Shown here one piece after another: positions 1-64,000 of a stretch of DNA of 64,000 nt. The notes beneath the pieces are model-generated. The model was given only the letters and a program-made list of their open reading frames with translations. It did not search any database and was not told the origin of the DNA. Numbering within the stretch: the first letter of the stretch is position 1; every line of letters starts with the position of its first letter. The stretch is taken from the NCBI GenBank assembly GCA_018669005.1, contig JABJAL010000072.1:231877-295876 (forward strand), written 5' to 3'. The translations under genes were made by a program, and so were the position numbers. Origin of the DNA: Nitrospinaceae bacterium (GTDB lineage Bacteria > UBA8248).

Positions 1-1480
1 CGGCGATCTGGGCCGAGGGGGTCATGAACAGATCGACGGCCATGTGGAAATCAAGCGCCATGAGGGCGTCGAAGACTTCTCTTGAATTGCTCCAGGTCAT
101 AATCGGGTTGCCGCCGATGCTCACCCAGGCCCGGACGGGGTAGGGTTTGCCGGTGAGGATGGCCTTGAGGACAGCCGGGTTGTTGGCGTAGCGCTTGGTT
201 AGGAGGCCTGCGCAGAGACGGAAGCGATCGGCACCGAGTTGTTTTTCGTAGGCCTCATCGGGCAGCGTTTCCCCAAATTTGTCGGTGAAGGTTCGGCAAC
301 CCTCATAGGAGGGCGCGGGGTGCATGTTTCCGCCGGGAATGTCGATGTTGCCGGTGATGACTTCGAGGATCATGCAGGCGCGGGCCGTCTGGTGGGCCGA
401 GACGCACATGTCGATACCCACGCCCCAGGCGAGGGCGGCGGGATTAGAGGTGGAGTAAAGGCGGGCCGCGCGGGCGATGTCTGCCGCGGGGACCCAGGTG
501 ATTGCCTCGGCCAGTCTGGGTTCGTATTTCGCGCATCGCTCTTTTAAAAGCTGCCAGACCGGTTTGCAATGTACATCGCCAGCGATGTATTCGCCCGAAA
601 TGGCTACGCTGGCGCCCGGTGTGCCCGCCGGGGCCTCGGCATTGGCGTGCAGATCCCAGATGAGATAATCGCCCGATGCGTTTTTGAGCGGTTTACTCGT
701 TTGGGTGTCAATGAGGTAGGAGGCGTTTGACCAGCGCTCGACGAAATTACGGTCATAGAGCTCCTCCTCGATGATGACGTGGATCATGCTCATGGCGAGG
801 GCGGCGTCTGTGCCCGGCCTGACGGGGAGCCAGACATTTGCCTTTCGAGCCAGCGCGGTTCGCCGGGGGTCGATGACGATAGTCTTGCCGCCCTTTTGGG
901 AGTGGGCGAGGGCCTTCCAGCCGAGGATGGAGTTGTGGTGGGTGATCTCGGGTTGATCGCCCCAGAGAAGGAGGCAGTCGGGGCTGCCCTCGTAGTCTGG
1001 CGAGTAGTAGTTGCCAAGGGTGGCGTTTGAGGCCGAGCGGCGGGGCATCATGCACTGGGCGCGTCCGGGCCCTGTTCGGTTGGTTGTGCCCAGGTTGAGC
1101 AGGAAAAGATCGACTATCCAGGCGACCTCGTCGGCCTTGGTGCCGTCGCCGCCGGTGATGGCGAGGGGGCCGTGGCGGTCAATGATATTGCCCAGCTTTG
1201 TCGCGCAGGTTTCAATGGCCTCGTCCCAGCCGATGCGCTCCCATTTGTTCTCTCCCCGGGCGCCAGCGCGCTTCATCGGATGGAGCAGGCGGTCTGGATG
1301 GTAGAGGACCTCGATCCCGGCCCGGCCTTTTACGCAGAGGTTTCCCTTGTTGTTAGGATGATCCGAGTCGCCCTCGACACGCACGGCGCGACCGTCCTCG
1401 ACATGGACCTCGATGCCGCAGCCCCCTTGGCAGAAAAAACAGCCTGACCGCACAACACCAGTGAAATTGTCCTGGCTCAT
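1..1480 (-). CDS. Molybdopterin (bis-MGD) oxidoreductase, DMSO-reductase superfamily; N-terminal ~493 aa, 3' end runs off the window
   Basis: Reverse-strand translation from ATG at 1478-1480 gives MSQDNFTGVVRSGCFFCQGGCGIEVHVEDGRAVRVEGDSDHPNNKGNLCVKG..., with the N-terminal Cys cluster of a 4Fe-4S Mo-bisPGD enzyme. The frame stays open to position 1 with no stop. It is absent from the ORF track because it is open-ended. Confidence 0.6.
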   Translation of the reverse strand, partial: MSQDNFTGVVRSGCFFCQGGCGIEVHVEDGRAVRVEGDSDHPNNKGNLCVKGRAGIEVLYHPDRLLHPMKRAGARGENKWERIGWDEAIETCATKLGNIIDRHGPLAITGGDGTKADEVAWIVDLFLLNLGTTNRTGPGRAQCMMPRRSASNATLGNYYSPDYEGSPDCLLLWGDQPEITHHNSILGWKALAHSQKGGKTIVIDPRRTALARKANVWLPVRPGTDAALAMSMIHVIIEEELYDRNFVERWSNASYLIDTQTSKPLKNASGDYLIWDLHANAEAPAGTPGASVAISGEYIAGDVHCKPVWQLLKERCAKYEPRLAEAITWVPAADIARAARLYSTSNPAALAWGVGIDMCVSAHQTARACMILEVITGNIDIPGGNMHPAPSYEGCRTFTDKFGETLPDEAYEKQLGADRFRLCAGLLTKRYANNPAVLKAILTGKPYPVRAWVSIGGNPIMTWSNSREVFDALMALDFHMAVDLFMTPSAQIA

Positions 1481-1724
1481 CGATTGTCCCCAGAAGGAGA
1501 AGGAAAGAGGGTCAACGTTTCCTTATCAATTAAGATAAAATAGTCTTTAATGTGGATTCTGTCAACATCTACAGGACATTTGTGGTTGAATAGCTCCAGT
1601 CGCCGGGGCGATGAAATGGCTCTATAATTAGGACACACGCTTTGTTGGTGGCTAGCTGTTCATCGAGGTGGCGGCTGATTATCTATCTGTTTTGTTTAGA
1701 GAAATTTCCTTTGAGAGAGGTGGA

Positions 1725-2804
1725 ATGACAACGGCAACGACGGCGTTTTATGAGGCGCTGGAAAAAGGGGCGAGTGGCGAGCGGCTTTCATTCGAGGAAG
1801 GTCTTGCTCTTTTAGAGGGTGATGATTTGGCTGCCCTTGGCGCGGCGGCGGACGAGGTTCGCGCCCGAAAACATCCCGAGGGCATCATCACCTACTGTAT
1901 CGACCGCAACATCAACTACACGAATGTGTGTGATGTGTATTGCACGTTCTGCGCATTCTATCGCCCACCGGGAGATCATCCCGAAAGCTATATCCGCACA
2001 AAAGATGAAATACGGGAAAAACTAGATGGTCTTTATGCAGCAGGCGGCAAGCAGATTCTTCTCCAGGGTGGGCATCATCCCGATCTTCGTATCGAGTGGT
2101 ATGAAGATCTTTTCCGGTGGATGAAGACCGAGTATCCGGATCTTCATCTCCATGCGTTGAGCCCGCCCGAGATTCATCACATCTCAAAGCTTGAGGACAT
2201 GCCCTACGAGAGAGTTATTTCGCGTCTTAGGGAGGCCGGACTTGATTCGATACCGGGCGGCGGCGGCGAGATTCTGGTGGACCGTGTGCGCCAAAAGATC
2301 GCCCGCCTGAAAGTGGACTCAGGTGGCTGGCTCGACGTTATGCGCCAGGCGCACCGGCTTGGTGTGCGCTCCTCGGCGACGATGATGTTCGGGCATGTTG
2401 AAACACCCGAAGAGCGTATCGAGCATCTTGATCGACTGCGCGCTCTTCAGGACGAAACTGGCGGCTTCACGGCTTTTATCTGTTGGACGTTTCAAAATGA
2501 CGGTGCCGCGGCGCTCAAGGCGCAGACGGTGGGGAGTAGCGAGTATCTGCGCACCCTCGCCATTAGCCGACTCTATCTCGATAACATCGACAACGTGCAG
2601 TCTTCCTGGGTGACGCAAGGAATGAAGGTTGGCGAGCTATCGCTTCGTTTCGGGGCGAATGACATGGGTTCAACCATGCTTGAGGAAAACGTTGTCAGCT
2701 CGGCGGGAACGGTTCATTGTTTAAACGAGCCCGACCTTCACCGCATGGCCCAGGCGGCGGGTTTTGAGCCCCGGCGCCGCAACTTTTTCTATGAGTTAAT
2801 TTAA
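1725..2804 (+). CDS. Radical SAM enzyme of the futalosine-pathway MqnC/MqnE (CofH-like) family
   Basis: CxxxCxxC motif (CDVYCTFCAFY) and global similarity pattern to cyclic dehypoxanthine futalosine synthase / aminofutalosine synthase. GAGGTGG RBS before ATG at 1725. The upstream in-frame TTG at 1668 is less likely. Confidence 0.6.
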   Translation: MTTATTAFYEALEKGASGERLSFEEGLALLEGDDLAALGAAADEVRARKHPEGIITYCIDRNINYTNVCDVYCTFCAFYRPPGDHPESYIRTKDEIREKLDGLYAAGGKQILLQGGHHPDLRIEWYEDLFRWMKTEYPDLHLHALSPPEIHHISKLEDMPYERVISRLREAGLDSIPGGGGEILVDRVRQKIARLKVDSGGWLDVMRQAHRLGVRSSATMMFGHVETPEERIEHLDRLRALQDETGGFTAFICWTFQNDGAAALKAQTVGSSEYLRTLAISRLYLDNIDNVQSSWVTQGMKVGELSLRFGANDMGSTMLEENVVSSAGTVHCLNEPDLHRMAQAAGFEPRRRNFFYELI

Positions 2805-2805
2805 A

Positions 2806-3051
2806 ATGACTTTTCTTGCTGCTGCTCTGGGGATCTTCGGTGTGTTAATGCTCCCGACAGGAGGAATTTTCTTGCTGATGGTGTGCGCGCTATTGTGCGC
2901 GCGCGAGTCCCACCGCCTCCGAAATTTGAGCCAACTCGATGACTGGCGCTGGGAGGTTGATTTGGCCGGCCTCAGGCGGGCGGCGTATGCCTACAAAGCG
3001 GGCAAAAAATCGGTTTTTCTAAGGCCCCGCAGATTTTATGACCCACGCTAG
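2806..3051 (+). CDS. Hypothetical small membrane protein (81 aa)
   Basis: ATG immediately after the preceding stop; one or two hydrophobic helices; no recognisable family. Confidence 0.25.
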   Translation: MTFLAAALGIFGVLMLPTGGIFLLMVCALLCARESHRLRNLSQLDDWRWEVDLAGLRRAAYAYKAGKKSVFLRPRRFYDPR

Positions 3052-4327
3052 CGGCAAGGCGAACGGCACCCGTCAAGCTCAGCCTTCTTTTGAAACTAGA
3101 TATCTTTGGCAGGCGGATTTGGTCTGTCCTGTCGGCTCTCCGCCGATAAGGGGTGGCGCTGTCCTCACTCGTGGCGGGCGCGTTGAGGCTCTGGGTTTGC
3201 CAGAGGAGATTCTGTCGCCGGGGCAAGTGGTCCAAGAGAGAGGTTTTGGCCGGGCAATACTTATCCCAGGCCTTGTGAATGCCCATACCCATTTAGAGTT
3301 GAGTGGCGCACGAATTGAGCCCGCCCCGATGGGTGAGTGGATCGTAGGCCTTGTACGGGAGACGCGGGGCTGGCCGCCTCATCTTTTTCTTTCCTCATCA
3401 AGTCTGGGCGTGGCCGCCTCCTTCGAGGTGGGTGTCACCTGTGTGGGCGATATATCGGCCTCGGGACATAGCCGGCGGATAATGTCAGATCTGGGGATGA
3501 AGGGGATTGTCTTTAAAGAAGTGTTAGGGCTTTTATCTGCCGAGGCGGATAAGATTGTCGAGAGTAGAGTGCTAGGCGATGCGGTGCCCGACACGAGTGC
3601 CCTGCGGTTCGGGGTAAGCCCACATGCGCCCTACACCACGTCGCTTTGTCTCTATCGCTCTGCGCTCAAAGCTGCCCGAGAAAACGGATGGCCCACTGTC
3701 ACGCATCTTGCCGAGAGCCCTGAGGAGGCTCGATTTATCAATGGGGGAGATGGTCCGCTTGCCGAAATGCATGAGGCGCTGGGTAGCCCCACGGTGGATT
3801 TTGAGTCTGCTAATTCCTCACCTGTCCGATATCTATCGGATGGTGGTGCGCTAGCAGGAATTGATTTGGCGGTCCACTGCAACCAGACGGATGAGGCGGA
3901 TTGGGCTCTTCTGGCCGAGGCTGGTGTTTGCGTCTGTCTTTGTCCGCGCTCGGCCGTGCACTTGGGACACCCTTTTGCCGACGCCGCTGGCATGCGGCTG
4001 GCGGGGCTGAATTTATGTCTGGGTACGGATAGCCGAGCGAGTAGCCCTTCGCTTTCGGTGCTTGAGGAGGCGGCTGCGCTTTGGGAGGCGGACCCTGAAC
4101 TGAGCCCCGAGGTGCTTCTTGAGATGTGCACAGTGGCGGGCGCTGAAGTGCTCGGATTCAGGCAAGAAGGAGTGGGGCGAATTGTCCCCGGCGGGGTGGC
4201 GGATTTCGCTGTCGTTGAGCCGCCGCCCGGAAAAGATGAGCCTGAGCTTGCTGATATCTTCCACCCGGCGGCAAGAGTTCGCACGACAGTATCGGACGGT
4301 GTTATACGATTTGAGCGTGGCGATTAG
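3038..4327 (+). CDS. Amidohydrolase superfamily protein (chlorohydrolase/deaminase group), candidate aminodeoxyfutalosine deaminase
   Basis: Metal-binding HxH motif (GLVNAHTHLE) and a conserved D near the C-terminus. It sits next to the futalosine-pathway radical SAM gene. Confidence 0.55.
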   Translation: MTHASGKANGTRQAQPSFETRYLWQADLVCPVGSPPIRGGAVLTRGGRVEALGLPEEILSPGQVVQERGFGRAILIPGLVNAHTHLELSGARIEPAPMGEWIVGLVRETRGWPPHLFLSSSSLGVAASFEVGVTCVGDISASGHSRRIMSDLGMKGIVFKEVLGLLSAEADKIVESRVLGDAVPDTSALRFGVSPHAPYTTSLCLYRSALKAARENGWPTVTHLAESPEEARFINGGDGPLAEMHEALGSPTVDFESANSSPVRYLSDGGALAGIDLAVHCNQTDEADWALLAEAGVCVCLCPRSAVHLGHPFADAAGMRLAGLNLCLGTDSRASSPSLSVLEEAAALWEADPELSPEVLLEMCTVAGAEVLGFRQEGVGRIVPGGVADFAVVEPPPGKDEPELADIFHPAARVRTTVSDGVIRFERGD

Positions 4328-4448
4328 CGCCGCTGTTTTCAAGTTCTCCCTTCGGGACTAGAATAGGGTTTTCTCAATTCAAAGGATGGATTGGGATTTT
4401 TTGATCTTTATGTCCCGTCGGGACTAAATTTTTACATGAAAGGATATT

Positions 4449-5069
4449 TTGATGGCAAAGAAAAAATCTGCAAAGGAAGTGATTTTTGATGATAGCAACT
4501 GGAAAACCCGTACGCCGCGCTACGATGTGGCCGAGGCGAATTTCGGGCGCGTTCTCGCTGTGCGGATGGCGCCGGGAGACGATCTCTATGGCACTACGGT
4601 GAAAATCTGCAAGGAAAAAGGCGTGAAGGCCGGGGTAATCGTCAGTGTGGCGGCGAGCCTTCAAAGGGCAACGCTTCGGAACGTTTGGCAGTTTCCCAAT
4701 CCTTGGCCCATCAACGATGAGTGCCGGATCTTCACACCAATTGAGGGCCCGCTCGAATTGCTCCAGATGAGTGGCAACATTACTCAGACCGAAAAGGGCG
4801 AGACCTACCTGCACGCCCATGCAACGATATCGATGGGCCGCCCCGAGGGGACCTGTTTTGGCGGACATCTCGTCGAGGGGTGCACCATTTTCAGCACCTG
4901 CGAGATGGTGATTGCCGAGATCGATAATCTTGCTTTCATGCGCCTGATGGATAAGCAGACGAAAGTGGGCGAGATCTACGGCATCCCGACTGATGGCATG
5001 TCAAAGGCCGATATCAGCAAAGAGGTTGCTCGGCGCAAGGCGCGACCAAGCCCTCACGGGAAAAAATAA
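4449..5069 (+). CDS. PPC/DUF296 domain protein (predicted DNA-binding, PD1-like)
   Basis: Core matches the DUF296 pattern (F..RVL.VR..PG.DL...G.....LEL.SLSGNI...HAH..I.....GG.GGHL). Confidence 0.5.
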   Translation: MMAKKKSAKEVIFDDSNWKTRTPRYDVAEANFGRVLAVRMAPGDDLYGTTVKICKEKGVKAGVIVSVAASLQRATLRNVWQFPNPWPINDECRIFTPIEGPLELLQMSGNITQTEKGETYLHAHATISMGRPEGTCFGGHLVEGCTIFSTCEMVIAEIDNLAFMRLMDKQTKVGEIYGIPTDGMSKADISKEVARRKARPSPHGKK

Positions 5070-5738
5070 ATGCTCACACCCGAGCAGGTTAGTTTTGTTC
5101 TCCGGCTGATTGAAGCCGCCGTTCTGGGCGGCCTCATTGGCCTGGAGCGCGAGCGTAACAACCAGCCCGCCGGGCTGCGCACCCATATAATCCTTTGCCT
5201 CGGTTCCGCTCTGATAATGGAAGTTTCCATGCGCATTGGCGATGGAAGCCCGACGAGCGATCCCGGTCGCATTGCGGCCCAGGTTGTTAGCGGCATCGGT
5301 TTTCTGGGTGCAGGCGCGATTATGAGAATGGGCGCCTCTGTCCGGGGGCTGACGACGGCGGCGAGCATTTGGACGACGGCGGGAATTGGCCTTGCCGTCG
5401 GTGCTGGTTTCCATGTCGAGGCGGTTGCGGCGGTGGTGATCATGCTCATTTCGCTTGGCGTTCTTAAAAAAGTAGGTCGGCGAATTTCTGCCCGGCGAAG
5501 CTTTAAAGTAGTGGAAATTTATGTGAGCGGCGAGGATGAGGAATCGATCATTCCCGAGTTCGAGGACATTCTCTCCAAAGAGCGATGTGATGTGCGTGAA
5601 ATTGATGTGAAAAAAAATCTCGAAAGCGGCGAGATGAGAATACGGATGCAAATCGCCGCCCCCCGGGATTTTGAGCCGCCCCGCCTGGTGGAGGCCATCA
5701 CCCGCAGAGACGGCGTGCTCCGCGCCGAGGTGCGCTAG
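5070..5738 (+). CDS. mgtC: MgtC/SapB family membrane protein
   Basis: N-terminal MgtC signature GLERE...AGLRTH...GSALIM...RIAAQVVSGIGFLGAGAI, with a C-terminal ACT-like region. Confidence 0.7.
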   Translation: MLTPEQVSFVLRLIEAAVLGGLIGLERERNNQPAGLRTHIILCLGSALIMEVSMRIGDGSPTSDPGRIAAQVVSGIGFLGAGAIMRMGASVRGLTTAASIWTTAGIGLAVGAGFHVEAVAAVVIMLISLGVLKKVGRRISARRSFKVVEIYVSGEDEESIIPEFEDILSKERCDVREIDVKKNLESGEMRIRMQIAAPRDFEPPRLVEAITRRDGVLRAEVR

Positions 5739-5760
5739 CCCGATCTTTTTGAACTCTTTT

Positions 5761-6021
5761 TTATTTCAGAGAATCTTTGTAGCGCTGGTTCATGCTCTGG
5801 CCGATTCCGGCCATGACGGCGGTGGTGATATCGAACGTGGCGTCGAGCACATCTTCTGCGATTCCTGCTTTCCCGGCGGCCGCCAGGCGGTGGTCCACTC
5901 AAGGCTGGCAGTTGCGCACGATGGCGACGGCGATACCGATGAGGGACTTTTCGCGGTCGGTGAGTAGATCTGTTGCGTGGGCGTCGCGGTAATATTTTCG
6001 AAAATCTGCTCTCTCACTCAT
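5761..6021 (-). CDS. AhpD-like / carboxymuconolactone decarboxylase family protein with an in-frame TGA (candidate selenocysteine) at 5899-5901
   Basis: Manual reverse translation gives MSERADFRKYYRDAHATDLLTDREKSLIGIAVAIVRNCQP[TGA]VDHRLAAAGKAGIAEDVLDATFDITTAVMAGIGQSMNQRYKDSLK*. The TGA falls exactly at the second Cys of the AhpD C-x-x-C...H redox motif. A strong RBS (AAAGGAGATTGAT) precedes the ATG. Confidence 0.5.
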
Positions 6022-6139
6022 ATCAATCTCCTTTGCGGGCCGGGGCCTTTGGCCCAATGAAAAGCGTTAAACTTCCATATGATTTCGGTGGAATGATTAT
6101 AGGCAGTCGGGTCGGCATCTAAAAGCGGTCGGGGTAATC

Positions 6140-7057
6140 ATGCAAACACGAACGTTGGGCTGGGGTTTTCTCGCAATTTTATGCTGGGGCTTGCTTCCCA
6201 CAGTTGCGGGAGGCTCGCTGAGCCAGACACATCCGGCCTGGGTGCTCACCGGGGCTTTTGTCGCCTCCTCGCTGGTATTCGCCTATCTGCCTCCTTTTAT
6301 GGGGTTGCCGTCCGTTTCCGAGCCCGAGGCGTCCCGCGCCCGTTGGCGCGGACGGCTACTTGGTCTCTGGGGTCTTTTCTTTTTCCATGCTTTTTATTTT
6401 GAGGCAATTCAGCGCGCACCGATTGTCGAGGCGATTTTAATTAATTATCTGTGGCCGCTTTTTATTGTGCTCCTGGCCTGGGTAGTGCTCAGGGAGCCTT
6501 TTCGGCCGGCGATTGCAGTGGGCGCGCTGCTCGGCGCCGGTGGTGCTGTGCTGGTGGTAGGTGGGCAGGCGGCTGTGTTTGAGAGCCGTCATGCGCTGGG
6601 ATACGGATTTGCGCTCGCAAGTGCCACGGCATGGTCAAGCTATACAGTTCTTTTGAGTAAATGGGGCGGGGGTCGCGAGTTTCTCCTTCCCGCATCGATT
6701 TTAAGCGTCGGGCTCTCTATTGTCTGGCTGCTCGTTGCGGCCCCGCCTGGTGTCGCTTGGCCCGAGGTGCCCGGGCCCGCCGCATGGGGAGGTATTTTCT
6801 ATTTGGGCGCCATTGCGGTTGGTGTCGCAATACTCGCCTGGGAGAGAGCTGTATCCGGGGACGAGGTGGCCTTGCTCGGGACCTTGTCATATCTCGCGCC
6901 GTTCCTCGCGGCTTTTTTCCTTTGGCTGATTCTTGGAAAACCAATCGGCGAGTTCACCGCCGCCGGAATGGTATCTATCGTGGCAGGTGGTTTAGTTGCA
7001 GCCCGGTGGGGAGGCGGCGGTAAGAAGAAGCTGGTGTCAGGTGGCCGAGGCGATTGA
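6140..7057 (+). CDS. EamA/DMT family transporter (10 TM)
   Basis: Two EamA-like halves with hydrophobic repeats; typical DMT topology. Confidence 0.6.
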   Translation: MQTRTLGWGFLAILCWGLLPTVAGGSLSQTHPAWVLTGAFVASSLVFAYLPPFMGLPSVSEPEASRARWRGRLLGLWGLFFFHAFYFEAIQRAPIVEAILINYLWPLFIVLLAWVVLREPFRPAIAVGALLGAGGAVLVVGGQAAVFESRHALGYGFALASATAWSSYTVLLSKWGGGREFLLPASILSVGLSIVWLLVAAPPGVAWPEVPGPAAWGGIFYLGAIAVGVAILAWERAVSGDEVALLGTLSYLAPFLAAFFLWLILGKPIGEFTAAGMVSIVAGGLVAARWGGGGKKKLVSGGRGD

Positions 7058-7411
7058 GAAACCGGCCCAGGCGGCAAGCAGGCTGCCCGCAACCGATAGC
7101 GCGATGTTCGCTGCCGCTGCCGACCATCCACCCCCTTGAAGAAGCCGGAGCGTTTCGAGGCTGAAAGTCGAAAAAGTAGTGAACCCGCCGAGTACGCCGA
7201 CCATGACGACAAGCCGAGCCTCTACCGACATGAAATCGCGCTCAAGCACCAGGAAAGCGAGCCATCCAATAATGAAAGAGCCCACAATATTCACCGCCAG
7301 GGTGGCGAGGGGAAACTCGCCCTTCGTCATGCGCTGGACGGCGATGACCGTGCCGTAGCGCATCATGCTTCCTGCCGCTCCTCCGATAGCCACCCATAGC
7401 CAGTCGAGCAT
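7037..7411 (-). CDS. crcB: Fluoride ion channel CrcB/FluC
   Basis: MLDWLWVAIGGAAGSMMRY...GEFPLATLAVNIVGSFIIG...GFTTFSTFSLET are classic CrcB motifs. The internal ATG at 7411 is preferred to the ORF-track start at 7486 (alternative ATG at 7423). Confidence 0.7.
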   Translation of the reverse strand: MLDWLWVAIGGAAGSMMRYGTVIAVQRMTKGEFPLATLAVNIVGSFIIGWLAFLVLERDFMSVEARLVVMVGVLGGFTTFSTFSLETLRLLQGGGWSAAAANIALSVAGSLLAAWAGFSIASAT

Positions 7412-7655
7412 TAGCTTCCTCATCAATAAACCAGGTGGCTCACGCCCGGATTTTATCCCCGGCCACAGCCTCGAAAACCTTTGCATTCAGGTAAATTCGC
7501 CTAAAAATCGCACTTTTTTCGATATCCGGCAAGTTAGTGAGCCGCGTCACTCAATCTATCCCGTATCCCGTCGATATGAATGTCATAGGCGCGATGCCTA
7601 AGGGATTTTTAAGAAGCGAGGCAGAGCCACTTAACTCCAGGGAAGGAGTAGGAAA

Positions 7656-7838
7656 ATGTATTTGAGGACACCGACTCAAGGAAGAGACAGGTCAAACAAG
7701 CAGAACAGATGGGCCAAGCGCGAGGAGGCGCAGGCAGATAATTACATTACTGGTAGCCTCGGGTTTCAGAAATTGCCTGAATGGGTAATTTTTCTGAGGC
7801 ATTCGAAGAGCGATGTAATAAAGAGGCGGAACCGTTAA
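7656..7838 (+). CDS. Hypothetical small basic protein (60 aa)
   Basis: Strong RBS GGAAGGAG 7 nt upstream of the ATG; no known family. Confidence 0.2.
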   Translation: MYLRTPTQGRDRSNKQNRWAKREEAQADNYITGSLGFQKLPEWVIFLRHSKSDVIKRRNR

Positions 7839-8131
7839 TCCTTAACGGGACATCTCCTAATTAGATCAAATGAATTCTGTTCCTATATTCTCGTAGCGCA
7901 CTTTTTAGTCGGGCTCCAAACGGAGCTCGGCCTAAAAACCCCTCGCCGAAAAGTAATCTCCTTCATAGTCCAAAGCATAAAAGTGTGTCGCGTCACTTTG
8001 CGTGAGTAACGCAAGATACATCATTTTATTCTTCCTAAATACATATTTAAATAAAGGCGGTGGCAATGGTTGTCATCGTTTGGAAGCGGCTAGGATTTGT
8101 GTTAGTCGCATTTGTTAAGGAGGGTTGGAGT

Positions 8132-8395
8132 ATGAGCCAGGCTTCTCTCTTCCGCAGTGAGAAAGATAGCCAGCACGAAGAGAAAAAAATATCCGCGCCT
8201 AATAATAAGAAAAAAGAGGAATTGAATATGCCAGCTAGCGTGTTGAAAGAGAAAAGCCATGTTGAGGCGCATGCCGAATCTGTAGATAAAAAAGAAATGG
8301 TACCCGAGTGGATGCGGTATCTGATTCGTTCTTTGGATGAAGCCGAGGAGCGAAAAAAAAAGCGTCTTGAGGAAAAAAGCGATCTGTATAAGTAG
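8132..8395 (+). CDS. Hypothetical charged (K/E-rich) protein, ~88 aa
   Basis: AAGGAGG RBS 7 nt upstream of ATG at 8132; followed by a terminator hairpin. Confidence 0.35.
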   Translation: MSQASLFRSEKDSQHEEKKISAPNNKKKEELNMPASVLKEKSHVEAHAESVDKKEMVPEWMRYLIRSLDEAEERKKKRLEEKSDLYK

Positions 8396-8414
8396 CGAGA
8401 TTTTCTTCCGATAG

Positions 8415-8451
8415 AAGGGCTCGGGCCTGTTGGTCCGGGCCCTTTCTCTTT
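8415..8451 (+). terminator. Rho-independent terminator (GGGCC-loop-GGCCC, then TTTCTCTTT)
   Basis: GC hairpin followed by a T-tract immediately after the stop codon at 8395. Confidence 0.4.
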
Positions 8452-8477
8452 GTCCGGGCAGTGACTAGAATTGAACC

Positions 8478-9716
8478 ATGTCCGGTTCAGATAACTTTCA
8501 GAAAATGGCAACCAACTGGCGCGATTCGATCCTCGAGGATCTCGGTGCATTGTCCGACAGTAACCTGCGCCGCAAGCTCCGGCTCCTCTCTGGCGCTCAG
8601 GGGCCCTTGATTCATTTTGAGGGCCGCGAAGTCATTCATCTTGCTGGTAACAACTATCTTGGCCTGGCAGATCATCCTGCGCTTGCCGATGCCGCCGCCA
8701 AAGCTGCTAGTGAGTGGGGCTCAAGCGCCGCCGCGAGCCCGCTTATCTCCGGTTACATGGAGCCGCACGAAGCGCTTTCCCGGCAGCTTGCCCAATTCAA
8801 GGACAAAGAAGCGGCCATCCTGTTTGGCTCGGGTTTTCTTGCGAACCTGGGTCTTATCTCCAGTCTCGCTGGCGAGGGCGATGCCATTTTCAGCGATAAA
8901 CTCAACCACGCGAGTATTACTGATGGTTGCCGCCTCAGTCGGGCCAAAGTGCATGTTTTTGCGCACAGCGACATGAACGATCTCGAAGATAAATTAGATA
9001 AGGCCACTGGCGCGCGTCGGCGGCTTATCGTTGTGGATGGCGTGTTCAGCATGGATGGTGATCTCGCCCCCCTCGATGATTTGGCGGCTCTTGCCGAGTG
9101 CCATGACGCAATACTGCTCGTGGATGAGGCCCACGCGACGGGTGTTATTGGGCCTGAGGGGAAAGGCGCTGCGGCGCATTTTGGCGTTCAGTCGGGCGTC
9201 GGTGTATCGATGGGAACGCTTGGTAAGGCGCTGGCCTCCTATGGCGCTTTTGCCTGCTCGGATTTTGAGGTGATCGATTATCTCGTTAATCGCGCCCGGA
9301 CGTTTATCTATTCCACTGCGCTGCCTCCAGGCGTGCTGGCGGCGGCGGGGGCTGCTATTGAGCTTGCCTCGGGCGAGGAGGGGGCGCGGCGGCGCGGGCG
9401 GCTGGCCGATCTTTGCGGGGTGTTTCGTGCCGGGCTTGAGGAAATGGGGTTCGAGATGCCGGGGCGGTCTGGGGATGCAGAGGTGCCGATTTTTCCGATC
9501 ATTGTCGGGGAGGCCAAGGATGCACTTGCGCTTGCTGATCATATGCTTGATGCCGGTGTGTTTCTGCTGGCGATTCGTCCGCCGACTGTGCCCGAGGGAA
9601 CCTGCCGCCTCCGGGCGACGCTTACCGCCACCCACACTGCGGCGCAGATTGGCCATGTTCTCGATGCGCTTGAAAGCGGGATAAAGAAGCTGGGTATCGG
9701 GCCGCAAAAGGTCTGA
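8478..9716 (+). CDS. Alpha-oxoamine synthase family PLP enzyme (8-amino-7-oxononanoate synthase BioF / 2-amino-3-ketobutyrate CoA ligase-like)
   Basis: Class II aminotransferase fold; PLP-lysine context SMGTLGKALASYG; HASI.DG and DEAH motifs. Confidence 0.65.
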   Translation: MSGSDNFQKMATNWRDSILEDLGALSDSNLRRKLRLLSGAQGPLIHFEGREVIHLAGNNYLGLADHPALADAAAKAASEWGSSAAASPLISGYMEPHEALSRQLAQFKDKEAAILFGSGFLANLGLISSLAGEGDAIFSDKLNHASITDGCRLSRAKVHVFAHSDMNDLEDKLDKATGARRRLIVVDGVFSMDGDLAPLDDLAALAECHDAILLVDEAHATGVIGPEGKGAAAHFGVQSGVGVSMGTLGKALASYGAFACSDFEVIDYLVNRARTFIYSTALPPGVLAAAGAAIELASGEEGARRRGRLADLCGVFRAGLEEMGFEMPGRSGDAEVPIFPIIVGEAKDALALADHMLDAGVFLLAIRPPTVPEGTCRLRATLTATHTAAQIGHVLDALESGIKKLGIGPQKV

Positions 9717-9803
9717 GGCATCGGAATTTTATTTCAATGACAGGAGAGCTCAAGATGCCGGTCATCACCGCCCATCATCATTTTATGTCCGAGGCGGCTA
9801 TGC

Positions 9804-9944
9804 CTGGGAACCGATTTCCCCCAGGAGATGCACAATGGCGCCGATATCAAGGTGCATGTAGAGAGTATTCTCGCCCTCGATTTTCCACTAGAGGATATTT
9901 CCGCTATCCTGAGCGGGAATATTGCCGAGGCATTGGGGTTGTAA
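9804..9944 (+). pseudogene. C-terminal remnant (~46 aa) of an amidohydrolase-2 (PF04909-like) gene
   Basis: The frame ending at TAA 9942-9944 encodes ...LGTDFPQEMHNGADIKVHVESILALDFPLEDISAILSGNIAEALGL*. This matches the GTDYP...GN..KLY.L C-termini of the intact paralogs at 44402 and 45453. No upstream body exists. Confidence 0.4.
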
Positions 9945-10004
9945 TTGTTAACGATGTAGGAAAATGGTTGCCGCTTTTTTTAAATACTTTAAGGAAATCT
10001 CTTC

Positions 10005-10613
10005 ATGTCGAAATCGAAATCCAGCTCAAAATCGGGAAAGCAACGAAAGAACCAGACAGCACAAAAAAAAGATAACGGAAATGTAATTGCCATTGCCGCT
10101 ATTGTTTTGATAGTGGCGGGCATCGGATATTATTATTGGAATTCACAGTCTGTGGAAAATACTTTTCTAAAAGAAGCGGCCTCTGGGAAATCGGTTACCG
10201 AAAAGATCAAGACTGTTGCTTCAAAGGGAAGGACCCATTTGCGGGCCGGCCAGAATCAAAATTACCAAGACGCCTATCCCACCTCGGGATCGCACGACCC
10301 AAGACCTACCCAAACGGGATTTTATACGGAGCGCCAGAAACCCACAAAGCTCGTTCACGCGCTTGAGCACGGCAACGTTGTCATCTACTACGACAAGCCC
10401 GGCGAGAAGGTTCTTGAAACGCTTCGCTCCTGGGTGTCGCTCTATTCGGGCCCTTGGGACGGTGTCATCGTCGCTCCGTCGGCAGGCATCGGTCAGACAA
10501 TTGTGTTGACGGCCTGGGTCAAGAAACTGCGCCTCGAAAAATTTAACCAAGCCGAGGCGGCAACGTTCATCGATCTTTTCCGGGGCCGCGGGCCTGAAAA
10601 CCGGGTTCGCTAA
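10005..10613 (+). CDS. DUF3105 domain protein with N-terminal membrane anchor
   Basis: One TM helix, then a conserved DUF3105-like block (HALEHGNVVIYY, SG.HD). Confidence 0.5.
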   Translation: MSKSKSSSKSGKQRKNQTAQKKDNGNVIAIAAIVLIVAGIGYYYWNSQSVENTFLKEAASGKSVTEKIKTVASKGRTHLRAGQNQNYQDAYPTSGSHDPRPTQTGFYTERQKPTKLVHALEHGNVVIYYDKPGEKVLETLRSWVSLYSGPWDGVIVAPSAGIGQTIVLTAWVKKLRLEKFNQAEAATFIDLFRGRGPENRVR

Positions 10614-10878
10614 AAGAGGTTGTCGCTAATACTAATTTTCATAAACATAAATATATAAAATATTCTGTTCTCGTTTGTTGCGTAATTAACAATCCTTACC
10701 ACAAACTAGAGAGAAATATGGATACCCTTGATTGGATAACTATATTCGAGTGCCATTTGAATTAGGGTGTGATCTTTCACCTCAAATGGACGCTCTCAAA
10801 ATAATCGAAGAGCACCAAAAAACCTCCGCGAATTTCTGGAAAAATACCATTCCCGGTGGATTGCTTGTCCAAAGAATT

Positions 10879-11307
10879 CTAGCCGTGTGTCACTAATATC
10901 CCAAGAAATACGACGATTGCCGCGAGTACGAGGTTGATCGTGAGCATCGTGCCGCGCTTGGCTTTAAAGCCCTCAAAGCCCGTTTTCGACGTGAGTGCGA
11001 CCCCGATGAAGATGATGATCAGGGCGAGGACGATTTTAGTGATGAGGGCGTGCGGAATGCCCACCCCGGTGCGAATGAGCCGGGTGATGTGGTGAATGCC
11101 CGTGAGAACAAGCATGGCGAATGAGCCGTGCAGAATAGGAACGAATTTGGCGCGAAGGGCGGCCATGCATTTTTGTTTCTCGTCCTCAGGCAGGCTTTCC
11201 ATGTAGGGGAGTGCCACGAATTTTAAAAAAGCTACCCCGCCGACGGCGAGGATGGCGCTGATGACGTGGATCGATGTGACGATGACATTTCCAATGCTGT
11301 AGTTCAT
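10879..11307 (-). CDS. Hypothetical 4-TM membrane protein (CopD-like fold)
   Basis: Four hydrophobic helices with an H..SA.LAVGG motif; last gene of the scoAB operon orientation. Confidence 0.4.
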   Translation of the reverse strand: MNYSIGNVIVTSIHVISAILAVGGVAFLKFVALPYMESLPEDEKQKCMAALRAKFVPILHGSFAMLVLTGIHHITRLIRTGVGIPHALITKIVLALIIIFIGVALTSKTGFEGFKAKRGTMLTINLVLAAIVVFLGILVTHG

Positions 11308-11403
11308 GTTTTCTCCTTGGTTCTTGGGGTGGTGACGGTTAGCCCAAGTATCATTGTTTTTCTCGTATTTCAGAGCAAGTGGTATTTTGAGTGTACGCCC
11401 GGA

Positions 11404-12090
11404 TTATTCGGGCCGCATCGTGCCGAGGGGCTCTGCGATGAGAAGCCGGGGCTCGCTCACGCTTTGGACCTCCTCGGCGGTGAGTCCCGCCGCCACCTCT
11501 CGTAGCAACGGGCCCTCTGGGGTGAATTCGATGAAAGCAATGTCGGTGAAAAGTTTTTTCACAACACGAGAGGCCGTCAGGGGGTAGGAGCACTCCTCTA
11601 GCAGTTTGAGCCCGCCGTCTTTCATCAGGTGGGTCATGATGGCGAATACGCCGCCCGCGCCTGCCGCAAGGTCCATGGCCCCGCCGATGCCGCCCTTTCC
11701 GGCGCCGGGCACCGTCCAGTTCGCAAGATCCCCTTGTGCCGATACCTGAAGCGCACCAAGCACGGCGATGTCCACATGCCCGCCTCGTATCATGGCAAAA
11801 GCATCGGCGTGCCCGAAAATTGCTGCGCCGGGTATCGCCGTGACAGGCTCGCGCGAGGCGTTGATTAAATCCTTGTCCTCCGTGCCGGGCTCTGGGAGTG
11901 GCCCTGCCCCGAGGATGCCGTTCTCAGCCATGAACATCACCCCGCGGGCGGCCTCGACGTAATTGGCCACCAGGGTCGGAATGCCGATGCCGAGGTTGAC
12001 CACAGCTCCGGCAAGAATCTCCCGAGCGACGCGGCGGGCTATGTCGGCTGGCGTCAGCGCGGATTGTTTAAGTTTCTGATCGGAGCTCAA
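11404..12090 (-). CDS. scoB: 3-oxoacid CoA-transferase subunit B (ScoB/AtoA family)
   Basis: Conserved NLGIGIPTLVANY...ENG.LG.GP and SENG/GGAMDL motifs. TTG start overlaps the end of subunit A. The ORF-track N-terminal extension is rejected. Confidence 0.7.
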   Translation of the reverse strand: MSSDQKLKQSALTPADIARRVAREILAGAVVNLGIGIPTLVANYVEAARGVMFMAENGILGAGPLPEPGTEDKDLINASREPVTAIPGAAIFGHADAFAMIRGGHVDIAVLGALQVSAQGDLANWTVPGAGKGGIGGAMDLAAGAGGVFAIMTHLMKDGGLKLLEECSYPLTASRVVKKLFTDIAFIEFTPEGPLLREVAAGLTAEEVQSVSEPRLLIAEPLGTMRPE

Positions 12091-12775
12091 GGTCTTCTCC
12101 CAAAACGACGCGATCAACATAAACACTAGGCGTGTGGACACTCTCGGGTGCGATATCTCCCGGCTCGACGATGACTTCCACCTCGGCGATGGTGATTTTG
12201 GCTGCCGTTGCCATGACAGGATTAAAGTTTGCCGCCGTGCCGCGGTAGGTGAGGTTGCCCAACCGATCCCCTGTGTGGGCTTTGATGATCGCCACATCGC
12301 CGGGCAGGGCGTATTCAAGAAGCGCCTCTCGGCCTCCGAAGGTGCGGCTTTCTTTTCCCTCGGCGGCTTGGGTGCCGGGGCCGGTAGGGGTGTAGAAGGC
12401 GGGGATGCCCGCCCCCGCCGCCCGGATTCGCTCGGCCATGGTGCCCTGGGGGATTTGTTCGAGCTCGATCTTTCCTTCCATATAGATCTCGCGGAACACG
12501 AAGGCGCTCCGGTGGAAGGCGTAGGTGCATATGAGCTTTTGAATTTTTCCCTGCCGGAAAAGAACGGCGAGGCCGCGCTCGCCAAAACCTGCGTGGTTGG
12601 TGACGATGGTCAGCTCTTTGGCCGGGTGGTCCGCCATGGCGACCAGGATATTTTCGGGGACGCCCACCCCGCCGAAGCCGCCGAGGAGAATGGTCGCCCC
12701 GTCGGAGATATTGGCAATGGCGGCGGCCGACCCGGACCACACTTTGTCTTGCACTGCGGGGTGTTCATCGGACAA
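12068..12775 (-). CDS. scoA: 3-oxoacid CoA-transferase subunit A (ScoA/AtoD family)
   Basis: GGFGGVGVPENIL..., typical N-terminal glycine-rich CoA-transferase A motif; 235 aa. Confidence 0.7.
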   Translation of the reverse strand: MSDEHPAVQDKVWSGSAAAIANISDGATILLGGFGGVGVPENILVAMADHPAKELTIVTNHAGFGERGLAVLFRQGKIQKLICTYAFHRSAFVFREIYMEGKIELEQIPQGTMAERIRAAGAGIPAFYTPTGPGTQAAEGKESRTFGGREALLEYALPGDVAIIKAHTGDRLGNLTYRGTAANFNPVMATAAKITIAEVEVIVEPGDIAPESVHTPSVYVDRVVLGEDLELRSET

Positions 12776-12926
12776 CGGATAAATTCCTCTTTAAAAATAG
12801 TGGTTCGCTATTTATGCGGGATTGGCGCTGAAAAATCCAGAGACCGAGGTGTTTTATGCCGCCGGTTGCCTGCACGCCCGCCCTGCCATAAAGTGTGGCC
12901 GCTCAATCCATTCATGCGAGGAAGAC

Positions 12927-14498
12927 ATGGCAAAAAGTAATGCGAACGATGCGGCATCTGGCGGGGAGGCAAGCGGGCTCAAGGGGCTCTACCTTTATCT
13001 TTCGGTTTTTCTATCGGGCGGCTCAATACTAGTCATCGAAATAGCGGCTGGACGTGTGCTGGCCCCCCATTTTGGAAACACGCTCTACACCTGGACTTCC
13101 ATGATCGGGATCATTCTCGCCGCCCTTGCGGTGGGGTACGCCATTGGTGGCCGTATGGCGGACAGGAACCCCTCTTTCAAAGTTTTTTTCATGATTATGG
13201 TGGTCGGCGCGGGTCTGGTGGCGTTGGTGCCATTTTTGCGGGCGGCGCTTTTACCCACACTAGAAAAGGGGCTGAACCTGCGCTCGGGGCCCATCTTTGG
13301 CGGGCTGCTCCTATTCTCGGCGCCAGCTTGTGTCCTCGCGGCGCTTACCCCCTACGCGGTAAAACTCTCGGCCCGCGGAGATGAGACGCTTGGCACAGTG
13401 GCTGGAAACCTTTTCACATGGTCCACTGCCGGGAGCATCTTTGGCACATTCATCACCGGTTTTTTGCTGATTCCTGCCTTTGGTCTGAATGCCATTTTCG
13501 TAGCGACGGCCATCGCGCTGGCGGCGGTCGGCGGCATCGGTATCTATCTGTTTGGCGATGTGAAGAATTTGAATTCGCGAAATCTTCAGAGCGTTCTTGT
13601 TTTTGGTTGTAGCTCGATTCTCGCCGGTGCGGCCTGGTCGGGTAGCCCCCCTGGCTTGACCAAGCAGACGGTCCATTTTCAGGAGAACATGTACCACACC
13701 CTCCGCGTTGTTGAGAAAAAAGAAGATGGCAAAGACGTGCGCCAGCTTTATCTCGACTATCAGCCAGAAGGGGCAATGGTGATTGGTGACGATACCGCCA
13801 CGTTTTTTCGGTACACCCAGTTTTTGAAGCTTGGCCCGGTGGCGGTGCCTAATATCCGGCGGATGTTTTTCATTGGCGGCGGCGCGTTCACGATGCCCAA
13901 GGCGCTTCACCTGCTCCGGCCCGAGGCCGAAGTGCTCGTCGCAGAGCTTGACCCGGATGTGAGTGCGATTGGCCGAAAATACTTCCGGTTGGATAAGTAT
14001 CCAAAAATCAAAATCGAAAACGGTGATGGGCGGAGTACGTTAAAGCGCTCGAAAGGCAAGTGGGATTTTATCGTGGGTGACGCTTATCGGGGCTTGAGGA
14101 ACATTCCCTCACACCTGGTGACGCGCGAGTTTTTTGCCGAGGCGCGAGACCGCCTTGCTCCCGGAGGAGCGATGCTCTTGAATCTCATCGCCGCACGCAC
14201 TGGCCCCGGCGGGACGATATTTGCCTCCGTTTATCGGACGATGGCCGCTGTTTTCCCTGAGATACTTGTCTACAGCGTGGACCCGCATCTGCCCGCCTAT
14301 GCGCAGAATGTTCTCCTGCTGGCCTTCCGGGATCGCGACCCAGATCTTCGTCGTAAGTTTTTAGCGCAAATTGAGACCAATCCTGAGCTTGAGTTCGCCA
14401 GAAAGGCCCGTGTCGAGGCGCCCTCGCCTCGCGTCTATGGACCCGTAATGACTGATGAGTACGCCCCGGTGGAGTATCTGATTAACCTGGGACTTTAG
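12927..14498 (+). CDS. Spermidine/spermine synthase-family protein fused to an N-terminal multi-TM domain
   Basis: About 6-7 N-terminal TM helices, then an aminopropyltransferase fold (FIGGGAFTMP...VAELDPDV...GDGR...DFIVGDAY). Confidence 0.55.
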   Translation: MAKSNANDAASGGEASGLKGLYLYLSVFLSGGSILVIEIAAGRVLAPHFGNTLYTWTSMIGIILAALAVGYAIGGRMADRNPSFKVFFMIMVVGAGLVALVPFLRAALLPTLEKGLNLRSGPIFGGLLLFSAPACVLAALTPYAVKLSARGDETLGTVAGNLFTWSTAGSIFGTFITGFLLIPAFGLNAIFVATAIALAAVGGIGIYLFGDVKNLNSRNLQSVLVFGCSSILAGAAWSGSPPGLTKQTVHFQENMYHTLRVVEKKEDGKDVRQLYLDYQPEGAMVIGDDTATFFRYTQFLKLGPVAVPNIRRMFFIGGGAFTMPKALHLLRPEAEVLVAELDPDVSAIGRKYFRLDKYPKIKIENGDGRSTLKRSKGKWDFIVGDAYRGLRNIPSHLVTREFFAEARDRLAPGGAMLLNLIAARTGPGGTIFASVYRTMAAVFPEILVYSVDPHLPAYAQNVLLLAFRDRDPDLRRKFLAQIETNPELEFARKARVEAPSPRVYGPVMTDEYAPVEYLINLGL

Positions 14499-14573
14499 AA
14501 AAATCTGCGTCTCTCGGGCTGCTATAGCCTCGCAGGCTCTCAGCCCTGAGGCCTTTTGATAAAGGGCACCCCC

Positions 14574-15635
14574 ATGGCTAAGCACCGCATTGCTCTGCTT
14601 CCCGGAGACGGCATCGGAACCGAGGTCGTTAACGAATCCGTTCGCATGCTCAAGGCGCTCTCGAAGATTGAACGCGGGCTCAAGTTCGAATTCACCCGCT
14701 ATCCCTGGGGGAGCGATTTTTATCACAAGACAGGCCGCATGGCCCCTGAGAACTATCTCGATAAGCTGGCGAAACACGATACGATTCTTCTCGGGGCGGT
14801 TGGGCGGCCTGATATACCGGATCACATTACCCTGCAGCAGCTTTTGCTCCCCATCCGACGGGCGTTTGACCTCTACATCAATGTAAGGCCGATTATTCTT
14901 TTCGAGGGGTTAGAGGCGCCGCTCAAGGGATATGGCCCCGGCGATATCGATATGCTGTTTTTCAGGGAAAACGTCGAGGGCGAATATAGCCCCGCCGGTG
15001 GGCGGCACTACGAGGGTTTTCCGACTGAGATAGCGATTCAGAATTGCATCTTCACCCGGCAGGGCTGCGAGCGAATTATCAAAGCGGCTTTCGAGGCGGC
15101 GCTAAAACGAAAAAGAAAGCACGTTACCAACGTCACCAAATCGAATGCCCAGGGCTACACACTTGTACTTTGGGATGAAGTATTTGAAGAAGTTGCTGCG
15201 CGCCCGCGCTATAAAAAAATTAAAACCGCCAAGTTCCTTGTCGATGCCGCAGCCCTTGAGTTCGTGCGCAGGCCTGAGATTTTCGATGTGGTGGTGGCAA
15301 GTAATCTTTTTGCCGATATCCTGACGGATCTGGGTGCAGGCATTGTTGGCGGCCTCGGCGTCGCGCCCAGCGCCAATATCGGCGCCGCAGGATTTCCTGG
15401 TTTTTTCGAGCCCGTGCACGGCTCTGCCCCCGACATCATGGGCAAGGGAATCGCCAATCCGGTGGCGACGATGTTCGCCTCGGCGATGATGCTCGATCAT
15501 CTGGGCGAGAGCCGCTCTGCCAAAAGGGTGGACGCCGCCGTGCGCGCGCATCTGGCGGGCGGCCACCGTACCCGCGATCTGGGCGGCGATGCCAATACGC
15601 GCCAGGCCGCCAACGACATCATCAAACGGCTTTAG
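14574..15635 (+). CDS. Isocitrate/isopropylmalate dehydrogenase family (LeuB/tartrate dehydrogenase-like)
   Basis: LPGDGIG N-terminus, NLFGDILSD-like block (NLFADILTDLGAG), and GSAPDI metal/NAD motif. Confidence 0.65.
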   Translation: MAKHRIALLPGDGIGTEVVNESVRMLKALSKIERGLKFEFTRYPWGSDFYHKTGRMAPENYLDKLAKHDTILLGAVGRPDIPDHITLQQLLLPIRRAFDLYINVRPIILFEGLEAPLKGYGPGDIDMLFFRENVEGEYSPAGGRHYEGFPTEIAIQNCIFTRQGCERIIKAAFEAALKRKRKHVTNVTKSNAQGYTLVLWDEVFEEVAARPRYKKIKTAKFLVDAAALEFVRRPEIFDVVVASNLFADILTDLGAGIVGGLGVAPSANIGAAGFPGFFEPVHGSAPDIMGKGIANPVATMFASAMMLDHLGESRSAKRVDAAVRAHLAGGHRTRDLGGDANTRQAANDIIKRL

Positions 15636-15644
15636 GAGCGCGGC

Positions 15645-16169
15645 ATGTCCATTACGACGGGGCGCGGGGACGACGGGGGGACCGATCTCTGGTTCGGCGA
15701 CCGGGCCGCAAAAAGCTCGCCTCAGGTCGAGGCATTGGGTGCGCTAGATGAAGCCAAGGCGGCGCTTGGTCTTGCGCGCTCGCAGGTCCCGGCGTGGTTG
15801 GCACCTGAAATTCTCAAAATCCAAAAAGATTTATTCTTGGTGAGCAGTGAGGTGGCCACCCTCAGGGGAAAGGTCCATCGTCTCAAAGAGCGCCCCGGCC
15901 CGGAGCTGGTCGATTGGGCGATGGGGCAGATCGCGCGCTATGAAAAAGTTATCCAGATAACCGATTGGGTTATATCGGGGGATACACAATCCGGTGCCGC
16001 GCTCGATCTGGCCACGACATTCATTCGTCGCGCCGAGCGCAGGTGCTCGCATCTTCAAGAAGAGGGTTTTATCGACAACCGGGACCTACTTGTATTTGTG
16101 AATCGCTTATCCGATTTGGTATTCTTGATGGCCCGCGCCGCAGACCGAGGGATTGAAGTGCCAGAGTAG
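15645..16169 (+). CDS. PduO-type ATP:cob(I)alamin adenosyltransferase
   Basis: TGRGDDGGT N-terminal signature of PduO/MMAB family. Confidence 0.7.
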   Translation: MSITTGRGDDGGTDLWFGDRAAKSSPQVEALGALDEAKAALGLARSQVPAWLAPEILKIQKDLFLVSSEVATLRGKVHRLKERPGPELVDWAMGQIARYEKVIQITDWVISGDTQSGAALDLATTFIRRAERRCSHLQEEGFIDNRDLLVFVNRLSDLVFLMARAADRGIEVPE

Positions 16170-16175
16170 GGAGGC

Positions 16176-17240
16176 CTACCCGAGATACTGCTCGCGCACG
16201 AGTTCGATGCCCACCTTGATTGCCGCGGCGAGCGGCACTGCCAGCAGGATGCCGACAAAACCCATCAATTCGCTTCCGATCAGAATCGCCGATATCACCA
16301 CGACGGGGTGAAGTCCCACCCGTCCGCCGATGACACGCGGGACAAGAAACATACCTGCCGCCGGTGAGATGATCGCGAATACGATGAGAACAGAGATTGG
16401 ATGTGTCCAGTCCTGGTGTTGAATCGCGGTGAAGGCGAGGGTGATCGGAAGACCGACTATCCATTCGACATAGGGGAAGATGCTCGCCATGCCGGTGAGG
16501 ATTCCCAGTAGAAGCCAAAAAGGTGCGTCGGCGAGATATAAACCCAGCGTATAGAGCACCGATAGAGTAAGGCCGACGATGAGCTGGCCACGGATGAAAG
16601 AGCCGAGCATTTCGTCGAGCTGATTGAGGCGTTTGTGGACTTCATTCCGGTAGCGAGGGGGAATGTTTTTGTAAAATCCCTTAGTGAACTCTCCAAAGTC
16701 GCGGAGGATGTAGAAGGTGAGGATCGGTATCAGGGCCAAAAATGCCATGCCGATAACGAGAGAGAAAAGGCCCCGCCCGGTTTTGAGCAAAAAGCTTCCG
16801 CCCGATCGTATGGCGTCAAGGGGAAGCTGGCCCAGGGCCGCGAGGTTTTCAGACAAAAACTTTTTTGTCGCCTCGGGTCGCGCTACCTGAAGACGAATCA
16901 GGGCAGCCTCAAGCCAACCTTCTAAAACTTCTATGTATCCGGGCAGCCGATTGCTGAAGGTGACAATCTGTTTTTCGACAAGCGGCGCAAGGGCCACCCA
17001 GAGGAGGAAAATGGAAATCCCGAGAGTGAGCAGGAGGATGAGGATCCCCGCCGTCCGGGGAATTTTTTTCTCCTCCATGATTTTGACTACCGGGTTCAGA
17101 AGATAGGCGAGGATAAAAGAGACGACAATCGGAAATAGGGCCCCGCGCGCGCTAATGGTCAGCCATATCGTCCCTATCAGGATGAGGATGAGCCAGATGC
17201 GCTTCCAGGTGAGCAGGTGTTGTGCGTCCTGTTCTTTCAT
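16176..17240 (-). CDS. AI-2E family transporter (PerM/UPF0118)
   Basis: 8-TM profile with the conserved AI-2E C-terminal region. Confidence 0.6.
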   Translation of the reverse strand: MKEQDAQHLLTWKRIWLILILIGTIWLTISARGALFPIVVSFILAYLLNPVVKIMEEKKIPRTAGILILLLTLGISIFLLWVALAPLVEKQIVTFSNRLPGYIEVLEGWLEAALIRLQVARPEATKKFLSENLAALGQLPLDAIRSGGSFLLKTGRGLFSLVIGMAFLALIPILTFYILRDFGEFTKGFYKNIPPRYRNEVHKRLNQLDEMLGSFIRGQLIVGLTLSVLYTLGLYLADAPFWLLLGILTGMASIFPYVEWIVGLPITLAFTAIQHQDWTHPISVLIVFAIISPAAGMFLVPRVIGGRVGLHPVVVISAILIGSELMGFVGILLAVPLAAAIKVGIELVREQYLG

Positions 17241-17258
17241 TCGCGAAATGGTCCTTTC

Positions 17259-17864
17259 CTAGCCTTCGGCCACGGGCGGCCTGCCGCCGGTCTGATCGCT
17301 GTCCGAGTTCTTGGCGAGCATTCTAGCACCCACGAAAAACGAATAGTGAATCCCCGAAATGGCAGTCAGCGTGCCGGTCAGGTAGTAAAGAGCATCCATT
17401 GCCATGGAGGCCTCCGAGCCCAATGTCCATGCCAGCAATGCGAAAACGATTGTTATCATTTGTGCCGCCGTCGTGTACTTTCCGAGGCGCGAGGGCTCGG
17501 GGGTGATGAAGCCGTGTGTCAAATAGAACGAAAGATAGCCTCCGCTGATCAGCACGTCCCGGCAGATAATAAGAATGGCGAGCCAGGCGGGAATTTGCCC
17601 GTTCATCCCCATGAGGACATAGGCGGAGAACATCAGCAGCTTGTCGGCCATTGGGTCGAGCGTTGCGCCCAGCGAGGAATACTCTTCGCGCGAGCGGGCG
17701 ATGTAGCCGTCGAGTGCATCACCCAGACAAGCGAGACCGAAGACGATGAATCCCAGGCCGGGGCGCCGGTAAACCATGCAGACAGCGAACCCCGGCACCA
17801 TCAGGAGCCGCAATACAGTGATTTTAGTGGCGAGGGTGAAACCCCGTGAAGTATTTACAGCCAT
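17259..17864 (-). CDS. pgsA: CDP-alcohol phosphatidyltransferase (CDP-diacylglycerol--glycerol-3-phosphate 3-phosphatidyltransferase-like)
   Basis: D-G-x2-A-R...G...D...D motif (GDALDGYIARS...LDPMADK). Confidence 0.7.
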   Translation of the reverse strand: MAVNTSRGFTLATKITVLRLLMVPGFAVCMVYRRPGLGFIVFGLACLGDALDGYIARSREEYSSLGATLDPMADKLLMFSAYVLMGMNGQIPAWLAILIICRDVLISGGYLSFYLTHGFITPEPSRLGKYTTAAQMITIVFALLAWTLGSEASMAMDALYYLTGTLTAISGIHYSFFVGARMLAKNSDSDQTGGRPPVAEG

Positions 17865-17926
17865 CTATCCTGAAATCTCCGCACAAATGAAAAATCTCTT
17901 AGGTGCCGCAAATTATAACACAGCTT

Positions 17927-18880
17927 CTATCGGCGGACTTGTGGACTGGCGGTTTTGACGGGTACCGCAGCTCTGACAGGCGGCGGAAACGCCCGTTTCA
18001 CTTCGGGAAGTAGCGAATCGGCCAGCCGAGTACTTGCTCTGGCCAGTGCAGAGCGGTATCCGCGAGCGCCGCGAGCGCGCCGAATACGGATTTGCTTTGA
18101 CCGAATGGCGATGACGGCCCCGTCGTCCACCCGAATAACCCGGGCGTTGGCAAGGCCGACGACCGCCCCCCCCCGTTCACGCTCGACAGTGGCGCTCGCT
18201 GTGATGACAAACGGGCAGCCATAGAGATTGCCTAGTGCTCGGGAGGCGTCCACATCGCCGCTGACGGCGGCGTGAATTTGCCCGGGGCGTGCGGGCTCGC
18301 GCTGACCGCGCGGGCTCACTGGGGTGTATCCGGCGCGGGCGAATTTATACATCAGCCGCCTCTCGGCGACGCCGAGTTTGTCCGATTCAATACGAATCGC
18401 GCTTTTGCGGCCCTGCGCCCCGGCTCTGAGGACTTGTTCCTGAACGAGAAAAAGGAGGCGCGATTTTCCTTTTTTTGTGTCGGTAAGATGAAGAGAGCGA
18501 ATCGCCTCGTTTACGGCAGTGAGATCCACGACAACATCGAGCTTAACTTTGAGAAGCCGGTCTTTACTGTTCACCTTCCGGCTCATCATCCGGTAGCTCT
18601 GTACGTATTGATCCGCCTCTTTGAGGATTGCGCCGTCAATACGCGATTGGTATTGAATCATCGCCGCCTCGCCCATGTTCTTAAGGATTGTTCTGTAGAC
18701 GGCCTTTCGAAGGCCGGCGGCGATGGCCTTTTTCTGGGCCTGGGCCCTGTTCTGACGAAGAATGACCGAGGTGCCGTCCACCTGTTGGTGTCGTTTGTCT
18801 GAATCCGCCGCGGCAAGAGCCGGACCATTTGTCACAGCGAGCATAAGAGCGGCTACGATAGCCCCAAGCAGGCTGTGCAT
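17927..18880 (-). CDS. Hypothetical secreted protein (signal peptide)
   Basis: N-terminal signal peptide; start overlaps rluB stop (ATGA). Confidence 0.4.
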   Translation of the reverse strand: MHSLLGAIVAALMLAVTNGPALAAADSDKRHQQVDGTSVILRQNRAQAQKKAIAAGLRKAVYRTILKNMGEAAMIQYQSRIDGAILKEADQYVQSYRMMSRKVNSKDRLLKVKLDVVVDLTAVNEAIRSLHLTDTKKGKSRLLFLVQEQVLRAGAQGRKSAIRIESDKLGVAERRLMYKFARAGYTPVSPRGQREPARPGQIHAAVSGDVDASRALGNLYGCPFVITASATVERERGGAVVGLANARVIRVDDGAVIAIRSKQIRIRRARGARGYRSALARASTRLADSLLPEVKRAFPPPVRAAVPVKTASPQVRR

Positions 18881-19863
18881 CAGCGTTTTGTCCCGCTTTT
18901 TTTAGGTCGGGCTGCGTACATTTTACTTTTAGGTCGAGACGCGGATGATCTGCTTTTAGGCCGAGATGCAGACGATTTGCTTTTTGGCCGGGTGTCAGAT
19001 GATTTACGCGCAGGCCTGGCGACTGGTTTTTTTTTCTTGGAGACAGCTTTTTTTTCGCTGGGCCGGGCAGAAGGACTTTTTTTTCTTGGCGCGGTGGATA
19101 TGGATTTTTCATGGCCGGGCGTGAGACCCGTGGATGACTTGAGGCGGGCAACTTCTCTATCCGTGAGGGTTCGGATGCTGGCCCGGGAGATGCCTCGGGT
19201 GGTGATGCCGCCGTAGGAGCGCCTGACGAGTTTCAGAACAGGATGGCCGACGGCCTCGCACATTTCCTTGACCTGGTGGTTCTTGCCTTCCCTGAGTTCA
19301 ATTTGAAGCCAAGCGTTTCGCTCGGTTTTGCGGCCCATGAGCTTAACGCGCCTTCCCTCGCTGCCCTCGCCGCCATCACCTCCGGCCATGCGGTCGAGGC
19401 GGCGAATTGCCCGCTCATCGGGAGCGTGTTTCACCTTTACTTCATAGACGCGAGGGATTTCGTATCGTGGATGAGTCAATCGATGTGCGAGATCGCCATC
19501 GTTGGTCAGCAGAAGTAGCCCCTCGGCATCAAAATCGAGCCTTCCGACAGGAAACACACGCTTGCGCTTAGGAGGAAGAAGGCCAGCCACCGTGGGGCGG
19601 TCCTTTCCTTCCTCATCGCGCATGGTGGTGAGTACGTTGATCGGCTTGTTCATGGCCAGATAAACCGGGCCCTCGCGCTCTGAGATGAGCTTTCCCTCGA
19701 CCTTGATCGAGTCCCGCGCCGGGTCGGCTTTCGCTCCCATTTCTTTGACAGTCTCACCGTTAACCGATACGCGCCCCCAGCGGATAAGGCGCTCTGCCTC
19801 GCGGCGAGAGGCGACCCCGGCCTGGGCGATGATTTTCTGGAGCCTGATTTCGGACTCAGACAT
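18880..19863 (-). CDS. rluB: Pseudouridine synthase, RsuA/RluB family, with K/S/R-rich repetitive C-terminal tail
   Basis: S4 domain (IAQAGVASRREAERLI..GRV.VNG) plus pseudouridine synthase core (GRLD...GLLLLTNDG). GGAGA RBS before ATG at 19863. Confidence 0.7.
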   Translation of the reverse strand: MSESEIRLQKIIAQAGVASRREAERLIRWGRVSVNGETVKEMGAKADPARDSIKVEGKLISEREGPVYLAMNKPINVLTTMRDEEGKDRPTVAGLLPPKRKRVFPVGRLDFDAEGLLLLTNDGDLAHRLTHPRYEIPRVYEVKVKHAPDERAIRRLDRMAGGDGGEGSEGRRVKLMGRKTERNAWLQIELREGKNHQVKEMCEAVGHPVLKLVRRSYGGITTRGISRASIRTLTDREVARLKSSTGLTPGHEKSISTAPRKKSPSARPSEKKAVSKKKKPVARPARKSSDTRPKSKSSASRPKSRSSASRPKSKMYAARPKKSGTKR

Positions 19864-20201
19864 TTCGAGTATATCTCCAATGAAAACGGCTGCTATCAAA
19901 AGTCGGGGGAATTATAGCCTTTTCTCCCGGAACACTATAATCTTGACCTACAGCTAAAGAAATTATTTCGCAACCACCCGAAGGAGAGAGTGTCACTATG
20001 GGCGGGTTTGAGGGGCGCACAGCCACCGGCGCCAGCGGGTTGAATCTCCCTGAGGGCTTGCCGGAGCGTCGATATTCATCTCCTCGGCTACTCGGTATCC
20101 TGAGTTCACCGCAGTATAATGAGTTGAGACAATAGCCTGCGGCAGCGGGCGAGGGCTCGCGTCGCTCATTTTCCTGTAATTCATTTTCATGGAGAACGGT
20201 C

Positions 20202-20807
20202 ATGGCAAACTCCCCACCTGGGTTCTCAGGTATCAATCATGTCGCCATCAAGGTTCACAACATCCGGGCTGCGGTGAATTTCTACGTCGAAAAACTGGGT
20301 TTTAAGATTACCCGTGTCGTGGAGCCGGGGATGATGTCAGGTGCGACGAAAATCTTCGGCGGCTGCTTTATCCGCTGCAAGAACCTTCATCACGACGTTT
20401 TGTTAATGTTCACCCCGGAGGATAGCCCCAGCCAGACGGCCCCGAGCGCACTGGTTTCGAACAGGGGGATGCACCATTTTTCTTTGCGCGTGGGCTCAAA
20501 GGCCGAGCTCGATACTTGGGCGGATTATTGTCGGGCCGAGGACATCGAGATGTTCTGGGAGCCAGCAGTTCACAGTGTCACCCATCCCGAGGGGGACGGA
20601 TTTTTCGGCGAGCACCGGGGGTTTTTCATTTCCGACCCCTCGGGAAACCATATCCAGATTCTGTGCGACATGGCGGAAATCGACCCCGAGACGAATCGCG
20701 TCGATGAAGGCTGGTTCCGCGATAGGCTTGAGCGCGACGGGATTGATCGGAATGCTTCCGATCCGCCCCCGGCCTGGGAGCCCGATTCTGCCTTTATGGA
20801 TAAATAG
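20202..20807 (+). CDS. VOC/glyoxalase family protein
   Basis: INHVAIKV...FY...LGF N-terminal VOC module and a second module. Confidence 0.5.
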   Translation: MANSPPGFSGINHVAIKVHNIRAAVNFYVEKLGFKITRVVEPGMMSGATKIFGGCFIRCKNLHHDVLLMFTPEDSPSQTAPSALVSNRGMHHFSLRVGSKAELDTWADYCRAEDIEMFWEPAVHSVTHPEGDGFFGEHRGFFISDPSGNHIQILCDMAEIDPETNRVDEGWFRDRLERDGIDRNASDPPPAWEPDSAFMDK

Positions 20808-20961
20808 CCGTAGTGGCCCCCGGTAGGGGTGGGCCCTTCTTAGGCATGGGCGGACGTACCTTTTTTTGAACATTCATCCGATCAGCCCCGCTTTGGCGGT
20901 TGAAGAATTTGCTATTCACACCATTAACCTGTGGGGCAAAGAAAAAGAGGAGAAATTGATC

Positions 20962-21351
20962 ATGGCCTGTTTTGTTGACCATATTCACCTGCTCTCAGAG
21001 GATCTCGAGGCCGCTGCGAGTTTTTACCAAACGCACTTTGGCGCGACGCTCCACACGCCGTTGGGGCCTCACGGCGATGTGCCCGGTATAAGTGTGGAAC
21101 TGAACGGCGTGGAAATCCGTATCCGAGGCCATCGACCGACCGATCCCAAGGGGCCGGGGAGCAACTTGCATCACATTGGCATTCGGGTCGATGACCTGGA
21201 TGCTTTCTCCGAAGGCCTGGAGCGAGCTGGTGTGGAATTCACTAAAAAGCCCGGCCCGGGCGCCGTGGGGATTAGGACGGCATTCATCAAAGCGCCGGGC
21301 GGCGTTCTGATTGAACTGGCGGATGAGGCGGTCGGAGAATCCGATAAATAA
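20962..21351 (+). CDS. VOC/glyoxalase family protein (paralog)
   Basis: VDHIHLLSEDLEAAASFY...HHIGIRVDDLD, a VOC fold. GAGGAG RBS before ATG at 20962. Confidence 0.5.
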   Translation: MACFVDHIHLLSEDLEAAASFYQTHFGATLHTPLGPHGDVPGISVELNGVEIRIRGHRPTDPKGPGSNLHHIGIRVDDLDAFSEGLERAGVEFTKKPGPGAVGIRTAFIKAPGGVLIELADEAVGESDK

Positions 21352-21424
21352 GATATCGGCGAAAATGGTTGGCCCTAGTGACGCGAGCGGGGTTTCGTGC
21401 CAAGTTCCCATAAAGGGGATTATT

Positions 21425-22651
21425 ATGTCCGAAATAGGCTCGCGACGCTCTATCGCCATTTTTGTTGTCTACCTGACAGGGTTTGGTCAGGGTGCGTGTT
21501 TCGTCACATTCCCCGCGCTGGGAAATGTCTTCAAAAACCAAGCGTTTCATAATTTTTCCAACGCCGATTTTGGCTCCCTGTTTGCGCCGATGATCGCCCT
21601 GGCAATCCTGACCTCGATCTTCGCCGGGCCGGCAGCGAGGCGCTGGGGCCTCAAGGTGGTTTTATTGGCCGGGCTCATTTCCTATGTGCTCTCGATGGGG
21701 GCTCTGGCCTCAACACAATTAATTCTGAGGGAGAATGTTCTCACCTACCGGATAACGCTCCTGGCCATTTCCGGCGTCGGGGTTGGAGTCGGAACCACCC
21801 TGACGGCGCTGAATGCATATGCGGCGGGCCTATTCAGTGAAAAATCCGAGGCCGCCCTCTCTGGCCTCTACGGAATTATGGGCGTGGGAATGGCCCTTAC
21901 GCCCTTGATGGTTGGCGTATTTATCGAGTCGGAAACTTGGTGGGCCGCGCCCATTGTACTCAGCGTGTTTTTCCTCTTTCTCTCGGTGGCGGTCCTCGTC
22001 CTTCCGTTGTGGGTGGCTCCGCCTCCGCCAGACACCGAGGAGGGCGGCGTGTGGTCGTTGCTTCGGGGCCTGCCGCCACGGGTCTGGGGATACGCGGGTT
22101 TTATTTTTCTTTACGGAATCTGCGAGACGCTTTTCGGTAATTGGGCGGTGATTTTTCTTCACGAGGAAAAAGGGCTCTCCCCGCAATTGGCCGGTCTTGC
22201 CCTCTCCGTTTTCTGGGCCATGATGACGGCGGGCCGTTTTCTAGCTGCGGCCATTTCCTACTGGTTTCCGGTTCGCTGGCTTCTTGTTGGTATGCCCGCA
22301 CTTATTCTGGTGACGCTTTTCGCGCTCCCGGGTGTTGAGGGGCATATTGCGAGCATTGCGGTGTTCGGCCTAGGAGGGCTTGCCTGCTCGGCCTGCCTGC
22401 CCTTTGCGGTCAGCTTCGCTGAGGGGGAGTGTCCGGGAACATCGGGGCTCGTCTCGGGATGTATGGTCTCCTCCGTTATGCTTGGCATCGGCGCTGGCTC
22501 CTGGGGCGTGGGGTGGATACAGGAGGCAGGCGGCATTTCCTTTTCGGCGATCTACACGGGCTCAGGGGTTTTTGCGGCGGGAATGGTTGTTCTCGCCTAT
22601 GTGCTTGCGCGGGCGCCCCAAGCCCTCGTGTCTGAATCCGCTGGGGCCTAA
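21425..22651 (+). CDS. MFS transporter
   Basis: 12 predicted TM segments; AGGGGA RBS before ATG at 21425. Confidence 0.6.
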   Translation: MSEIGSRRSIAIFVVYLTGFGQGACFVTFPALGNVFKNQAFHNFSNADFGSLFAPMIALAILTSIFAGPAARRWGLKVVLLAGLISYVLSMGALASTQLILRENVLTYRITLLAISGVGVGVGTTLTALNAYAAGLFSEKSEAALSGLYGIMGVGMALTPLMVGVFIESETWWAAPIVLSVFFLFLSVAVLVLPLWVAPPPPDTEEGGVWSLLRGLPPRVWGYAGFIFLYGICETLFGNWAVIFLHEEKGLSPQLAGLALSVFWAMMTAGRFLAAAISYWFPVRWLLVGMPALILVTLFALPGVEGHIASIAVFGLGGLACSACLPFAVSFAEGECPGTSGLVSGCMVSSVMLGIGAGSWGVGWIQEAGGISFSAIYTGSGVFAAGMVVLAYVLARAPQALVSESAGA

Positions 22652-22827
22652 TCGCCTTTTTTACCCATGTGCTTGGTTCGTGCCTCCGGTCTTCATCGTG
22701 GAAATTATCTATTTCAAAGGATAATTGGACCTCCTCGTGTGCAGGTTTGAATTACCGCACGCTTTTTCCTTACAATATAAACATAGAAATTCGAAGAAAA
22801 AATTCGGGTGGCTCAGGAGGGGGCCGA

Positions 22828-23133
22828 ATGGAAAAGCGATTTGTTTATATTTCTGGAGCCATCACGCTTCTTGGCGTTTTACTGCTATCGGCGCTTTGGG
22901 AGTTTTATCTTGAGGATATTTTCCTCCCCATGCTCGGGGGGCATCATGAGCCTGAGCCCCTCTGGGAGCGCTGGGAGTACATTGCCTCTGCCGTGTTTTT
23001 TGCCGGGATAGCGATAGGAATATCTACCCTGATTTCGCTCCGGTTCATTAAGATTGCCGAGCGCCATAAACAGGAGCTTGAGGAGGCGCAAGAGCGATTC
23101 AAGAACAGCATACTCACCACCCCCTGGGAATAG
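22828..23133 (+). CDS. Hypothetical membrane protein (101 aa)
   Basis: GGAGGGGG RBS, two TM helices and a C-terminal coiled-coil. Confidence 0.35.
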   Translation: MEKRFVYISGAITLLGVLLLSALWEFYLEDIFLPMLGGHHEPEPLWERWEYIASAVFFAGIAIGISTLISLRFIKIAERHKQELEEAQERFKNSILTTPWE

Positions 23134-23236
23134 CGCGGCCCCGCGGTTCGTGATTTTCCTCGGCGATCCCTGTATCCTTCTCTAATCCTTTTATTCGGTT
23201 CCGTCTCGTTCACCTGCCATCAGAGGAGCGTTCTCC

Positions 23237-23320
23237 ATGGCGGACAAAAAAATAACGACCTGGCAATCTCTGTCTCGCGCATCTGTGTGCCGCTACCCAA
23301 ACAGGTGGCGAGCGCGATTT
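23237..23320 (+). pseudogene. Degenerate 5' remnant of an enolase-superfamily gene (paralogous to the start of the CDS at 24283)
   Basis: The 80 nt starting at ATG 23237 align at ~65% identity, without gaps, to the first 80 nt of the gene at 24283. This includes an identical 15-mer GTGTGCCGCTACCCA, and MADKKIT aligns with MANEKLT. The reading frame then degenerates. Confidence 0.35.
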
Positions 23321-23384
23321 TTTTGCTGTCGATGTTGGCAGATGGCGCATCAAGGCCATTTCCAGCTTGGAGGATAATTAGGCG

Positions 23385-24143
23385 ATGGATTTAGAGGGAA
23401 AGGTAGCTCTGGTGACGGGCTCAAGTCGGCGAATTGGCACCGCCATGGCTGTGGCGCTGGGCGAGCGGGGCGCCGCCGTCGTGGTTAATTATTTTTCGGG
23501 AAAAGAGCGGGCCGAGGAGGTCGTGGCGCAGGTGGAGGCTGCGGGAGGCCGGGCCTTTGCCCATGGGGCCGATGTCCGGGACCGAGGCGACGTGCGAGAG
23601 ATGGTGTCGCGGGCTGTCGAGACTTTCGGGGGGCTCGACATTCTCGTTAACAATGCGCGCCAGATTCACCACAGAAAGCCTTTTCTTGAGGTGGATTGGG
23701 AAGAGGAGATGTGCGCCCAAATGGAAGTGCACCTCGGCGGGGCCTTTCACTGTTGTCAGGAGGCCATTCCCCACATGTTGAAGCGGGGCGGCGGCGCTAT
23801 CGTCAACATGCTGAGCACCGCCTACCGGACGGCACTCACTGACCAGCACGCCTACGGGCCGGCCAAGGCGGCGCTGCGCAACTTCACCATGAATTTGGCG
23901 GCCGAGCAGGGCCCGCTCGGCATTCGGGTGAACTCCGTCTCTCCGGGTCACACGGTTTCAAAAGAATATCCAAGTCGGCGCTCGGGGGCCATTCTCGATC
24001 AAATCCGCGAGCGCGCTGCCCTGCGCCGCGTCGCCTCCCCCGAGGAGGTGGCCGAGGCGGTGGTATTTCTTTGCTCGGATGCGGCTCGTCATATCACCGG
24101 GGTAGACTTGCCCGTGAACGGGGGAACGGCCATTGCCCTGTAA
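23385..24143 (+). CDS. SDR family oxidoreductase
   Basis: TGSSRRIG Rossmann motif, NNAR/NNAG-like block, catalytic YxxxK (YGPAKAA). Confidence 0.7.
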   Translation: MDLEGKVALVTGSSRRIGTAMAVALGERGAAVVVNYFSGKERAEEVVAQVEAAGGRAFAHGADVRDRGDVREMVSRAVETFGGLDILVNNARQIHHRKPFLEVDWEEEMCAQMEVHLGGAFHCCQEAIPHMLKRGGGAIVNMLSTAYRTALTDQHAYGPAKAALRNFTMNLAAEQGPLGIRVNSVSPGHTVSKEYPSRRSGAILDQIRERAALRRVASPEEVAEAVVFLCSDAARHITGVDLPVNGGTAIAL

Positions 24144-24282
24144 AAATAATGTTTGGAATCTTGAGCTCAATGGGTTGGGCTAAGTGATAATGAGAAACGC
24201 TATTAGACGAATATTTTTTTAAAATTTAGAATTTATTTTTCGGATTCGGTTTGTTTCCTTTTCCTATGAGGAGCGCTCTCCG

Positions 24283-25392
24283 ATGGCGAACGAAAAGCTC
24301 ACCATTCAGACCATCACCGTCTCGCACATTCGTGTGCCGCTACCCAGGCCAGCGGCGGTCTCGACTTTTAAAATACCTGCCGTTGATACCTGCGCGGTAA
24401 CGTTGAGGACCCGCGAGGGCTTGAGCGGGGTGGGTTGGTGCGCCGCCTTTGGCGCGGAAAAATGCCGTGCCCTGATGGCGATGGTGCGCGATCTGTTCGG
24501 GACGCTCATCAACAAGGACGCAAATGACACAGAGGGAAACTGGGCGGCCATGCGGCAGGCGGCCAGTTTTGTTGGCCGCGACGGCATCAGCGCGATGGCG
24601 ATTGCCGCCCTCGACACAGCGAGCTGGGACATCAAGGCCAAGGCCGCCGGGCTCCCGCTCTGGAAGCTGATTGGCGGCGCGCGCTCCAAGATACCCTGCT
24701 ACGCCAGCGAGGGATTGTGGATCAACGCCGATATTGAATCTCTGAAGGAGGAGGCCGCCTCTTTTATCGAGCGGGGCCACACCGCCATGAAGCTTCGGGT
24801 TGGAAAACCCGATCTTGCCGAGGACATTGCCCGCGTTGCTGCCGTGCGCGAGGTGATAGGAGACGCCACCCTCATGGTGGACGCCAATCAGGGCTGGAGT
24901 GTCGAGCAGGCCAAGGAGGCCTGCCGCGAGCTTGCCGCGTTTGATCTCGAATGGGTTGAGGAGCCGGTTGATCACGAAGACGTTCGCGGCTGCGCCCTGG
25001 TTGCTGCCGAGACCGACATTCCCATCTGCCAGGGGGAGACGAGCTGGAACGAGCGGGGAATGCGCCACCTGCTCGTCACCGGGGCCTGCGACGTTCTGAT
25101 GGCCGACCTCCAGCGCTGCTCGGGCCCCACCGGATGGCTAAAAGCCGCCGGGGCCGCCGGGGAGCACGGCACGCCGATCACCTCACATCTATTTCACGAA
25201 ACCTCGGCGCATTTGATGAGCGCTGTTTCAGGCTCTGTTTGGTGCGAGCACATGCCCTGGTGGGAGCCGATTCTAAAAGAGCCCGCCCCTTTTAAAGATG
25301 GCTGCATCCATCTCACCGACAAACCCGGCATCGGCGCCGAATGGGACGAGGAGGCATGCCGGAAATTTGCGCCCACCCCGGGCGGGGATTAA
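24283..25392 (+). CDS. Mandelate racemase/muconate lactonizing enzyme family (enolase superfamily) protein
   Basis: KxK/MKLRVG, DANQGW, EEP and metal-ligand D/E/D pattern typical of MR/MLE acid-sugar dehydratases. Confidence 0.7.
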   Translation: MANEKLTIQTITVSHIRVPLPRPAAVSTFKIPAVDTCAVTLRTREGLSGVGWCAAFGAEKCRALMAMVRDLFGTLINKDANDTEGNWAAMRQAASFVGRDGISAMAIAALDTASWDIKAKAAGLPLWKLIGGARSKIPCYASEGLWINADIESLKEEAASFIERGHTAMKLRVGKPDLAEDIARVAAVREVIGDATLMVDANQGWSVEQAKEACRELAAFDLEWVEEPVDHEDVRGCALVAAETDIPICQGETSWNERGMRHLLVTGACDVLMADLQRCSGPTGWLKAAGAAGEHGTPITSHLFHETSAHLMSAVSGSVWCEHMPWWEPILKEPAPFKDGCIHLTDKPGIGAEWDEEACRKFAPTPGGD

Positions 25393-25799
25393 ACCCGCGC
25401 GAGGCCTTTATCCCCCACAAGTGATTTTAGCTCCTCAATCGACAGGCCCGGCTCTTTCATGTGGAGCATGGCGTGGCAGTTGGGGCACACGAGGGCAAGG
25501 TCTAAAAGACGGGTTTTTTCATCGGCCGTAAGACAGGCGGCCGGTTTTGTGTGGTGGAATTCGATGAAACCGCGCCCTAGTTCGCCATAGGCTTCCTCGA
25601 AGTTAAAGCGGCAAATCTCACAGCATAAATATCCGTTTTTCTTTTGAAACATTTTTTTCTTCTCGCTCCTCAGCTTTGGATTGTTTTCCCGAGAGCGGTG
25701 AATTCTCTCAAAAAGCTTTTTTTTCTCTGTCGATGTATTTTCAGCCTCTTCATCCAGGCTGAACTTTAGGGGGAAAAGCCCCTTCCAGGGTTTGTTCAT
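25389..25799 (-). CDS. HNH endonuclease family protein
   Basis: CEICRFNF...EFHHTKP...CPNCH zinc-binding HNH motif, with a K/E-rich N-terminal extension; locally lower GC. Confidence 0.55.
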   Translation of the reverse strand: MNKPWKGLFPLKFSLDEEAENTSTEKKKLFERIHRSRENNPKLRSEKKKMFQKKNGYLCCEICRFNFEEAYGELGRGFIEFHHTKPAACLTADEKTRLLDLALVCPNCHAMLHMKEPGLSIEELKSLVGDKGLARV

Positions 25800-25945
25800 G
25801 TCGTTTGCTCGCTACCTTTAGTCAAAAGGTTTCCGGGCGGAGCGGAACAAAATTCGGGCGGCGTCCTCAAAATTAATTTACATCAGGCTGGCCGGGGCCG
25901 CGCAATTTTGTGGGTGCATCTGGCCACGGGAATCGTGTGAACCTG

Positions 25946-26020
25946 GTCACAGGGCGGTGTGGCACCGAGCCGGTGTGGCGTTTGATGGGAGCGGCACCCC
26001 GCATGGTGTGGCGCCGCATG
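25946..26020 (+). repeat. Direct repeats of GGTGTGGC (4 copies), including a tandem CGCATGGTGTGGC x2, upstream of the cupin gene
   Basis: Copies at 25946, 25962, 25995 and 26010; 13-nt units at 25990-26002 and 26005-26017. Confidence 0.45.
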
Positions 26021-26079
26021 GTGTGGCAACGTGTATGGACGGTTTATTTTAGGAAATTTTTTAAGAAAGGGGGATTTCA

Positions 26080-26502
26080 ATGCCTTTTTACAACGCGCGG
26101 GAGATTAAAAAAGCCAGGCTTCAAGACCCCCGGAATCCGGAAGGGAATCCGGGAGAATATCAGCCGTTGGCGGGGGAGTTGATGAAGGCCGGGGTGGTCA
26201 CTTACCCGAAAGCCACCGGGTCGAAGCCTCACTGGCACGAGAGGGAGGAGCAATACATTTACCTTTTGGAGGGCAGACGGTACATGCGGCTGGGGGATGA
26301 GGAAAAAGTGATTGGCCCCGGCGATATCATTCATATACCCAGGAGCACGCTTCACGTTGGGAGAACCCTGACCGAGACGGCGGTGATGTTTGTCGTGAAG
26401 TCACCCGCCGAGAACAAGGATCTCGGGGCGGACCATCACTACCCGGACGATATGCAGGAAATCATCGACCACATGGACGCGAAGGCGAAAGAGTTAACCT
26501 AG
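26080..26502 (+). CDS. Cupin domain protein
   Basis: Two-motif cupin pattern (HWHEREEQYIYLLEG...GPGDIIHIP). AAGGGGGA RBS. Confidence 0.6.
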   Translation: MPFYNAREIKKARLQDPRNPEGNPGEYQPLAGELMKAGVVTYPKATGSKPHWHEREEQYIYLLEGRRYMRLGDEEKVIGPGDIIHIPRSTLHVGRTLTETAVMFVVKSPAENKDLGADHHYPDDMQEIIDHMDAKAKELT

Positions 26503-26699
26503 CACCGGAAAAAATGCGCCTCTTTGGAAAGAAATTTCGGGTATTGATTCTATTAAGAAAACGAGCGGCCCGAAAGCCGCCGGGCTAACCAGAGCGAAAT
26601 CCTCCCCCAACCTCCTAAAACCAGTGGCATTTCCCGAAGGATGAGCCCACATTAAAAGTGTTAAAGGAGATTAACAGAGTTTAAACTCGCTTACATTGG

Positions 26700-27278
26700 T
26701 TGAAGATGATTGATAAACAATCAGATACGGCGGTTGACCAGTCCCGGATAAAGCTCTCGCCCAGCCTCGGGAATTACCTGAAGGCGGTCCACGACTTTCA
26801 GGCGGAAAAGGGCTATGCCCGGGTGACGGACATCGCCGGGGCCCTCCAGGTGGCCAAGCCGGCGGTATCGGCGGCCCTCAAGAATCTCGCGCAGCTCGGG
26901 CTGATTCACCACCGCGCTTACGAGGGAGTGCGTCTCACCGAGCCGGGCGCTCAAATGGCCCGGGGGATTTCCGGCAAGTTCGCTATCCTTTCCCGGTTCA
27001 TCACCGAGGTGCTCGGGGTGGACGAGGAGCGGGCCGCTGCCGACGCCGCCCTGATGGAGCACCATGCCAGCGGCGTTACGATGGACCGGCTGGTCGATCT
27101 CATCCGGTTTTTCGAGGGCGCGGATCAGAAAAAAGCGCTTGAGGCGTTCCGGGAATACCGGCGGGAATGCGAGAGCGACGAGAGTTGTCCCGAATGCGAA
27201 TTTTTCTGTGAGTTGAGTACCCAGTCTTCCATTGAATCACAAGAAAAAACAATTCCGATCAATATTCCGGCGGGCTGA
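26700..27278 (+). CDS. DtxR/MntR family metal-dependent transcriptional regulator with Cys-rich C-terminal tail
   Basis: HTH region (RVTDIAGALQVAKPAVSAALKNL) and DtxR dimerisation/metal site, with CESDESCPECEFFC at the C-terminus. It lies immediately upstream of feoB. Confidence 0.65.
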   Translation: MKMIDKQSDTAVDQSRIKLSPSLGNYLKAVHDFQAEKGYARVTDIAGALQVAKPAVSAALKNLAQLGLIHHRAYEGVRLTEPGAQMARGISGKFAILSRFITEVLGVDEERAAADAALMEHHASGVTMDRLVDLIRFFEGADQKKALEAFREYRRECESDESCPECEFFCELSTQSSIESQEKTIPINIPAG

Positions 27279-27335
27279 GGATCTACCGTCTCCGCCCGGC
27301 GATACACCGGGCGGGGGCTTCCCAAGAGGGCGCAA

Positions 27336-29303
27336 ATGAGTTGTTGCGAAGAAGCTGATCAAGCGGTACTCGATTCCGAATCGATACTCCTGATCGGAAA
27401 TCCCAACGTGGGAAAGAGCGCCCTGTTTCAGGCGCTCACGAATTCGCGGGTTACGATTTCGAACTACCCGGGTACGACCATCTCCCTCAGCAGCGGGCGC
27501 ATGAACGGGCACGGGGTTACGCTTTTTGACACGCCCGGCGTCTACGGCCTGCTGCCGATTACCGAGGATGAGTTCATCACACGGGACGCCCTGGCCGCCT
27601 CGGAAGACGCGCGTCTTGTCCTCGTGCTCGACGCGAAGAATTTGCTGCGCGGCCTGACCATCGCCCTTGAGGTGGCCGAGACTGGCCGCTCGTTCGCCAT
27701 CGCGCTGAACATGGAGGACGAGGCCCGGAGGATGGGGCTTCAAATCGATCACGAAGCGCTATCCGGCATGCTGGGCGTTCCGGTGGTGCCGACGGTCGCC
27801 GTCCGCGGGGAGGGGGTGGAAGACCTCATCCGGGCGATTGACGGAGCGGGGCGCCCGGGCGGAATCGCGAACTATCCCGAGCCTCTGGCCGCCGCTCTCG
27901 AGGCCGTCGAAGGGCGGCTGCCCGAAAGTCTCAGGGAAAAAAGATATCTGGCCATCTGCCTTCTGTGCGGCGACGAGGGCGCGCCGGAGATTTTCCGGGT
28001 GACGCTTTCCGAGGCCGATCGGGCCGATATCGCGGACCTCCGCGAGCGCGTGTCGAATCAACTGGGCATGCCCCTGCGGGCCGCGTTCATGCGCCACCGC
28101 CTCTCCAGGGCCGAGGGCCTGCTTCGGGAGGTGATGACTCGGGGCACCGGGGCGGGCGGGGCCGTTTGGGCGGAGCGCCTTGGCGAGTGGGCCACCCACC
28201 CGCTGTGGGGGGGCTTCATTTTTTTCGGCGTTCTTTATGTCCTTTATAAATTCGTCGGCGAATTCGGTGCCGGTTTTTTGGTGGACCTGGTGGAAGTCCG
28301 CCTTTTCGAGGAGATGCTGAACCCCGCCCTTGCCCGCTGGGTGGATTTTCTGATTCCCTCTCCCTTCTTGCGCGATATGCTGGTGGGGCAATACGGTCTG
28401 TTCACCATGGGCGTGACCTATGCCCTGGCCATCATCCTGCCCCTGGTGGGTACGTTCTTCGTGGCGTTCTCGATTCTGGAGGACTCGGGCTACCTTCCGC
28501 GCCTCTCGCTCCTCGCCAACCGGTTTTTCCGGGCGATGGGGATGAACGGCAAGGCGGTTCTTCCGATGGTGCTCGGGCTGGGTTGCGACACCATGGCCAC
28601 GCTGACGGCGCGCATCATGGAGACAAAAAAGGAGCGCATTCTGGTGACGCTGCTTCTCGCGCTCGGGGTTCCGTGCTCGGCCCAGCTTGGGGTGATTCTG
28701 GGAATGCTGGGCGCAAGCTCGGCCGCCTTTGTCTTGATCTGGGTCGGTGTTATCGCGGGGGTGCTTTTTCTGGTCGGCTTCGTGGCGGCGCGGCTCCTTC
28801 CCGGCGAGACTTCTGACTTTTTGGTGGAGTTGCCTCCGATTCGGCTGCCTCGCGCCTCGAACGTGGCGATCAAAACGCTGGCGCGGATTGAGTGGTACCT
28901 GAAGGAGGCGGTTCCTCTTTTTCTTCTCGGCACCTTCTGCCTGTTTCTTCTGGACAGGTCGGGGCTCCTGGCAGGCGTGCAGGTTCTCGCCGCGCCGGTG
29001 GTGGAAAATTTCCTGGGGCTCCCCCGGGAGGCGACCGAGTCGTTTCTGATCGGATTCTTCCGGCGCGACTACGGGGCGGCGGGGCTATTCGCCCTGGCCA
29101 AGGCTGGCGCCCTCAACCCCGTGCAGGTATTGGTAAGTCTGGTGACGATCACGCTTTTCATCCCCTGCGTGGCGAATTTTCTCATCATCGTCAAGGAGCG
29201 GGGTCTTCGGATGGCGCTGGGGATGGCGGCGTTTATTTTTCCATTCGCCTTTTTGGTCGGGGGGGCGCTGCGATGGTCACTTTACCTCTTCGGGGTGGAA
29301 TGA
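27336..29303 (+). CDS. feoB: Ferrous iron transporter FeoB
   Basis: G-protein domain (GNPNVGKS, DTPG, G4/G5 motifs) followed by the polytopic membrane domain. Confidence 0.85.
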   Translation: MSCCEEADQAVLDSESILLIGNPNVGKSALFQALTNSRVTISNYPGTTISLSSGRMNGHGVTLFDTPGVYGLLPITEDEFITRDALAASEDARLVLVLDAKNLLRGLTIALEVAETGRSFAIALNMEDEARRMGLQIDHEALSGMLGVPVVPTVAVRGEGVEDLIRAIDGAGRPGGIANYPEPLAAALEAVEGRLPESLREKRYLAICLLCGDEGAPEIFRVTLSEADRADIADLRERVSNQLGMPLRAAFMRHRLSRAEGLLREVMTRGTGAGGAVWAERLGEWATHPLWGGFIFFGVLYVLYKFVGEFGAGFLVDLVEVRLFEEMLNPALARWVDFLIPSPFLRDMLVGQYGLFTMGVTYALAIILPLVGTFFVAFSILEDSGYLPRLSLLANRFFRAMGMNGKAVLPMVLGLGCDTMATLTARIMETKKERILVTLLLALGVPCSAQLGVILGMLGASSAAFVLIWVGVIAGVLFLVGFVAARLLPGETSDFLVELPPIRLPRASNVAIKTLARIEWYLKEAVPLFLLGTFCLFLLDRSGLLAGVQVLAAPVVENFLGLPREATESFLIGFFRRDYGAAGLFALAKAGALNPVQVLVSLVTITLFIPCVANFLIIVKERGLRMALGMAAFIFPFAFLVGGALRWSLYLFGVE

Positions 29304-29836
29304 TGGAGAGAGTGAATCTGTATTCGGAAAACGGGCGGTCGGGGGCCGCAGAGCGGTGCCCCTTGTGCGGCTACCGGTTCGATATGAGCGAAATGCCCGA
29401 GCGGGGCTGCCGGATCTGCCCGATGAAGCGGAGCTGCGACGCGCTGATATGCCCGAACTGCGGCTACTGCCAGCCACAGACGACGCGGACGGAGGCGGCT
29501 CTCCGCCGCCTGGCCGGGTGGGTGCGGGCGCTCTTTCGCCCGGCGGCGGCGGCCGGGGACCCGAAGCGGGTCCGCTTGCGGGACCTGAAGCGCATGTCGT
29601 GGGCCCGTGTTCTGGAGGTAAACGCGAAATCTCCCGACACCGAGGCCCGCCTGGCCGGGATGTGCATCCTCCCGGGGGTGGTGTTTCAGGTCCGCCAGCA
29701 GCGGCCGGCCGCCGTGGTGCGCGTGGACGAGACGATGCTGGCCATCGACCGCGCCCTGGCCGAGCGGATTTGGGTGGAGCCGCTCGAGGGGCGGGAGAGC
29801 ACCGAGAAGATGTGGGCGGCCCCCTCCCAGCCCTAG
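29300..29836 (+). CDS. FeoA-domain protein with N-terminal 8-Cys zinc-ribbon-like region
   Basis: Start ATGATG overlaps the feoB stop (ATGA). The N-terminus is CPLCGYRF...CRICPMKRSCDALICPNCGYC; the C-terminus has an SH3-like FeoA pattern (MSWARVLEVN...ARLAGMCILPGVVFQV...VVRVDETMLAIDRALAERIWVE). Confidence 0.55.
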   Translation: MMERVNLYSENGRSGAAERCPLCGYRFDMSEMPERGCRICPMKRSCDALICPNCGYCQPQTTRTEAALRRLAGWVRALFRPAAAAGDPKRVRLRDLKRMSWARVLEVNAKSPDTEARLAGMCILPGVVFQVRQQRPAAVVRVDETMLAIDRALAERIWVEPLEGRESTEKMWAAPSQP

Positions 29837-30103
29837 GCGCGAGCCAATGCCTCTCCCGGCAACCGCGAAGGGGGGGGCGCGAATTTCCTCAAATTTCGAG
29901 AATCCCAAAAGTACGGCGGCTAGTTAACCGCGGATTTCCTGTAGCCGGAAAATCAGGGGCCGGATGAAGTTAGCGGATGTACGCATTTCCTGTAGGTGCG
30001 GATTGGCTGGGAGGGCGTAAAATTGTTGCGGGGCCGAGTGTCCCCTGGCGGGGGATAGGAGCGGCATGTGGCTGTGATGATCGAGATATTCGCCTTGGGG
30101 GGC

Positions 30104-30580
30104 CTATCTGGCGCTCGCACCCGCCATCCGGAGGACTTCGGTGTACTCAGCGGCCGTGACGGGCTGGACGCTGAGGCGCTGGCCCTTTTGGACGACGAGC
30201 ATTTTAGCGAGCTTGGGGTTGGCCTTGAGATCGGCGAGTGGAACTATTGTGGGGAGCTTTTTGATGGCGCGCACATCGACCATAAACCAGCGGGGGTTGT
30301 CGGGCGAGGATTTGGAGTCGTAATATTTCGATTTCTCGTCGAAGGCGGTGTGGTCCGGATATGCCTCGCGGGCGATTTCGGCGATTCCTACAACGTGGGG
30401 TGGCGCAGTGCTCGAGTGGTAAAAGAGTACGCGATCCCCTTTTGTCATCTCCTGCATCGAGTTACGTGCTTGGTAATTGCGGACACCGTCCCAGTGGTCG
30501 GTATTCCTGGGTGAATCGAGAAGATCGTTGAATGAGAAAGCGGATGGTTCGCTTTTCATCAGCCAATAGCGGCGCGCCAT
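30104..30580 (-). CDS. EVE (PUA-like) domain protein
   Basis: YWLMKSEP...GVRNYQARN...GDRVLFYHS, the EVE/DUF55 signature. Confidence 0.6.
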   Translation of the reverse strand: MARRYWLMKSEPSAFSFNDLLDSPRNTDHWDGVRNYQARNSMQEMTKGDRVLFYHSSTAPPHVVGIAEIAREAYPDHTAFDEKSKYYDSKSSPDNPRWFMVDVRAIKKLPTIVPLADLKANPKLAKMLVVQKGQRLSVQPVTAAEYTEVLRMAGASAR

Positions 30581-30591
30581 GAGGAAGGCTC

Positions 30592-31536
30592 CTATAAAAT
30601 GGGTTTTATTTCTCCAGAAATTTGCATGTCTGCGAGCTTGAGTGTTCGGTAGATGAAATCGTTGAGTGGTGTAGGGATGCCTATTTCTTTGCCCATTCTA
30701 GAGACAGTTCCGCATAGCGCGTCAATTTCGAGGCGGCGGCCCGCTTCAAGATCGTGACAGAGGCTACCTTTGCTGGCCGGATTTTGCTCGTCGAGAAAAC
30801 GAAATCGGTTTTCAACGACATCTTCCGGCAAATCTACTCCCTGCGCCCTCCCAACTTCATATACCTCACACATGATCTCGTGCATCATCTCATGGGTTTC
30901 TGGAGAGGCTACTATTACCCCGAGTGGAGAACGGGTGAGGGCTGTCATGCCGCTGACAGCACAGATGAAGATGAATTTTGTCCAGAGTTCGACTTGAATG
31001 TCATCAGATAACTCTGCGTTGATTCCAGCGGATCTCATGGTAGAAAGAATTTCCTCGCCTCTTTTGCTGGGCCCGCCTCCCATCTCTCCAAAGACGATGC
31101 GTTTAGGCCCTCCTATCTGTTGGATCAGGCCCGGGGCCCCAAGTGCGGTGAAAATATAAGCAGCTCCGCCCATGACACGATTTTGCCCGTAGGTCTTGGC
31201 AAGATGTTCTTCGTTGTCCACGCCATTTTGGAGATTGATGATGACTGTGGTGTCGCCGACCATGGGTGCGATAGCTGGGATGGTCTTTTCGTTTGCGACG
31301 GTTTTCACACAGTAAAGTATGATATCACAAGGCCCAGCCTCGTTGGGATTGTCTGTGGCGAAAACTTTTTCGAGCTTGAAGAATTCTGAATCCACAGACT
31401 CAATACGAAGTCCATAGCTTCGAATGGCTTCGAGGTGTTTTCCTCGAGCGATGAATCGAATATCTTCTCCGGCACGGGATAGCAAGCCCCCAAAATATCC
31501 CCCTACACCGCCGGTTGCCATAATTCCGAATCGCAA
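30592..31536 (-). CDS. panE: 2-dehydropantoate 2-reductase (ketopantoate reductase)
   Basis: N-terminal GxGxxG (IMATGGVGGYFGG) ApbA fold and the C-terminal ApbA_C domain. Confidence 0.65.
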   Translation of the reverse strand: MRFGIMATGGVGGYFGGLLSRAGEDIRFIARGKHLEAIRSYGLRIESVDSEFFKLEKVFATDNPNEAGPCDIILYCVKTVANEKTIPAIAPMVGDTTVIINLQNGVDNEEHLAKTYGQNRVMGGAAYIFTALGAPGLIQQIGGPKRIVFGEMGGGPSKRGEEILSTMRSAGINAELSDDIQVELWTKFIFICAVSGMTALTRSPLGVIVASPETHEMMHEIMCEVYEVGRAQGVDLPEDVVENRFRFLDEQNPASKGSLCHDLEAGRRLEIDALCGTVSRMGKEIGIPTPLNDFIYRTLKLADMQISGEIKPIL

Positions 31537-31611
31537 GGGCTAATCTCCATTAGTTGTTTATGAAGTAAAGAATGTCTTGGGTTTATTTTTTTGCTGGATG
31601 GCGCTATCTAA

Positions 31612-32724
31612 TTAGTTGGTGTCGTTTTTCTCAATTAGATGGGATGTCGTGGCCTCTCTCACTCTCTCTTCCCCGTTACTATTCACGTTAGCATGGGTGT
31701 TAGTTAATCCGTTAGTCTGATGCATAACTGGCTCTTCGGAGACATTATCACCCATCTTCAAATTTGTTTCCCCTTTGATAGGAATCACATCGGAGTCTGG
31801 ACCTTGATTTTCAAAGTCGAGGTTCAGATTAAACTCTTCAGGTTTAGGCAAGTCTGTTAGGCTCTTGAACCCAAAGTGTTCAAGGAATTGTAGTGTGGTG
31901 CCATAAACGATTGGTTTGCCGACTACATCTCGGCGCCCGAGAATTCGGATCATTTTACGTTCCAAAAGGGTATTGATTGTGCCGCCACAATCCACCCTTC
32001 GAATCTCTTCAACTTCTAACTTCGTTATGGGTTGCTTGTATGCAATTATCGCTAGTGTTTCTAGCCCGGCATTTGATACGCGCCATTTTTTCTCTTGCTT
32101 AAAAAAGCGGCGTAACCAATGGGAGAACTCCATTCTGGTACACATGCGGAAGCCTTCTGCCACTTCGGTGATTTGGAGGGTGCGATTCTTGTATTCTTCC
32201 TTTAGCTCTGCGAGGAGTTTGCGTACGACTTTAGCATTTATATTTTCAACACCTCTGAAAACCATTGATATGTCACGGGGGCGTAATGTTTCATGTGTGG
32301 CGAAGAGTAAGGTTTCGATAATCCTCTTCGCCTCATCGAGATTTACGAGTAGGGGTGTATTTGGGGCACTGCCGGTACCGCCAAATTTTTCGACTTTACT
32401 TTCTGAGATATCAATTCTGAACGAAGAGGATTCAACGATTTCGTTGCTGTGTTTTTTTCTTTTTGTTGTGGTTGCGTTGATTTTAAACGTTGGAGATTCG
32501 ATGCTTCTGTCTATTTGTTCTTCTTTTAATTCGAGTGGGACCATCATTTCTTGATTTTCATCTTCTTCTTTGTCGAGTCCAAAGATGGTATTTTCTGATT
32601 CGCCGGAAATCTGGTGTTCTTCAAGTGTGCGGGCGGCTGTTTCTGAAGAAGAAGTGTTGTCACCTTCTAGCTGGAAAACGGATTCCTGTAGTTCTTTGCC
32701 TTTTTCGTATCTTAAATTATTCAT
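31612..32724 (-). CDS. scpB: Segregation and condensation protein B with ~130-aa acidic N-terminal extension
   Basis: Winged-helix ScpB core (IETLLFATHETL...GLETLAIIAYKQPITKLEVEEIRRVD...LLERKMI); lies downstream of scpA with a 4-nt overlap. Confidence 0.6.
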   Translation of the reverse strand: MNNLRYEKGKELQESVFQLEGDNTSSSETAARTLEEHQISGESENTIFGLDKEEDENQEMMVPLELKEEQIDRSIESPTFKINATTTKRKKHSNEIVESSSFRIDISESKVEKFGGTGSAPNTPLLVNLDEAKRIIETLLFATHETLRPRDISMVFRGVENINAKVVRKLLAELKEEYKNRTLQITEVAEGFRMCTRMEFSHWLRRFFKQEKKWRVSNAGLETLAIIAYKQPITKLEVEEIRRVDCGGTINTLLERKMIRILGRRDVVGKPIVYGTTLQFLEHFGFKSLTDLPKPEEFNLNLDFENQGPDSDVIPIKGETNLKMGDNVSEEPVMHQTNGLTNTHANVNSNGEERVREATTSHLIEKNDTN

Positions 32725-33715
32725 CGTCTTTTATCGCCTTGTGGACTCTAATTTCTCCATAAATTTCTGATTGGGTTGCAATAATTAGGCTTAGCCGTAT
32801 TAACTCGAGAATTGCCAGTAATGTAACAACAATAATGAGTCTCTTTGGGCCGTTACCTTTGAATAGATTTTCAAATTCAACTCCTTCAGGCCCGGAATTT
32901 TCAAGCATGTCTAGTACATGAGTCTGGCGGTCAGCCACTTCGAGTTCATCGACTTCAACGAGGTGAATGCCTTCCTCTCCAGCCTCTTCAATCATCTTTT
33001 GGATGGCGCTGATAAGATCAAAAACGGTCACTTCCAAAGGGGGAGGGTTTTCGAAGTCTTCTGGATTTAGAATGATTCCGTCGCCGTTGCCTCCTCTCGG
33101 GAAGATGGCTGACTGTACTTCCTCTGCGTCACGGAAAATTTGGCTTATACCCTTGAATTTTTGATACTCAAGCAATTGACGTTGGAGTTCTAGTCGAAGA
33201 GCTTCAGGGTCCTCTTCGCTTTCCTCCGCACCTCCTTGCTGGGGGAGTAATGTACGACTTTTGATATAAACGAGCCAGGAGGCCATTACGAGATAATCTG
33301 AGGCGATGTTAATGTTCAGGAGCTTCATCATTTCGATGTGTCTTAGGTACTGCTCGGTGATGAATGCGATAGGAATGTCGTATATATCTAATTTATGTTC
33401 GCGGATGAGATGTAACAGAAGTTCTAGTGGCCCTTCAAATACGTCTAGTTTGATGCTGAATTGATCGTTGACGTTTTTTTGTGTGTGAGGGGGCTGAAAT
33501 TCTTCTTTTAATTTATCAAGATTCTGAGGTTCCAAAGCGGTGACTTGGGGAGGTGAGACGATCTCCCAAGAATAGGGTGAACCCGCAGAGCGGTCGCTCC
33601 CTAGATTCAAATCTTTAAGATTCATTGTTTCGATAAGGTCGTTGTTAGGTTCTGAGGCAGATAAACTCTTCTCAGATTCTGACATGTTTGAGTGCTCTGG
33701 CTTAGCTGACGCCAT
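32717..33715 (-). CDS. scpA: Segregation and condensation protein A
   Basis: FEGPLELLLHLIREHKLDIYDIPIAFITEQYL, the kleisin ScpA N-terminal motif. Confidence 0.65.
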   Translation of the reverse strand: MASAKPEHSNMSESEKSLSASEPNNDLIETMNLKDLNLGSDRSAGSPYSWEIVSPPQVTALEPQNLDKLKEEFQPPHTQKNVNDQFSIKLDVFEGPLELLLHLIREHKLDIYDIPIAFITEQYLRHIEMMKLLNINIASDYLVMASWLVYIKSRTLLPQQGGAEESEEDPEALRLELQRQLLEYQKFKGISQIFRDAEEVQSAIFPRGGNGDGIILNPEDFENPPPLEVTVFDLISAIQKMIEEAGEEGIHLVEVDELEVADRQTHVLDMLENSGPEGVEFENLFKGNGPKRLIIVVTLLAILELIRLSLIIATQSEIYGEIRVHKAIKDDE

Positions 33716-33953
33716 GGGGAAGGTCCCCTGTAAGGCGAATGGTGGGCGGAACAGTGATTCTTAATTCATTTAACTATCAGGGTGTAGGTACCCTTCATTT
33801 CCCCCAATACAACTTGGTACCGTAAAAAATACCACAACGCTTGTCAATAGAAAGGATTGCAAGAGGGGCAAAAGTAGATTCGTTTAAAATGTTGGATGTG
33901 TGGTTATAGGGAGTGATAAATTTGATTGTAAAGGAGGGGTTGATTGGGGGGGG

Positions 33954-34322
33954 GTGAATGTGGCGAAAATTATTGAAAGGCATAAGAAAAAAGGCCGACT
34001 GTATGGTCGTGTTTTGGCGCATCAGATTAAGGATGGTGATAGGGTTTACATGAGGTGGTGTTTGCCTTATCTCCATGAAAAAGCCCAGGCCGTTCGGAGC
34101 CAGACAGAGTTATTTGACCTTTCCTCTCGAGGAGGGCTTGATTTTGTGTTTTTAAGTGGCGCTCAGATTGACACCCATAGTGATGTCAATCGGTTGTTTA
34201 TCGGTGATCCAGCGAATCTCGAAGTTCGTTTTCTTGGCGGGGCAGGTGGTTGCCGCTATTTTACCGACAGCGAAGCGGGTGGTTCTCTGTCGGCCTGTTC
34301 ACGATTAAAGAATTTTTCCTGA
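33954..34322 (+). CDS. Hypothetical protein (~122 aa)
   Basis: AGGAGGGG RBS upstream of GTG 33954; no family recognised; low-GC context. Confidence 0.3.
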   Translation: MNVAKIIERHKKKGRLYGRVLAHQIKDGDRVYMRWCLPYLHEKAQAVRSQTELFDLSSRGGLDFVFLSGAQIDTHSDVNRLFIGDPANLEVRFLGGAGGCRYFTDSEAGGSLSACSRLKNFS

Positions 34323-34338
34323 ATGTAGTGAATATATA

Positions 34339-34581
34339 ATGACTTCTGGTCGTGTGGATAGGGTGGTCATTCCAATTTACATCTTCAAAAATGGTAATGA
34401 TGAGCACCTCTGTCCAGAGTTGCTGCACGCAGATGTGACATCTAAAATGGTTCAGAATGCTACGGGATTTCATGTTGAAGTTTTAAATGTAATGCTCGAA
34501 ACGGTTGATCTATCATATGAAGAGCCTTTGGCTTTGGAATCGGTAGATCATTGCGGAGTCCATTTCGGTGAATTTTTTTAG
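34339..34581 (+). CDS. Hypothetical protein (80 aa)
   Basis: ORF directly downstream of the previous gene; no family. Confidence 0.2.
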   Translation: MTSGRVDRVVIPIYIFKNGNDEHLCPELLHADVTSKMVQNATGFHVEVLNVMLETVDLSYEEPLALESVDHCGVHFGEFF

Positions 34582-34604
34582 TCTTATTCCCTCTGGATTA
34601 GTGA

Positions 34605-35537
34605 ATGGTAGAATTTCAGTTTGATGTAGTTGGAGTCGGTCTCAACTCGGTAGATCTCTTGTGCCAAGTTAAGCATTTTCCAGTATTTAACACAAAAGGT
34701 TCTCTGGATGATATAAGCCGTCAGGGTGGCGGACAGGTGGCGACGGCTTTGGCCGCTTTGTCTCGTCTTGAAATGAAAACAGCATTTATTGGTGTTGTAG
34801 GTGATGATGAGAATGGTGTTTTTTCGATATCCTCTCTTAAAGCGGATGGTGTTAATGTCGAGGGCGTGGTTGTGCGGCCTGATTTCGCAACTCAATTTGC
34901 AATCATCATTGTTCAATCCGACGGTGACGATGAAGAAAGAGGAGGACGAACGATTCTATGGCATCGTGAGGTTATTCTTCGGCCTGAGGATGTCAGAGAG
35001 GATATCGTGAAGTCAGCTCGGATGATTCACGTTGACGGCCACTCTCTTGAGGCAGAAATAAAAGTTGCTAAGTGGGCCCAGGAAGAGGGGATTCTTGTTT
35101 CATTTGACGCAGAGCGTGTTGTGCCGGGAGTTGAAAAATTGATTTCGCTAACGGATTATCTGGTTGCGTCCGAGGGTTTTCCGTCGGAATTCTCTGGGAG
35201 TGCAAATGTGAAAGAGGGGCTGAAGAAAATTTGTTCTCTGGGGCCACGTGTAGCTGCCATGACAAAAGGTCCCCGGGGTGTCGTCGCTTTTGATGGAGAG
35301 CGATTTTACAATTCACCTGGATTTCCAATTAATGTGGTTGATACCACTGGGGCTGGTGATGTGTTTCATGCTGGGTTTATCTATGGGGTTTTACAAGGAT
35401 TTGAACTGTCTCGAACTCTGCGGTTTGCTAATGCTCTTGCGGCTCTGAGTTGCAGAGAACTAGGTGGTCGTGCTGGTCTTTGTTGTCTTGAGGAAGTGGA
35501 TAGCTTTATTGCGAAATTTCCTGATTTGGAGGCTTAA
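34605..35537 (+). CDS. PfkB-family carbohydrate kinase (ribokinase-like)
   Basis: N-terminal GG motif (VVGVGLNSVDL), C-terminal DTTGAGD anion-hole motif. Confidence 0.65.
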   Translation: MVEFQFDVVGVGLNSVDLLCQVKHFPVFNTKGSLDDISRQGGGQVATALAALSRLEMKTAFIGVVGDDENGVFSISSLKADGVNVEGVVVRPDFATQFAIIIVQSDGDDEERGGRTILWHREVILRPEDVREDIVKSARMIHVDGHSLEAEIKVAKWAQEEGILVSFDAERVVPGVEKLISLTDYLVASEGFPSEFSGSANVKEGLKKICSLGPRVAAMTKGPRGVVAFDGERFYNSPGFPINVVDTTGAGDVFHAGFIYGVLQGFELSRTLRFANALAALSCRELGGRAGLCCLEEVDSFIAKFPDLEA

Positions 35538-36427
35538 TGAGTAGGTTTCTTAATGATATAGAGATGGTCTGGCTTCGCAAGATTTTTTTCGTATTTTTAC
35601 TTACATTGCTGGGTGCCGGAGCAGGTGCCTGTAATTCGGGTTTGCCAGAAAATTCAGTTTCTGGTGCCATTCTATTGTCTCCTGGGCTTCCTGCTAAGGC
35701 CGCTAGAACGGGGACGCTTTTTATTGTGCTTGCTCCGGTTGGCGGCGGTCCTCCGCTTGCTGTTCAGCGACTGGTCCGAGTGAAGTTTCCTTATAAATAC
35801 ATCCTCACGAAAGACGATCTGATGTTTAAGGGCGGGCCCTTCACTGGACAGGTCAAAGTACGCGCCCGGCTCGATTCGGATGGAGTTGTCGGGCGGCTAG
35901 TAAGGGGTGACTACGAAGGAAGAAATGAAACACCTGTTTCGATTGGTGCTAGAGGAGTTGACGTTGTTATCAATAAGGCTGGAACTGCACCCCCTCCTCG
36001 CAAGGTGTCAAAAAAGACGGTGCCCATGCGACCGATTGCTCCGATGTCGTCCGCTGGCAAACAATCTTCCGCTTCTAGTTTGGGCGATGGTCCCACGATA
36101 AGTGGGACCATCAAAATTGCGCCTTCCCTAGTTCAAAAGGCCGAGGGAATTCCCGTTCTGTTCATCATTGCCCGCACGGAGCGACCCGGCCCGCCGCTTG
36201 CGGTGGTGAAGGTGGCACGTCCGCGCTTTCCGTTCCCCTTCACCATCTCCGGGCGCAACGTCATGATGCAGGGTCTACGCTTTGAGGGCAGGGTACGCAT
36301 CACGGCCCGCTTAGATGCCGATGGCAACGCCGGTGCGCCCAAGCCAGGCGACATGGAAGGGAAGACTCCCTCCTTGGTCACGGTGGGCGACAGCAAGGTT
36401 GTCATCACGGTGGACAAGGCCTACTAG
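35537..36427 (+). CDS. Hypothetical lipoprotein with an internal tandem domain duplication
   Basis: Signal peptide plus lipobox (LLGAGAGAC); two ~90-aa homologous halves (GTLFIVLAPVGGGPPLAV...VRARLDSDG vs GIPVLFIIARTERPGPPLAV...ITARLDADG). Confidence 0.5.
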   Translation: MSRFLNDIEMVWLRKIFFVFLLTLLGAGAGACNSGLPENSVSGAILLSPGLPAKAARTGTLFIVLAPVGGGPPLAVQRLVRVKFPYKYILTKDDLMFKGGPFTGQVKVRARLDSDGVVGRLVRGDYEGRNETPVSIGARGVDVVINKAGTAPPPRKVSKKTVPMRPIAPMSSAGKQSSASSLGDGPTISGTIKIAPSLVQKAEGIPVLFIIARTERPGPPLAVVKVARPRFPFPFTISGRNVMMQGLRFEGRVRITARLDADGNAGAPKPGDMEGKTPSLVTVGDSKVVITVDKAY

Positions 36428-36494
36428 GCGAATATCTCGATCACAGCAACATGCCGCTCATAGCCTAGGTGTGAGCTTGACGGCCCTAATATAT

Positions 36495-36506
36495 GTGTAT
36501 ATACAT
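36495..36506. promoter_or_regulatory. Palindromic candidate operator GTGTATATACAT (core TGTATATACA) upstream of marR
   Basis: Perfect 10-bp palindrome in the AT-rich intergenic region. Related copies at 37327-37334 (TGTATACA) and 37426-37437 (GTGTATATACAC, a perfect 12-bp palindrome) lie downstream of marR and upstream of the next gene. Confidence 0.4.
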
Positions 36507-36767
36507 ATATGGCTCTTGCTAAAACCCAGTTTATTTTACCCAGTACCCAGTAGATGGGAATTCCACAAGGCCCGCTAATGCGAATCGCCTCGGGGCGTGT
36601 CGCCGGGGAAGCCCAAAGGGGCCCCTCAAAGGGACGCAAGAGGAGCCGCCCAGAAATTTTACCGGGAGTTTAATAGGTCGGAGTGTGCATTGTTACGGGC
36701 CCATTTGTTCATGAAAGAGTGCACAGGCCGATAGGCACGCCCCCTTTTAAAAAAAAAGGATCCCCCG

Positions 36768-37292
36768 ATGGCAGACACGCTCAACGCCCGCGAAATCAGG
36801 CTCCGTGATGCCGCCGCAGCAGGTTGCTATTCCAATGCCCTTCGCCGCGCCGCCCGCGCCGCTGGAAGTATGTACGACGATGCCCTGCGCCCCGCCGGGC
36901 TCCGCGGCACCCAGTTTACCCTCCTCGCCGCGCTCTCGAAAATGGGTGAGCCCACCTTGGGTGAGCCCATCCTGGGTGATACCCCCATGGGCGGTGGCAC
37001 CGCTAGTGGTACCCCAATGGGGCCGCTCGGCGAAGCCCTCGCCCTCGACCGCACCACCCTCACGCGAAACCTCGCTCCCCTTGAGCGCCGGGGCCTCATC
37101 GCCTCCGCACCCGGCCCCGACCGGCGCACCCGCATTGTCAGGCTCACCCCAGAGGGCGCCCAAGCCCTCGCCCAGGCGCTTCCCCTCTGGGAGGGGGCCC
37201 AATTAAAACTAGCCGCCGCCCTCGGGTTTGAAACCGCTGGCCGTATTCGCGCAGATCTGTCGAAAACACTCGCCGCTGCCCGTGCGGGCTGA
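36768..37292 (+). CDS. MarR family transcriptional regulator containing an in-frame pentapeptide tandem-repeat insert
   Basis: MarR wHTH (LRGTQFTLLAALSKMG ... LGEALALDRTTLTRNLAPLERRGLI...DRRTRIVRLTPEG). It is interrupted by GEPTL-GEPIL-GDTPM-GGGTA-SGTPM, encoded by 15-nt tandem repeats at 36945-37023. Confidence 0.6.
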   Translation: MADTLNAREIRLRDAAAAGCYSNALRRAARAAGSMYDDALRPAGLRGTQFTLLAALSKMGEPTLGEPILGDTPMGGGTASGTPMGPLGEALALDRTTLTRNLAPLERRGLIASAPGPDRRTRIVRLTPEGAQALAQALPLWEGAQLKLAAALGFETAGRIRADLSKTLAAARAG

Positions 37293-37425
37293 ACATAAGC
37301 CGCATTTTTTTTAATCCATAAGGTGTGTATACATATAAATAAAAGGAGATGAACATGAATAACTTTCAAATTCTCATCCCAGCGCAGGAGGGTTGACCCT
37401 AATCAGTATTTTTTTAACCTGTTAA

Positions 37426-37437
37426 GTGTATATACAC
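37426..37437. promoter_or_regulatory. Perfect 12-bp palindrome GTGTATATACAC, candidate MarR operator before the membrane-protein gene
   Basis: Same motif as upstream of marR; located ~85 bp before the ATG at 37523. Confidence 0.4.
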
Positions 37438-37522
37438 TGAAGCGAAAACTCTTCCCCGCCGCCTAATTTTTACGGTGGCGCGGTTTTCACAGGCAATTCA
37501 AGACAAAAGGAGATTTTAAAAG

Positions 37523-38002
37523 ATGGACACCATGACAATTTTCGGCCTGCAATTCGCTTTAAGCCTCCTCGCCTGGGGCGCGGCGGCCCGGTGGCTCGCA
37601 GTCTCTCATCTTGAAAAATTATCCGCTCATGAGGCGCTCTCGTGGCTCATTCTGCCGCACACTTTCCGGCACTTAGGATTAGTCTTCCTCGTCCCCGGCG
37701 TCGTGGCGCGGCCGCTCCCCGAAGCATTTGCCAATCCCGCCGCCTATGGCGATCTCCTGGCGGGCCTCCTCGCGCTCGCCGCCTTTGCCGCCCTCCGCAG
37801 CGGCAAATCCTTCGCGCGCCCCCTCGCCTGGCTTTTCAACATCGTCGGGACAATGGACCTGCTCTATGCCGTCACCATTGGCACCCTCAACAACGCCGCC
37901 CCCGCCATGGGCGCCACATGGTACATCCCCACTTTTGTCGTGCCCTTGCTGCTCATCACGCATGGAATGATTTTTGTCAGGTTGGTGAGGGGGGAGGGGT
38001 GA
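37523..38002 (+). CDS. Hypothetical 4-5 TM membrane protein
   Basis: AAAGGAGA RBS; hydrophobic profile; no family assigned. Confidence 0.45.
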   Translation: MDTMTIFGLQFALSLLAWGAAARWLAVSHLEKLSAHEALSWLILPHTFRHLGLVFLVPGVVARPLPEAFANPAAYGDLLAGLLALAAFAALRSGKSFARPLAWLFNIVGTMDLLYAVTIGTLNNAAPAMGATWYIPTFVVPLLLITHGMIFVRLVRGEG

Positions 38003-38193
38003 TATGGTCGACTAATGGACTGGATAATTTCGTGCAAATCGTGAATACTTTCTATGTATTCACTCACTAAATTTTCCGCCCGATATGGCCGATATGACAT
38101 CAAAAGAGTGATTTGCGCTGAAGATGGATTTTCGCTATAATTTCGTCTATCAGTATTTCCTTTAATGTCGAGTAGTGTCAGGAGAGTAAATTC

Positions 38194-39441
38194 GTGGGGC
38201 GTCCAATCGGAATTGATCTTTTTGCTGGGGCAGGAGGCTTAAGCCTAGGTTTCGAGCAGGCGGGGTTTAAAATTGCCGCTGCTGTCGATATTGACCCAAT
38301 TCATTGTGCAGCACATGAGTACAATTTCCCCAATTGTAAAACTATTTGCAAAGATGTCGCTGAATTGACGGGAGAAGAAATTCGAAAAATTTCTGGTGTC
38401 AAAGAAAAAAAAATAGATGTAGTTTTCGGAGGAGCGCCTTGTCAGGGTTTTTCGCTGATTGGTAAAAGAGCATTAAACGACCCGCGTAATCGTCTCGTTA
38501 ATCATTTTGTTCGATTGGTACTTGAGCTAGCCCCTTCTTATTTTCTATTTGAGAATGTCAAAGGATTAACAATCGGCAAGCATCGCCAATTTCTCGAAGA
38601 AATAATTTCAACGTTCGAAAAAAATGGTTATTCGGTTGAGGGTAATTATCGTGTGTTAAATGCATCTAATTACGGAGTGCCGCAGAAGAGAGAACGGTTA
38701 TTTCTATTCGGGTGTAGAAAAAATCTTAAAATTCCTATATATCCAAAAAAATTGAGCGAAATTTCAATCTCCGATGCGTTGGCAGATTTGCCAGAAGTTG
38801 AAAAATTTACAGAACTGCTTGATAGGGATTGGGTGGAGACAATTCTTGGAAGTCCATCAAAATATGCTGAAAAATTACGAGAAGCTGAATTTGCTTCTTG
38901 TAATTATGGATACAGTCGAAAATATAATCCCAATCTACTAACATCAAGCGCAAGAACAACTCATACGCCACTTTCTCGAAAACGATTTGCCGAAACGCCA
39001 CACGGAAAAACAGAACCAGTTAGTAGATTTTTCAAATTAGATCCGCAGGGTGTTTGTAATACCTTGCGGGCTGGGACGGCAAGTGATCGGGGAGCTTTCA
39101 CTTCTCCAAGACCTATCCATCCCTTTACTCCTCGATGTATTACAGTTCGCGAGGCAGCCCGAATACACAGCTACCCTGATTGGTTTCGATTTCATGTCAC
39201 CAAGTGGCATGGGTTTAGGCAGATTGGAAATTCGGTCCCACCTCTTTTGGCCCAAGCGGTCGCTATGGAAATTTTGAGGGCTCTTGAAAAAAAACCTTCA
39301 AAGCCCAAAAAAATTTTAAGGTTAGGCGATTCATTGTTGCTTAATTTGTCAATGTCGCAAGCGGCTTATTATTATGGCGTGTCTCCAAATGTGATTCCAA
39401 AACGTACCAGATCGGCCCGTCCAAAGGTGATTTGTGCCTAA
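38194..39441 (+). CDS. DNA (cytosine-5)-methyltransferase
   Basis: Motif I (IDLFAGAGGLSLGF), motif IV PC (GGAPCQGFS), motif VI ENV (ENVKGL), motif VIII and a C-terminal target-recognition domain. GTG start with AGGAGAG RBS; GC ~40%. Confidence 0.8.
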   Translation: MGRPIGIDLFAGAGGLSLGFEQAGFKIAAAVDIDPIHCAAHEYNFPNCKTICKDVAELTGEEIRKISGVKEKKIDVVFGGAPCQGFSLIGKRALNDPRNRLVNHFVRLVLELAPSYFLFENVKGLTIGKHRQFLEEIISTFEKNGYSVEGNYRVLNASNYGVPQKRERLFLFGCRKNLKIPIYPKKLSEISISDALADLPEVEKFTELLDRDWVETILGSPSKYAEKLREAEFASCNYGYSRKYNPNLLTSSARTTHTPLSRKRFAETPHGKTEPVSRFFKLDPQGVCNTLRAGTASDRGAFTSPRPIHPFTPRCITVREAARIHSYPDWFRFHVTKWHGFRQIGNSVPPLLAQAVAMEILRALEKKPSKPKKILRLGDSLLLNLSMSQAAYYYGVSPNVIPKRTRSARPKVICA

Positions 39442-40234
39442 AAAGCGAACTGGTCTTTATGATGTGATAATAGAGCAAATTTTCAAGAATCATTTCACGG
39501 CGGGTATTTCTTCATTCGATTTTGATAGGGACGAAATTGAAAAAGTTGCAGAGAAAATTGAAGCAAACCTTCCAAAAAATGTAGGCGATGTGGTTTATTC
39601 CTTTCGTTACCGTAGGGCACTTCCTAAATCTATTCAAGATACTGCATCGAATGATAATGAATGGGTCATCGAAGGAGCAGATAGAGCCAAATATACATTT
39701 AAATTGGTGAAAATTAATCGAATTGTACCCAACCAAAATTTAATTGCTATAAAAATTCCAGATGCAACTCCAGAAATAATTTCATCTTATGCGCTGTCAG
39801 ATGAGCAAGCCCTGTTGGCAAAGGTCAGATACAATAGATTAGTAGATATATTTTTGGGGCTAACAACATATTCTTTGCAGAATCATCTGAGAACTACTGT
39901 TAAAAGAGTTCAAATCGAGATAGACGAAATTTATGTCGGCATAGATCGAGAAGGATGCCACTACATAATACCTATTCAAGCGAAGGGAGGAAAAGATCAA
40001 CTTTCAGTGGTTCAAACAAAACAGGATATATCTTGTTGTACCGATAAGTTTCCAAATTTAATTTGCCGAGCACTATCAAGTCAATTTATGACAGAAAATC
40101 TTATTGCTATTTTCGAATTGACTGTGCAGGATGATCAGATAAGAATTGTTGATGAAAAACATTATCGATTAGTCCCTTCGGAGCAAATATCTTCAGAAGA
40201 TATGAAAGCATACAGGTCACACACTTCAGGGTAA
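39434..40234 (+). CDS. Hypothetical protein, candidate type II restriction endonuclease partner of the C5-MTase
   Basis: Overlaps the MTase by 8 nt, shares its low GC, and has a possible PD-(D/E)xK-like element (VGIDREG...IPIQAKGG). No family otherwise recognised. Confidence 0.35.
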   Translation: MPKKRTGLYDVIIEQIFKNHFTAGISSFDFDRDEIEKVAEKIEANLPKNVGDVVYSFRYRRALPKSIQDTASNDNEWVIEGADRAKYTFKLVKINRIVPNQNLIAIKIPDATPEIISSYALSDEQALLAKVRYNRLVDIFLGLTTYSLQNHLRTTVKRVQIEIDEIYVGIDREGCHYIIPIQAKGGKDQLSVVQTKQDISCCTDKFPNLICRALSSQFMTENLIAIFELTVQDDQIRIVDEKHYRLVPSEQISSEDMKAYRSHTSG

Positions 40235-40260
40235 ATATTTTTTCAACCAAGACCCCCATC

Positions 40261-40330
40261 TCACTTCCCCCATATGACCAAGAACACCCTAACAACCGAA
40301 ATCATCTCCCCCCAGACAACGCGGGGCGAC
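40261..40330 (-). pseudogene. 3' remnant of a fourth EamA/DMT transporter paralog
   Basis: Positions 40261-40330 are ~75% identical to the 3' end of the DMT gene at 41315 (ttacttcccccatacgacgagaaacacc...cagacgacgcggg), but the frame is broken. Lies at the right edge of the low-GC R-M island. Confidence 0.4.
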
Positions 40331-40396
40331 TAAGAATTCATGAAGAATCAATAATTTTGAAAGAGCGCAGGACTCATTTAAAAGCCCGCCCCGTCT

Positions 40397-41215
40397 TCAG
40401 GCTTGGGCCAGAACGAAATGGCGCAGTTTCTCGATGGCGTCTTTTGAGGCCTCTGTGTCCGGCTCGGTGAGGATGAACATGTGGGGCTGGCCCTCGTATT
40501 TGTGGAGGTCGATCGAGCCGCCGGCTGCGCGATAGCGCTCGGCGAAGATATCGGCGCGGGTATGCTCGACATTGGCGTCCTCGGTGCCCTGGATGATTAT
40601 CATTGGCGGCATGTGGGTCGCCTCGCCGCGATCAAGGACCATAAAAGGGTTGCCGGTTTCCATGTCCTCATCCGTGGGAAAATAGGCCTTGGTGGCGGCT
40701 ATCAGCCGCTCATTGCCCACTTTTTGTGCCATCTGGTAGCGCGCCAGCGGATCGAGTATCGACCAGCACGCGATAAAAAAAGCAATGCTGGCATCCACAT
40801 CAGCCAGGGAGGGGTCTGGTGCCATGTAGCGCGCATCATCAGGCGTGAGCGCCACCAGCCCCATCTGATTCCCGCCGCTTGATGCGCCCATCGCGCCGAT
40901 GATGCTTGGCGCCACCCCGAGTGCGCTGGCGTTCGCTTTGAACCAGCGCACGCCGTAATTGATGTCAATCACCGGTGCCGGGAATTGCGTCTCGCCCGAT
41001 AAGCGAAAATCCAGCGCGAACACGCCGATGCCGTTTTTTGCGAAATCCTGATGGATGACCTCGTTGCTAAGACGGCTGCCTCTGCCCCAGGCCCCGCCAT
41101 GCGCATCTATCACGAATGGGGCTGGTCCCTCGGGATGAGGCCGATACAGCCGGGCTTTCAACTCGGTGCCCTCGATAGTCCGGTAGGGAATGTCCTCGAC
41201 GACCGGGTTTGTCAC
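40397..41215 (-). CDS. Alpha/beta hydrolase (esterase/lipase, hydrolase fold-3-like)
   Basis: HGGAW oxyanion motif and a GxSxG-like nucleophile elbow (GAMGASSGG). Confidence 0.6.
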   Translation of the reverse strand: MTNPVVEDIPYRTIEGTELKARLYRPHPEGPAPFVIDAHGGAWGRGSRLSNEVIHQDFAKNGIGVFALDFRLSGETQFPAPVIDINYGVRWFKANASALGVAPSIIGAMGASSGGNQMGLVALTPDDARYMAPDPSLADVDASIAFFIACWSILDPLARYQMAQKVGNERLIAATKAYFPTDEDMETGNPFMVLDRGEATHMPPMIIIQGTEDANVEHTRADIFAERYRAAGGSIDLHKYEGQPHMFILTEPDTEASKDAIEKLRHFVLAQA

Positions 41216-41314
41216 GTTATTTCCTTTTCATGGCATTTGGTTGTTTTCATGGGTAATCAATTACAGGCTAATGGGCCGAGCAGGCGCTTGCAATGAGGAA
41301 GATATCGGCCCCAA

Positions 41315-42193
41315 TTACTTCCCCCATACGACGAGAAACACCCCGGCAACAGATAGCAGCCCGCCCCAGACGACGCGGGAGGTGATCTGTTCGAGTTGTC
41401 GGTAGAAAAGCCAGGAGGTGAAAATCATCAAGAGGACCGAGATGCGGGTGACGGGCACCACCTGCACGAGATCCCCGTGCTGGACGGCAGTCCAGAAGAA
41501 CAGGGCGGCCAGGGCGTTGAACACCGCCCCCACCACAATAAAGAGAACGGCCTGCCGCCCAAAGGATTTGGGTATTCCCTCGCCGGTAAAGGGCATGATG
41601 GCGATCATCGTCACGACCGAAAAAGTGTTGGAAATGCTCATGCCGAGCGTGGCCGAATCGATCCAGCCATATCCGTATTTGCGCAGCAGGTGGGAGAGCC
41701 CTTGTAGAAATGCCGCCACCACCGGGATGAGGTAGTAAGACATGGGGATTTTCTTGAGCTCAATTTCTCCTTTGTTGACCAGGAGAATTGAGCCAATCAT
41801 GATCGCCGCCGTTCCCGCGCCGATGGCCATGTTCAGATTCTCCCCCAGAAGGGCGATGGCCAGCCCCGTTGACCAGATGAGGCTTGTTTGAAGAATGATC
41901 GCCGTCCGGGCGAGGCCAAGCTCTTTCATTGATAAAAATTGAAGGTAGCGCCCGCCCACACCGTTTATGATTCCGATGCCCACGAACCAGGCAACCCCCT
42001 GAAGGGGCCAATGCTCCACCTGGCCTGAATAGAAATAATAACCCCAGATGAGGACCAGCGAGATTGAGCCCGAGATCAGAGCTGTTGTGTTTGCGCCGAA
42101 ATGGAGCAGTACGCTTCGGTAGAGTGTTCGCGCTATCGAGATGTTGACCGCGGATAAAAGTGCCAACAGGCTGGGGTGTATTGAATCGAGCAA
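41315..42193 (-). CDS. EamA/DMT superfamily transporter, tandem paralog 1 (292 aa)
   Basis: 10-TM DMT profile; ~70% identical to the next two genes. Confidence 0.6.
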   Translation of the reverse strand: MLDSIHPSLLALLSAVNISIARTLYRSVLLHFGANTTALISGSISLVLIWGYYFYSGQVEHWPLQGVAWFVGIGIINGVGGRYLQFLSMKELGLARTAIILQTSLIWSTGLAIALLGENLNMAIGAGTAAIMIGSILLVNKGEIELKKIPMSYYLIPVVAAFLQGLSHLLRKYGYGWIDSATLGMSISNTFSVVTMIAIMPFTGEGIPKSFGRQAVLFIVVGAVFNALAALFFWTAVQHGDLVQVVPVTRISVLLMIFTSWLFYRQLEQITSRVVWGGLLSVAGVFLVVWGK

Positions 42194-42291
42194 ATCGCCA
42201 CCAGAGAGGATAGAAACTAAAAAACTATTATTGCATGGAACGAAAAATAGAGCGATGAGGGGAGTCTGAATTTCTTAATTGGCGGGCGGCT

Positions 42292-43170
42292 TTATTTTCC
42301 CCAAACGATGAGGAACACCCCGGCAACGGAGAGCACCCCCCCGTAAACGACGCGGGCCGTGACGCTTTCTTGTTTTCGGAAAAAAAGCCATGAAGTGAAA
42401 ATCATCAAGAGGACCGAGATTCTGGTGATGGGGACGACCTGCACGAGTTCTCCCCGCCTGACAGCCGTCCAGAAAACTATCGCGGACATAAAGTTGAACA
42501 GCGCCCCTCCCACGATGCAGAGTATGGGCCGCCGCTCCAAGGTTTTTGGGATGCGCTCGTTCGTGAACGGCATGATGGCGAGCATCGTCATGACCGAAAC
42601 GGTGTTGGAGATACTCAGGCCGAAGGTGGCCGAATCAATCCATGCGTAACCGTATTTACGTAGCAGGTGAGATAGCCCGAGAAAAAACGCCGCCGCCAGC
42701 GGGATAAGATAGTAGGTGAGGGGAATCTTCTTAGGCTCCGAGCCTCCCTTTTTGACCAGGAGAATGGAGCCGATCATGATTGCGGCTGTTCCCGCGCCGA
42801 TAGCCAGGCTCAAGCGCTCGCCCAAAAGAATGATGGCCAGCCCCGTGGACCAGATGATGCTTGTCTGCATCAGGATCGATGTCCGGGCAAGGCCGATTTC
42901 TTTTATCGAATAAAAGCTGAGATAGCGACCGCCCAGACCACCCAATATCCCGACAACCATGAACAAGGCAATCCCCTGAAGGGGGTAGTTGTCCACCGTT
43001 CCCGTGTACAAATAAAAGCTCCATACGCAGACAAGCGTAATCGAGCCCGAGGCCAGAGCCGTCGTGCCGGCACCTAGGCGGAGCATCGCGCCCCGGTAGA
43101 GGGTCCGCGCCATAGAGATGTTGAACGCGGAGATCAGCGCCAACATGTTGGGATGAATGGTATCGAGCAA
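42292..43170 (-). CDS. EamA/DMT superfamily transporter, tandem paralog 2 (292 aa)
   Basis: Same length and conserved blocks as paralogs 1 and 3; a ~99-bp conserved spacer separates the copies. Confidence 0.6.
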   Translation of the reverse strand: MLDTIHPNMLALISAFNISMARTLYRGAMLRLGAGTTALASGSITLVCVWSFYLYTGTVDNYPLQGIALFMVVGILGGLGGRYLSFYSIKEIGLARTSILMQTSIIWSTGLAIILLGERLSLAIGAGTAAIMIGSILLVKKGGSEPKKIPLTYYLIPLAAAFFLGLSHLLRKYGYAWIDSATFGLSISNTVSVMTMLAIMPFTNERIPKTLERRPILCIVGGALFNFMSAIVFWTAVRRGELVQVVPITRISVLLMIFTSWLFFRKQESVTARVVYGGVLSVAGVFLIVWGK

Positions 43171-43269
43171 ATCGCCACCAGAGAGGAGAGAAACTAAAGA
43201 TCTATTATTGCATGTAACGAAAAACAGATCGATGAAGACTGTCAGGGTTTCTAGAAATGGCGGGCGGTT

Positions 43270-44148
43270 TTATTTTCCCCAAACGACGAGAAACACCCCG
43301 GCAACGGAGAGTACCCCCCCGTAAACGACGCGGGCGGTGACTCTTTCTTGTTTTCGAAAAAACAGCCAGGAAGTGAAAATCATCATGAGGACCGAGATCC
43401 GGGTGATGGGAACGACCTGCACGATTTCTCCTCGTTGTACGGCTGTCCAAAAGAACAGGGCGGACAAGGCGTTGAACACCGCCCCCGCCACAATGAAGAA
43501 AATAGGGCGCCACCCCCAAGTTTTGGGGATGCCCTCATTCGTGAAAGGCAAGATGGCGATCATCGTCATGACCGAAACGGTGTTGGAGATGCTCAGGCCG
43601 AAGGTGGCCGAATCAATCCAGTTGTAGCCGTATTTGCGGAGCAGGTGAGATAGGCCCAGCAAAAAAGCCGCCACCACGGGAATGAAGTAGTAGGAGAAAG
43701 GTACTTCTTTAAGCTCTGAGCCCCCTTTGTAGACCAGGAGAATGGAGCCAATCATGATTGCGGCTGTTCCCGCGCCGATAGTCAGGTTCACCTGCTCGCC
43801 CAGGAGGACGATGGCCAGCCCCGTGGACCAGATAATGCTCGTTTGCATCAGAACCGAGGTTCGGGCGAGGCCGAGCTCTTTCATCGAGAAAAAATTAAGG
43901 TAGCGCCCGCCCACGCCTCCCAGCATTCCGACGATGACGAACCAGGCAATCCCTTGAAGGGGCCAGCTGTCCACCGTGCCGGTATAAAAATAATAGCTCC
44001 AGATAAGGCCCAGCGAAATTATCCCTGAGGCCAGTGCCGTCGTGCCGGCACCGAGGCGAAGCAGGACGCTTCGATAGAACGTTCGCGCTATCGCGATGTT
44101 GAGCGCGGCTAACAGTGCCAACGCTGTGGGATGAAATGAATCGAGCAA
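43270..44148 (-). CDS. EamA/DMT superfamily transporter, tandem paralog 3 (292 aa)
   Basis: As above. Confidence 0.6.
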   Translation of the reverse strand: MLDSFHPTALALLAALNIAIARTFYRSVLLRLGAGTTALASGIISLGLIWSYYFYTGTVDSWPLQGIAWFVIVGMLGGVGGRYLNFFSMKELGLARTSVLMQTSIIWSTGLAIVLLGEQVNLTIGAGTAAIMIGSILLVYKGGSELKEVPFSYYFIPVVAAFLLGLSHLLRKYGYNWIDSATFGLSISNTVSVMTMIAILPFTNEGIPKTWGWRPIFFIVAGAVFNALSALFFWTAVQRGEIVQVVPITRISVLMMIFTSWLFFRKQERVTARVVYGGVLSVAGVFLVVWGK

Positions 44149-44401
44149 ATTGCCACCAGGGAATAAGGCAAGAAAAGAACGCGACGTCTATTATCGCACG
44201 GAATGCACTATAGGGCGATGGGCGCGCCGCACTTCCAGCTCTTTAAAAGGGCTCTACAGTTGCCTCCACCCGGTTTTCTTTACCCCGGATATGTTGGATA
44301 ATTCCCGCCTCTGTACACAATCGGACCTCCGGGCAGGGTTTGGGCCCGGTGCAATTTCCTTTTGTCTGATTCACGTCTTATTTTTAACAAGGAGAGTCAT
44401 A

Positions 44402-45415
44402 GTGATTATCGATCCCCACGCACACATTTCGCCCGAAAGTTTTATTGATGACGTTCGCAAAAAACGCTTCGGCAAGTCAGTAACGATCAGAAAGGGCAAG
44501 CCCTGGGAGTTTCTCGTCACGCGCACGAAGATCCTCGGCAAGGAGCGGGTCCACGTAAACCCGCTGCCCAAAGAAACCTACGATGTGAGTCTTCGCCTGA
44601 AGGGCATGAAGAAGCAGAACGTCGATATGCAGATTCTCTCGGTCGTGCCGCCGATGACCTACTACGCGCTCGACAAGGGGCTGAACAAAGAGCTCTCGGC
44701 CTCGCTCAACGAATCCTTGCTTAAAATCGTGGACGAGAATCCGGATAAATTCCGCTGCATGGCGCAGATTCCTCTCCAGGATCCCAAGGCGGCGGCCAAG
44801 GAGCTAGAGCGCGCGGTCAAAAAGGGCCACCTCGGCTGCCAGATTGGCTCGAACGTCGCGGGAACCAACCTTGATGACAAAAAGCTCGACCCCGTATGGC
44901 GTATGGCGCAAAAACTCGATGTGCCCATTTTCATCCATCCCACAGACGTGATGGGCGTGAATGATCGCCTCAAGGACTATTACTTGCGCAACTTCATCGG
45001 CAACCCGCTCGACACCACCATCGCGGCGGCCTGTCTCATCTTCGGCGGGGTGTTTGACCGCTTCCCGAAGGTTAAATTTCTGCTCTCCCACGTGGGTGGC
45101 TTCACCCCCTGGATCAGAGGCCGCTGGCAGCACGGCTACGGCGAGCGCCAGGAGCCCAAGGTCAACAAGGCCAAGGCACCCGAGAACTACTTCAAAAAGT
45201 TCTACTACGACACGATCATTCACAATGCCGATTCATTTGAGTTTGCCGTTAAGTCGCTGGGCGTGAACCGCATCCTCTACGGGACGGATTACCCGTTCGA
45301 CATGGGCAACCTGAGCCGGGCCGAGAAGATTCCGGGCCTCTCGCGTTTTTCGAAAAAAGATCAGCAGAAAATGCTCGTGGGCAACGTGAAGAAGCTCTAT
45401 AAACTAAAAGTGTGA
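44402..45415 (+). CDS. Amidohydrolase-2 family (PF04909-like; ACMSD/LigW-type metal-dependent hydrolase/decarboxylase)
   Basis: IDPHAHI N-terminal His pair, HVGG and GTDYP metal-site motifs. GTG start at 44402 with AAGGAGAG RBS; the ORF-track N-terminal extension is rejected. Confidence 0.65.
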   Translation: MIIDPHAHISPESFIDDVRKKRFGKSVTIRKGKPWEFLVTRTKILGKERVHVNPLPKETYDVSLRLKGMKKQNVDMQILSVVPPMTYYALDKGLNKELSASLNESLLKIVDENPDKFRCMAQIPLQDPKAAAKELERAVKKGHLGCQIGSNVAGTNLDDKKLDPVWRMAQKLDVPIFIHPTDVMGVNDRLKDYYLRNFIGNPLDTTIAAACLIFGGVFDRFPKVKFLLSHVGGFTPWIRGRWQHGYGERQEPKVNKAKAPENYFKKFYYDTIIHNADSFEFAVKSLGVNRILYGTDYPFDMGNLSRAEKIPGLSRFSKKDQQKMLVGNVKKLYKLKV

Positions 45416-45452
45416 ATTTTAAGACCAAAACGAACATTAAAAGGAGAATTAG

Positions 45453-46460
45453 ATGGCCATTGATCCACATACACATATTCTGCCGATGGGGTTTCTGGAC
45501 GACCTGCGCAAGGGCCGCCTCGGCAAGGCTGTAAGCATCGAGAAGGATGGCGATAATGAGTTCATGGCGTTCGAGGGCACCATCTTCGGCAAGGAGCGCC
45601 GCTGGCATAACAATCTCAAGCCGCCTTATTACGATGTGGACATCCGCCTCGGGGCGATGAAGAACATGGGGGTCGAGCGCCAGGTGCTCTCGGTCTCGCC
45701 CTTCATGACGCTCTATGCCCTCGACGCCGGGTTGAATAAAGAGCTTTCGGCCTCGATCAACGACGGTTTGACCGAGTTGGCAAACAAGTACCCCGATCAG
45801 CTCTCCTGCATGGCGCAGGTGCCGCTCCAGGATCCCGATGCCGCGGTGGCCGAGCTCGACCGGGCTGTGAAAAATGGCCACATCGGCGTGCAGATCGCAG
45901 CCAACGTCGCGGGGGAGAATCTCGACGCGCCAGAGCTCGATGTTTTCTGGGCCAAAGCGGTCGCGCTCGATATTCCGATTTTCATCCATCCCCAAGGCCA
46001 GGCGGCGGCCCCTGAGCGGCTCGGCGATTACTACATGAGAAACTTCATCGGCAACCCGCTCGACACGACCATTGCTGTCTCGTGCCTAATCTTCGGCGGG
46101 GTGCTCGACCGTTTCCCGGACATTAAATTCTATCTCTCCCACGTGGGTGGCTTCGTTCCCTGGATCAGAGGCCGCTGGCAGCACGGCTACGGCGAGCGCG
46201 ATGAGCCCAAGGTAAACGGCGCCAAAGATCCCGAACAGTATTTCGGCAAATTTTACTACGACACGATTATTCATAATGCCGATGCCTTCGTGTATGCCGT
46301 TGAAACGCTGGGAGCCGACCGCATTCTCTACGGGACGGACTATCCGGCCGATATGGGCTACCACCAGCCGGCCAAGGATATTCCTGGCCTCTCGCGGTTG
46401 TCAGCCGAGGATCAGGAGAAAATCCTCATCGGCAACGCGAAGAAGCTCTATAAGCTCTAG
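45453..46460 (+). CDS. Amidohydrolase-2 family protein, tandem paralog
   Basis: ~65% identical to the preceding gene (IDPHTHI, HVGGF.PWIRGRWQHGYGER, GTDYP). Confidence 0.65.
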   Translation: MAIDPHTHILPMGFLDDLRKGRLGKAVSIEKDGDNEFMAFEGTIFGKERRWHNNLKPPYYDVDIRLGAMKNMGVERQVLSVSPFMTLYALDAGLNKELSASINDGLTELANKYPDQLSCMAQVPLQDPDAAVAELDRAVKNGHIGVQIAANVAGENLDAPELDVFWAKAVALDIPIFIHPQGQAAAPERLGDYYMRNFIGNPLDTTIAVSCLIFGGVLDRFPDIKFYLSHVGGFVPWIRGRWQHGYGERDEPKVNGAKDPEQYFGKFYYDTIIHNADAFVYAVETLGADRILYGTDYPADMGYHQPAKDIPGLSRLSAEDQEKILIGNAKKLYKL

Positions 46461-46571
46461 CTCGCAATTTGGCGAAATAGCCCCGGTGGACAGCCGGGCC
46501 GGGGCTATGCAAGATCGGAGAATCAACGGAATTTTTTGAACTGCCATTTTCTCTTTTTGGGGGGAAGTCGC

Positions 46572-46856
46572 ATGGAGCCCAGGTACAAGGTAGGCGATGA
46601 GGTAGTTGTGCAGAACCGCTTTCCGCCCGGCCATATCCGCACCCCTGAGTTTGTCCGGGGCAAGGCGGGCCGCATCGCTCGTTATTTTGGCAAATTTCGT
46701 AATCCCGAAAAGCTGGCCTATGGCAAAGATGGTCTGCCGCTCTGCCCGCTCTATTGGGTCGAGTTCATGGTTAACGATGTGTGGGCCAATAAGCCAGGTA
46801 AGCAGCAGGACAAGATAGTGATTGAAATTTACGAACACTGGCTCGACCCGGCCTAG
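46572..46856 (+). CDS. Nitrile hydratase beta-subunit C-terminal-half homolog (SCNase alpha-like), ~94 aa
   Basis: YKVGDEVVV...GHIRTPEFVRGKAGRI...LYWVEF...DVW...IVIEIYEHWLD matches the C-terminal domain of NHase beta. GGGGGGAAG RBS. Confidence 0.5.
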   Translation: MEPRYKVGDEVVVQNRFPPGHIRTPEFVRGKAGRIARYFGKFRNPEKLAYGKDGLPLCPLYWVEFMVNDVWANKPGKQQDKIVIEIYEHWLDPA

Positions 46857-46901
46857 CGGGTTAGGGCCTTGGCGAAAACCGAAACCGATTCGAGGTGAGC
46901 C

Positions 46902-47627
46902 ATGGTAACGACGAACGATCCTAATTATTACAATTCGCACAAAGGTGGTGGCCACGATCACGGCAACGGCCATGATCACGGTCACACCCACGATGACACG
47001 CCGGTTGAGCGCGTCGAGCACGATCTCGACTATTTTCAGGTGCGCATCCTCGCGCTGGCCGATATTTTGAAAGAAAAAGGGCTGCTCACCACCGACGAAA
47101 TGCGCCGCGCTGTCGAGGACATCTACAGCAAGACGCCTGCCATCGGCTCGCGCGTCGTCGCAAAAGCCTGGGTGGACCCGGCCTTTAAAGAGCGCCTCTT
47201 AGAAGACGCTGCCTCGGCCTGCCACGAGATCGGCATCAGCACCGGGACGATTAACCACCTCGTCGCGCTCGAGAACACCGATAAAGTGCATTACATGGTG
47301 GTGTGCACCCTGTGCTCATGCTACCCGCGCCCGCTGCTGGGCCAGCCGCCCACCTGGTACAAGAGCTTTCCCTACCGCTCCAAAGCCGTTTCCGACCCCA
47401 GAGGGGCGCTGGCGGATCTCGGCTACACCGCGCCCGAGGATATTGAACTGCGCGTCGTGGATTCGACAGCCGACTGCCGCTATCTGATCATTCCGCGCCG
47501 CCCGGCAGGCACCGAGGGCTGGAGCGAGGAGAAACTTGTTGCCCTCGTCGTGCGCGATTCGATGATCGGAGTTGGCGATGCGCTCTCTCCCGCCGAGTAC
47601 GAGGCCTCCGCCGCGCTGGCCGAGTAG
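46902..47627 (+). CDS. Nitrile hydratase alpha / thiocyanate hydrolase gamma-like subunit, cobalt type, with His-rich N-terminus
   Basis: Active-site VCTLCSCYPRPLLGQPP (Co-type C-T-L-C-S-C) and a downstream YKS.PYRS block. N-terminal HKGGGHDHGNGHDHGHTHDD. Confidence 0.65.
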   Translation: MVTTNDPNYYNSHKGGGHDHGNGHDHGHTHDDTPVERVEHDLDYFQVRILALADILKEKGLLTTDEMRRAVEDIYSKTPAIGSRVVAKAWVDPAFKERLLEDAASACHEIGISTGTINHLVALENTDKVHYMVVCTLCSCYPRPLLGQPPTWYKSFPYRSKAVSDPRGALADLGYTAPEDIELRVVDSTADCRYLIIPRRPAGTEGWSEEKLVALVVRDSMIGVGDALSPAEYEASAALAE

Positions 47628-47659
47628 GGATTTGAGTTAGATTTAATAGACATCACCAT

Positions 47660-47700
47660 CGGCGGGGAGGCGAGAGCTTCCCCGTCGTTTTTGTTTTACG
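47660..47700 (+). terminator. Bidirectional rho-independent terminator / repeated palindromic element
   Basis: CGGCGGGGAGGCGAGAGCTTCCCCGTCG hairpin followed by TTTTTGTTTT. A near-identical copy is at 54088-54127. Confidence 0.4.
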
Positions 47701-47711
47701 CGGGATTTTTT

Positions 47712-48170
47712 TTAAACGAACTCCCCGGCGTCCGCCCTCGCGCGCACGGTGCCGCCCACCACGATGGCGGCGCTGATCAGGATGAGATTTTTGATGATGT
47801 ACTGCCCTTCCAGCGTCAGGCCGAAAGGGAACTGGGTGAAGCAGACCTCGGGGAGAAGGATCAAGGGCAATACCGTTCCCGGCATCTGAAGAAACAGCAG
47901 AAAGAGGGCAAGGCGGATGAGTGGGCGGAACAGGAGTCCGGCCCCTATCGCCACCTCCCACCATCCCAGGATCGGGACAAATAGCGCGGGGGAGAACCAG
48001 TAGACTGTCCGGCTGACCAGCTCTTCGGCCGGACTTATGCCGAGGAGCTTGAGTGCGCCGAACCAGATGAAAATGACGGCAAGGGAAATCCTGAGCAGCA
48101 TCCTTCCGTACTTTTCCATCCATCCCGAAATTCGAAGGTCGATTCTTTCTAATTCCTGTGTCCATTCCAT
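47712..48170 (-). CDS. DUF417/DoxX-like small membrane protein
   Basis: 4 TM helices with the FGALKLL motif typical of YkgB/DUF417. Confidence 0.4.
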
Positions 48171-48444
48171 GGGGGTTGCTCCCTGTTCACGCTGCGGCGG
48201 TTCGTATTATCCAGCAGGCGGGCCGCAGTTTCAATGGCTCCACCCGGCGGGTACCGGGGGCTGGAGCGATGGTGCTCGAAGGGGCTTGGATTTTTGCAAA
48301 TAAGGTCTTGAATGAGGATCGAATTTTAAGAGGGTCTTTTTATGGAAAGGCATCCTTAGAGATCGTCTAATGTTAGATTAAACAACCTGGGTATTTTCAA
48401 CGGGCCTTTACGATGTCGCTTGCCAATTTTTCAAGGAGTGATTT

Positions 48445-49278
48445 ATGCGGGTGATATCCTGGAATACAAACGCCAGATCCCGGCAAGTCGCCAGGCAGGT
48501 TGAATATCTTAAAAGTAGAGTTCCCGACGTCATCGCTCTTCAGGAAGTAACCCCTAGCGGCGCCCCCGAGCTTCGCTCCAGTTTAAAAGAAATCGGATTC
48601 AAGTTTGTTCATGACAGTTTTGAATTGTTTCGCAATCCGTCACAATTAAAAGGGGCGAGGCGGCTCGGCACACTGATCGCATCGAAGTATCCCGCCAGGT
48701 TGATACGCCGCAAGATTTTTCAAATCCCGTGGAAAGAAAAATTAATATCCGTTTCGATTAAGGCCCCCGAAATTTCATTCGATTTGCATAACACCTATAT
48801 CCCCTCGGGCGCATCTCACGGCTGGAAGAAGGTGGAGACGCTAGAAGGAATCTATCGGGGGCTCGCTAAGAAAACGAGGCGGCCCCGTATTTTATGCGGG
48901 GATTTCAACGCCCCGCAGGTTGAATACCCGACGGGAGAGGTCGTCACCTGGGCCCAATGGATTCGGGCGAGCGGCGAGGTCGTGCTGCGAAAACAATTTC
49001 GGCATGGAGATGGCGCGCGCTGGGATGCGGCCGAGCGCAATATCATGACGGGGTTAGGAAAATTCGATCTTCTGGATGTCTACCGGACGCTTTGTGGGTG
49101 GGAGGCGCAGGGATTTAGCTGGTATCCGATTCGCAAAAAGATAAAGGTCCAGGGAAGGCGGTTCGATCATATCTTTGCCTCGCGTTCCCTGAATGTCGCC
49201 AGGTGTCGCTACCTCGATGAGGCCAGGCTCGCCAGCTTGAGCGATCATGCCCCGATCGAGGCAGATTTTTCTCTCTAG
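48445..49278 (+). CDS. Endonuclease/exonuclease/phosphatase (EEP) family protein
   Basis: VISWNTN...ALQEV N-terminal motif, CGDFN, and SDHAPIEADF C-terminal motif. Confidence 0.6.
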   Translation: MRVISWNTNARSRQVARQVEYLKSRVPDVIALQEVTPSGAPELRSSLKEIGFKFVHDSFELFRNPSQLKGARRLGTLIASKYPARLIRRKIFQIPWKEKLISVSIKAPEISFDLHNTYIPSGASHGWKKVETLEGIYRGLAKKTRRPRILCGDFNAPQVEYPTGEVVTWAQWIRASGEVVLRKQFRHGDGARWDAAERNIMTGLGKFDLLDVYRTLCGWEAQGFSWYPIRKKIKVQGRRFDHIFASRSLNVARCRYLDEARLASLSDHAPIEADFSL

Positions 49279-49492
49279 GTTTATCAGAGGGCGCCGTCGA
49301 CGACGCCCTCTGCCTGCCGAGTACGAGGCCTCCACTGCGCTGGCTGAGTAGGGGTTTGCGCTATTTGGAATTTGTCATCTCATCCGCCTTGGTTCGTGTT
49401 TGTGGCGTAATAGTAAATCTAGGTGAATATTAAACTTTGATGGGTACCGTTGTTAATCTCGGCGCAATGGATTGAAGAAAGGAGATTTCTTC

Positions 49493-49855
49493 GTGAGAAA
49501 GTTAATTCCTGTTTTTGTTTGTGCGGCGGTCGCCATTGTTCTGGCGGCCAGTAGGATGGATGCTTCTGGGGCAAATGCCGATGCCGGTAAGGCGAATTAT
49601 CAAAGATTCTGTGCGGGTTGCCATGGCATAAATGGCAAGGGAGACGGGCCTTCATCTCAAATGTTGAATCCCAAGCCTCGGGATCATACCAATGCCAAGT
49701 ACATGAAAAACCTTTCTGATGAGCATATCTTCAAGGCCATAAAAATGGGCGGCGCAGGGGTTGGTAAATCATTTTCCATGCCTTCGTGGGGCGGCCAATT
49801 GAGTGATAAAGATATTGAAAATATAGTTGCCTTTATCCGAACACTCTCCAAGTAA
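49493..49855 (+). CDS. Class I c-type cytochrome (mono-haem)
   Basis: Signal peptide, CAGCHG haem-binding site, and a distal Met ligand region (SMPSWG). GTG start with AAAGGAG RBS. Confidence 0.65.
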   Translation: MRKLIPVFVCAAVAIVLAASRMDASGANADAGKANYQRFCAGCHGINGKGDGPSSQMLNPKPRDHTNAKYMKNLSDEHIFKAIKMGGAGVGKSFSMPSWGGQLSDKDIENIVAFIRTLSK

Positions 49856-50326
49856 GGCCACGGGATGTTACGAGAATCAAAATGCCGGGTGTGCCCCGGG
49901 AACACCACTTGGAGCCCGTGCAAGCGACCTGCCTCTACTCAAACCGGCCCCAAGTCAAATGAGAGGTGTGCTCCGTAATATCTGGGTCTCGAATAAAATC
50001 CATTTTTTGAAATCAGGTAACAATTCCATGGCCTATACCAATTCCTTAACATTTCAGTCTGCTCGCAATCATTTGTGTCCAAAACACGATTAAAAAGACT
50101 CCGAGAATAGAAAAAGGTCCGACGTAAGTATCCAGATTCATCGTCATATCCAAAAAATTCGCCATTGTCGACAAATGCGCGCCCAACGAAACTGGCTGAA
50201 ATTTTCTCTCCCCCAAATTCTATATATGTACTGTTTGAATGGGGATGACATGCCACTGGGAATATCATCATTCCCAAAGAGAGTTCTGTAATCTTTGGAC
50301 TTGTCCCGCCAAACCCGCTACCTATT

Positions 50327-53300
50327 TCATGAACAACTACCCGAAGTGGTGGAAACCAGCGCGCGGAAGCTGGCGCCGCTATCCACTTTGAAGCCCGGCT
50401 CGAGCCGGATGCCGCCTGTCGCGCTTTTCATGTGGAAGGTCACCCGGCTGCCTCGGCCCACGTTGACCCCTTTTCCCGCGACGATGGTGTCCGTCGCGGT
50501 GATAGAAGAGGGTGCTGTGAAGGCGCGGTTTGAGAGAGCGAGGTTTTTGGGGGGGGCCACACAGACCGACCTCTCATTTCCCAGATTGCTAAGGCCGCCC
50601 GATGCGTCCACCGCCTGGACGGAATAGATGTAGCTCATTCCCACCAGCACCGCAGTGTCCACGAACTGCGTTCCCGTTTGGTCCGAGGCGACGAGCACCT
50701 TCTCGCACGTCGGGCAGGATTTTCTGTAAACATTGTAGGAAACTGCCTCGCTCACAGCTGTCCAGTCGACTGTTGCTTGGCCGTTCCCCTGACTGATAGG
50801 CACCGACACAGTAACGGTTTTCAAGCTGTTATTTCCGCTCTCATCAGTGCTCTGAACCGTGATCGTATAGATCCTTCCGTTTCCCCCGCCCGAGCGCTCA
50901 GCCCGAAGGTTCAGCGTCAGATCTCCCGTAATCTCCCAATCAGGGGCGGTATCTCCGTCACCCGTACCGTTGACCGGCTCGTTGCTTGTCACCGATATGA
51001 TCTTCGAGCTTGGGAAAAGAGAGACATTGTCTTCTGCATCAACCGTTACACTCACCGGCTTCATTTTATGGTCCGGAGGAAAGAGTACATTAGAATTCAC
51101 CGAAACGCTGTTTATGACAGGAGGCGCCGTGTCCTGCACGGTGACCGTGAAGGTTTTTTCGGAACTGTTGTTGTTGGCGTCCATCGCCGTAACCGTCACC
51201 GCTGTCGCCCCGAGAGGGAACGTCGAGCCAGAGACCGGGCTGGACGCGACAGAAACGCTCGCGTCGCAGGCATCGGTAGTGCCCGGAAGACTAAAGCTGA
51301 CAACCGCGCCGCTCGGGCCCGTCGCCTCGGCCACGACGTCGGCAGGCTGGGCGAGGGCTGGCGCCGTCGTATCCTGGACGGTCACCGTCGCAGAGCAGGA
51401 GTCAGAATCTCCCAGATCGTCCGTGACCGTCAGCGTCACCGAGGTATTCCCCAAGCTGTAGGGACCCGGGGGAACCTGGGACAGCGTTATCGGATCGCCG
51501 TCCGGGTCCGAGGAGCCCGCGTCGATATCTGCCGCGGCCACACCGCCTGCCCCGCACTCTGCGATTACTACCTGGCACGAAGCCAGCGGCGGGTTATTCG
51601 GGGGTGCGGGCGGAGCCAATTCGATCTTCGCTATAAAGGCATCATATGTGCCGCCACCGAACGTGGTCTGGAATGCACCATCTGTGGTTGGGTAAGATGA
51701 AGAAAAAGCTATTCCAGATACATAAATATTTTCCTGGGGGTCAATTGCAATAGCTCTGCAATAATTTCGGCCACCTCCCAAGAAAGTAGAGTAGGTAACA
51801 TCTGTCCCAGTGGCGTTTAATTCCAAAACAAAACAAAGATCGGTATCAATAAAATCTGACTGAAAAGCATCCGGAGTTGTTGGGAAATCTAAAGATTTTG
51901 TACGTCCTGCCAAGTATGTTAATCCGGAAGAGTTAATTGCAATCGCCGATCCATCATCTAAATACGACCCTCCCAAATAAGTCGAAAAAAGAAGACCTGT
52001 GCCAGAGGCATTTAGTTTCGTTACGAATGCGTCCCAATCGCCACCCAATGACCTCTGGTAAGCCGCTTCCGTTGTCGGAAAATCTGTTGAGTCTGTTTGC
52101 CCCGCCACGGTTGCATTACCCGACAGATCGACAACTATACCTCTGCCAAGCTCTGTTCCACTTCCTCCCAAAAATGTTGAGTAAACAAGTGCAGTTCCTG
52201 ATGAATTCAGCTTACTTACAAATACGTCGTAATTTGAGCCACTGCCAAGGAGTGATGCCTGAAAAACACCAGGAGTAATTGGGAACTCCGCAGAATACGT
52301 TCCCCCCGTGACGAATGCGTTGCCTGAAATATCAACAGCCAAACCATATGCGGCATCGTTCTCGCTTCCACCCAAAAGTGTTGAATATAGAAGTGTCTCC
52401 CCCGTTGAATTTATCTTAAAAACGAAAGCATCGGTTTGATATCCACCAAAAACTGTCTGGACCGCCCCTGAGGTTGTAGGAAATAGAGATACGGGATCTC
52501 CCGAATAGTCCCGCCCCCATGTACTCCCAGCCACATAAGCGTTACCTGATAAGTCAAGGGCAATCGCAGTTCCAGCATCTGCCCCTCCCCCTCCCACCAA
52601 AGTCGAATATATTAAATTCGATCCATCCGAATTCAATTTACTTACAAAAACGTCGTATTCGCCAGCATTTACTTCGCTGAAAGCTCCTGATGTCACGGGA
52701 AAATCAACTGACCGGGTACTGCCCGTCAAATATGCATTCCCAGTCGAGTCGACAGCGATTGAGTTGGCATTGTCAATTCCACTTCCACCAAGATAGGTCG
52801 AATAGATTAGAGCAGTTCCCGAATCGTTTAGCTTGGCCACAAAAATGTCACTGCTCGATCCACTACCTGAAATCGAAGGTTGATAAGTTCCCGTCGAAAT
52901 GGGGAAATCCGTTGAATTTGTGTATCCGACAATTAATACGTTCCCCAAAGAATCAACTGCCATGTCTACGCCTATATCATCGCTGGCGCCCCCTAAGTAG
53001 GTCGAATATATCAAGACAGGATCGATTACGAGGGGTTTGGACTTATCGTAGGAGGCTACCTGGAAGCTCACTTCGTTTTGGGCGCCTAGGATAAACTTTC
53101 CGGAGATAGATTTTCTCTCGCCATTAATTTGCTGATAAATCACCGGCGCCTTTTGGACCACCTCGCCGCCCGGGGTGGAGAGAATTAGATCTCTTGCCGA
53201 ATTTAAAGAAATCTTCTTTGCGCCTTTAAATTTAAGCCGAATCCGCTCGGGGTCGGCGCCGGGTGAGACGATGAAGTCGAATTCGAGTTTTCTCTGGTTT

Positions 53301-53794
53301 CCGTAATAGATGAGATCGATGCCGGGATAGACGTCTTGGTAGCGTACTTTTTCATAAAGGGGGACCCTCGTGCGCCACTTGGCCGAATCCCTGCCGATGA
53401 AGTAATTGATCTTGCCCGCCAGCTGGGCTTCGCCCGCCATCTCGGGATTTTTCTTCGCGCCGATAAGGCTCATCCGGAGGACATCGGACGCGCGGAGGCC
53501 ACCGCCAACCGGAAGAGAGCCTAGGCGGTCCGCCGCGCTTTTCTTTGGCGAGGGTTTATAGAGGGAGAGCACTGCTTCGCTGGGTGTGAGGTAAAGGGTG
53601 TAGCCACGGCTTCTGGCGAGGTACTTAACCTGCCCGTCCGTTTGACCCTGGTTTTTTTCAAATGAGAGCGGGGTCTTGCTGAATGATTTGATCAAATGCC
53701 CATGATTTGTTTTTTTGGCGTATGCCCCCGCTGGAATCAGCAGCAAAAAGGCAAAATAGATGGTGAAAATCACGCCTGCGGTTCGTGTAGACAT
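50327..53794 (-). CDS. Large secreted beta-propeller (SBBP-type) repeat protein with C-terminal Ig/HYR/FN3-like domains (~1155 aa)
   Basis: Signal peptide; about 9 repeats of the pattern LxYSTYLGG..D.G..IAVD..GN.Y..G.T.S.DFP; Ig-like C-terminal region. AAGAGG RBS before ATG 53794. Confidence 0.6.
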   Translation of the reverse strand: MSTRTAGVIFTIYFAFLLLIPAGAYAKKTNHGHLIKSFSKTPLSFEKNQGQTDGQVKYLARSRGYTLYLTPSEAVLSLYKPSPKKSAADRLGSLPVGGGLRASDVLRMSLIGAKKNPEMAGEAQLAGKINYFIGRDSAKWRTRVPLYEKVRYQDVYPGIDLIYYGNQRKLEFDFIVSPGADPERIRLKFKGAKKISLNSARDLILSTPGGEVVQKAPVIYQQINGERKSISGKFILGAQNEVSFQVASYDKSKPLVIDPVLIYSTYLGGASDDIGVDMAVDSLGNVLIVGYTNSTDFPISTGTYQPSISGSGSSSDIFVAKLNDSGTALIYSTYLGGSGIDNANSIAVDSTGNAYLTGSTRSVDFPVTSGAFSEVNAGEYDVFVSKLNSDGSNLIYSTLVGGGGADAGTAIALDLSGNAYVAGSTWGRDYSGDPVSLFPTTSGAVQTVFGGYQTDAFVFKINSTGETLLYSTLLGGSENDAAYGLAVDISGNAFVTGGTYSAEFPITPGVFQASLLGSGSNYDVFVSKLNSSGTALVYSTFLGGSGTELGRGIVVDLSGNATVAGQTDSTDFPTTEAAYQRSLGGDWDAFVTKLNASGTGLLFSTYLGGSYLDDGSAIAINSSGLTYLAGRTKSLDFPTTPDAFQSDFIDTDLCFVLELNATGTDVTYSTFLGGGRNYCRAIAIDPQENIYVSGIAFSSSYPTTDGAFQTTFGGGTYDAFIAKIELAPPAPPNNPPLASCQVVIAECGAGGVAAADIDAGSSDPDGDPITLSQVPPGPYSLGNTSVTLTVTDDLGDSDSCSATVTVQDTTAPALAQPADVVAEATGPSGAVVSFSLPGTTDACDASVSVASSPVSGSTFPLGATAVTVTAMDANNNSSEKTFTVTVQDTAPPVINSVSVNSNVLFPPDHKMKPVSVTVDAEDNVSLFPSSKIISVTSNEPVNGTGDGDTAPDWEITGDLTLNLRAERSGGGNGRIYTITVQSTDESGNNSLKTVTVSVPISQGNGQATVDWTAVSEAVSYNVYRKSCPTCEKVLVASDQTGTQFVDTAVLVGMSYIYSVQAVDASGGLSNLGNERSVCVAPPKNLALSNRAFTAPSSITATDTIVAGKGVNVGRGSRVTFHMKSATGGIRLEPGFKVDSGASFRALVSTTSGSCS

Positions 53795-54087
53795 GAGGAA
53801 GCCTCTTTCAATGAGAAAAATTGACTTCAAATACCTCAGGGTCATATCAAATTGTAATGGCCTAAGAGATTCGCCGGGCTTGAAGGATGTTATTATTTAA
53901 TGATATCGATGGCCCGTATTAGATATTCTTAATATGGGAATTCTTCTCCTCTTTATCTAGGATCAAAATCGAGTAAAGTGATTTTGGTTACAAAAAAAAG
54001 TGACCCAAATCACACTTTAGATAGCGGGAGTTTTTCGGCGGGGTTCGGCACTACAATTTTCGAACTGGCGATCCAAGGGCCCTACTG

Positions 54088-54127
54088 CGGCGGGGCGGCG
54101 AGAGCTTCCCCGCCGGTTAAATTTTTT
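54088..54127 (+). repeat. Second copy of palindromic terminator-like element (CGGCGGGGCGGCGAGAGCTTCCCCGCCGG + T-tract)
   Basis: About 90% identical to the element at 47660-47700; lies immediately 3' of the MFS gene at 54126. Confidence 0.35.
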
Positions 54128-55415
54128 AGGATTCTGCTTCGGGTTTCTTCATTCGCCCGAGCGCTACGGCGAGAAGGTAGCCAGCCACAAAAATAGCGAC
54201 CATCAGAAAAAACGCTTCCAGGTAGCCACCCGAGGCATCATAGAGCGCACCGGTTGCCCATGCGCCCAGCGCCCCGAAAACGCTGAAGACCACCATGATC
54301 GCCCCGTTCAGTTTGCCAAAACCTGGCCCCTCGAAATGGTCAGCGGTCATGGTCGAGATAGTCGGGCGAAGCAGCCCTATGGAGAGGCCCGACAGCGCCG
54401 CGCCAAAATGGAACTGCAAGGGATTTGCGCCTGGCCCGAACAGGGCAAGTGTGAACATCGCCGCTATTCCCAAGGCGGTGCCGATTAGGTGGGTGGGCGT
54501 GCGACCGATTCGATCAGAAATGGCGCTCGCGAAATTCCCCGCCATGATGCAGAACCCCCAGATGAGGAAAATGATGCTCGCCCCGGAGAGCGTGAAGCCC
54601 TGGTCCGTCGCATGGGGAACAAGATGGACCGCCGTTCCAGTAAAAATATATGCCAAAGAGGCGTAGACCCCGCCGAGCAGCAAAAAGCGAAGTGTCAAAA
54701 TTCGGCTCATAAGGCTTGGTGGTGCGGGAGCTTCCATCGGGAGGGGAATCGTTCGCTGAGCGGCGATGGACATCCGCTCCTCGAAGTCTAAAAAAGGCGC
54801 GTCCGGCACCGTGTCTTTTTCCTCGGGGCTGTTTCTTAAAAACAGTGCCGCGAGCGGGCAGGCGAACAGGATGATGAAGATGGCCAGGGCGATGTAGCTC
54901 ATTCGCCAGCCGATCATGGCGATCAGAGGCGGCATCGCCAGGTTAAGCATGGGGGCGAGGCCCTGTGAGGAGGTGGAGATGCCCATCGCCAGGCCGCGCC
55001 GCTTATTAAACCAGTTCGAGAGGATGTAGACCTGGGGAATGAAGGTGGCCAGCGCAAAGCCCACCGAAAGCAAGGCGTACATGGCATAGAGTTGCCAGAG
55101 GCTGTGGATGGTAAAGCCGATTAGAAAAGAGGAGCCGCCGATGAAAATCCCCGCCGAGATTGTCCAGCGCATGCTCCAGCGGTCGCTCAGCCACCCGGAA
55201 ATGGGTGAGGTGAGACCCTGGAAAATCATGCCAATCGAATAGGCGGCGGCAATTTGTGCGCGGTTCCAGCCGAATTCAGCCGACATTTCCTTGAAGAAAA
55301 AGCCCAGCGAATTGCGCGCCCCGATCAGGATGGCCATGACCGTGAACATGACGGCGAGTATCACCCAGCCGTACCAAATACGGGGTTTGAGGCGCTCTTC
55401 GATAGAACGGCTCAT
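54126..55415 (-). CDS. MFS transporter (oxalate/formate antiporter-like)
   Basis: 12 TM; N-terminal YGWVIL...G and FGWNR motifs. Confidence 0.6.
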   Translation of the reverse strand: MSRSIEERLKPRIWYGWVILAVMFTVMAILIGARNSLGFFFKEMSAEFGWNRAQIAAAYSIGMIFQGLTSPISGWLSDRWSMRWTISAGIFIGGSSFLIGFTIHSLWQLYAMYALLSVGFALATFIPQVYILSNWFNKRRGLAMGISTSSQGLAPMLNLAMPPLIAMIGWRMSYIALAIFIILFACPLAALFLRNSPEEKDTVPDAPFLDFEERMSIAAQRTIPLPMEAPAPPSLMSRILTLRFLLLGGVYASLAYIFTGTAVHLVPHATDQGFTLSGASIIFLIWGFCIMAGNFASAISDRIGRTPTHLIGTALGIAAMFTLALFGPGANPLQFHFGAALSGLSIGLLRPTISTMTADHFEGPGFGKLNGAIMVVFSVFGALGAWATGALYDASGGYLEAFFLMVAIFVAGYLLAVALGRMKKPEAES

Positions 55416-56746
55416 TTAGCGTCCTCCGCCCCGGGGCGTTTTAATTTCTCAAGCGTCGCCGCAGAAAAACAACTACACAAAAATATTGTCGAAAGAAGAA
55501 TCGCCCCTTCTCGATAGCGGCCCGTCAGGTCAAAAAGATATCCGAGGGTAATGGGCCCCAGCGCGCCAGAAAACGCGAAGAGCATCATCATTGTTCCGTT
55601 CACGCGGCCAAAGTTTGGGCCGCCGAAATGATCGGCCAATAGAGCGGCGATCGTGGGTCGCGCCATGCCGATGCCGATTCCAGCGAAAATGGTTCCGGTG
55701 ATTAGCTGGTAAGCTCCTCCGCCGAGGAGCGAGGCGAGCAAAAGGCAGGCCACTGCGACCATAATTGTGCCAATCATGTAGGTGAGCGTTCTTCCGATGC
55801 GATCCGAAATGCCGCTCGAAAGGTTGCCGGTGCAAACCGAGAGCCCGAACGTGGTGAATAGCGCGGCTCCGCCGGATGGCGAGAAGCCGCTGTCCGTCAC
55901 CAGCGGGACAAGGTGGACGACGATGGCGGTAAAGCTGAAGCCGCTGGCACCAAAAATTCCATAAAGAAGGGCAAATCTGAGGGAGAAAACCTGTTCGCTC
56001 GGAAATCTCGATATGGTGGGCTTGGCATTTTTGATTAACGAGGCTTTGGCCCGCGCGCTAGCGATTTCCTCTGAATTAAGAAATGGTGCATCGGCTACTG
56101 TCCCTTTATCCGAAGGAAAATCCCGGATGAAGATGACAACGAGTGGCAACGTTACAAACAGGGTAAGCCCCGAGAAAACCAGATAGGTCTCCCGCCAGCC
56201 TAGCCAGGCAATTAGCGATGCGATAATCACGCTGGTCGCGAAGGCGAGGCCTTGTGCCGAGTACGAGAGCCCGAAGGCCAGTCCGCGCTTTCGGACAAAC
56301 CAGTTCGACAGAACCTGCACCTGGGGCACATGGGTCGCCGCACCAAATCCGAGCGAAAGAAGAAAGTTCATCAAGTAAAGTTGCCAGAGGGCGTTCACGA
56401 AATAGCCCATGAACATTCCCAGGCCAAAGAGGAGCACCCCGAGCGACATCGTCCAGCGGATGCTCCACCTGTCGAGCATCAAGCCCACGAATGGCGCACT
56501 TATCGCGAAACCAACCATTCCCACTGAAAAGGCGCCCGAGGTCTGTGCGCGGTTCCAGCCAAATTCGGTCGAGAGCGTTTTGAAGAAAACGCCGAATGAG
56601 GTGCGCGTCCCGATTAAAGAGCACAGAACGATGAACACGACGAAGAGGATTATCCATCCGTACCAGAGGGCAAAGCGGCTCGCCTCGCCGGATTGTGGCT
56701 GGGCCTGGTTACTCATTAGGTATTTGTTCCGTGGTGTTGAATCCAA
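55412..56746 (-). CDS. MFS transporter, tandem paralog of the previous gene
   Basis: Same conserved blocks (WYGWIILFVV...FGWNRAQ); stop overlaps the next start by 4 nt. Possible alternative ATG start at 56716. Confidence 0.6.
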   Translation of the reverse strand: MDSTPRNKYLMSNQAQPQSGEASRFALWYGWIILFVVFIVLCSLIGTRTSFGVFFKTLSTEFGWNRAQTSGAFSVGMVGFAISAPFVGLMLDRWSIRWTMSLGVLLFGLGMFMGYFVNALWQLYLMNFLLSLGFGAATHVPQVQVLSNWFVRKRGLAFGLSYSAQGLAFATSVIIASLIAWLGWRETYLVFSGLTLFVTLPLVVIFIRDFPSDKGTVADAPFLNSEEIASARAKASLIKNAKPTISRFPSEQVFSLRFALLYGIFGASGFSFTAIVVHLVPLVTDSGFSPSGGAALFTTFGLSVCTGNLSSGISDRIGRTLTYMIGTIMVAVACLLLASLLGGGAYQLITGTIFAGIGIGMARPTIAALLADHFGGPNFGRVNGTMMMLFAFSGALGPITLGYLFDLTGRYREGAILLSTIFLCSCFSAATLEKLKRPGAEDAK

Positions 56747-56932
56747 GGTTGCCGGGCGCAGAGGCTGAGTTTCGAATCATGGCGAGCCTTTGTTTTACGG
56801 GACAGATTGCCAGCGCCCATGGGGAATGTGAATGCAATAAACCATATGAGATACTTGCCGCACGGAAGATAGCACAGGCCCCCGGTGGGTGTCAGGAAGA
56901 CGCGGTGGTTTTTGGATGGGAGTGATTCGCAA

Positions 56933-57805
56933 ATGTACTGGATAAGTCTGTCTGTTGTGGCGGCGCTGTTTCAGGCCTCGCGCAATGCCGTGATGAAACG
57001 GCTTGGCCACGAGCTCGATGAGTATATCAACGTATTCGGGCGTTTCTTCTTTCTGCTTCCCTTCGCAGGGGTGGCGGTTTTGTGGAACGGCGTGCCGGAG
57101 ATTCGGCCAGATTTCTACTGGGCGTGCATCCTGTTTGGTTTTAGCCAGACGACGGCGACGCTTCTTTTGTCGAAGGCGCTCCTCCACGGCAATATCTCAA
57201 TGGTGGTGCCTATCTGGCGCACCTCGCTCATCTGGCTGGTGCTGGTGTCGTTTTTCACGCTTGGCGAGGCGCCCACGGCGATAGGTCTCGCCGGTATCGG
57301 CATCACAATCGCCGGGGTGTATTTACTCAACATATCACGCGCAAAAATATCGCTTTGGGAGCCGTTTCGAGTGTTGGTTCGTGATCGGGGGCAGCGCTAT
57401 GCGCTTCTCTCGGCCATCATGTACGCGCCCTCGGTGGTCACTTTCAAATGGGCGATCCTCGCCTCGGACGTTCCCTTCGCAACCTTTGGATCTTATGTTG
57501 CTGCGACGCTTTGCGTCTTGCCGATAGCACTGTGGAACTCGTCGCATCATTTCGCACAAATTCCCAGGCTATGGAAGAGTTTTGTATCGCTCGGTCTTTT
57601 CGCCGTGATGACCAACCTCACGCAAGGGGAGGCCTACCGGGTGCAGCTCTCCTCTTATGTTGAGGCGCTCAAGCAAACTGAAATCCTTTTTGCGCTGGCG
57701 ATGGGATATGTTTTATTCGGAGAGCGCGAGGGGTTCCGCGAAATCGTGACTGGCGCGGCGGTAATTCTCGTTGGCGTTGTTGTTCTCGTTCTTTTTGTCG
57801 GATGA
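56933..57805 (+). CDS. EamA/DMT family transporter
   Basis: 10 TM, two EamA halves. Confidence 0.55.
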   Translation: MYWISLSVVAALFQASRNAVMKRLGHELDEYINVFGRFFFLLPFAGVAVLWNGVPEIRPDFYWACILFGFSQTTATLLLSKALLHGNISMVVPIWRTSLIWLVLVSFFTLGEAPTAIGLAGIGITIAGVYLLNISRAKISLWEPFRVLVRDRGQRYALLSAIMYAPSVVTFKWAILASDVPFATFGSYVAATLCVLPIALWNSSHHFAQIPRLWKSFVSLGLFAVMTNLTQGEAYRVQLSSYVEALKQTEILFALAMGYVLFGEREGFREIVTGAAVILVGVVVLVLFVG

Positions 57806-57935
57806 ATCGCTCCTAAATTTCAGAGCGGAATTATTAGCTATCCCCCGGCGGCAGGGTTGATCTATCCTTGTTAAAGGATGAATTTTTGCTCGAATTTATA
57901 TGCCTCTCATGGGGCAGGGAGTGTAAAAAAAGGAA

Positions 57936-58397
57936 ATGGAAAAAGCGATGTTTGGCGCAGGATGTTTCTGGGGAGTAGAGGCGGCCTTCCGCAAGGTACC
58001 CGGAGTTGCATCGACGGCTGTCGGTTATTCTGGTGGCCACAATGAGAACCCGACATATAAAGAAGTGTGCACTGGCGGCACCGGGCATGCCGAGGTCGTC
58101 GAGATTGAGTTCGACCCGGCAGCCGTTTCTTATGAGACGCTTCTGGATGTTCTTTGGCAGATTCATGATCCGACGACAATGAACCGCCAGGGTCCTGATA
58201 TGGGTACCCAGTACAGATCGGCAATTTACTATCACAGCACCGACCAGGAGGCCGCCGCAAAAGCCTCGGCGAAGGTGCTCGATGCTTCTGGGCGGCTGGA
58301 TAACCCGGTTGTCACCGAAATTACGCCGGCCTCGGTTTTCTGGCGGGCCGAGGAATATCATCAGCAGTATTTTGAGAAGCAGGGGATTGTTCATTAG
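57936..58397 (+). CDS. msrA: Peptide methionine sulfoxide reductase MsrA
   Basis: GCFWG active-site motif and conserved MsrA core. Confidence 0.8.
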
Positions 58398-58408
58398 AAG
58401 GAGCTCCC

Positions 58409-59056
58409 ATGCGATATGTTGGTAATGTTTTAGGGGCTGCGTTGCTCGTCGTTTTCCTCGCGGGGCCGCTTGTTGCCTCGGCGGAGCCGCCAAGCGGAAC
58501 GCTTAAGCGCTTGAAAAGTGAGCATGCCTCTGAGCGTTATGAAGCGGCTTTGACCCTTGGCCAATTGGGTGAGATGAAGCATGCCCCTTTGCTCGCGGGG
58601 CGACTCAAGGACCGTGACGAGGTGGTTCGCGATGCGGCGTATGCCGGGCTGTGGAAAATTTGGATGCGCTCGGGGGACCCGGACATAGATATAATGATGA
58701 AGCGCGGGGTCGCCTTGATGAACTCGGATCAACCTGACAAGGCGGTCGCTGTTTTCTCTGAAATGATCCGCTTGAAGCCAGCCTATGCCGAGGGTTGGAA
58801 CAAGCGGGCGACGGCTCTCTATATGGCCAAGCGCTTCCATGACTCCATTGCCGATTGCCTAAAAGTGCTTGCGCTTAATCCGCATCATTTTGGCGCCGCC
58901 TCGGGAATGGGAATGAACTACCTTGGCCTCGATAATTTCGAGGGGGCGCTCGATGCCTTCAAGCAAACTCTCAAAATAATACCCTACTCAAAGAGCACGG
59001 CTCGCTATATTGAAATGCTCGAATCGGCGCTGGCGGGCAAGCGAAAAAAAATTTAG
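58409..59056 (+). CDS. Secreted TPR/HEAT-repeat protein
   Basis: Signal peptide; HEAT-like PEHLGE-type repeat followed by three TPR-like repeats. Confidence 0.5.
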   Translation: MRYVGNVLGAALLVVFLAGPLVASAEPPSGTLKRLKSEHASERYEAALTLGQLGEMKHAPLLAGRLKDRDEVVRDAAYAGLWKIWMRSGDPDIDIMMKRGVALMNSDQPDKAVAVFSEMIRLKPAYAEGWNKRATALYMAKRFHDSIADCLKVLALNPHHFGAASGMGMNYLGLDNFEGALDAFKQTLKIIPYSKSTARYIEMLESALAGKRKKI

Positions 59057-59151
59057 GCCGGATATTTCCTTTAAAATCAGGAAATTAAGAGTTTTTGGTC
59101 TTTTTCTTCTCCGGATCCCTGTAATATATGGGTTTTTAAGGCTTTGATTTG

Positions 59152-59180
59152 TTGACACCTCTGGAAGTCGTGATTAAAGT
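59152..59180 (+). promoter_or_regulatory. Candidate sigma70-type promoter for the nuo operon (TTGACA-17-TAAAGT)
   Basis: Hexamers with 17-bp spacing, ~70 bp upstream of nuoA. Confidence 0.25.
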
Positions 59181-59249
59181 AAGGCCGTTGAGAGTGGCAT
59201 TAGAGCCGGTTTATTAATAAAGAGAGTTCGATCTCACTGAGGTCTGGTT

Positions 59250-59606
59250 GTGCCTGAGGCTTATATACCAATTTTGATTCTTCTTGCCCTTGCGGCTGGA
59301 TTTTCCGCCGTTAGTCTGGGTGTTTCCTTCTTTTTGGGCAAACAGCGGCCCACCTCCGAAAAAAACATGGCCTATGAGTGCGGAATTGTCCCCGAGACAA
59401 GCGCCCGGGGGCGTTTTTCGGTTAAGTTTTTCTTGGTGGCCATGCTTTTCATCGTATTCGATGTTGAGACGATATTCCTGTTTCCCTGGGCGGTGGTGTT
59501 CCGCGAAATGCCTAGCTACGCCTTTGTCGCCATACTGCCGTTCATGCTCCTCTTGGTGGCCAGCCTGATTTATGAATGGAAGCGAGGAGCCCTCGAATGG
59601 GACTAG
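59250..59606 (+). CDS. nuoA: NADH-quinone oxidoreductase subunit A
   Basis: 3-TM NuoA/ND3 with the conserved YECG and FDVE motifs. Confidence 0.8.
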
Positions 59607-60094
59607 AAGAAAAACTTGAAGGCCAGGTTGTTCTTGGTCGCGCCACCGACGTAATTAAGTGGGCGCGAAAAAATAGTCTCTGGCCCGCGCTGTTCGGCCT
59701 TGCCTGTTGTGCCATCGAGATGATGTCGGCCTCGGCGAGCAAATACGACATAGCGCGTTTTGGCGCCGAGGTGTTTCGCGCCTCGCCAAGACAGGCGGAT
59801 CTGATGATAGTTGCGGGCCGGGTCTCCCGGAAGATGGCGCCCGTTCTTCGCCAGATCTATGACCAGATGCCCGAGCCCAAGTGGGTGATTTCGATGGGCG
59901 CCTGCGCCTCGACCGGAGGGGTTTTCAATAATTATGCTTTAGTCCAGGGCGTGGACGAGGTGGTCCCGGTGGATATTTACGTGCCCGGTTGCCCGCCGCG
60001 CCCTGAAACGCTGATTGATGGCATTCTCAAGCTCCAAAAGAAGATCGAAGCCGGGGCCCTATACGAGGATCGAAGCAAAACGCTTTCCGCCTAA
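59597..60094 (+). CDS. nuoB: NADH-quinone oxidoreductase subunit B
   Basis: [17 protein letters not shown] and PGCPP motifs (N2 cluster ligands). Confidence 0.8.
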
Positions 60095-60201
60095 TTGCGG
60101 GATTTCACTGACCGCACGGAAAGTTTTTTTTGGGCTGAGGCTTGTACCATTTTTCACAAGCTTGGGCGGGCCGCTTTGGCCCCGAAGGAGAAGTTCGAAT
60201 C

Positions 60202-60765
60202 ATGGTGGATGAGACCGGGGAGGCTCCGGCGGCCGAGGAAGAAAAGCCAGAGGAACTCGACGAGGACGTACGGGCCTTGAGGGACAAGCTGGGCGCTGAT
60301 GTGTTGTCGGTTAGGCTTCACCGAGGCCAGCTCGCCGTGGAGATTGCCCCTGCCTCTCTAGTGGCGGCGGCTAGCTTTCTCCGGGATTCGCGGGGTTTCA
60401 AGATGCTGAGCTTTCTCGCCGGGGTGGATTGTCTGGAGCTGCCGGTATCCTATCGGTTCAAGGTGACCTACTCCCTTCTCGATTTGGATCGCGCCAAGCG
60501 GATACGCCTTGAGGTTCCCTGCGGGGATGATCTGGCGCCGAGTCTGCCGAGCGTGGCTGGGGTGTGGCCCACCGCTGCGCCCCATGAGTGCGAGGCTTTT
60601 GATCTAGTCGGTATCGACTTTGAGGGAAACGAGAATCTTGAGCGAATACTCACGCCAGAGGGTTTCGAGGGGTATCCCCACAGAAAAGATTTTGACATCT
60701 CGGCAGAGCCCGTGGCGTTTTCGTTCAGAAGCACTCCCGAGGGTAAACCGAAGGCAGTGGAGTAG
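60202..60765 (+). CDS. nuoC: NADH-quinone oxidoreductase subunit C
   Basis: NuoC/30 kDa subunit core (EAFDL.GI.F.G...L.R.L.P). Confidence 0.75.
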   Translation: MVDETGEAPAAEEEKPEELDEDVRALRDKLGADVLSVRLHRGQLAVEIAPASLVAAASFLRDSRGFKMLSFLAGVDCLELPVSYRFKVTYSLLDLDRAKRIRLEVPCGDDLAPSLPSVAGVWPTAAPHECEAFDLVGIDFEGNENLERILTPEGFEGYPHRKDFDISAEPVAFSFRSTPEGKPKAVE

Positions 60766-60801
60766 CCGCCCGTCGGGCGCGCACTCCTGCAGGAGATAGT
60801 G

Positions 60802-62025
60802 ATGAGCACCGAGGTCGAACGGGCCGATTGGCAAGACGACGATCTGCTCGGTCCCATACGCACCGAGACTATGACCCTCAACATGGGGCCGCAGCATCCC
60901 AGCACCCATGGTGTGCTGCGCATGGTGCTCGACCTTGAGGGTGAAACGGTTAAGGGTTGCCGGCCGGTTATCGGTTATCTCCATACGGGTATTGAGAAGT
61001 CCATGGAGGAGCGGACCTATAACAAGGCCCTCCCCATGACCGACCGGATGGATTATCTCGCCCCCATGTCGAACAACCTGGGCTACGTCCTTGCGGTCGA
61101 AAAACTCCTTGGCATGGAAATTCCCCCGCGCTGTCAGTATTTGAGGGTGCTCCTGGCCGAGATGACGCGGATACAGAGCCATCTCGTCTGGCTGGGCACC
61201 CACGCACTCGACCTCGGGGCGATGACGGTTTTTCTTTATTGCTTCAGGGAGCGCGAGGCGATTATTAAGATTTTTGAGAAGGTCGCGGGCGTGCGGATGA
61301 TGACAAGCTATTTCCGCGTCGGGGGAGTATCGAGAGAGCCCTACCCGGAATTTTACGATGATTGCCGAAAATTTTTCGACGATTTTCCATCAAAGGTGGA
61401 CGACTACGAAGAGCTTCTTACGGACAATCCAATTTTCCGAGGCCGCACGCGAGGAGTCGGTGCGATATCGGCGGACAAGGCCATCGCCCTGGGCGTGACG
61501 GGGCCGCTGCTTCGTGCCTGCGGGATAGACTACGACATTCGCAAGAAAGAGCCCTATCTCGTCTACGATAAAATGAATTTCAATGTGCCCCTTGGCGAGT
61601 CTGGCGATATCTATGACCGCTATCTTGTGCGCATGGCAGAGCTTCGTGAGTCGCAAAATATCGCTGTTCAGGCGCTAGAGGGTATGCCCGAAGGATCGCT
61701 CATGGCGGACGATCCCAAGGTTGTGCCGCCGCCCAAAGAGCAGCTTGGGCATGACATGGAAGCGCTTATTCACCATTTCAAGATTTTCACCGAGGGCTAT
61801 CAGGTCCCGGCGGGCGAGGTATATCAGGCCATCGAGTCGCCGCGCGGCGAGCTGGGCTACTACATCATCAGCGACGGCAGCCCGAGCCCTTACAAGGTGA
61901 AGGTGCGCGCTCCGAGTTTTTCGAATCTTTTTTCGATGGCAGAAATGGTTAAGGGCGGAATGTTCGGCGATGTAGTGGCCGCGCTGGGAAGCGTAGATAT
62001 CGTTTTGGGAGAAATCGACCGCTAG
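60802..62025 (+). CDS. nuoD: NADH-quinone oxidoreductase subunit D
   Basis: NuoD/49 kDa signature (MTLNMGPQHPSTHGVLR...ESPRGELG). Confidence 0.85.
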   Translation: MSTEVERADWQDDDLLGPIRTETMTLNMGPQHPSTHGVLRMVLDLEGETVKGCRPVIGYLHTGIEKSMEERTYNKALPMTDRMDYLAPMSNNLGYVLAVEKLLGMEIPPRCQYLRVLLAEMTRIQSHLVWLGTHALDLGAMTVFLYCFREREAIIKIFEKVAGVRMMTSYFRVGGVSREPYPEFYDDCRKFFDDFPSKVDDYEELLTDNPIFRGRTRGVGAISADKAIALGVTGPLLRACGIDYDIRKKEPYLVYDKMNFNVPLGESGDIYDRYLVRMAELRESQNIAVQALEGMPEGSLMADDPKVVPPPKEQLGHDMEALIHHFKIFTEGYQVPAGEVYQAIESPRGELGYYIISDGSPSPYKVKVRAPSFSNLFSMAEMVKGGMFGDVVAALGSVDIVLGEIDR

Positions 62026-62053
62026 GCGCGGTTGGTGTTTCGGGAGAGATAAA

Positions 62054-62644
62054 TTGTCGGTAGACAGATTTCCGCATTCCCCGAAAGAGGAAAAGTTCGA
62101 GTTCGAGCCCGAGGTTCGTGCCGAGCTTGATCGAATAATCACAAAATATCCGGTCAAACGCTCGGCGCTGCTGCCAGCGCTCAAGCTTGGGCAAAAGCAA
62201 AATGGTTTTATCTCAAGTGCCGTGATGCAGCATCTGGCAGAGATATTCGAAATCTCGTCGATGGAAGTCTGGGGTGTGGTGACTTTTTACAGCATGTTCA
62301 AGACCCATCCCCTGGGCGAGTTTCATTTTCAGTTGTGCAATAACCTTTCGTGCACGCTGATGGGCTCGGGCGCTCTGTTGAAGGCCATCGAGGCGCGGCT
62401 GGGCATTAAAGCAGGCGAGAGACGCGAGGACGGAAAGTTTTCAATCGAGAAGGTGGAGTGCCTGGGTGCATGTGGCGGCGCGCCTTGTGTTCAGATTAAC
62501 GAGGATTATTTTGAGCGTGCAACTCCCGAGATGATTGAGGAAATCGTCTCGGCGCTTGAGAAGGGCGAGTACGTTGCTCCCGTCGGGGCCGATGAGGTGG
62601 CGCCGCCGAGGGCGGGCGCCGAGGTCGCGAAAATTGAAGATTAG
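62054..62644 (+). CDS. nuoE: NADH-quinone oxidoreductase subunit E (24 kDa, 2Fe-2S)
   Basis: CxxxxC...CxxxC cluster (QLCNNLSC...CLGACGGAPC). TTG start with GGAGAG RBS. Confidence 0.8.
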   Translation: MSVDRFPHSPKEEKFEFEPEVRAELDRIITKYPVKRSALLPALKLGQKQNGFISSAVMQHLAEIFEISSMEVWGVVTFYSMFKTHPLGEFHFQLCNNLSCTLMGSGALLKAIEARLGIKAGERREDGKFSIEKVECLGACGGAPCVQINEDYFERATPEMIEEIVSALEKGEYVAPVGADEVAPPRAGAEVAKIED

Positions 62645-62659
62645 GGAAAGGCTGCAAAG

Positions 62660-63973
62660 ATGAATCAGCGTTTGGACGCTCTGGTCGAGGAGAAGATTGT
62701 TTCGGCGCGCTTTGGCAATTCCGAGGCGCCGAGCATCGAGGGGTACGAAACCTCGGGTGGCTACGAGGCTATCCGGAAAATTCTCGGCAAGACCGATCCC
62801 AAGGATGTTACTGATATCGTTAAAGCCTCGGGCCTGCGCGGGCGCGGCGGCGCGGGATTCCCCTGCGGTCTAAAGTGGAGTTTCATTCCCGACGTGGAAG
62901 GGCCCAAGTACCTCACTGTCAACGGCGATGAGGGCGAGCCGGGCACCTTTAAAGACAGGGAACTCATGCTTCGCGATCCGCACCAGCTGATCGAGGGCAT
63001 TATTATTGCCTGCTATGCCGTGGGCATTGAGAAGGCCTACATCTATATCCGGGGAGAATTTGCCGCCCCCGGTCGCGCTGTCGATAAGGCGCTTGCCGAG
63101 GCCTACGAGCGCGGCTATGTCGGCGAAAATATTTTGGGCAGCGGTTTTTCCTGCGACATCTACACCCACATGGGCGCCGGGGCCTACATATGCGGAGAGG
63201 AAACGGGGCTGATCGAATCGCTTGAGGGTAAACGCGGGCATCCGCGGCTCAAGCCGCCATTCCCGGCCATCGTGGGTGTCTACGGGCGCCCCACCGTGGT
63301 GAACAACGTCGAGACGCTCTCGAATCTTCCCCACATTATTAATAAGGGAGCCGAGTGGTTCGCCGGAATCGGCATCGATGAGAGAAACACCGGCACCCGG
63401 ATGTATTGCGTCTCGGGCCATGTCGAGAAACCAGGGCTTTACGAGTTGCCGCTCGGTTTAACGCTTGAGGAAGTCATTTTTGAGCACTGCGGCGGGATGC
63501 GTGATGGCAAGGCGCTCAAGGCCGTGATTCCCGGTGGCGCGAGCGCGCCGGTCCTAACCGCCAAGGAAATTCTCGAAGATAAAATTCGGATGGATTTCGA
63601 TGCGCTGGCCAAGGCTGGAAGCATGGGTGGCAGCGGCGGGGTGATCGTCATGGATGAGACAACCTGCATGGTTCAGGCCGCGCAACGGCTGGCGCTTTTC
63701 TATGAGCATGAATCTTGCGGCCAGTGTTCGGTCTGCCGTGAGGGTACGGGCTGGGTGGCCGGTATCCTCTCGCGCATCGAGGCGGGCAAGGGCGTTCCGG
63801 ACGATATGTCTACGCTTGGCTCTATTGATACCAGTATGCGGGGCAACACCATCTGTGTTCTTTCGGACGCCTGCGCGATGATGTTTGGCGCGTTCGTGAA
63901 GAAATTTAAAAGTGAGTTCGAGGCGCACATCGAAGGCGGGCGATGCCCGCATGGGAGTCCCTACCCCGCCTGA
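62660..63973 (+). CDS. nuoF: NADH-quinone oxidoreductase subunit F (51 kDa, FMN/NADH, 4Fe-4S)
   Basis: GRGGAGFP NADH/FMN motif; CGQCSVCREG and C-terminal Cys for N3 cluster. Confidence 0.85.
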   Translation: MNQRLDALVEEKIVSARFGNSEAPSIEGYETSGGYEAIRKILGKTDPKDVTDIVKASGLRGRGGAGFPCGLKWSFIPDVEGPKYLTVNGDEGEPGTFKDRELMLRDPHQLIEGIIIACYAVGIEKAYIYIRGEFAAPGRAVDKALAEAYERGYVGENILGSGFSCDIYTHMGAGAYICGEETGLIESLEGKRGHPRLKPPFPAIVGVYGRPTVVNNVETLSNLPHIINKGAEWFAGIGIDERNTGTRMYCVSGHVEKPGLYELPLGLTLEEVIFEHCGGMRDGKALKAVIPGGASAPVLTAKEILEDKIRMDFDALAKAGSMGGSGGVIVMDETTCMVQAAQRLALFYEHESCGQCSVCREGTGWVAGILSRIEAGKGVPDDMSTLGSIDTSMRGNTICVLSDACAMMFGAFVKKFKSEFEAHIEGGRCPHGSPYPA

Positions 63974-64000
63974 TCGCGGTGTAGGGCTTAGAGGCGAAAG

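What the first reader, a model, noticed from the sequence alone, without database searches (positions are those of the whole stretch)
5761..6021. AhpD-like (CMD family) ORF with in-frame TGA exactly at the redox Cys position: candidate selenoprotein
I translated this minus-strand ORF by hand. It reads MSERADFRKYYRDAHATDLLTDREKSLIGIAVAIVRNCQP-[TGA]-VDHRLAAAGKAGIAEDVL...KDSLK*, with a strong RBS (AAAGGAGATTGATATG). The TGA at 5899-5901 falls at the second position of the AhpD-type C-x-x-C...H catalytic motif (here C-Q-P-U-V-D-H), the classic hallmark of a Cys-to-Sec substitution. AhpD-like selenoproteins have been reported in bacterial selenoproteome surveys. A GC-rich hairpin follows 12-27 nt after the UGA (CCUGGC-GGCC-GCCGGG) with a G-starting apical loop, compatible with a bacterial SECIS. 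The ORF track split the gene at the TGA and missed it.
Basis: partly seen in the sequence, partly recalled or inferred. Interest (0 to 1): 0.8.

Follow-up and report, generated by a model that had tools for sequence, protein, structure and literature searches.

The report
Unannotated AhpD-like selenoprotein gene
This is very likely a real small redox-protein gene whose internal "stop" codon (TGA) encodes selenocysteine; public annotation cuts it in half, but this kind of selenoprotein has been known since 2005, in a bacterial lineage already known to be rich in them.

Summary
A minus-strand ORF (6021..5761, 86 codons) has one in-frame TGA (5901..5899) inside a C-Q-P-U motif, a good RBS, and a 6-bp/4-nt-loop hairpin starting 12 nt after the TGA. 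With U read as C, the protein passes the Pfam CMD/AhpD threshold. The U aligns with the second Cys of the CxxC motif in solved CMD proteins.

The TGA is not a lesion. In 123 related gene copies (27 genome species of Nitrospinota, Tectomicrobia and others, plus about 90 metagenome contigs) the codon is TGA in 119, TGC in 3 and CGA in 1. Protein conservation runs across it. The hairpin forms in 93 of 95 distinct sequences, with compensatory changes at synonymous sites and suppressed synonymous variation. TGA is otherwise an ordinary stop in this window.

No selA, selB, selD or tRNA-Sec lies in the window. However, a syntenic relative (FO_M_Nitrospinota_01) is listed with 54 selenoprotein genes in BSepDB.

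Verdict: a genuine CxxU CMD/AhpD-like selenoprotein, a new (unmodelled, mis-annotated) member of a known kind. Interest is modest.

The parts
5761..6021 (-). Complete selenoprotein gene: 86 sense codons (Sec at codon 41) plus a TAA stop. It encodes a small CMD/AhpD-like protein.
   Evidence: sequence and translation. Pfam CMD, 34.8 bits against a cut-off of 23, residues 9-72, so the domain spans the TGA; orthologs at 56-94% identity are conserved on both sides of the TGA.
6028..6033 (-). Shine-Dalgarno AAGGAG, 6 nt upstream of the ATG (6021..6019).
   Evidence: Read directly.
6096..6123 (-). Sigma-70-like promoter candidate (TTTAGA-16-TATAAT, 10 of 12 matches) in the 118-nt divergent intergenic region shared with the EamA gene.
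   Evidence: This is a consensus match only: 1 site found against 0.6 expected in shuffles, so the evidence is weak.
5908..5910 (-). TGC codon for Cys38, the first residue of the C-x-x-U redox motif.
   Evidence: Invariant in the 12-sequence alignment and in all 103 distinct TGA-containing DNA sequences.
5899..5901 (-). In-frame TGA at codon 41, the predicted selenocysteine codon.
   Evidence: TGA in 119 of 123 homologous copies. Aligned with the second Cys of CxxC in solved CMD proteins and with TGC in rare Cys orthologs.
5888..5898 (-). 11-nt spacer (GUGGACCACCG) between the UGA and the hairpin. Its synonymous positions vary freely among orthologs.
   Evidence: third-position entropy is 1.36-1.88 bits at codons +1 to +3; 37 spacer variants, with the spacer always 11 nt because all sequences are in codon register with no indels.
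5872..5887 (-). SECIS-like hairpin: 6-bp stem CCUGGC/GCCGGG with apical tetraloop GGCC (GGAC, GGAU or AGAU in relatives).
   Evidence: 100% of 156 cells paired, against 26-51% when the 3' partner is slid by 1-3 columns; 2 pairs show compensatory changes. RNAalifold predicts the same helix; all six pairs form in 93 of 95 distinct sequences, and pair 18-27 shows 5 standard pair types; synonymous variation is suppressed at codons +4, +6, +7, +9 and +10.
5761..5763 (-). TAA, the true stop codon. It lies 22 nt from the end of the convergent MgtC gene (5070-5738, + strand).

Best explanation
The locus is an intact, monocistronic gene for an 86-residue selenoprotein of the CMD/AhpD-like superfamily.

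During translation the UGA at codon 41 is read as selenocysteine. A 16-nt hairpin (6-bp stem, G-containing tetraloop) begins 12 nt after the UGA, leaving an 11-nt spacer. The hairpin would recruit SelB-GTP-Sec-tRNA(Sec) to the approaching ribosome, so that Sec outcompetes release factor 2.

The product carries a Cys38-Gln-Pro-Sec41 centre at the position of the CxxC motif of AhpD/CMD proteins. Sec replaces the second Cys. It most likely cycles between a selenol/thiol and a selenenylsulfide form, acting as a small thiol-selenol oxidoreductase, either an AhpD-type hydroperoxidase or a reductase of a partner protein.

What is shown: the gene structure, the conserved TGA, the Sec/Cys pairing, selection on the hairpin at the RNA level, and CMD family membership.

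What is inferred: that Sec rather than another residue is inserted, that the genome carries selABCD, the redox chemistry, and the still unknown physiological partner.
For: Family and alignment: Pfam CMD above its gathering score across the TGA. U is aligned with the second Cys of CxxC in 3BEY (profile E = 4.9e-8), 7Y4R and 1VKE/1P8C.

Conservation of the TGA: all 27 species-level genome loci and 6 metagenome contigs have it. The genome scan could only have hit through a C-terminal peptide pattern, because its 'W' pattern encodes TGG, so the set is not biased toward TGA. A metagenome scan seeded with Cys forms still returned 80 TGA against 2 TGC, plus four more TGA loci from a third clade. The total is 119 TGA, 3 TGC and 1 CGA.

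Protein conservation on both sides: 34 invariant columns in the 12-sequence alignment, 19 before and 14 after the codon (the 34th is the Sec column itself, which was entered or gene-called as W).

Hairpin: 100% paired, with compensatory C-G to U-A and G-C to A-U/U-A/C-G changes at third-codon (synonymous) positions of Arg, Leu, Ala and Gly/Arg codons. Third-position entropy is 0.28-0.62 bits in non-covarying hairpin codons, against 1.3-1.9 bits in the spacer and flanks.

No independent downstream ORF: codon +1 is a non-start codon (GTC, GTA, GTT, ACG or ATA) in 29 of 95 sequences.

Standard genetic code: 14 of 53 window genes end in TGA, including Pfam-complete FeoB and NuoF, and TGG is used for Trp.

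Lineage: conserved synteny with Nitrospinota MAGs, including FO_M_Nitrospinota_01, which has 54 selenoprotein genes in a database restricted to species with the Sec pathway (PMC13326102).

The kind is known: CxxU AhpD-like and CMD-domain selenoprotein families are established (PMC1088965; PMC2398784; PMC9312934).
Against: No selA, selB, selD or tRNA-Sec gene was found in the window or in any fetched flank, and the rest of this genome could not be examined.

The hairpin is short. Single-sequence folding of the region is no more stable than shuffled controls (MFE -19.3 kcal/mol against a shuffle mean of -23.3, z = +1.34). No Rfam family matched. bSECISearch itself could not be run.

The hairpin is also present in the rare Cys (TGC) and Arg (CGA) variants. 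Its presence alone therefore does not prove current SECIS function, although it is consistent with recent Sec-to-Cys conversion.

The canonical CMD His at +4 is an Arg, so the chemistry may differ from AhpD.

The AlphaFold model of a Cys ortholog was not compact (pTM 0.44) and gave no PDB fold match.

There is no direct protein-level evidence.
Confidence: 0.9

Rival explanations
1. Pseudogene or sequencing error: a CMD/AhpD gene whose TGC/TGT Cys codon was recently hit by a nonsense mutation or a base-call error.
For: A single T-G-A among Cys-type motifs could arise from TGC/TGT by one substitution. Gene callers treat the locus as broken.
Against: The same TGA is present in 119 of 123 copies from independent assemblies, phyla and habitats. 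Sequence identity falls to 56%, with purifying selection on both halves. Cys forms are the rare state (3 copies). The identical sequence recurs in 22 contigs from different samples.
Confidence: 0.01
2. Genuine termination. The TGA is a real stop, and either only the 40-residue N-terminal peptide is made, or two separate small proteins are made with the second restarting at the GTG after the TGA. On this reading the hairpin would be an attenuator or a pause element.
For: GTG follows the TGA in the window, so a 45-aa ORF can be called. Public annotations do call it. No Sec machinery was seen in the window.
Against: The Pfam CMD domain spans the TGA (residues 9-72), and neither half is a domain on its own. 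Codon +1 is not a start codon in 29 of 95 distinct sequences. No RBS is possible inside the conserved NCQP coding sequence without constraining it. Cys orthologs are continuous single proteins. The redox motif would be cut between its two catalytic residues.
Confidence: 0.03
3. UGA recoding that does not involve selenocysteine: lineage-wide or context-specific read-through as Trp, Gly or Cys (as in codes 4 and 25, or near-cognate suppression). Some gene callers assumed this and wrote W at the position.
For: Eleven database proteins carry W at the position. The same holds for further hits in the second search.
Against: Where the DNA of those W-carrying proteins could be fetched (P0001, P0007 and P0035), the codon is TGA, so the W is an artefact of short contigs called under an alternative code. 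In this window TGA terminates 14 of 53 genes, including full-length FeoB and NuoF, and Trp is encoded by TGG. The position is the nucleophilic Cys of a redox motif, where only Cys or Sec makes chemical sense. Natural alternates are TGC. A hairpin under selection sits at what I recall as SECIS spacing. The lineage is documented as selenoprotein-rich.
Confidence: 0.04

Closest known systems
'CMD domain-containing protein' / 'AhpD-like 2' selenoprotein family (pfam02627, CxxU), from the Sargasso Sea and GOS selenoproteome surveys (PMC1088965, PMC2398784)
   Same: Same Pfam domain, same CxxU motif with Sec in the second position, a bacterial SECIS-type hairpin directly after the UGA, and detection mainly in marine and soil metagenomes.
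   Different: I could not compare sequences with the published members. This subfamily has an invariant N/L-C-x-P-U-V-x-x-R-L-A-D-A signature. It is almost exclusively Sec: 119 TGA against 3 TGC copies. In GOS, by contrast, Cys homologs outnumber Sec forms about 3 to 1 (207 against 70).
GSU3128 family (seleno)protein, NCBIfam NF041047. This may be the 'distant AhpD homolog, COG0599/YurZ, CxxU' of Geobacter sulfurreducens listed in PMC9312934; that equivalence is my assumption.
   Same: Similar size (84-position profile against 86 aa), AhpD-type domain, and a CxxU selenoprotein. JGI labels one ortholog (P0033) as YurZ.
   Different: The score is 26.9 bits against a curated cut-off of 110, so this is not a member of that equivalog. 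No NCBIfam model reaches its cut-off, which explains why NCBI's pipeline leaves the gene split.
C-terminal AhpD domains of the methyltransferase-fusion selenoproteins MduS (NF045649) and ArsM/AhpD 'UU' (NF041537), and the arsenosugar-associated peroxidase-like protein TIGR04169
   Same: These are the best NCBIfam similarities. They cover the whole small protein and align with the C-terminal AhpD domain of the fusions. In the soil sister clade a class-I SAM methyltransferase lies upstream on the same strand in 52 loci.
   Different: All scores are far below the cut-offs (32-39 bits against 120-510). The window gene is free-standing, with no methyltransferase neighbour. Its neighbours are EamA, MgtC, PCC and CrcB.
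Mycobacterium tuberculosis AhpD and the small hexameric CMD proteins with solved structures (3BEY O27018, 7Y4R, TM1620 1VKE/1P8C)
   Same: Same domain. The Cys-x-x-Cys motif is aligned with C38-x-x-U41. An upstream Glu in the L-T/S-x-R-E-K motif is conserved. From my own recollection of the AhpD literature, not checked here, the second Cys of the motif (Cys133 in MtAhpD) is the attacking nucleophile, which fits Sec sitting at that position.
   Different: These proteins use Cys, not Sec. Their conserved His at +4 after the second Cys is replaced here by an invariant Arg45. The protein is shorter than AhpD. The fold could not be confirmed by the model.
E. coli fdhF bacterial SECIS (minimal 17-nt upper stem-loop placed 11 nt after the UGA and bound by SelB).
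   Same: A hairpin immediately downstream inside the coding sequence, an 11-nt spacer, and a small apical loop with G in the first two positions (GGNC or AGAU). [quoted passage not shown]
   Different: Only a 6-bp stem and a tetraloop, no bulged U, and no detectable lower stem. Binding to SelB is untested.

Membership tests
Bacterial selenoprotein gene (Sec-UGA recoding) | An in-frame UGA conserved among orthologs, with protein conservation continuing downstream. | tested here: met
   TGA in 119 of 123 copies. 34 invariant columns in the 12-sequence alignment, 19 before and 14 after the codon.
Bacterial selenoprotein gene (Sec-UGA recoding) | Homologs that carry Cys at the position aligned with the UGA. 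| tested here: met
   TGC verified in L035, L037 and L089. Cys forms P0036-P0039, P0041 and P0042. CxxC in PDB homologs aligns with CxxU.
Bacterial selenoprotein gene (Sec-UGA recoding) | A SECIS stem-loop immediately downstream of the UGA, with a small G-containing apical loop. | tested here: met
   A 6-bp stem starts 12 nt after the UGA, with loop GGCC, GGAC, GGAU or AGAU. It is 100% paired, shows compensatory changes, and is recovered by RNAalifold. Synonymous variation is suppressed. Caveats: the formal bSECISearch model was not run, and single-sequence stability is unexceptional.
Bacterial selenoprotein gene (Sec-UGA recoding) | selA, selB, selD and tRNA-Sec (selC) present in the same genome. 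| not testable with these tools
Indirect support: the syntenic relative FO_M_Nitrospinota_01 is in BSepDB (species with the Sec pathway) with 54 selenoprotein genes.
Bacterial selenoprotein gene (Sec-UGA recoding) | Physical incorporation of selenium at the UGA position. | not testable with these tools
   Needs 75Se labelling or mass spectrometry.
CMD / AhpD-like superfamily (Pfam PF02627) | Score above the Pfam gathering threshold. | tested here: met
   34.8 bits against 23, E = 1.7e-8, residues 9-72. Precomputed PF02627 hits exist on orthologs.
CMD / AhpD-like superfamily (Pfam PF02627) | A CxxC redox motif at the conserved position. | tested here: met
   C38-Q-P-U41 aligns without gaps to C-D-A-C (3BEY), C-D-G-C (7Y4R) and C-D-D-C (1VKE).
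CMD / AhpD-like superfamily (Pfam PF02627) | A conserved His four residues after the second Cys (the proton-relay His of AhpD-type enzymes). | tested here: not met
The aligned residue is Arg45. His44 (+3) varies as H/R/Q.
CMD / AhpD-like superfamily (Pfam PF02627) | The all-helical AhpD fold. | tested here: inconclusive
   The AlphaFold2 model of Cys ortholog P0039 is helical (pLDDT 83) but not compact (pTM 0.44). Foldseek against the PDB found nothing. These proteins are probably obligate oligomers: 3BEY, 7Y4R and 1VKE each have 6 chains.
GSU3128 family (seleno)protein, NF041047; also TIGR04169, MduS NF045649 and ArsM_AhpD_UU NF041537 | Score at or above the NCBIfam curated cut-off. | tested here: not met
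   26.9 against 110; 34.3 against 120; 31.6 against 380; 24.4 against 510. The Cys ortholog gives similar results.
'AhpD-like 2 / CMD domain-containing' selenoprotein family of the metagenomic surveys | pfam02627 domain plus a CxxU motif. | tested here: met
   The family definition comes from PMC2398784 Table 2 and PMC1088965 Table 3. A direct sequence comparison with published members was not possible.

The most novel reading that the evidence does not exclude
The gene may represent a distinct, essentially Sec-obligate subfamily of mini-AhpD proteins, with the signature C-x-P-U-V-x-x-R-L-A-D-A. In it the canonical proton-relay His has been replaced by an invariant Arg, plausibly because a selenolate needs no general base.

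The ancestral role could be as the detachable redox partner of SAM-dependent methyltransferases. Three observations point that way. A methyltransferase sits upstream in 52 soil-clade loci. A PEMT/ICMT-type methyltransferase starts 10 nt downstream of the stop in another Nitrospinota clade. The closest curated relatives are methyltransferase-AhpD fusion selenoproteins such as ArsM/AhpD and MduS.

If true, the protein would take part in metalloid or thiol methylation chemistry rather than in peroxide detoxification.
Probability: 0.15. Interest if true: 0.45.

Novelty: new member of a known kind. Interest (0 to 1): 0.3.

Why it matters
Practically, this is a clean example of a real gene that standard pipelines destroy. 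Every public call on this sequence and its relatives is a 40-49-aa 'hypothetical protein' half or a code-4 artefact with Trp at the active site. No NCBIfam model reaches its cut-off. Roughly 100 distinct sequences with a fixed 11-nt spacer and a covarying 6-bp/tetraloop hairpin would make a good seed for a family model and a useful minimal-SECIS test case.

Biologically, it adds one more redox selenoprotein to Nitrospinota/UBA8248 and to Tectomicrobia. The former is already reported as among the most selenoprotein-rich bacterial lineages. It does not change any concept: CxxU AhpD/CMD selenoproteins have been known since 2004-2005.

Tried and rejected
(1) Rfam gathering scan of the whole window and ARAGORN: no SECIS family, no tRNA-Sec and no tRNA at all in the window. 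ARAGORN on 28 related loci found only ordinary tRNAs.

(2) Looked for selA, selB and selD among the ten largest plausible ORFs. They were FeoB, MFS transporters, NuoF, an amidohydrolase, RluD-like, AI-2E, IDH/IPMDH and ScpA. No Sec machinery was found, which says little for a 64-kb slice of a genome.

(3) Single-sequence RNA folding of 5910..5840 gave z = +1.34, no better than shuffles. I rejected this as a criterion and used covariation and synonymous-site conservation instead.

(5) Scanned the window for further selenoprotein genes, first with a naive two-flank ORF scan (191 mostly spurious candidates in this GC-rich DNA) and then with a codon-usage score. No candidate other than 5899-5901 was found.

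(6) Looked for a conserved operon partner in the Nitrospinota clade. Synteny is strong (CrcB, EamA, MgtC, PCC, amidohydrolase, MqnC/CofH-like radical SAM). However, the immediate neighbours are divergent or convergent, so no functional partner can be inferred for the window gene.

(7) Considered that the hairpin is a by-product of the R-L-A-D-A-G/R peptide. Rejected, because the covarying and frozen positions are third-codon synonymous sites.
Full report
**1. The observation**

The minus strand of 6021..5761 reads ATG, then 40 codons, TGA, 45 codons, TAA. The product is MSERADFRKYYRDAHATDLLTDREKSLIGIAVAIVRNCQP-U-VDHRLAAAGKAGIAEDVLDATFDITTAVMAGIGQSMNQRYKDSLK.

- AAGGAG lies 6 nt before the ATG.
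- The TGA is at 5901..5899.
- Mechanical ORF finding splits the gene at the TGA.
- Public gene calls on the identical sequence (GCA_018647785.1 and other assemblies) keep only a 45-aa or a 40-aa half.

To test whether this is more than chance, I trained a codon-usage coding score on the other ORFs treated as window genes. This TGA is the only one in all six frames of the 64-kb window with stop-free, coding-like sequence on both sides.

**2. Family**

- With U replaced by C, the protein scores 34.8 bits on Pfam CMD (PF02627, threshold 23) over residues 9-72. The domain therefore spans the TGA.
- Against solved structures, the closest match is the 96-aa CMD protein 3BEY, at E = 4.5e-5 with the single sequence and 4.9e-8 with a family profile.
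- The alignment has no gaps through the motif. N-C-Q-P-U-V-D-H-R pairs with R-C-D-A-C-T-R-R-H. The same register holds for 7Y4R (C-D-G-C-I-G-V-H) and for TM1620, 1VKE/1P8C (C-D-D-C-I-R-Y-H).
- Sec therefore stands in for the second Cys of CxxC.
- The canonical His at +4 is an Arg here.
- NCBIfam gives only sub-threshold similarity. The hits include several AhpD-type selenoprotein models: TIGR04169, MduS, the GSU3128 family and ArsM_AhpD_UU. None comes near its cut-off.

**3. Is the TGA a lesion?**

It is not.

- A protein search found 32 relatives. Eleven were full length with 'W' at the position. The other 21 were halves that end in ...NCQP (one in ...NCQL) or begin at the next residue.
- Where the DNA of those 'W' proteins could be fetched (P0001, P0007 and P0035), the codon is TGA, so short contigs had been called under an alternative code.
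- A scan of one genome per species returned 27 loci, from Nitrospinota, 'Nitrospinaceae', Candidatus Tectomicrobia/Entotheonella and some MAGs with other labels. Identity ranged from 56 to 94%. All 27 have TGA at codon 41.
- That scan could not have been biased toward TGA. Its motif pattern encoded TGG, so hits came through a C-terminal peptide pattern.
- A profile search then revealed a sister clade (R-L-C-D-P-x-V-[DE]-R-R-L-A-D-A-R-K-A-G-M-T-E-E-E-L-D) that contains true Cys forms. TGC was verified in L035, L037 and L089.
- I seeded a metagenome scan with those Cys forms. It still returned 80 TGA copies against 2 TGC. A third clade (N-C-E-P-U-T-E-R-R) is also TGA.
- Overall there are 119 TGA, 3 TGC and 1 CGA copies, and 95 distinct TGA-bearing 51-mers.
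- Protein conservation is equally strong on both sides of the codon.

This is the classical Sec/Cys signature, with Sec as the overwhelmingly dominant and probably ancestral state.

**4. The hairpin**

The analysis used 26 distinct sequences from the Nitrospinota/Entotheonella set.

- The six pairs (columns 15-20 with 25-30, counted from the U of UGA) are formed in 100% of cells. Sliding the 3' partner by 1-3 columns drops this to 26-51%.
- Two pairs carry double compensatory changes: C-G to U-A, and G-C to A-U, U-A or U-G.
- RNAalifold predicts exactly this helix and nothing else in the 51 nt.
- Across all 95 distinct sequences, all six pairs form in 93. The central variable pair shows five standard pair types: UA 68, GC 18, AU 3, UG 3 and CG 2.

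The covarying positions are third-codon positions of Arg (CGN), Leu (CUN), Ala (GCN) and Gly/Arg codons. The R-L-A-D-A-G/R peptide therefore cannot explain them.

Synonymous variation is frozen in the other hairpin codons, at 0.28-0.62 bits. It runs at 1.3-1.9 bits in the 11-nt spacer and in flanking four-fold codons.

The loop is GGAC, GGAU, GGCC or AGAU, so it always has G within its first two positions. [quoted passage not shown] By my own recollection, not checked here, the 11-nt spacer matches the E. coli fdhF minimal SECIS.

Caveats:
- The single-sequence fold is not more stable than shuffles.
- Rfam has no match.
- The rare Cys and Arg variants still carry the hairpin. I read this as recent conversion.

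**5. Alternative readings**

- **Genome-wide UGA reassignment** is excluded. TGA terminates 14 of 53 window genes, including full-length FeoB and NuoF, and Trp uses TGG.
- **Two independent mini-ORFs** are unlikely. The domain spans the TGA. Cys orthologs are single proteins. Codon +1 is a non-start codon in 29 of 95 sequences.
- **Pseudogene or sequencing error** is excluded by the conservation described in section 3.

**6. Sec machinery and organism**

- Nothing in the window or in the fetched flanks encodes selA, selB, selD or tRNA-Sec. The tools do not allow scanning the rest of the genome, so this defining feature remains untested for this genome.
- The window is collinear with Nitrospinota MAG contigs. 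The shared order is CrcB, EamA, the gene, MgtC, PCC, an amidohydrolase and an MqnC/CofH-like radical SAM gene, with neighbour proteins at 64-92% identity.
- One of those MAGs is FO_M_Nitrospinota_01 (locus L010, ortholog 87% identical). The BSepDB paper lists that MAG (GTDB phylum UBA8248) with 54 selenoprotein genes. It is fifth among all bacteria, in a database built only from species with the Sec pathway (PMC13326102).
- Two other UBA8248 MAGs are also in that top ten.

The lineage-level prior for Sec decoding is therefore very high.

**7. Mechanism (inferred)**

SelB with Sec-tRNA(Sec) is recruited by the hairpin 11 nt downstream, and Sec is inserted at codon 41. The 86-aa protein is probably an oligomer, like the six-chain entries of its PDB relatives. 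It would use a Cys38/Sec41 selenenylsulfide couple as a thiol-selenol oxidoreductase.

That is where Sec would give the greatest kinetic gain. Replacement of the relay His by an invariant Arg fits a residue that is already ionised at neutral pH.

The gene is flanked by a divergent EamA gene and a convergent MgtC gene. It is therefore monocistronic, and its partner is unknown. A sigma-70-like promoter match lies at 6123..6096, but this is weak evidence.

**8. Comparison with what is known, and novelty**

CxxU selenoproteins of the AhpD/CMD type are long established:
- 'AhpD-like protein' (COG2128) and 'CMD domain-containing protein' in the Sargasso Sea survey (PMC1088965);
- 'AhpD-like 1' and 'AhpD-like 2' (pfam02627) among the most abundant families in GOS (PMC2398784);
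- a 'distant AhpD homolog' (COG0599/YurZ) in Geobacter (PMC9312934);
- an 'AhpD-like protein family' category in BSepDB.

The present gene fits the pfam02627/CxxU definition. It fails the curated cut-offs of every specific NCBIfam model, and it is mis-annotated everywhere I looked. I therefore rate it a new member of a known kind. If BSepDB already lists the FO_M_Nitrospinota_01 ortholog, it is simply already known.

The points of mild interest are:
- the near-exclusive use of Sec;
- the His-to-Arg change;
- the very compact, strongly covarying SECIS;
- a recurrent association of relatives with SAM methyltransferases. A methyltransferase lies upstream in 52 soil-clade loci, a PEMT/ICMT-type gene lies 10 nt downstream in another Nitrospinota clade, and the closest curated models are methyltransferase-AhpD fusion selenoproteins.

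That last link is not present in the window itself.

**9. Verdict**

The finding is a correct rescue of a mis-annotated gene rather than a discovery of a new kind. Interest: 0.3.

Noticed in passing
window 41315-44148 (-) and 6140-7057 (+): Three tandem 292-aa EamA/DMT-family transporter paralogs sit in a row. A fourth EamA gene lies divergent from the selenoprotein gene.
   Followed up: partly
window ~32000-40300: A low-GC island (GC 0.45-0.49, against 0.52-0.58 elsewhere). It contains a C-5 cytosine DNA methylase (38194-39441, +) that overlaps by 8 nt a 266-aa ORF with no Pfam hit (39434-40234, +). This is probably a horizontally acquired restriction-modification pair.
   Followed up: partly
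window 50327-53845 (-): A 1172-aa protein with DUF7948, SBBP beta-propeller repeats and a HYR domain. A small c-type cytochrome ORF with a CAGCH motif lies nearby at about 49457-49852 (+).
   Followed up: no
window 2-1522 (-): A molybdopterin oxidoreductase (Fe4S4 plus Molybdopterin domains) that runs off the window's start. It has no in-frame TGA over the 507 codons seen. By eye I saw a Cys (RAQCMMP) about where I recall formate-dehydrogenase-type enzymes carrying Sec, but no alignment was made.
   Followed up: partly
L034 3001-3276 (Candidatus Entotheonella palauensis FKIO01000456.1): The ortholog has CGA (Arg) instead of TGA at the Sec position, with the hairpin intact. It is annotated as a normal CMD protein. 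This is either a base error or a single-step inactivating or escape mutation.
   Followed up: partly
L044, L047, L051, L061, L062, L066 (soil metagenome contigs): Each of these contigs carries two copies of the selenoprotein gene. The second copy in L051 diverges right after the hairpin and looks truncated.
   Followed up: no
L038-L093 (52 soil-clade loci), about 1.25 kb to 0.26 kb upstream of the Sec codon; L001 1196-1747: In the soil clade a class-I SAM methyltransferase precedes the mini-AhpD selenoprotein gene on the same strand; the representative (L093) has a His-rich N-terminus. In the L001 clade a PEMT/ICMT-type methyltransferase gene starts 10 nt after its stop. This echoes the known methyltransferase-AhpD fusion selenoproteins.
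   Followed up: partly
window 5761-5898 / 5899-6021; L117-L119: The identical sequence occurs in 22 public contigs of up to 0.2-1 Mb. In the three places shown, only a 45-aa or a 40-aa half of the gene is called. Short contigs of relatives were called under an alternative genetic code, which put Trp at the active site.
   Followed up: yes

What the first reader, a model, noticed from the sequence alone, without database searches (positions are those of the whole stretch)
36945..37023. In-frame 15-nt tandem repeats insert five pentapeptides (GEPTL/GEPIL/GDTPM/GGGTA/SGTPM) into a MarR regulator
The insert sits between helix alpha2 (LLAALSKMG) and the recognition region (LGEALALDRTTLTRNL) of an otherwise canonical MarR. 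The DNA is a 15-nt unit (GGTGAGCCCACCTTG-like) repeated ~5 times. Such repeats may expand or contract (phase or length variation), or form a flexible loop altering DNA binding. An insert like this is unusual in this family.
Basis: seen in the sequence. Interest (0 to 1): 0.55.

Follow-up and report, generated by a model that had tools for sequence, protein, structure and literature searches.

The report
Fixed repeat-derived loop in MarR regulator
A MarR-type gene regulator of a marine Nitrospinaceae bacterium carries a 20-amino-acid floppy loop made long ago by stuttering duplication of a 15-base segment; the loop is identical in every sampled population and the regulator still looks functional, so it is a real but ordinary evolutionary insertion and not a genetic switch.

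Summary
ORF 36768-37292 (+, 174 aa) is a MosR-like MarR regulator. It carries an in-frame insertion of exactly 60 nt (20 aa, four 15-nt units). The insertion is absent from its syntenic orthologue and from 117 of its 119 closest homologs. Only units 1-2 (13/15 nt), 3 and 5 are recognisably related. Unit 4 is at chance level, and one of the "five pentapeptides" is the native sequence.

AlphaFold2 predicts an intact MarR fold, with the insert as a low-confidence Gly/Pro/Thr-rich acidic coil between strand beta1 and a slightly shortened helix alpha3. [quoted passage not shown]

The regulator looks functional:
- dN/dS is 0.25.
- There is no rate acceleration relative to the insert-less orthologue.
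- All family-conserved residues are kept.
- MosR's base-contacting Arg/Thr/Arg are kept.
- Three GTGTA-type palindromes flank the gene.

The phase or length-variation idea is not supported. The units have diverged, and the longest perfect repeat is 12 nt. The identical protein occurs on at least 22 contigs from many samples. No length variant exists among about 15 billion proteins.

Verdict: a fixed, lineage-specific, slippage-derived loop insertion. It is a minor curiosity.

The parts
36768..37292 (+). MosR-like MarR-family regulator gene, 174 aa including the insert
   Evidence: ORF. phmmer to MarR-family proteins gives E 1e-25 to 1e-53. MosR 4fx0 gives E 7e-21. AF2 pLDDT is 89. Foldseek top hit is 4fx4_B, TM 0.86.
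36945..37019 (+). Array of five 15-nt in-frame units (GEPTL/GEPIL/GDTPM/GGGTA/SGTPM). Four of them are net insertion; unit 4 is degenerate.
36957..37016 (+). The 60 nt absent from the orthologue, as MAFFT places the gap. Placement within a tandem array is arbitrary.
   Evidence: DNA alignment A2. Protein alignments A1 and A3.
36943..36969 (+). Longest perfect direct repeat, TGGGTGAGCCCA, at 36943-36954 and 36958-36969. It is the only substrate left for slippage.
   Evidence: Read directly from the sequence.
36906..36944 (+). Codes for helix alpha2 (residues 47-59).
   Evidence: AF2 secondary structure.
37023..37040 (+). Codes for the shortened helix alpha3 (residues 86-91, PLGEAL). The orthologue has an 8-residue alpha3 (MGALGEIL).
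37050..37088 (+). Codes for recognition helix alpha4 (residues 95-107). R95, T96 and R100 correspond to MosR Arg70, Thr71 and Arg75.
   Evidence: MosR contacts as described in PMC3936728.
36477..36506 (+). Promoter-like TTGACG-17 nt-TATACA overlapped by the palindrome GTGTATATACAT. The arrangement is conserved upstream of the orthologue's marR.
   Evidence: The promoter was read by eye and is not reported by the scan.
37323..37334 (+). Operator-like site GTGTGTATACAT just downstream of marR. The orthologous site in L001 is AAGTGCATATGCACTT.
37426..37437 (+). Perfect palindrome GTGTATATACAC, 86 nt upstream of the downstream membrane-protein gene.
37523..38002 (+). Uncharacterised 159-aa membrane protein gene. 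It is the conserved neighbour of this marR in the orthologous locus and is the probable target gene.

Best explanation
A 15-nt segment of a MosR-like MarR gene was duplicated in tandem several times in the ancestor of this Nitrospinaceae lineage, most likely by replication slippage. The segment codes for the beta1/alpha3 junction (ancestral ATGGGCGAGCCCGCC|ATGGGGGCC). It is bracketed by the microhomology ATGGG at 15-nt spacing.

The result is a net in-frame gain of 60 nt. The copies then diverged by point mutation. The array is now a fixed, stable part of the gene. It encodes a roughly 20-residue Gly/Pro/Thr-rich, mildly acidic, disordered loop that leaves and re-enters the winged HTH between strand beta1 and helix alpha3.

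The rest of the regulator is intact and under purifying selection, so the protein most probably still acts as a dimeric repressor on GTGTA-TA-TACAC palindromes at its own promoter and upstream of the neighbouring membrane-protein gene. The loop emerges next to the N-terminus of alpha3, a DNA-backbone contact point, so it is tolerated and may at most tune DNA affinity. It is not a phase-variable or length-variable locus.

Shown: the insertion, its repeat origin, its fixation and invariance, fold conservation, and sequence constraint. Inferred: slippage as the mechanism, loop disorder, retained repressor function, operator assignment, and any tuning effect.
For: - Exactly 60 nt are missing from the syntenic orthologue (L001-L008), whose sequence ATGGGCGAGCCCGCCATGGGGGCC carries the seeding microhomology.
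- 117 of 119 homologs have 20 residues between L53 and D94; this protein has 40.
- The periodicity is significant and unique within the window.
- Unit divergence is 13/15, 12/15, 11/15 and 6-7/15.
- The identical protein is on at least 22 contigs. Ten loci are 99.97-100% identical with an identical repeat. The cluster holds only the full-length and one truncated copy. No intermediate hit exists between 100% and 67% identity.
- AF2 of the window protein: pLDDT 89.2, pTM 0.80, with beta1 at 63-64, coil at 65-85 (block pLDDT 72/50/76) and alpha3 at 86-91. The insert-less orthologue has beta1 at 63 and alpha3 at 64-71.
- The Foldseek top hits are MosR 4fx4/4fx0.
- dN/dS is 0.25 against 0.10-0.29 for neighbouring genes.
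- Relative-rate tests show no acceleration in the insert-bearing lineage. It departs from the >=70% consensus at only 3 positions, against 2 for the orthologue.
- All 5 invariant and 26 near-invariant subfamily residues are present.
- Deleting residues 65-84 in silico raises Pfam MarR_2 from 22.7 to 31.4 bits (cut-off 27) and MarR from 19.8 to 30.3 bits (cut-off 24.6).
- Three GTGTATATACA[C/T]-like sites lie within 950 bp around the gene, against 0.35 expected in the whole 64 kb. Orthologous sites in L001 carry a symmetric T/A to C/G change.
- MosR reads a GTGTA palindrome through Arg70, Thr71 and Arg75, and these residues are conserved here (PMC3936728).
Against: - Loop disorder and fold integrity are predictions only.
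- Helix alpha3 is predicted two residues shorter. The insert sits where the N-termini of alpha2/alpha3 contact the DNA backbone in most MarR-DNA complexes (PMC3936728). With E61, E66, D71 and no basic residue, it could impair binding.
- dN/dS and the rate test average over the whole time since the split from the orthologue. They cannot isolate the period after the insertion.
- The sampled population is almost clonal (0-2 SNPs in 6.5 kb). Assemblies give consensus sequence, so low-frequency length variants would be invisible.
- Unit 4 cannot be shown to be repeat-derived from its sequence.
- No experiment links the palindromes to this protein.
Confidence: 0.72

Rival explanations
1. The insert is an adaptive functional module. 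A flexible acidic, Met/Thr/Pro-rich loop next to the DNA backbone would tune or auto-inhibit DNA binding. Alternatively it would add a second oxidation-sensitive element (Met74, Met84) to a redox-sensing MosR-like repressor.
For: - The insert was kept in frame, while the units diverged by 13-50% and the rest of the protein stayed constrained.
- It lies at the N-terminus of alpha3, a DNA-backbone contact region in MarR-DNA complexes.
- Its net charge is -3.
- The subfamily has a near-invariant N-terminal Cys (C20) aligned with the Cys10/Cys12 sensor of MosR.
Against: - No other homolog among 119, and no other protein in the 5.8-billion-cluster database, has such an insert.
- There is therefore no evidence of conservation beyond one near-clonal population.
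- The composition is typical of neutral disordered linkers.
- pLDDT is low.
- The Met residues are 10-15 residues apart, unlike known Met-cluster motifs (my own knowledge).
Confidence: 0.13
2. The insertion disabled the HTH. On this reading the gene is a decaying or derepressing loss-of-function allele, fixed because constitutive expression of the neighbouring gene was advantageous or neutral.
For: - The insert splits the Pfam MarR domain, so the protein falls below both gathering scores.
- Helix alpha3 is shortened.
- The marR gene is the least conserved gene of the syntenic block at nucleotide level, 69% against 71-84% for its neighbours.
Against: - The ORF is intact on at least 22 contigs.
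- dN/dS is 0.25.
- There is no excess of lineage-specific substitutions relative to the insert-less orthologue.
- All conserved and base-contacting residues are retained.
- The palindromic sites are retained and even multiplied, three here against two in the orthologue.
- The units have diverged, so the insertion is old. A dead gene would have accumulated frameshifts or stop codons over that time.
Confidence: 0.1
3. The array is a contingency locus. Its copy number would change at high frequency and generate regulator length variants in the population.
For: There is a tandem in-frame repeat with a 12-nt perfect direct repeat at 15-nt spacing.
Against: - Only 2.5 recognisable copies at 90% identity exist; the other units are degenerate.
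- The repeat is identical in ten independently assembled loci. The exact protein is on at least 22 contigs.
- No length variant is in the 90% cluster or among the database hits.
- The 13% divergence between the youngest units, against roughly 0.03% population diversity or less, shows no recent turnover or homogenisation.
- A 15-nt unit cannot switch the reading frame.
Confidence: 0.04
4. The repeat is an assembly or sequencing artefact.
For: None beyond the general tendency of short repeats to be mis-assembled.
Against: The same sequence appears in assemblies whose contig names follow different conventions (NODE_, k141_, scaffold, Logan) and come from different samples and archives. The repeat, at 75 nt, is shorter than a read.
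Confidence: 0.01

Closest known systems
Mycobacterium tuberculosis MosR (Rv1049), an oxidation-sensing MarR-family repressor (PDB 4FX0, 4FX4)
   Same: - It is the best solved-structure match by sequence: E 7e-21 for the window protein and 2.5e-24 for the orthologue.
- It is also the best match by fold: TM 0.86, rmsd 2.3 A, 36% identity.
- The recognition-helix motif (D/E)RTTLTRNL is shared, with the base-contacting Arg, Thr and Arg conserved.
- Palindromes built on the MosR half-site GTGTA flank the gene.
- A Cys in the N-terminal helix aligns with the MosR sensor cysteines.
- MosR itself has about 5 extra residues at the same loop, which shows the site tolerates indels.
   Different: - There is only one Cys (C20), not the Cys10/Cys12 pair, so MosR's intrachain disulfide cannot form.
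- The loop is 20 residues longer than in the subfamily and about 15 residues longer than in MosR.
- The neighbouring putative target is a small membrane protein, not an oxidoreductase.
- No biochemical data exist.
1-Cys OhrR-type MarR peroxide sensors (for example Bacillus subtilis OhrR, PDB 1Z91/1Z9C)
   Same: They share the MarR fold and a single conserved Cys near the N-terminus of alpha1. They show weak but significant sequence similarity (2pex E 1.7e-07, 1z91 E 2e-04 for the orthologue; NCBIfam OhrR hit E 1e-4, far below cut-off).
   Different: The relationship is distant. No ohr-type peroxidase gene is adjacent. OhrR has no insert at the beta1-alpha3 junction.
In-frame variable-number tandem repeats and contingency loci in bacterial coding regions
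   Same: The units are a multiple of three in length. They are tandem and plausibly generated by slipped-strand mispairing.
   Different: The copies are few and diverged. There is no copy-number polymorphism. The gene encodes a cytoplasmic regulator, not a surface protein. Statements about typical contingency loci rest on my own knowledge.

Membership tests
MarR family of winged-helix transcription regulators | alpha1-alpha2-beta1-alpha3-alpha4-beta2-beta3-alpha5-alpha6 fold with a winged HTH and long N- and C-terminal dimerisation helices | tested here: met
   The AF2 model (pLDDT 89, pTM 0.80) has H7-19, H21-43, H47-59, E63-64, H86-91, H95-107, E111-115, E122-126, H128-152 and H154-173. All 50 listed Foldseek PDB hits are MarR-family or unnamed transcriptional-regulator structures; 199 hits reach E <= 0.001.
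MarR family of winged-helix transcription regulators | Match to Pfam MarR (PF01047) or MarR_2 (PF12802) at the gathering score | tested here: inconclusive
   The native protein scores 22.7 bits (cut-off 27) and 19.8 bits (cut-off 24.6), and only the C-terminal half of the model aligns. With residues 65-84 removed it scores 31.4 and 30.3 bits, both above cut-off, like the orthologue. The shortfall is caused by the insert splitting the domain.
MarR family of winged-helix transcription regulators | Binds (pseudo)palindromic operators, commonly overlapping its own promoter | not testable with these tools
   Candidate sites at 36495, 37323 and 37426 are enriched and conserved in the orthologous locus. 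Binding was not tested.
MosR-like subfamily | Base-contacting residues Arg70, Thr71 and Arg75 of the recognition helix, and a GTGTA palindromic half-site | tested here: met
   R95, T96 and R100 align with MosR RTTLTR. A GTGTA-TA-TACAC palindrome lies at 37426, with near-copies at 36495 and 37323. MosR contacts are taken from PMC3936728.
MosR-like subfamily | Cys10/Cys12 pair forming an intrachain disulfide on oxidation | tested here: not met
   The protein has a single Cys (C20), and the second position is Ser or Tyr depending on the alignment. The MosR mechanism is taken from PMC5823404. It is therefore filed as MosR-like by sequence and fold, not as a MosR-type disulfide switch.
Phase-variable or length-variable tandem-repeat (contingency) locus | Several perfect or near-perfect tandem copies | tested here: not met
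   There are 2.5 copies at 90% identity. The other units are 40-80% identical, and the longest perfect repeat is 12 nt.
Phase-variable or length-variable tandem-repeat (contingency) locus | Copy-number differences among strains or populations | tested here: not met
   The repeat is identical in loci L009-L018. The exact protein is on at least 22 contigs. No length variant is in the cluster or among the hits. Read-level minor alleles were not testable.

The most novel reading that the evidence does not exclude
The repeat-derived loop could be a newly evolved regulatory appendage of a redox-sensing MarR. As an acidic, Met-containing flexible arm beside the DNA backbone, it would auto-inhibit or tune operator binding, or add methionine-oxidation sensing. 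That would make it a natural example of a transcription factor gaining a functional disordered element through microsatellite-like expansion.
Probability: 0.1. Interest if true: 0.45.

Novelty: new member of a known kind. Interest (0 to 1): 0.2.

Why it matters
It is a clean, datable example of how short tandem duplication creates loop insertions inside a DNA-binding domain without destroying it. It also shows that the beta1-alpha3 junction of the MarR winged helix tolerates a 20-residue disordered loop. That is of modest use for protein engineering and for annotation, because the insert pushes the protein below Pfam's MarR thresholds. As a by-product, the analysis gives a testable operator (GTGTATATACAC) and a candidate target gene for an uncultured Nitrospinaceae regulator. 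It does not reveal a new mechanism or system.

Tried and rejected
- Contingency-locus reading: rejected on unit divergence and on invariance across assemblies.
- Pseudogene reading: disfavoured by dN/dS, the relative-rate test and residue conservation.
- Dispersed-element origin of the unit: rejected. No other copy of any unit with three or fewer mismatches forms a repeat elsewhere in the window.
- Exact-pattern scan of metagenome contigs with the left flank: found nothing.
- Protein-based scans of metagenome contigs and genome contigs: returned only distant MarRs at 42-54% identity, so no intermediate relatives are available to date the insertion.
- Rfam scan of 36300-37700: no match.
- The 255-nt leader 36513-36767: folds no better than shuffles, z = -0.22.
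- Sigma-70/terminator scan: gave nothing useful, and the promoter assignment rests on reading the sequence.
- My own block-shuffle null for GTGTA-NN-TACAC: uninformative, because mononucleotide shuffles over-produce the motif. I rely on the tool's dinucleotide shuffles instead.
- Literature searches for tandem repeats or duplications within MarR genes: nothing relevant.
- The original MosR paper (PMC3488046): not held.
- NCBIfam and Pfam: gave no family for the downstream 159-aa membrane protein.

Full report
**1. The observation**

ORF 36768-37292 (+) encodes a 174-aa protein. From 36945 the DNA reads as five in-frame 15-nt units:

| Unit | DNA | Peptide |
|---|---|---|
| 1 | GGTGAGCCCACCTTG | GEPTL |
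| 2 | GGTGAGCCCATCCTG | GEPIL |
| 3 | GGTGATACCCCCATG | GDTPM |
| 4 | GGCGGTGGCACCGCT | GGGTA |
| 5 | AGTGGTACCCCAATG | SGTPM |

Tandem Repeats Finder recognises only 36943-36979 (period 15, 2.5 copies, 90% matches).

Pairwise identities are 13/15 (units 1 v 2), 11/15 (1 v 3), 12/15 (3 v 5) and 8/15 (1 v 5). Unit 4 is only 6-7/15 to the others. Chance gives about 4.3 +/- 1.8 of 15.

Self-identity of 36942-37034 at lags 15, 30 and 45 is 0.51, 0.57 and 0.44, against about 0.28 expected. The codon-shuffle p is 1.5e-4. No other 93-nt stretch of the 64-kb window reaches this value. Units 3 to 5 alone are not significant at lag 15 (p = 0.35). They are significant at lag 30 (p = 0.002) because unit 3 resembles unit 5.

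The repeat is therefore real, but it is a decayed array. Unit 4 cannot be shown from its sequence to be repeat-derived.

**2. It is an insertion, and a rare one**

The closest insert-less relative, P0002, is 154 aa. It is 75% identical over aligned positions (67% by BLASTP) and sits in a syntenic locus:

- In the relative: ScpA/ScpB, PfkB, marR, a 160-aa membrane protein, EamA transporters, amidohydrolases, nitrile hydratase.
- In the window: the same order, as seen in the MAG contig that is 100% identical to the window.

At the DNA level the orthologue reads ATGGGCGAGCCCGCC|ATGGGGGCCCTCGGCGAG and lacks exactly 60 nt. All 16 homologs in alignment A1 lack the same 20 residues.

Among the 119 best homologs, 117 have 20 residues between L53 and D94, one has 21 and one has 25. 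The window protein has 40. The net gain is four units; one 'pentapeptide' is native.

The ancestral sequence already carries ATGGG twice at 15-nt spacing. That is the kind of microhomology that seeds slipped-strand duplication (inference).

**3. What the protein is**

Evidence for MarR-family membership:

- Pfam MarR_2 and MarR hit only residues 86-120 and fall below their gathering scores (22.7 against 27 bits; 19.8 against 24.6 bits).
- Removing residues 65-84 in silico restores both (31.4 and 30.3 bits), equal to the orthologue.
- The best solved relative is M. tuberculosis MosR, 4FX0/4FX4 (E 7e-21).

AlphaFold2 with a 120-sequence alignment gives pLDDT 89.2 and pTM 0.80. The predicted elements are alpha2 at 47-59, a two-residue strand at 63-64, coil at 65-85 (10-residue block pLDDT 72, 50, 76), alpha3 at 86-91 and the recognition helix at 95-107, followed by the wing and the dimerisation helices. 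The Foldseek top hits are MosR-DNA 4fx4_B (TM 0.86, rmsd 2.3 A) and other MarR structures.

The orthologue modelled the same way (pLDDT 95.3) has beta1 at 63 and alpha3 at 64-71. Unit 1 therefore supplies beta1, and the sequence after unit 5 supplies alpha3, which is two residues shorter. About 20 residues loop out between them.

The loop is Gly/Pro/Thr-rich, carries E61, E66 and D71, and has no basic residue.

In MarR-DNA complexes the N-termini of alpha2 and alpha3 contact the phosphate backbone (PMC3936728). The loop therefore emerges close to DNA and not on a distal face. MosR has about five extra residues at the same place, so the site tolerates indels.

**4. Is the regulator still functional?**

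- dN/dS against the orthologue is 0.25, within the range of neighbouring genes (0.10-0.29).
- Relative-rate tests with eight outgroups show no excess of substitutions in the insert-bearing lineage. Examples are 5 v 7 and 5 v 6. The one nominally significant case goes the other way.
- All 5 invariant and 26 near-invariant subfamily positions are retained (checked against the sequence).
- It departs from the >=70% consensus at three positions, against two for the orthologue.
- R95, T96 and R100 correspond to MosR Arg70, Thr71 and Arg75, which read the palindrome half-site GTGTA (PMC3936728).

Three matches to GTGTATATACAC lie within 950 bp around the gene, at 36495, 37323 and 37426. The site at 37426 is perfect. 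Only 0.35 matches are expected in the whole window.

- The site at 36495 overlaps a TTGACG-17 nt-TATACA promoter-like arrangement. This arrangement is conserved upstream of the orthologue's marR as TTGACA-17 nt-TATGCA with GTGTATATGCAT.
- The orthologue's downstream site is AAGTGCATATGCACTT. Compared with the window's AGTGTATATACACT it shows a symmetric T/A to C/G change. That is what a dimer-binding operator would be expected to show (inference).

The subfamily has a near-invariant Cys (C20) aligned with MosR's Cys10/Cys12 sensor, but only one Cys is present. MosR's intrachain disulfide (PMC5823404) therefore cannot form. A 1-Cys mechanism is conceivable but untested.

**5. Is the repeat variable?**

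- The exact 174-aa protein is recorded on at least 22 contigs (29 index blocks) from NCBI Nitrospinaceae MAGs and from ENA, JGI and Logan assemblies.
- Ten fetched loci are 99.97-100% identical to the window over 1.3-10.5 kb and carry the identical repeat.
- The 90%-identity cluster holds only the full-length protein and one copy truncated by a contig end.
- Nothing lies between 100% and 67% identity in the 5.8-billion-cluster search.
- The youngest units differ at 2 of 15 positions, while the population differs at no more than about 0.03%. The last duplication therefore long predates the population's common ancestor, and there is no sign of turnover or homogenisation.
- The longest perfect direct repeat is 12 nt.
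- A 15-nt unit cannot shift the frame.

Limits: assemblies are consensus sequences from a near-clonal population, so rare alleles cannot be excluded.

**6. Verdict**

This is a fixed, lineage-specific, slippage-derived 60-nt in-frame insertion. It adds a disordered loop at the beta1-alpha3 junction of an otherwise intact, constrained MosR-like MarR repressor in a marine Nitrospinaceae lineage.

The phase or length-variation idea does not.

Rival readings and their probabilities:

| Reading | Probability |
|---|---|
| Adaptive tuning or sensing loop | about 0.13 |
| Loss of function | about 0.10 |
| Contingency locus | about 0.04 |
| Artefact | about 0.01 |

The case is a tidy illustration of a known evolutionary process, not a new mechanism. 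Interest is 0.2.

**7. What led nowhere**

- Scans of metagenome contigs and genome contigs found no further relatives.
- Rfam gave no match.
- Folding of the leader was no better than shuffles.
- The promoter/terminator scan gave nothing useful.
- Literature searches on repeats in MarR genes found nothing relevant.
- The primary MosR paper is not held.
- No family was found for the downstream membrane protein.

Noticed in passing
window 36495-36506, 37323-37334, 37426-37437; L001 5945-5956 and 6495-6506: MosR-type GTGTA-TA-TACAC palindromes flank the marR gene. There are three sites where 0.35 are expected in the whole window. They recur at orthologous positions in the related locus with a symmetric T/A to C/G change. 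They are probably the operator of this regulator.
   Followed up: partly
window 36513-36767: A leader of about 255 nt separates the conserved promoter/operator from the marR start codon. In the orthologous locus the distance is only about 45 nt. There is no Rfam match, the fold is no more stable than shuffles (z = -0.22), and there is no repeat copy elsewhere. Its origin and role are unknown.
   Followed up: partly
window 38194-40234 (+) and 40397-41215 (-): A C-5 cytosine DNA methyltransferase (415 aa, PF00145, E 3e-71) has an overlapping 266-aa ORF with no family match. An alpha/beta hydrolase lies next to them. All three are absent from the syntenic orthologous locus. This is probably an inserted restriction-modification module.
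   Followed up: no
window 41315-44148 (-): Three tandem 292-aa EamA-family transporter paralogs (about 78-79% nt identity to one another) stand where the related locus has two. This looks like a recent tandem gene duplication.
   Followed up: no
window 35537-36427 (+); 36428-36462 and 30059-30093: An Ig_CycH-domain gene sits between PfkB and marR and is absent there in the related locus. The 35 nt just after its stop codon recur in inverted orientation, at about 88% identity, downstream of the EVE-domain gene 6.3 kb away. That second copy is conserved in the related locus.
   Followed up: partly
window 18922-19005; 25999-26027; 15534-15588: Other short tandem repeats in the window: 27 nt x 3.1 (79% matches) inside the overlapping minus-strand ORFs 18880-19899 and 18681-19151, 15 nt x 1.9 (100% matches) in an intergenic region, and 28 nt x 2.
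   Followed up: no
window 37355-37396: A 13-codon ORF (MNNFQILIPAQEG) with a good AGGAG ribosome-binding site lies between the second and third palindromes. The related locus has a small ORF, also preceded by AAAAGGAGAT, at the same relative position.
   Followed up: no

What the first reader, a model, noticed from the sequence alone, without database searches (positions are those of the whole stretch)
38003..40330. Low-GC type II R-M island (C5-MTase plus overlapping unknown ORF) inserted into a DMT transporter paralog
GC drops from ~60% to ~40% between ~38.0 and 40.25 kb. The island encodes a complete C5 cytosine methyltransferase (motifs I, IV PCQ, VI ENV) and a 266-aa ORF overlapping it by 8 nt. 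Immediately at the right boundary (40261-40330) is a frame-broken fragment ~75% identical to the 3' end of the DMT genes at 41315/42292/43270. So acquisition of the R-M cassette apparently deleted the body of a fourth transporter copy.
Basis: seen in the sequence. Interest (0 to 1): 0.65.

Follow-up and report, generated by a model that had tools for sequence, protein, structure and literature searches.

The report
Acquired two-gene restriction-modification cassette
A 2.26-kb low-GC insert in a marine Nitrospinaceae genome is an ordinary, widely travelled two-gene restriction-modification cassette, and it sits between genes, so it did not destroy a transporter gene.

Summary
Window 38003-40260 is the strongest compositional outlier in the 64 kb (GC 0.39 against 0.55; GC3 0.27-0.31 against 0.71-0.76 in the flanking genes). 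It encodes an intact C5 cytosine methyltransferase (38194-39441) and a 266-aa ORF (39434-40234) that overlaps it by 8 nt.

The "unknown" ORF is the restriction endonuclease. It matches a PADLOC Type II REase model end to end (E 9e-122). It has more than 8000 relatives, and every relative locus examined has the same M-then-R layout, including small Klebsiella, Salmonella and E. coli plasmids. Its model folds as a winged helix plus a PD-(D/E)XK nuclease.

The cassette has no integrase, tRNA, C protein or flanking repeats. It is fixed in all ~20 near-identical population contigs and absent from the syntenic slot of the only relative found.

The claim that it deleted a fourth DMT copy is not supported. 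The relic (40261-40326) is the last 22 codons plus stop of a minus-strand DMT. Its stop faces the island, and the missing body would lie where a separately mobile hydrolase cassette now sits.

Recognition sequence is unresolved; AplI-like CTGCAG is only a lead. This is an ordinary finding: a new member of a known kind.

The parts
38003..38193 (+). Low-GC non-coding leader of the cassette. It holds a perfect TATAAT at 38136-38141 and an AGGAGA Shine-Dalgarno sequence 9 nt before the GTG start of M. It contains no regulator (C-protein) ORF.
   Evidence: Sequence read. ORFs of 20 aa or more in this stretch give nothing credible. It has no homology to the leaders of other cassettes. The promoter is a consensus match only, not evidence of function.
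38194..39441 (+). C5 cytosine DNA methyltransferase of 415 aa. Motifs: I 38215-38238, IV (PCQ) 38428-38454, VI (ENV) 38545-38565, VIII 38683-38703, IX 39148-39180, X 39226-39243. The target-recognition domain lies between motifs VIII and IX.
   Evidence: PF00145 2.8e-71. TIGR00675 3.2e-60. PADLOC MTase_II PDLC03326 3.1e-173, residues 1-397. Closest solved chain is 3G7U, 1e-79. 61% identical without gaps to the MTase of an E. coli ColE1-type plasmid. Motif coordinates.
39434..40234 (+). Type II restriction endonuclease of 266 aa. GTG start, 8-nt overlap with M, AAGGTG 7 nt upstream. It has an N-terminal winged-helix domain and a C-terminal PD-(D/E)XK-type nuclease domain. Family-invariant residues include E114, E162, D164, E165, Q182 and K184.
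40235..40260 (.). 26-nt AT-rich tail between the REase stop codon and the stop codon of the DMT relic. It is the right-hand junction of the island.
   Evidence: Sequence read. GC profile.
40261..40326 (-). Relic of a fourth DMT/EamA paralogue: the stop codon plus the last 22 codons, in frame. It is not part of the island but marks its right border.
   Evidence: BLAST against 41317-41379, 77.8% over 63 nt, E 4e-8. Alignment. Translation. It matches DMT1 at 50/66 nt and 14/22 aa, while DMT1 and DMT2 match at 53/66 nt.
40363..41308 (-). Alpha/beta-hydrolase (acetyl-esterase-like) cassette. The CDS is 40397-41215, with its own upstream leader and about 34 nt of downstream sequence. It occupies the place where the body of the fourth DMT copy would be.
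   Evidence: PF20434 and PF07859. 82.7% nt identity to L022 over 40363-41308, where it follows an MFS_1 gene, and 81.9% to L020 in yet another context. Its leader aligns with the L020/L022 leaders and not with the inter-DMT spacers.
41315..44148 (-). Three tandem EamA/DMT transporter genes (41315-42193, 42292-43170, 43270-44148), which are the paralogues of the relic.
   Evidence: PF00892. About 79% nt identity between copies.
37523..38002 (+). Left-flanking host gene, a 159-aa membrane protein. It is intact, and its stop codon at 38000-38002 is the left border of the island.
   Evidence: Its orthologue in the syntenic Nitrospinota MAG L024 (66% aa identity) ends at the same length.

Best explanation
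Window 38003-40260 is a bare two-gene Type II restriction-modification operon acquired by horizontal transfer into a marine Nitrospinaceae lineage.

What is shown. The first gene encodes a C5 cytosine methyltransferase with all catalytic motifs. The second encodes a 266-aa endonuclease of a very widespread family that is already modelled from REBASE-derived data. Its model has a winged-helix domain followed by a PD-(D/E)XK nuclease core.

What is inferred about how it works. One promoter in the 191-nt leader probably drives both genes. The 8-nt overlap, the GTG start and the AAGGTG sequence inside the end of M suggest that R is translationally coupled to M. R would then be made only where M is made, and at a lower level, and no C-protein regulator is needed. 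The methyltransferase would protect the host's copies of a short recognition sequence by 5-methylation, and the endonuclease would cut unmethylated incoming DNA at the same sequence. Because loss of the cassette could be lethal to the cell, it may also stabilise itself.

Where it sits. The cassette lies between two convergent stop codons: that of the 159-aa gene and that of a DMT relic. This position is a variable slot between two conserved gene blocks. The truncation of the fourth DMT copy is a separate, older event linked to the hydrolase cassette, not to the R-M genes.

What is unresolved. The recognition sequence is not determined. The best lead is an AplI-like CTGCAG specificity.
For: Composition: the island is the strongest GC and tetranucleotide outlier in the window, and its GC3 is 0.27-0.31 against 0.71-0.76 in the flanks.

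Identity of the genes: PF00145 2.8e-71, and PADLOC MTase_II 3.1e-173 and REase_II 8.9e-122, the latter full length.

Conserved cassette in unrelated hosts: the M-then-R order recurs in every relative locus examined. The 8-nt overlap is seen in Citrobacter, E. coli, Klebsiella and Salmonella ColE1-type plasmids, a Paracoccus plasmid (with vsr), Abyssibacter and a further MAG. In Vibrio the two genes are separated by 9 nt. Nucleotide homology to these copies is confined to 38203-40177.

Nuclease: residues E162, D164, E165, Q182 and K184 are invariant in the family. The model has pLDDT 81.7. Its best structural hits are mainly PD-(D/E)XK nucleases such as NucS, Cas4, Hjc, RecU, RecE and BpuSI, with winged-helix domains matching the N-terminal part.

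Population and relatives: the cassette is present with no differences across the island in about 20 contigs from different samples and MAGs. It is absent from the syntenic slot of L024, which carries DUF2846, YCII and MBL-fold genes there instead.

Geometry of the relic. Independent mobility of the hydrolase cassette.
Against: No activity, methylation or expression data exist. The operon structure, the promoter and the translational coupling are read from the sequence only.

The only syntenic comparator (L024) is distant, at about 65-79% nt identity. No exact empty site exists, and the order of events (R-M insertion, DMT truncation, hydrolase arrival) is inferred.

Low GC alone is weak evidence here, because the core scpAB-pfkB region is also low-GC.

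Specificity is unresolved. CTGCAG is rare in the window (2 observed against 6.3-13.5 expected) but is not depleted in other carriers.
Confidence: 0.85

Rival explanations
1. One reading: the R-M cassette landed inside a fourth DMT paralogue and its arrival deleted the body of that gene.
For: A real DMT 3'-end relic lies directly against the right border of the island. R-M insertions are known, from established literature, to be accompanied by rearrangements.
Against: The relic is the 3' end of a minus-strand gene, and its stop codon faces the island. The missing body would lie on the far side, which is now occupied by the high-GC hydrolase cassette. That cassette is found with the same leader in unrelated contexts. 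The relic is about as diverged from DMT1 (50/66 nt) as DMT1 is from DMT2 and DMT3 (53-54/66 nt). The island's GC3, by contrast, is completely unameliorated, which suggests two events of different age.
Confidence: 0.05
2. The cassette is no longer a working R-M system. Either the endonuclease is inactive and the methyltransferase acts alone as an epigenetic or orphan enzyme, or both genes are silent passengers.
For: No functional data are available. Orphan C5 MTases derived from R-M systems are common (established knowledge). The host window already shows broad avoidance of palindromes, so it carries or has carried other systems.
Against: Both ORFs are full length against their family models. 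All family-invariant residues are present in the window's REase. The coupled start site is conserved. The cassette is unchanged in every contig of the population, although that population is nearly clonal, so this is weak evidence of selection.
Confidence: 0.1
3. The low-GC segment is native compositional heterogeneity of this genome rather than a foreign acquisition.
For: A second low-GC block at 31-36 kb carries core, syntenic genes (scpA, scpB, pfkB).
Against: The same two-gene cassette occurs on enterobacterial and Paracoccus plasmids and in Vibrio, Abyssibacter and cyanobacterial genomes. It is missing from the syntenic slot of L024. Its GC3 of 0.27-0.31 is well below even the native low-GC genes, which are at 0.36-0.43.
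Confidence: 0.02

Closest known systems
The Type II R-M family represented by PADLOC models MTase_II PDLC03326 and REase_II PDLC03404, as carried on small ColE1-type plasmids of Klebsiella, Salmonella, E. coli and Citrobacter (for example NZ_CP115735, CP098949, OW849020) and on Paracoccus seriniphilus p12374
   Same: Same two proteins: REase 57-58% and MTase 61% identical over the full length. Same gene order and same 8-nt M/R overlap. No C protein.
   Different: Here the cassette is chromosomal, in a Nitrospinaceae MAG, with no plasmid or mobilisation genes nearby. Its leader and tail sequences are unrelated to those of the other copies. No member with an experimentally defined recognition site could be linked to the family with these tools.
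AplI R-M system of Arthrospira platensis NIES-39 (CTGCAG, with a C5 methyltransferase; Shiraishi and Tabuse 2013, as cited in PMC5741684)
   Same: It is a C5-MTase plus REase pair. The C-terminal 245 aa (target-recognition domain plus motifs IX-X) of the Klebsiella plasmid MTase of this family carries the annotation 'Modification methylase AplI'. The family is common in cyanobacteria. CTGCAG is rare in the window and absent from the island.
   Different: The link rests on a pipeline label only. The AplI sequences could not be retrieved, so neither MTase nor REase homology was tested. The adjacent REase in the same records is labelled 'hypothetical protein'. CTGCAG is not depleted in other carriers.
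Sau96I / PspPI-type GGNCC systems (from memory: MTase of about 416-430 aa, REase of about 261 aa, M upstream of R)
   Same: Protein sizes and gene order resemble this cassette. GGNCC is mildly under-represented in all six carrier sequences tested (aggregate O/E 0.82).
   Different: The depletion is weak and is shared with CCWGG and GATC. The annotation label points to AplI rather than to a GGNCC methylase.
E. coli O157:H7 prophage CP-933R cytosine methyltransferase (PDB 3G7U)
   Same: It is the closest solved relative of the MTase. It aligns over residues 7-359 at E 1e-79, including the second half of the variable region.
   Different: It is 376 aa, lacks the roughly 50-aa C-terminal tail, is prophage-borne, and its specificity is not known to me.

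Membership tests
Orthodox Type II (IIP-like) restriction-modification system | Separate, adjacent genes for a DNA methyltransferase and an endonuclease | tested here: met
   38194-39441 and 39434-40234 are on the same strand and overlap by 8 nt. Both match Type II models.
Orthodox Type II (IIP-like) restriction-modification system | Methyltransferase with the full catalytic motif set of its class (C5: motifs I, IV PCQ, VI ENV, VIII, IX, X) | tested here: met
   PF00145 matches residues 7-361 at 2.8e-71. Motifs are located.
Orthodox Type II (IIP-like) restriction-modification system | Endonuclease with a recognised nuclease fold and catalytic residues | tested here: inconclusive
Orthodox Type II (IIP-like) restriction-modification system | Both enzymes act on the same short recognition sequence; cleavage is blocked by the methylation | not testable with these tools
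   This needs a methylome or biochemistry. Site-avoidance statistics were inconclusive.
PADLOC REase_II PDLC03404 / MTase_II PDLC03326 family | Full-length, high-scoring match to both profile HMMs | tested here: met
   REase: 403 bits, residues 6-261 on positions 3-259 of 260. MTase: 575 bits, residues 1-397 on positions 2-409 of 412.
AplI-type (CTGCAG) system | Homology of the MTase target-recognition domain and of the REase to M.AplI and R.AplI | not testable with these tools
   Only an annotation label on a 245-aa C-terminal fragment of the Klebsiella plasmid MTase is available. The AplI paper is not held, and the scans of genome contigs were already spent.
AplI-type (CTGCAG) system | Avoidance of CTGCAG in carrier genomes | tested here: inconclusive
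   Window: 2 observed against 6.3-13.5 expected. Vibrio 7 against 5-8, Abyssibacter 18 against 10-16, L039 12 against 5-11.
C-protein-controlled R-M systems (PvuII, Esp1396I type) | A small HTH controller gene with C-boxes upstream of R | tested here: not met
   There is no ORF of 20 aa or more with any support in 38003-38193 or between M and R. M and R overlap.
Integrase-borne genomic island or transposon | An integrase or transposase gene, a tRNA target, and flanking direct or inverted repeats | tested here: not met
   The window has no tRNA. No boundary repeats stand out from chance-length matches. The segment contains only M and R.

The most novel reading that the evidence does not exclude
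The endonuclease belongs to a very large family: more than 8000 clusters at 90% identity and 1493 representatives at 50% identity. The family has no Pfam or NCBIfam model and no solved structure. Its active site appears to be an unusual D...Q-x-K variant behind a winged-helix reader domain. Its recognition sequence may be undescribed, or the family may turn out to be the unrecognised endonuclease family behind a known specificity such as CTGCAG. The cassette also moves as a naked two-gene unit into intergenic slots with no recognisable mobility machinery.
Probability: 0.12. Interest if true: 0.35.

Novelty: new member of a known kind. Interest (0 to 1): 0.15.

Why it matters
For genome annotation, the result turns a 'hypothetical protein' or 'endonuclease' into the restriction partner of a C5 methyltransferase in an uncultured, ecologically important nitrite-oxidising lineage. 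It also predicts a 5mC motif that should be visible in methylome data from that population.

It gives a clean example of a naked R-M operon fixed in a marine population with no amelioration of its base composition. It also corrects the inference that the cassette destroyed a transporter gene.

Beyond that it is routine. Type II R-M cassettes of this family are already in defence-system databases and on well-known plasmids.

Tried and rejected
1. Looking for an empty site. Exact-protein look-ups of both flanking genes returned only near-clonal contigs (99.96-100% identical), and all carry the island. Scans of genome and metagenome contigs with the 159-aa protein gave one useful syntenic relative, L024. 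The other hits were non-syntenic or too short.

2. Using hydrolase homologues as anchors. The 79-80% identical copies sit in different contexts. They gave no empty site, but they showed that the hydrolase is an independent module.

3. Identifying the recognition sequence.
- Pfam, NCBIfam and PDB sequence searches of the REase found nothing.
- The phage collection and complete E. coli genomes hold no copy.
- Literature searches for GGNCC, AplI and PstI isoschizomers did not connect a characterised enzyme to this family, and the AplI paper is not held.
- Palindrome-avoidance statistics over six carrier sequences were inconclusive.
- Remote family members of about 240-250 aa also lack Pfam domains.

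4. Boundary repeats, tRNA and terminators gave nothing beyond chance.

5. A fragment of a divergent gene in the leader (the minus-strand ORF 37864-38103) has no homologue in other cassettes by tblastx, so it was rejected.

6. I considered whether the 63-66-nt repeats flanking the hydrolase are a recent target duplication. I rejected this as the main reading because the relic is as diverged from DMT1 as the full paralogues are from each other.
Full report
**Observation**

The compositional anomaly is real. In 300-nt windows, GC falls from 0.59-0.63 just left of 38050 to 0.35-0.48 across 38050-40300, and returns to 0.56-0.61 from 40300. The segment 38003-40260 has GC 0.391 against 0.552 for the rest of the window. 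A 2250-nt window at 38001-40250 is the strongest tetranucleotide outlier (z = 4.5). Third-codon-position GC is 0.31 and 0.27 for the two island genes, against 0.76, 0.72 and 0.71 for the 159-aa gene, the hydrolase and DMT1.

The low GC is not unique in the window. The 31-36 kb stretch, which carries apbA, scpB, scpA and pfkB, has GC 0.42-0.47 and z of about 3-3.5, although those genes are core and syntenic with a relative. Low GC alone would therefore not prove foreign origin.

**The two genes**

The ORF at 38194-39441 (415 aa, GTG start, AGGAGA 9 nt upstream) is a complete C5 cytosine methyltransferase:
- PF00145 at 2.8e-71 over residues 7-361.
- TIGR00675 at 3.2e-60.
- PADLOC MTase_II PDLC03326 at 3.1e-173.
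- Motifs I, IV (PCQ), VI (ENV), VIII, IX and X are all present.
- Its closest solved relative is 3G7U, a prophage-encoded E. coli O157 methyltransferase (1e-79).

The ORF at 39434-40234 (266 aa) overlaps it by 8 nt. It has no Pfam, NCBIfam or PDB sequence match. It does match the PADLOC Type II REase model PDLC03404 from end to end (E 8.9e-122). The 'unknown ORF' is therefore the restriction endonuclease of a family already captured in defence-system databases.

**The endonuclease family**

- A search of the 5.8-billion-protein collection hit the ceiling of 8000 scored relatives. The 120 listed are 261-276 aa and 61-68% identical, and come from cyanobacteria, Vibrio, Abyssibacter, Verrucomicrobia, Betaproteobacteria and many metagenomes. 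The 100% match is named 'endonuclease [Nitrospinaceae bacterium]'.
- A full HMM scan of 1.84 billion representatives gave 1493 clusters at E of 1e-3 or better, including methylase-endonuclease fusion proteins of 612-735 aa.
- An alignment of 55 members has invariant E114, E162, D164, E165, Q182, K184 and many others. All of these are present in the window's protein.
- An AlphaFold2 model (pLDDT 81.7, pTM 0.75) has an N-terminal helix/strand module and a C-terminal alpha/beta core.

I infer, but have not shown, that D164 and Q182-x-K184 form a variant PD-(D/E)XK site.

**A conserved, mobile cassette**

The same M-then-R pair occurs in several unrelated hosts. With the 8-nt overlap it is found on:
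- 4-6-kb ColE1-type mobilisable plasmids of Klebsiella, Salmonella, E. coli and Citrobacter.
- A Paracoccus plasmid, where it sits next to a vsr gene.
- The Abyssibacter chromosome and a further MAG, where it is a naked pair between housekeeping genes.

In Vibrio fluvialis the two genes are 9 nt apart and lie beside a filamentous prophage. A REase match is also present on S. meliloti pSymA.

The window's MTase is 61% identical to the E. coli plasmid enzyme over its whole length with a single gap. Nucleotide homology between the window and these cassettes is restricted to 38203-40177, that is, to the coding sequence only.

The island has no integrase, no tRNA, no boundary repeats above chance and no controller-protein ORF.

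**Population and relatives**

About 20 contigs from different samples and MAGs carry the flanking genes. They are 99.96-100% identical to the window, and all carry the cassette, with no differences across the island. The population is almost clonal, so there is no polymorphic empty site.

The only syntenic relative found is L024, a Nitrospinota MAG at 65-79% nt identity. It shares the blocks apbA-scpB-scpA-pfkB-cycH-like-marR-159-aa gene on one side and the twin amidohydrolases on the other. Between them it carries DUF2846, YCII and metallo-beta-lactamase-fold genes (2.5 kb). The window has the R-M cassette, the relic, the hydrolase and three DMT genes there (6.4 kb).

This position is therefore a variable slot, and the R-M cassette is not ancestral to it. 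L024 is too distant to give exact junctions.

The similarity is real. Positions 40263-40325 match 41317-41379 at 77.8% (E 4e-8), and the alignment shows the relic running into a TGA stop. Read on the minus strand, 40261-40326 gives SPRVVWGEMISVVRVFLVIWGK*. That compares with TSRVVWGGLLSVAGVFLVVWGK* in DMT1: 14/22 residues and 50/66 nt are identical. DMT1 matches DMT2 and DMT3 at 53-54/66 nt.

Three points follow:
- The relic is in frame, so it is not frame-broken.
- It is the 3' end of a minus-strand gene, so its stop codon faces the island and the missing body would lie to the right.
- That space is filled by the hydrolase cassette (40363-41308).

The leader of the hydrolase cassette aligns with the leaders of 82-83% identical hydrolase copies found after an MFS gene (L022) and in another context (L020). 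It does not align with the spacers between the DMT genes.

The simplest reading is an old four-copy DMT array whose last copy was largely replaced by the hydrolase module. The R-M cassette later landed in the intergenic gap between the convergent stops at 38002 and 40261. The order of these events is inferred. The claim that the R-M cassette deleted the transporter body is contradicted by the geometry.

**Mechanism (inferred)**

A leader promoter (perfect TATAAT at 38136-38141; a consensus match only) probably transcribes M and R together. The GTG start of R lies inside the last codons of M, with AAGGTG 7 nt upstream. The overlap is conserved in most relatives examined, which points to translational coupling. 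That would tie endonuclease synthesis to methylase synthesis, and keep it below methylase levels, without a controller protein. The system would then act as a classical Type II barrier and, through post-segregational killing, as a self-stabilising element.

**Specificity**

This remains open.
- In two Klebsiella plasmid records the MTase gene crosses the record origin. Only its C-terminal 245 aa (variable region plus motifs IX-X) is annotated, and it is labelled 'Modification methylase AplI'.
- AplI of Arthrospira platensis recognises CTGCAG (PMC5741684).
- CTGCAG occurs twice in the 61.7 kb outside the island, against 6.3-13.5 expected, and not at all in the island.
- It is not depleted in other carriers. 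Many other palindromes are also depleted in the window.
- GGNCC is mildly low in all six carriers, at 0.82 overall. This fits a size-based recollection of Sau96I/PspPI-type systems, but that remains untested.

I rate CTGCAG at roughly one in three.

**Verdict**

This is a routine, horizontally acquired Type II R-M cassette of a known family, newly seen in Nitrospinaceae. The R-M interpretation is supported and sharpened, because the unknown ORF is the REase. The gene-disruption story is not supported.

Noticed in passing
window 31000-36000: A second compositional outlier (GC 0.42-0.47, tetranucleotide z about 3-3.5) covers the core genes apbA, scpB, scpA and pfkB, which are syntenic with the relative L024. 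Low GC in this genome is therefore not by itself a mark of foreign DNA.
   Followed up: partly
window 41315-44148: Three tandem EamA/DMT transporter paralogues of 292 aa each are about 79% identical at the nucleotide level, with spacers of 98-99 nt. In the last 66 nt, DMT2 and DMT3 share 63/66 positions while DMT1 shares 53-54/66 with them. This suggests successive duplications or gene conversion.
   Followed up: partly
window 40363-41308; L020 743-1625; L022 2319-3265: The alpha/beta-hydrolase gene travels with its own roughly 95-nt leader and about 34 nt of trailer. It occurs at 82-83% nt identity in unrelated gene contexts (after an MFS_1 gene in L022). It behaves like a small mobile module with no visible mobility gene.
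   Followed up: partly
proteins P0244, P0245, P0247, P0279, P0316: The endonuclease family includes proteins of 612-735 aa in which the REase is the C-terminal part. P0244 has a C5 methylase domain at the N-terminus. These may be natural M-R fusions or frameshift artefacts at the 8-nt overlap.
   Followed up: partly
window, whole (outside 38003-40260): Several palindromic hexamers are strongly under-represented against a maximal-order Markov expectation: ACGCGT 0 against 4.9, CGATCG 6 against 23.7, CTCGAG 10 against 30.9, GTCGAC 4 against 13.3, GCCGGC 15 against 37.6. This hints at a history of other restriction systems in this lineage.
   Followed up: no
window 30104-30580 (minus strand): A stand-alone EVE-domain protein (PF01878, 1.2e-56) lies 7.5 kb from the C5 methyltransferase. 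It is present in all population contigs. No link to the R-M cassette was tested.
   Followed up: no
L024 10001-10480: The orthologue of the 159-aa membrane protein in the relative has an in-frame stop at codon 95. It may be a pseudogene, a sequencing error or a recoded codon.
   Followed up: no
L024 7549-9899: The relative carries two extra genes (metallo-beta-lactamase fold and NmrA-like) between the marR-like gene and the 159-aa gene. The window lacks them, so there is a second variable point in the same neighbourhood.
   Followed up: no
L036 1-8400 (Vibrio fluvialis GCA_028992115.1): The Vibrio copy of the R-M cassette lies directly beside a filamentous prophage (Phage_GPA replication protein, coat gp8, Zot, secretin). 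That prophage carries a second, weaker C5-methylase-like gene.
   Followed up: no
window 44402-47627: Twin Amidohydro_2 genes are followed by a nitrile hydratase alpha gene (PF02979); gene calls on identical population contigs also show a nitrile hydratase beta gene between them. This metabolic cluster lies next to the DMT/hydrolase genes, and the amidohydrolase pair is conserved in L024.
   Followed up: no
window 50327-53845 (minus strand): A 1172-aa protein with DUF7948, SBBP beta-propeller repeats and an HYR domain sits in another locally low-GC stretch (0.47-0.49).
   Followed up: no
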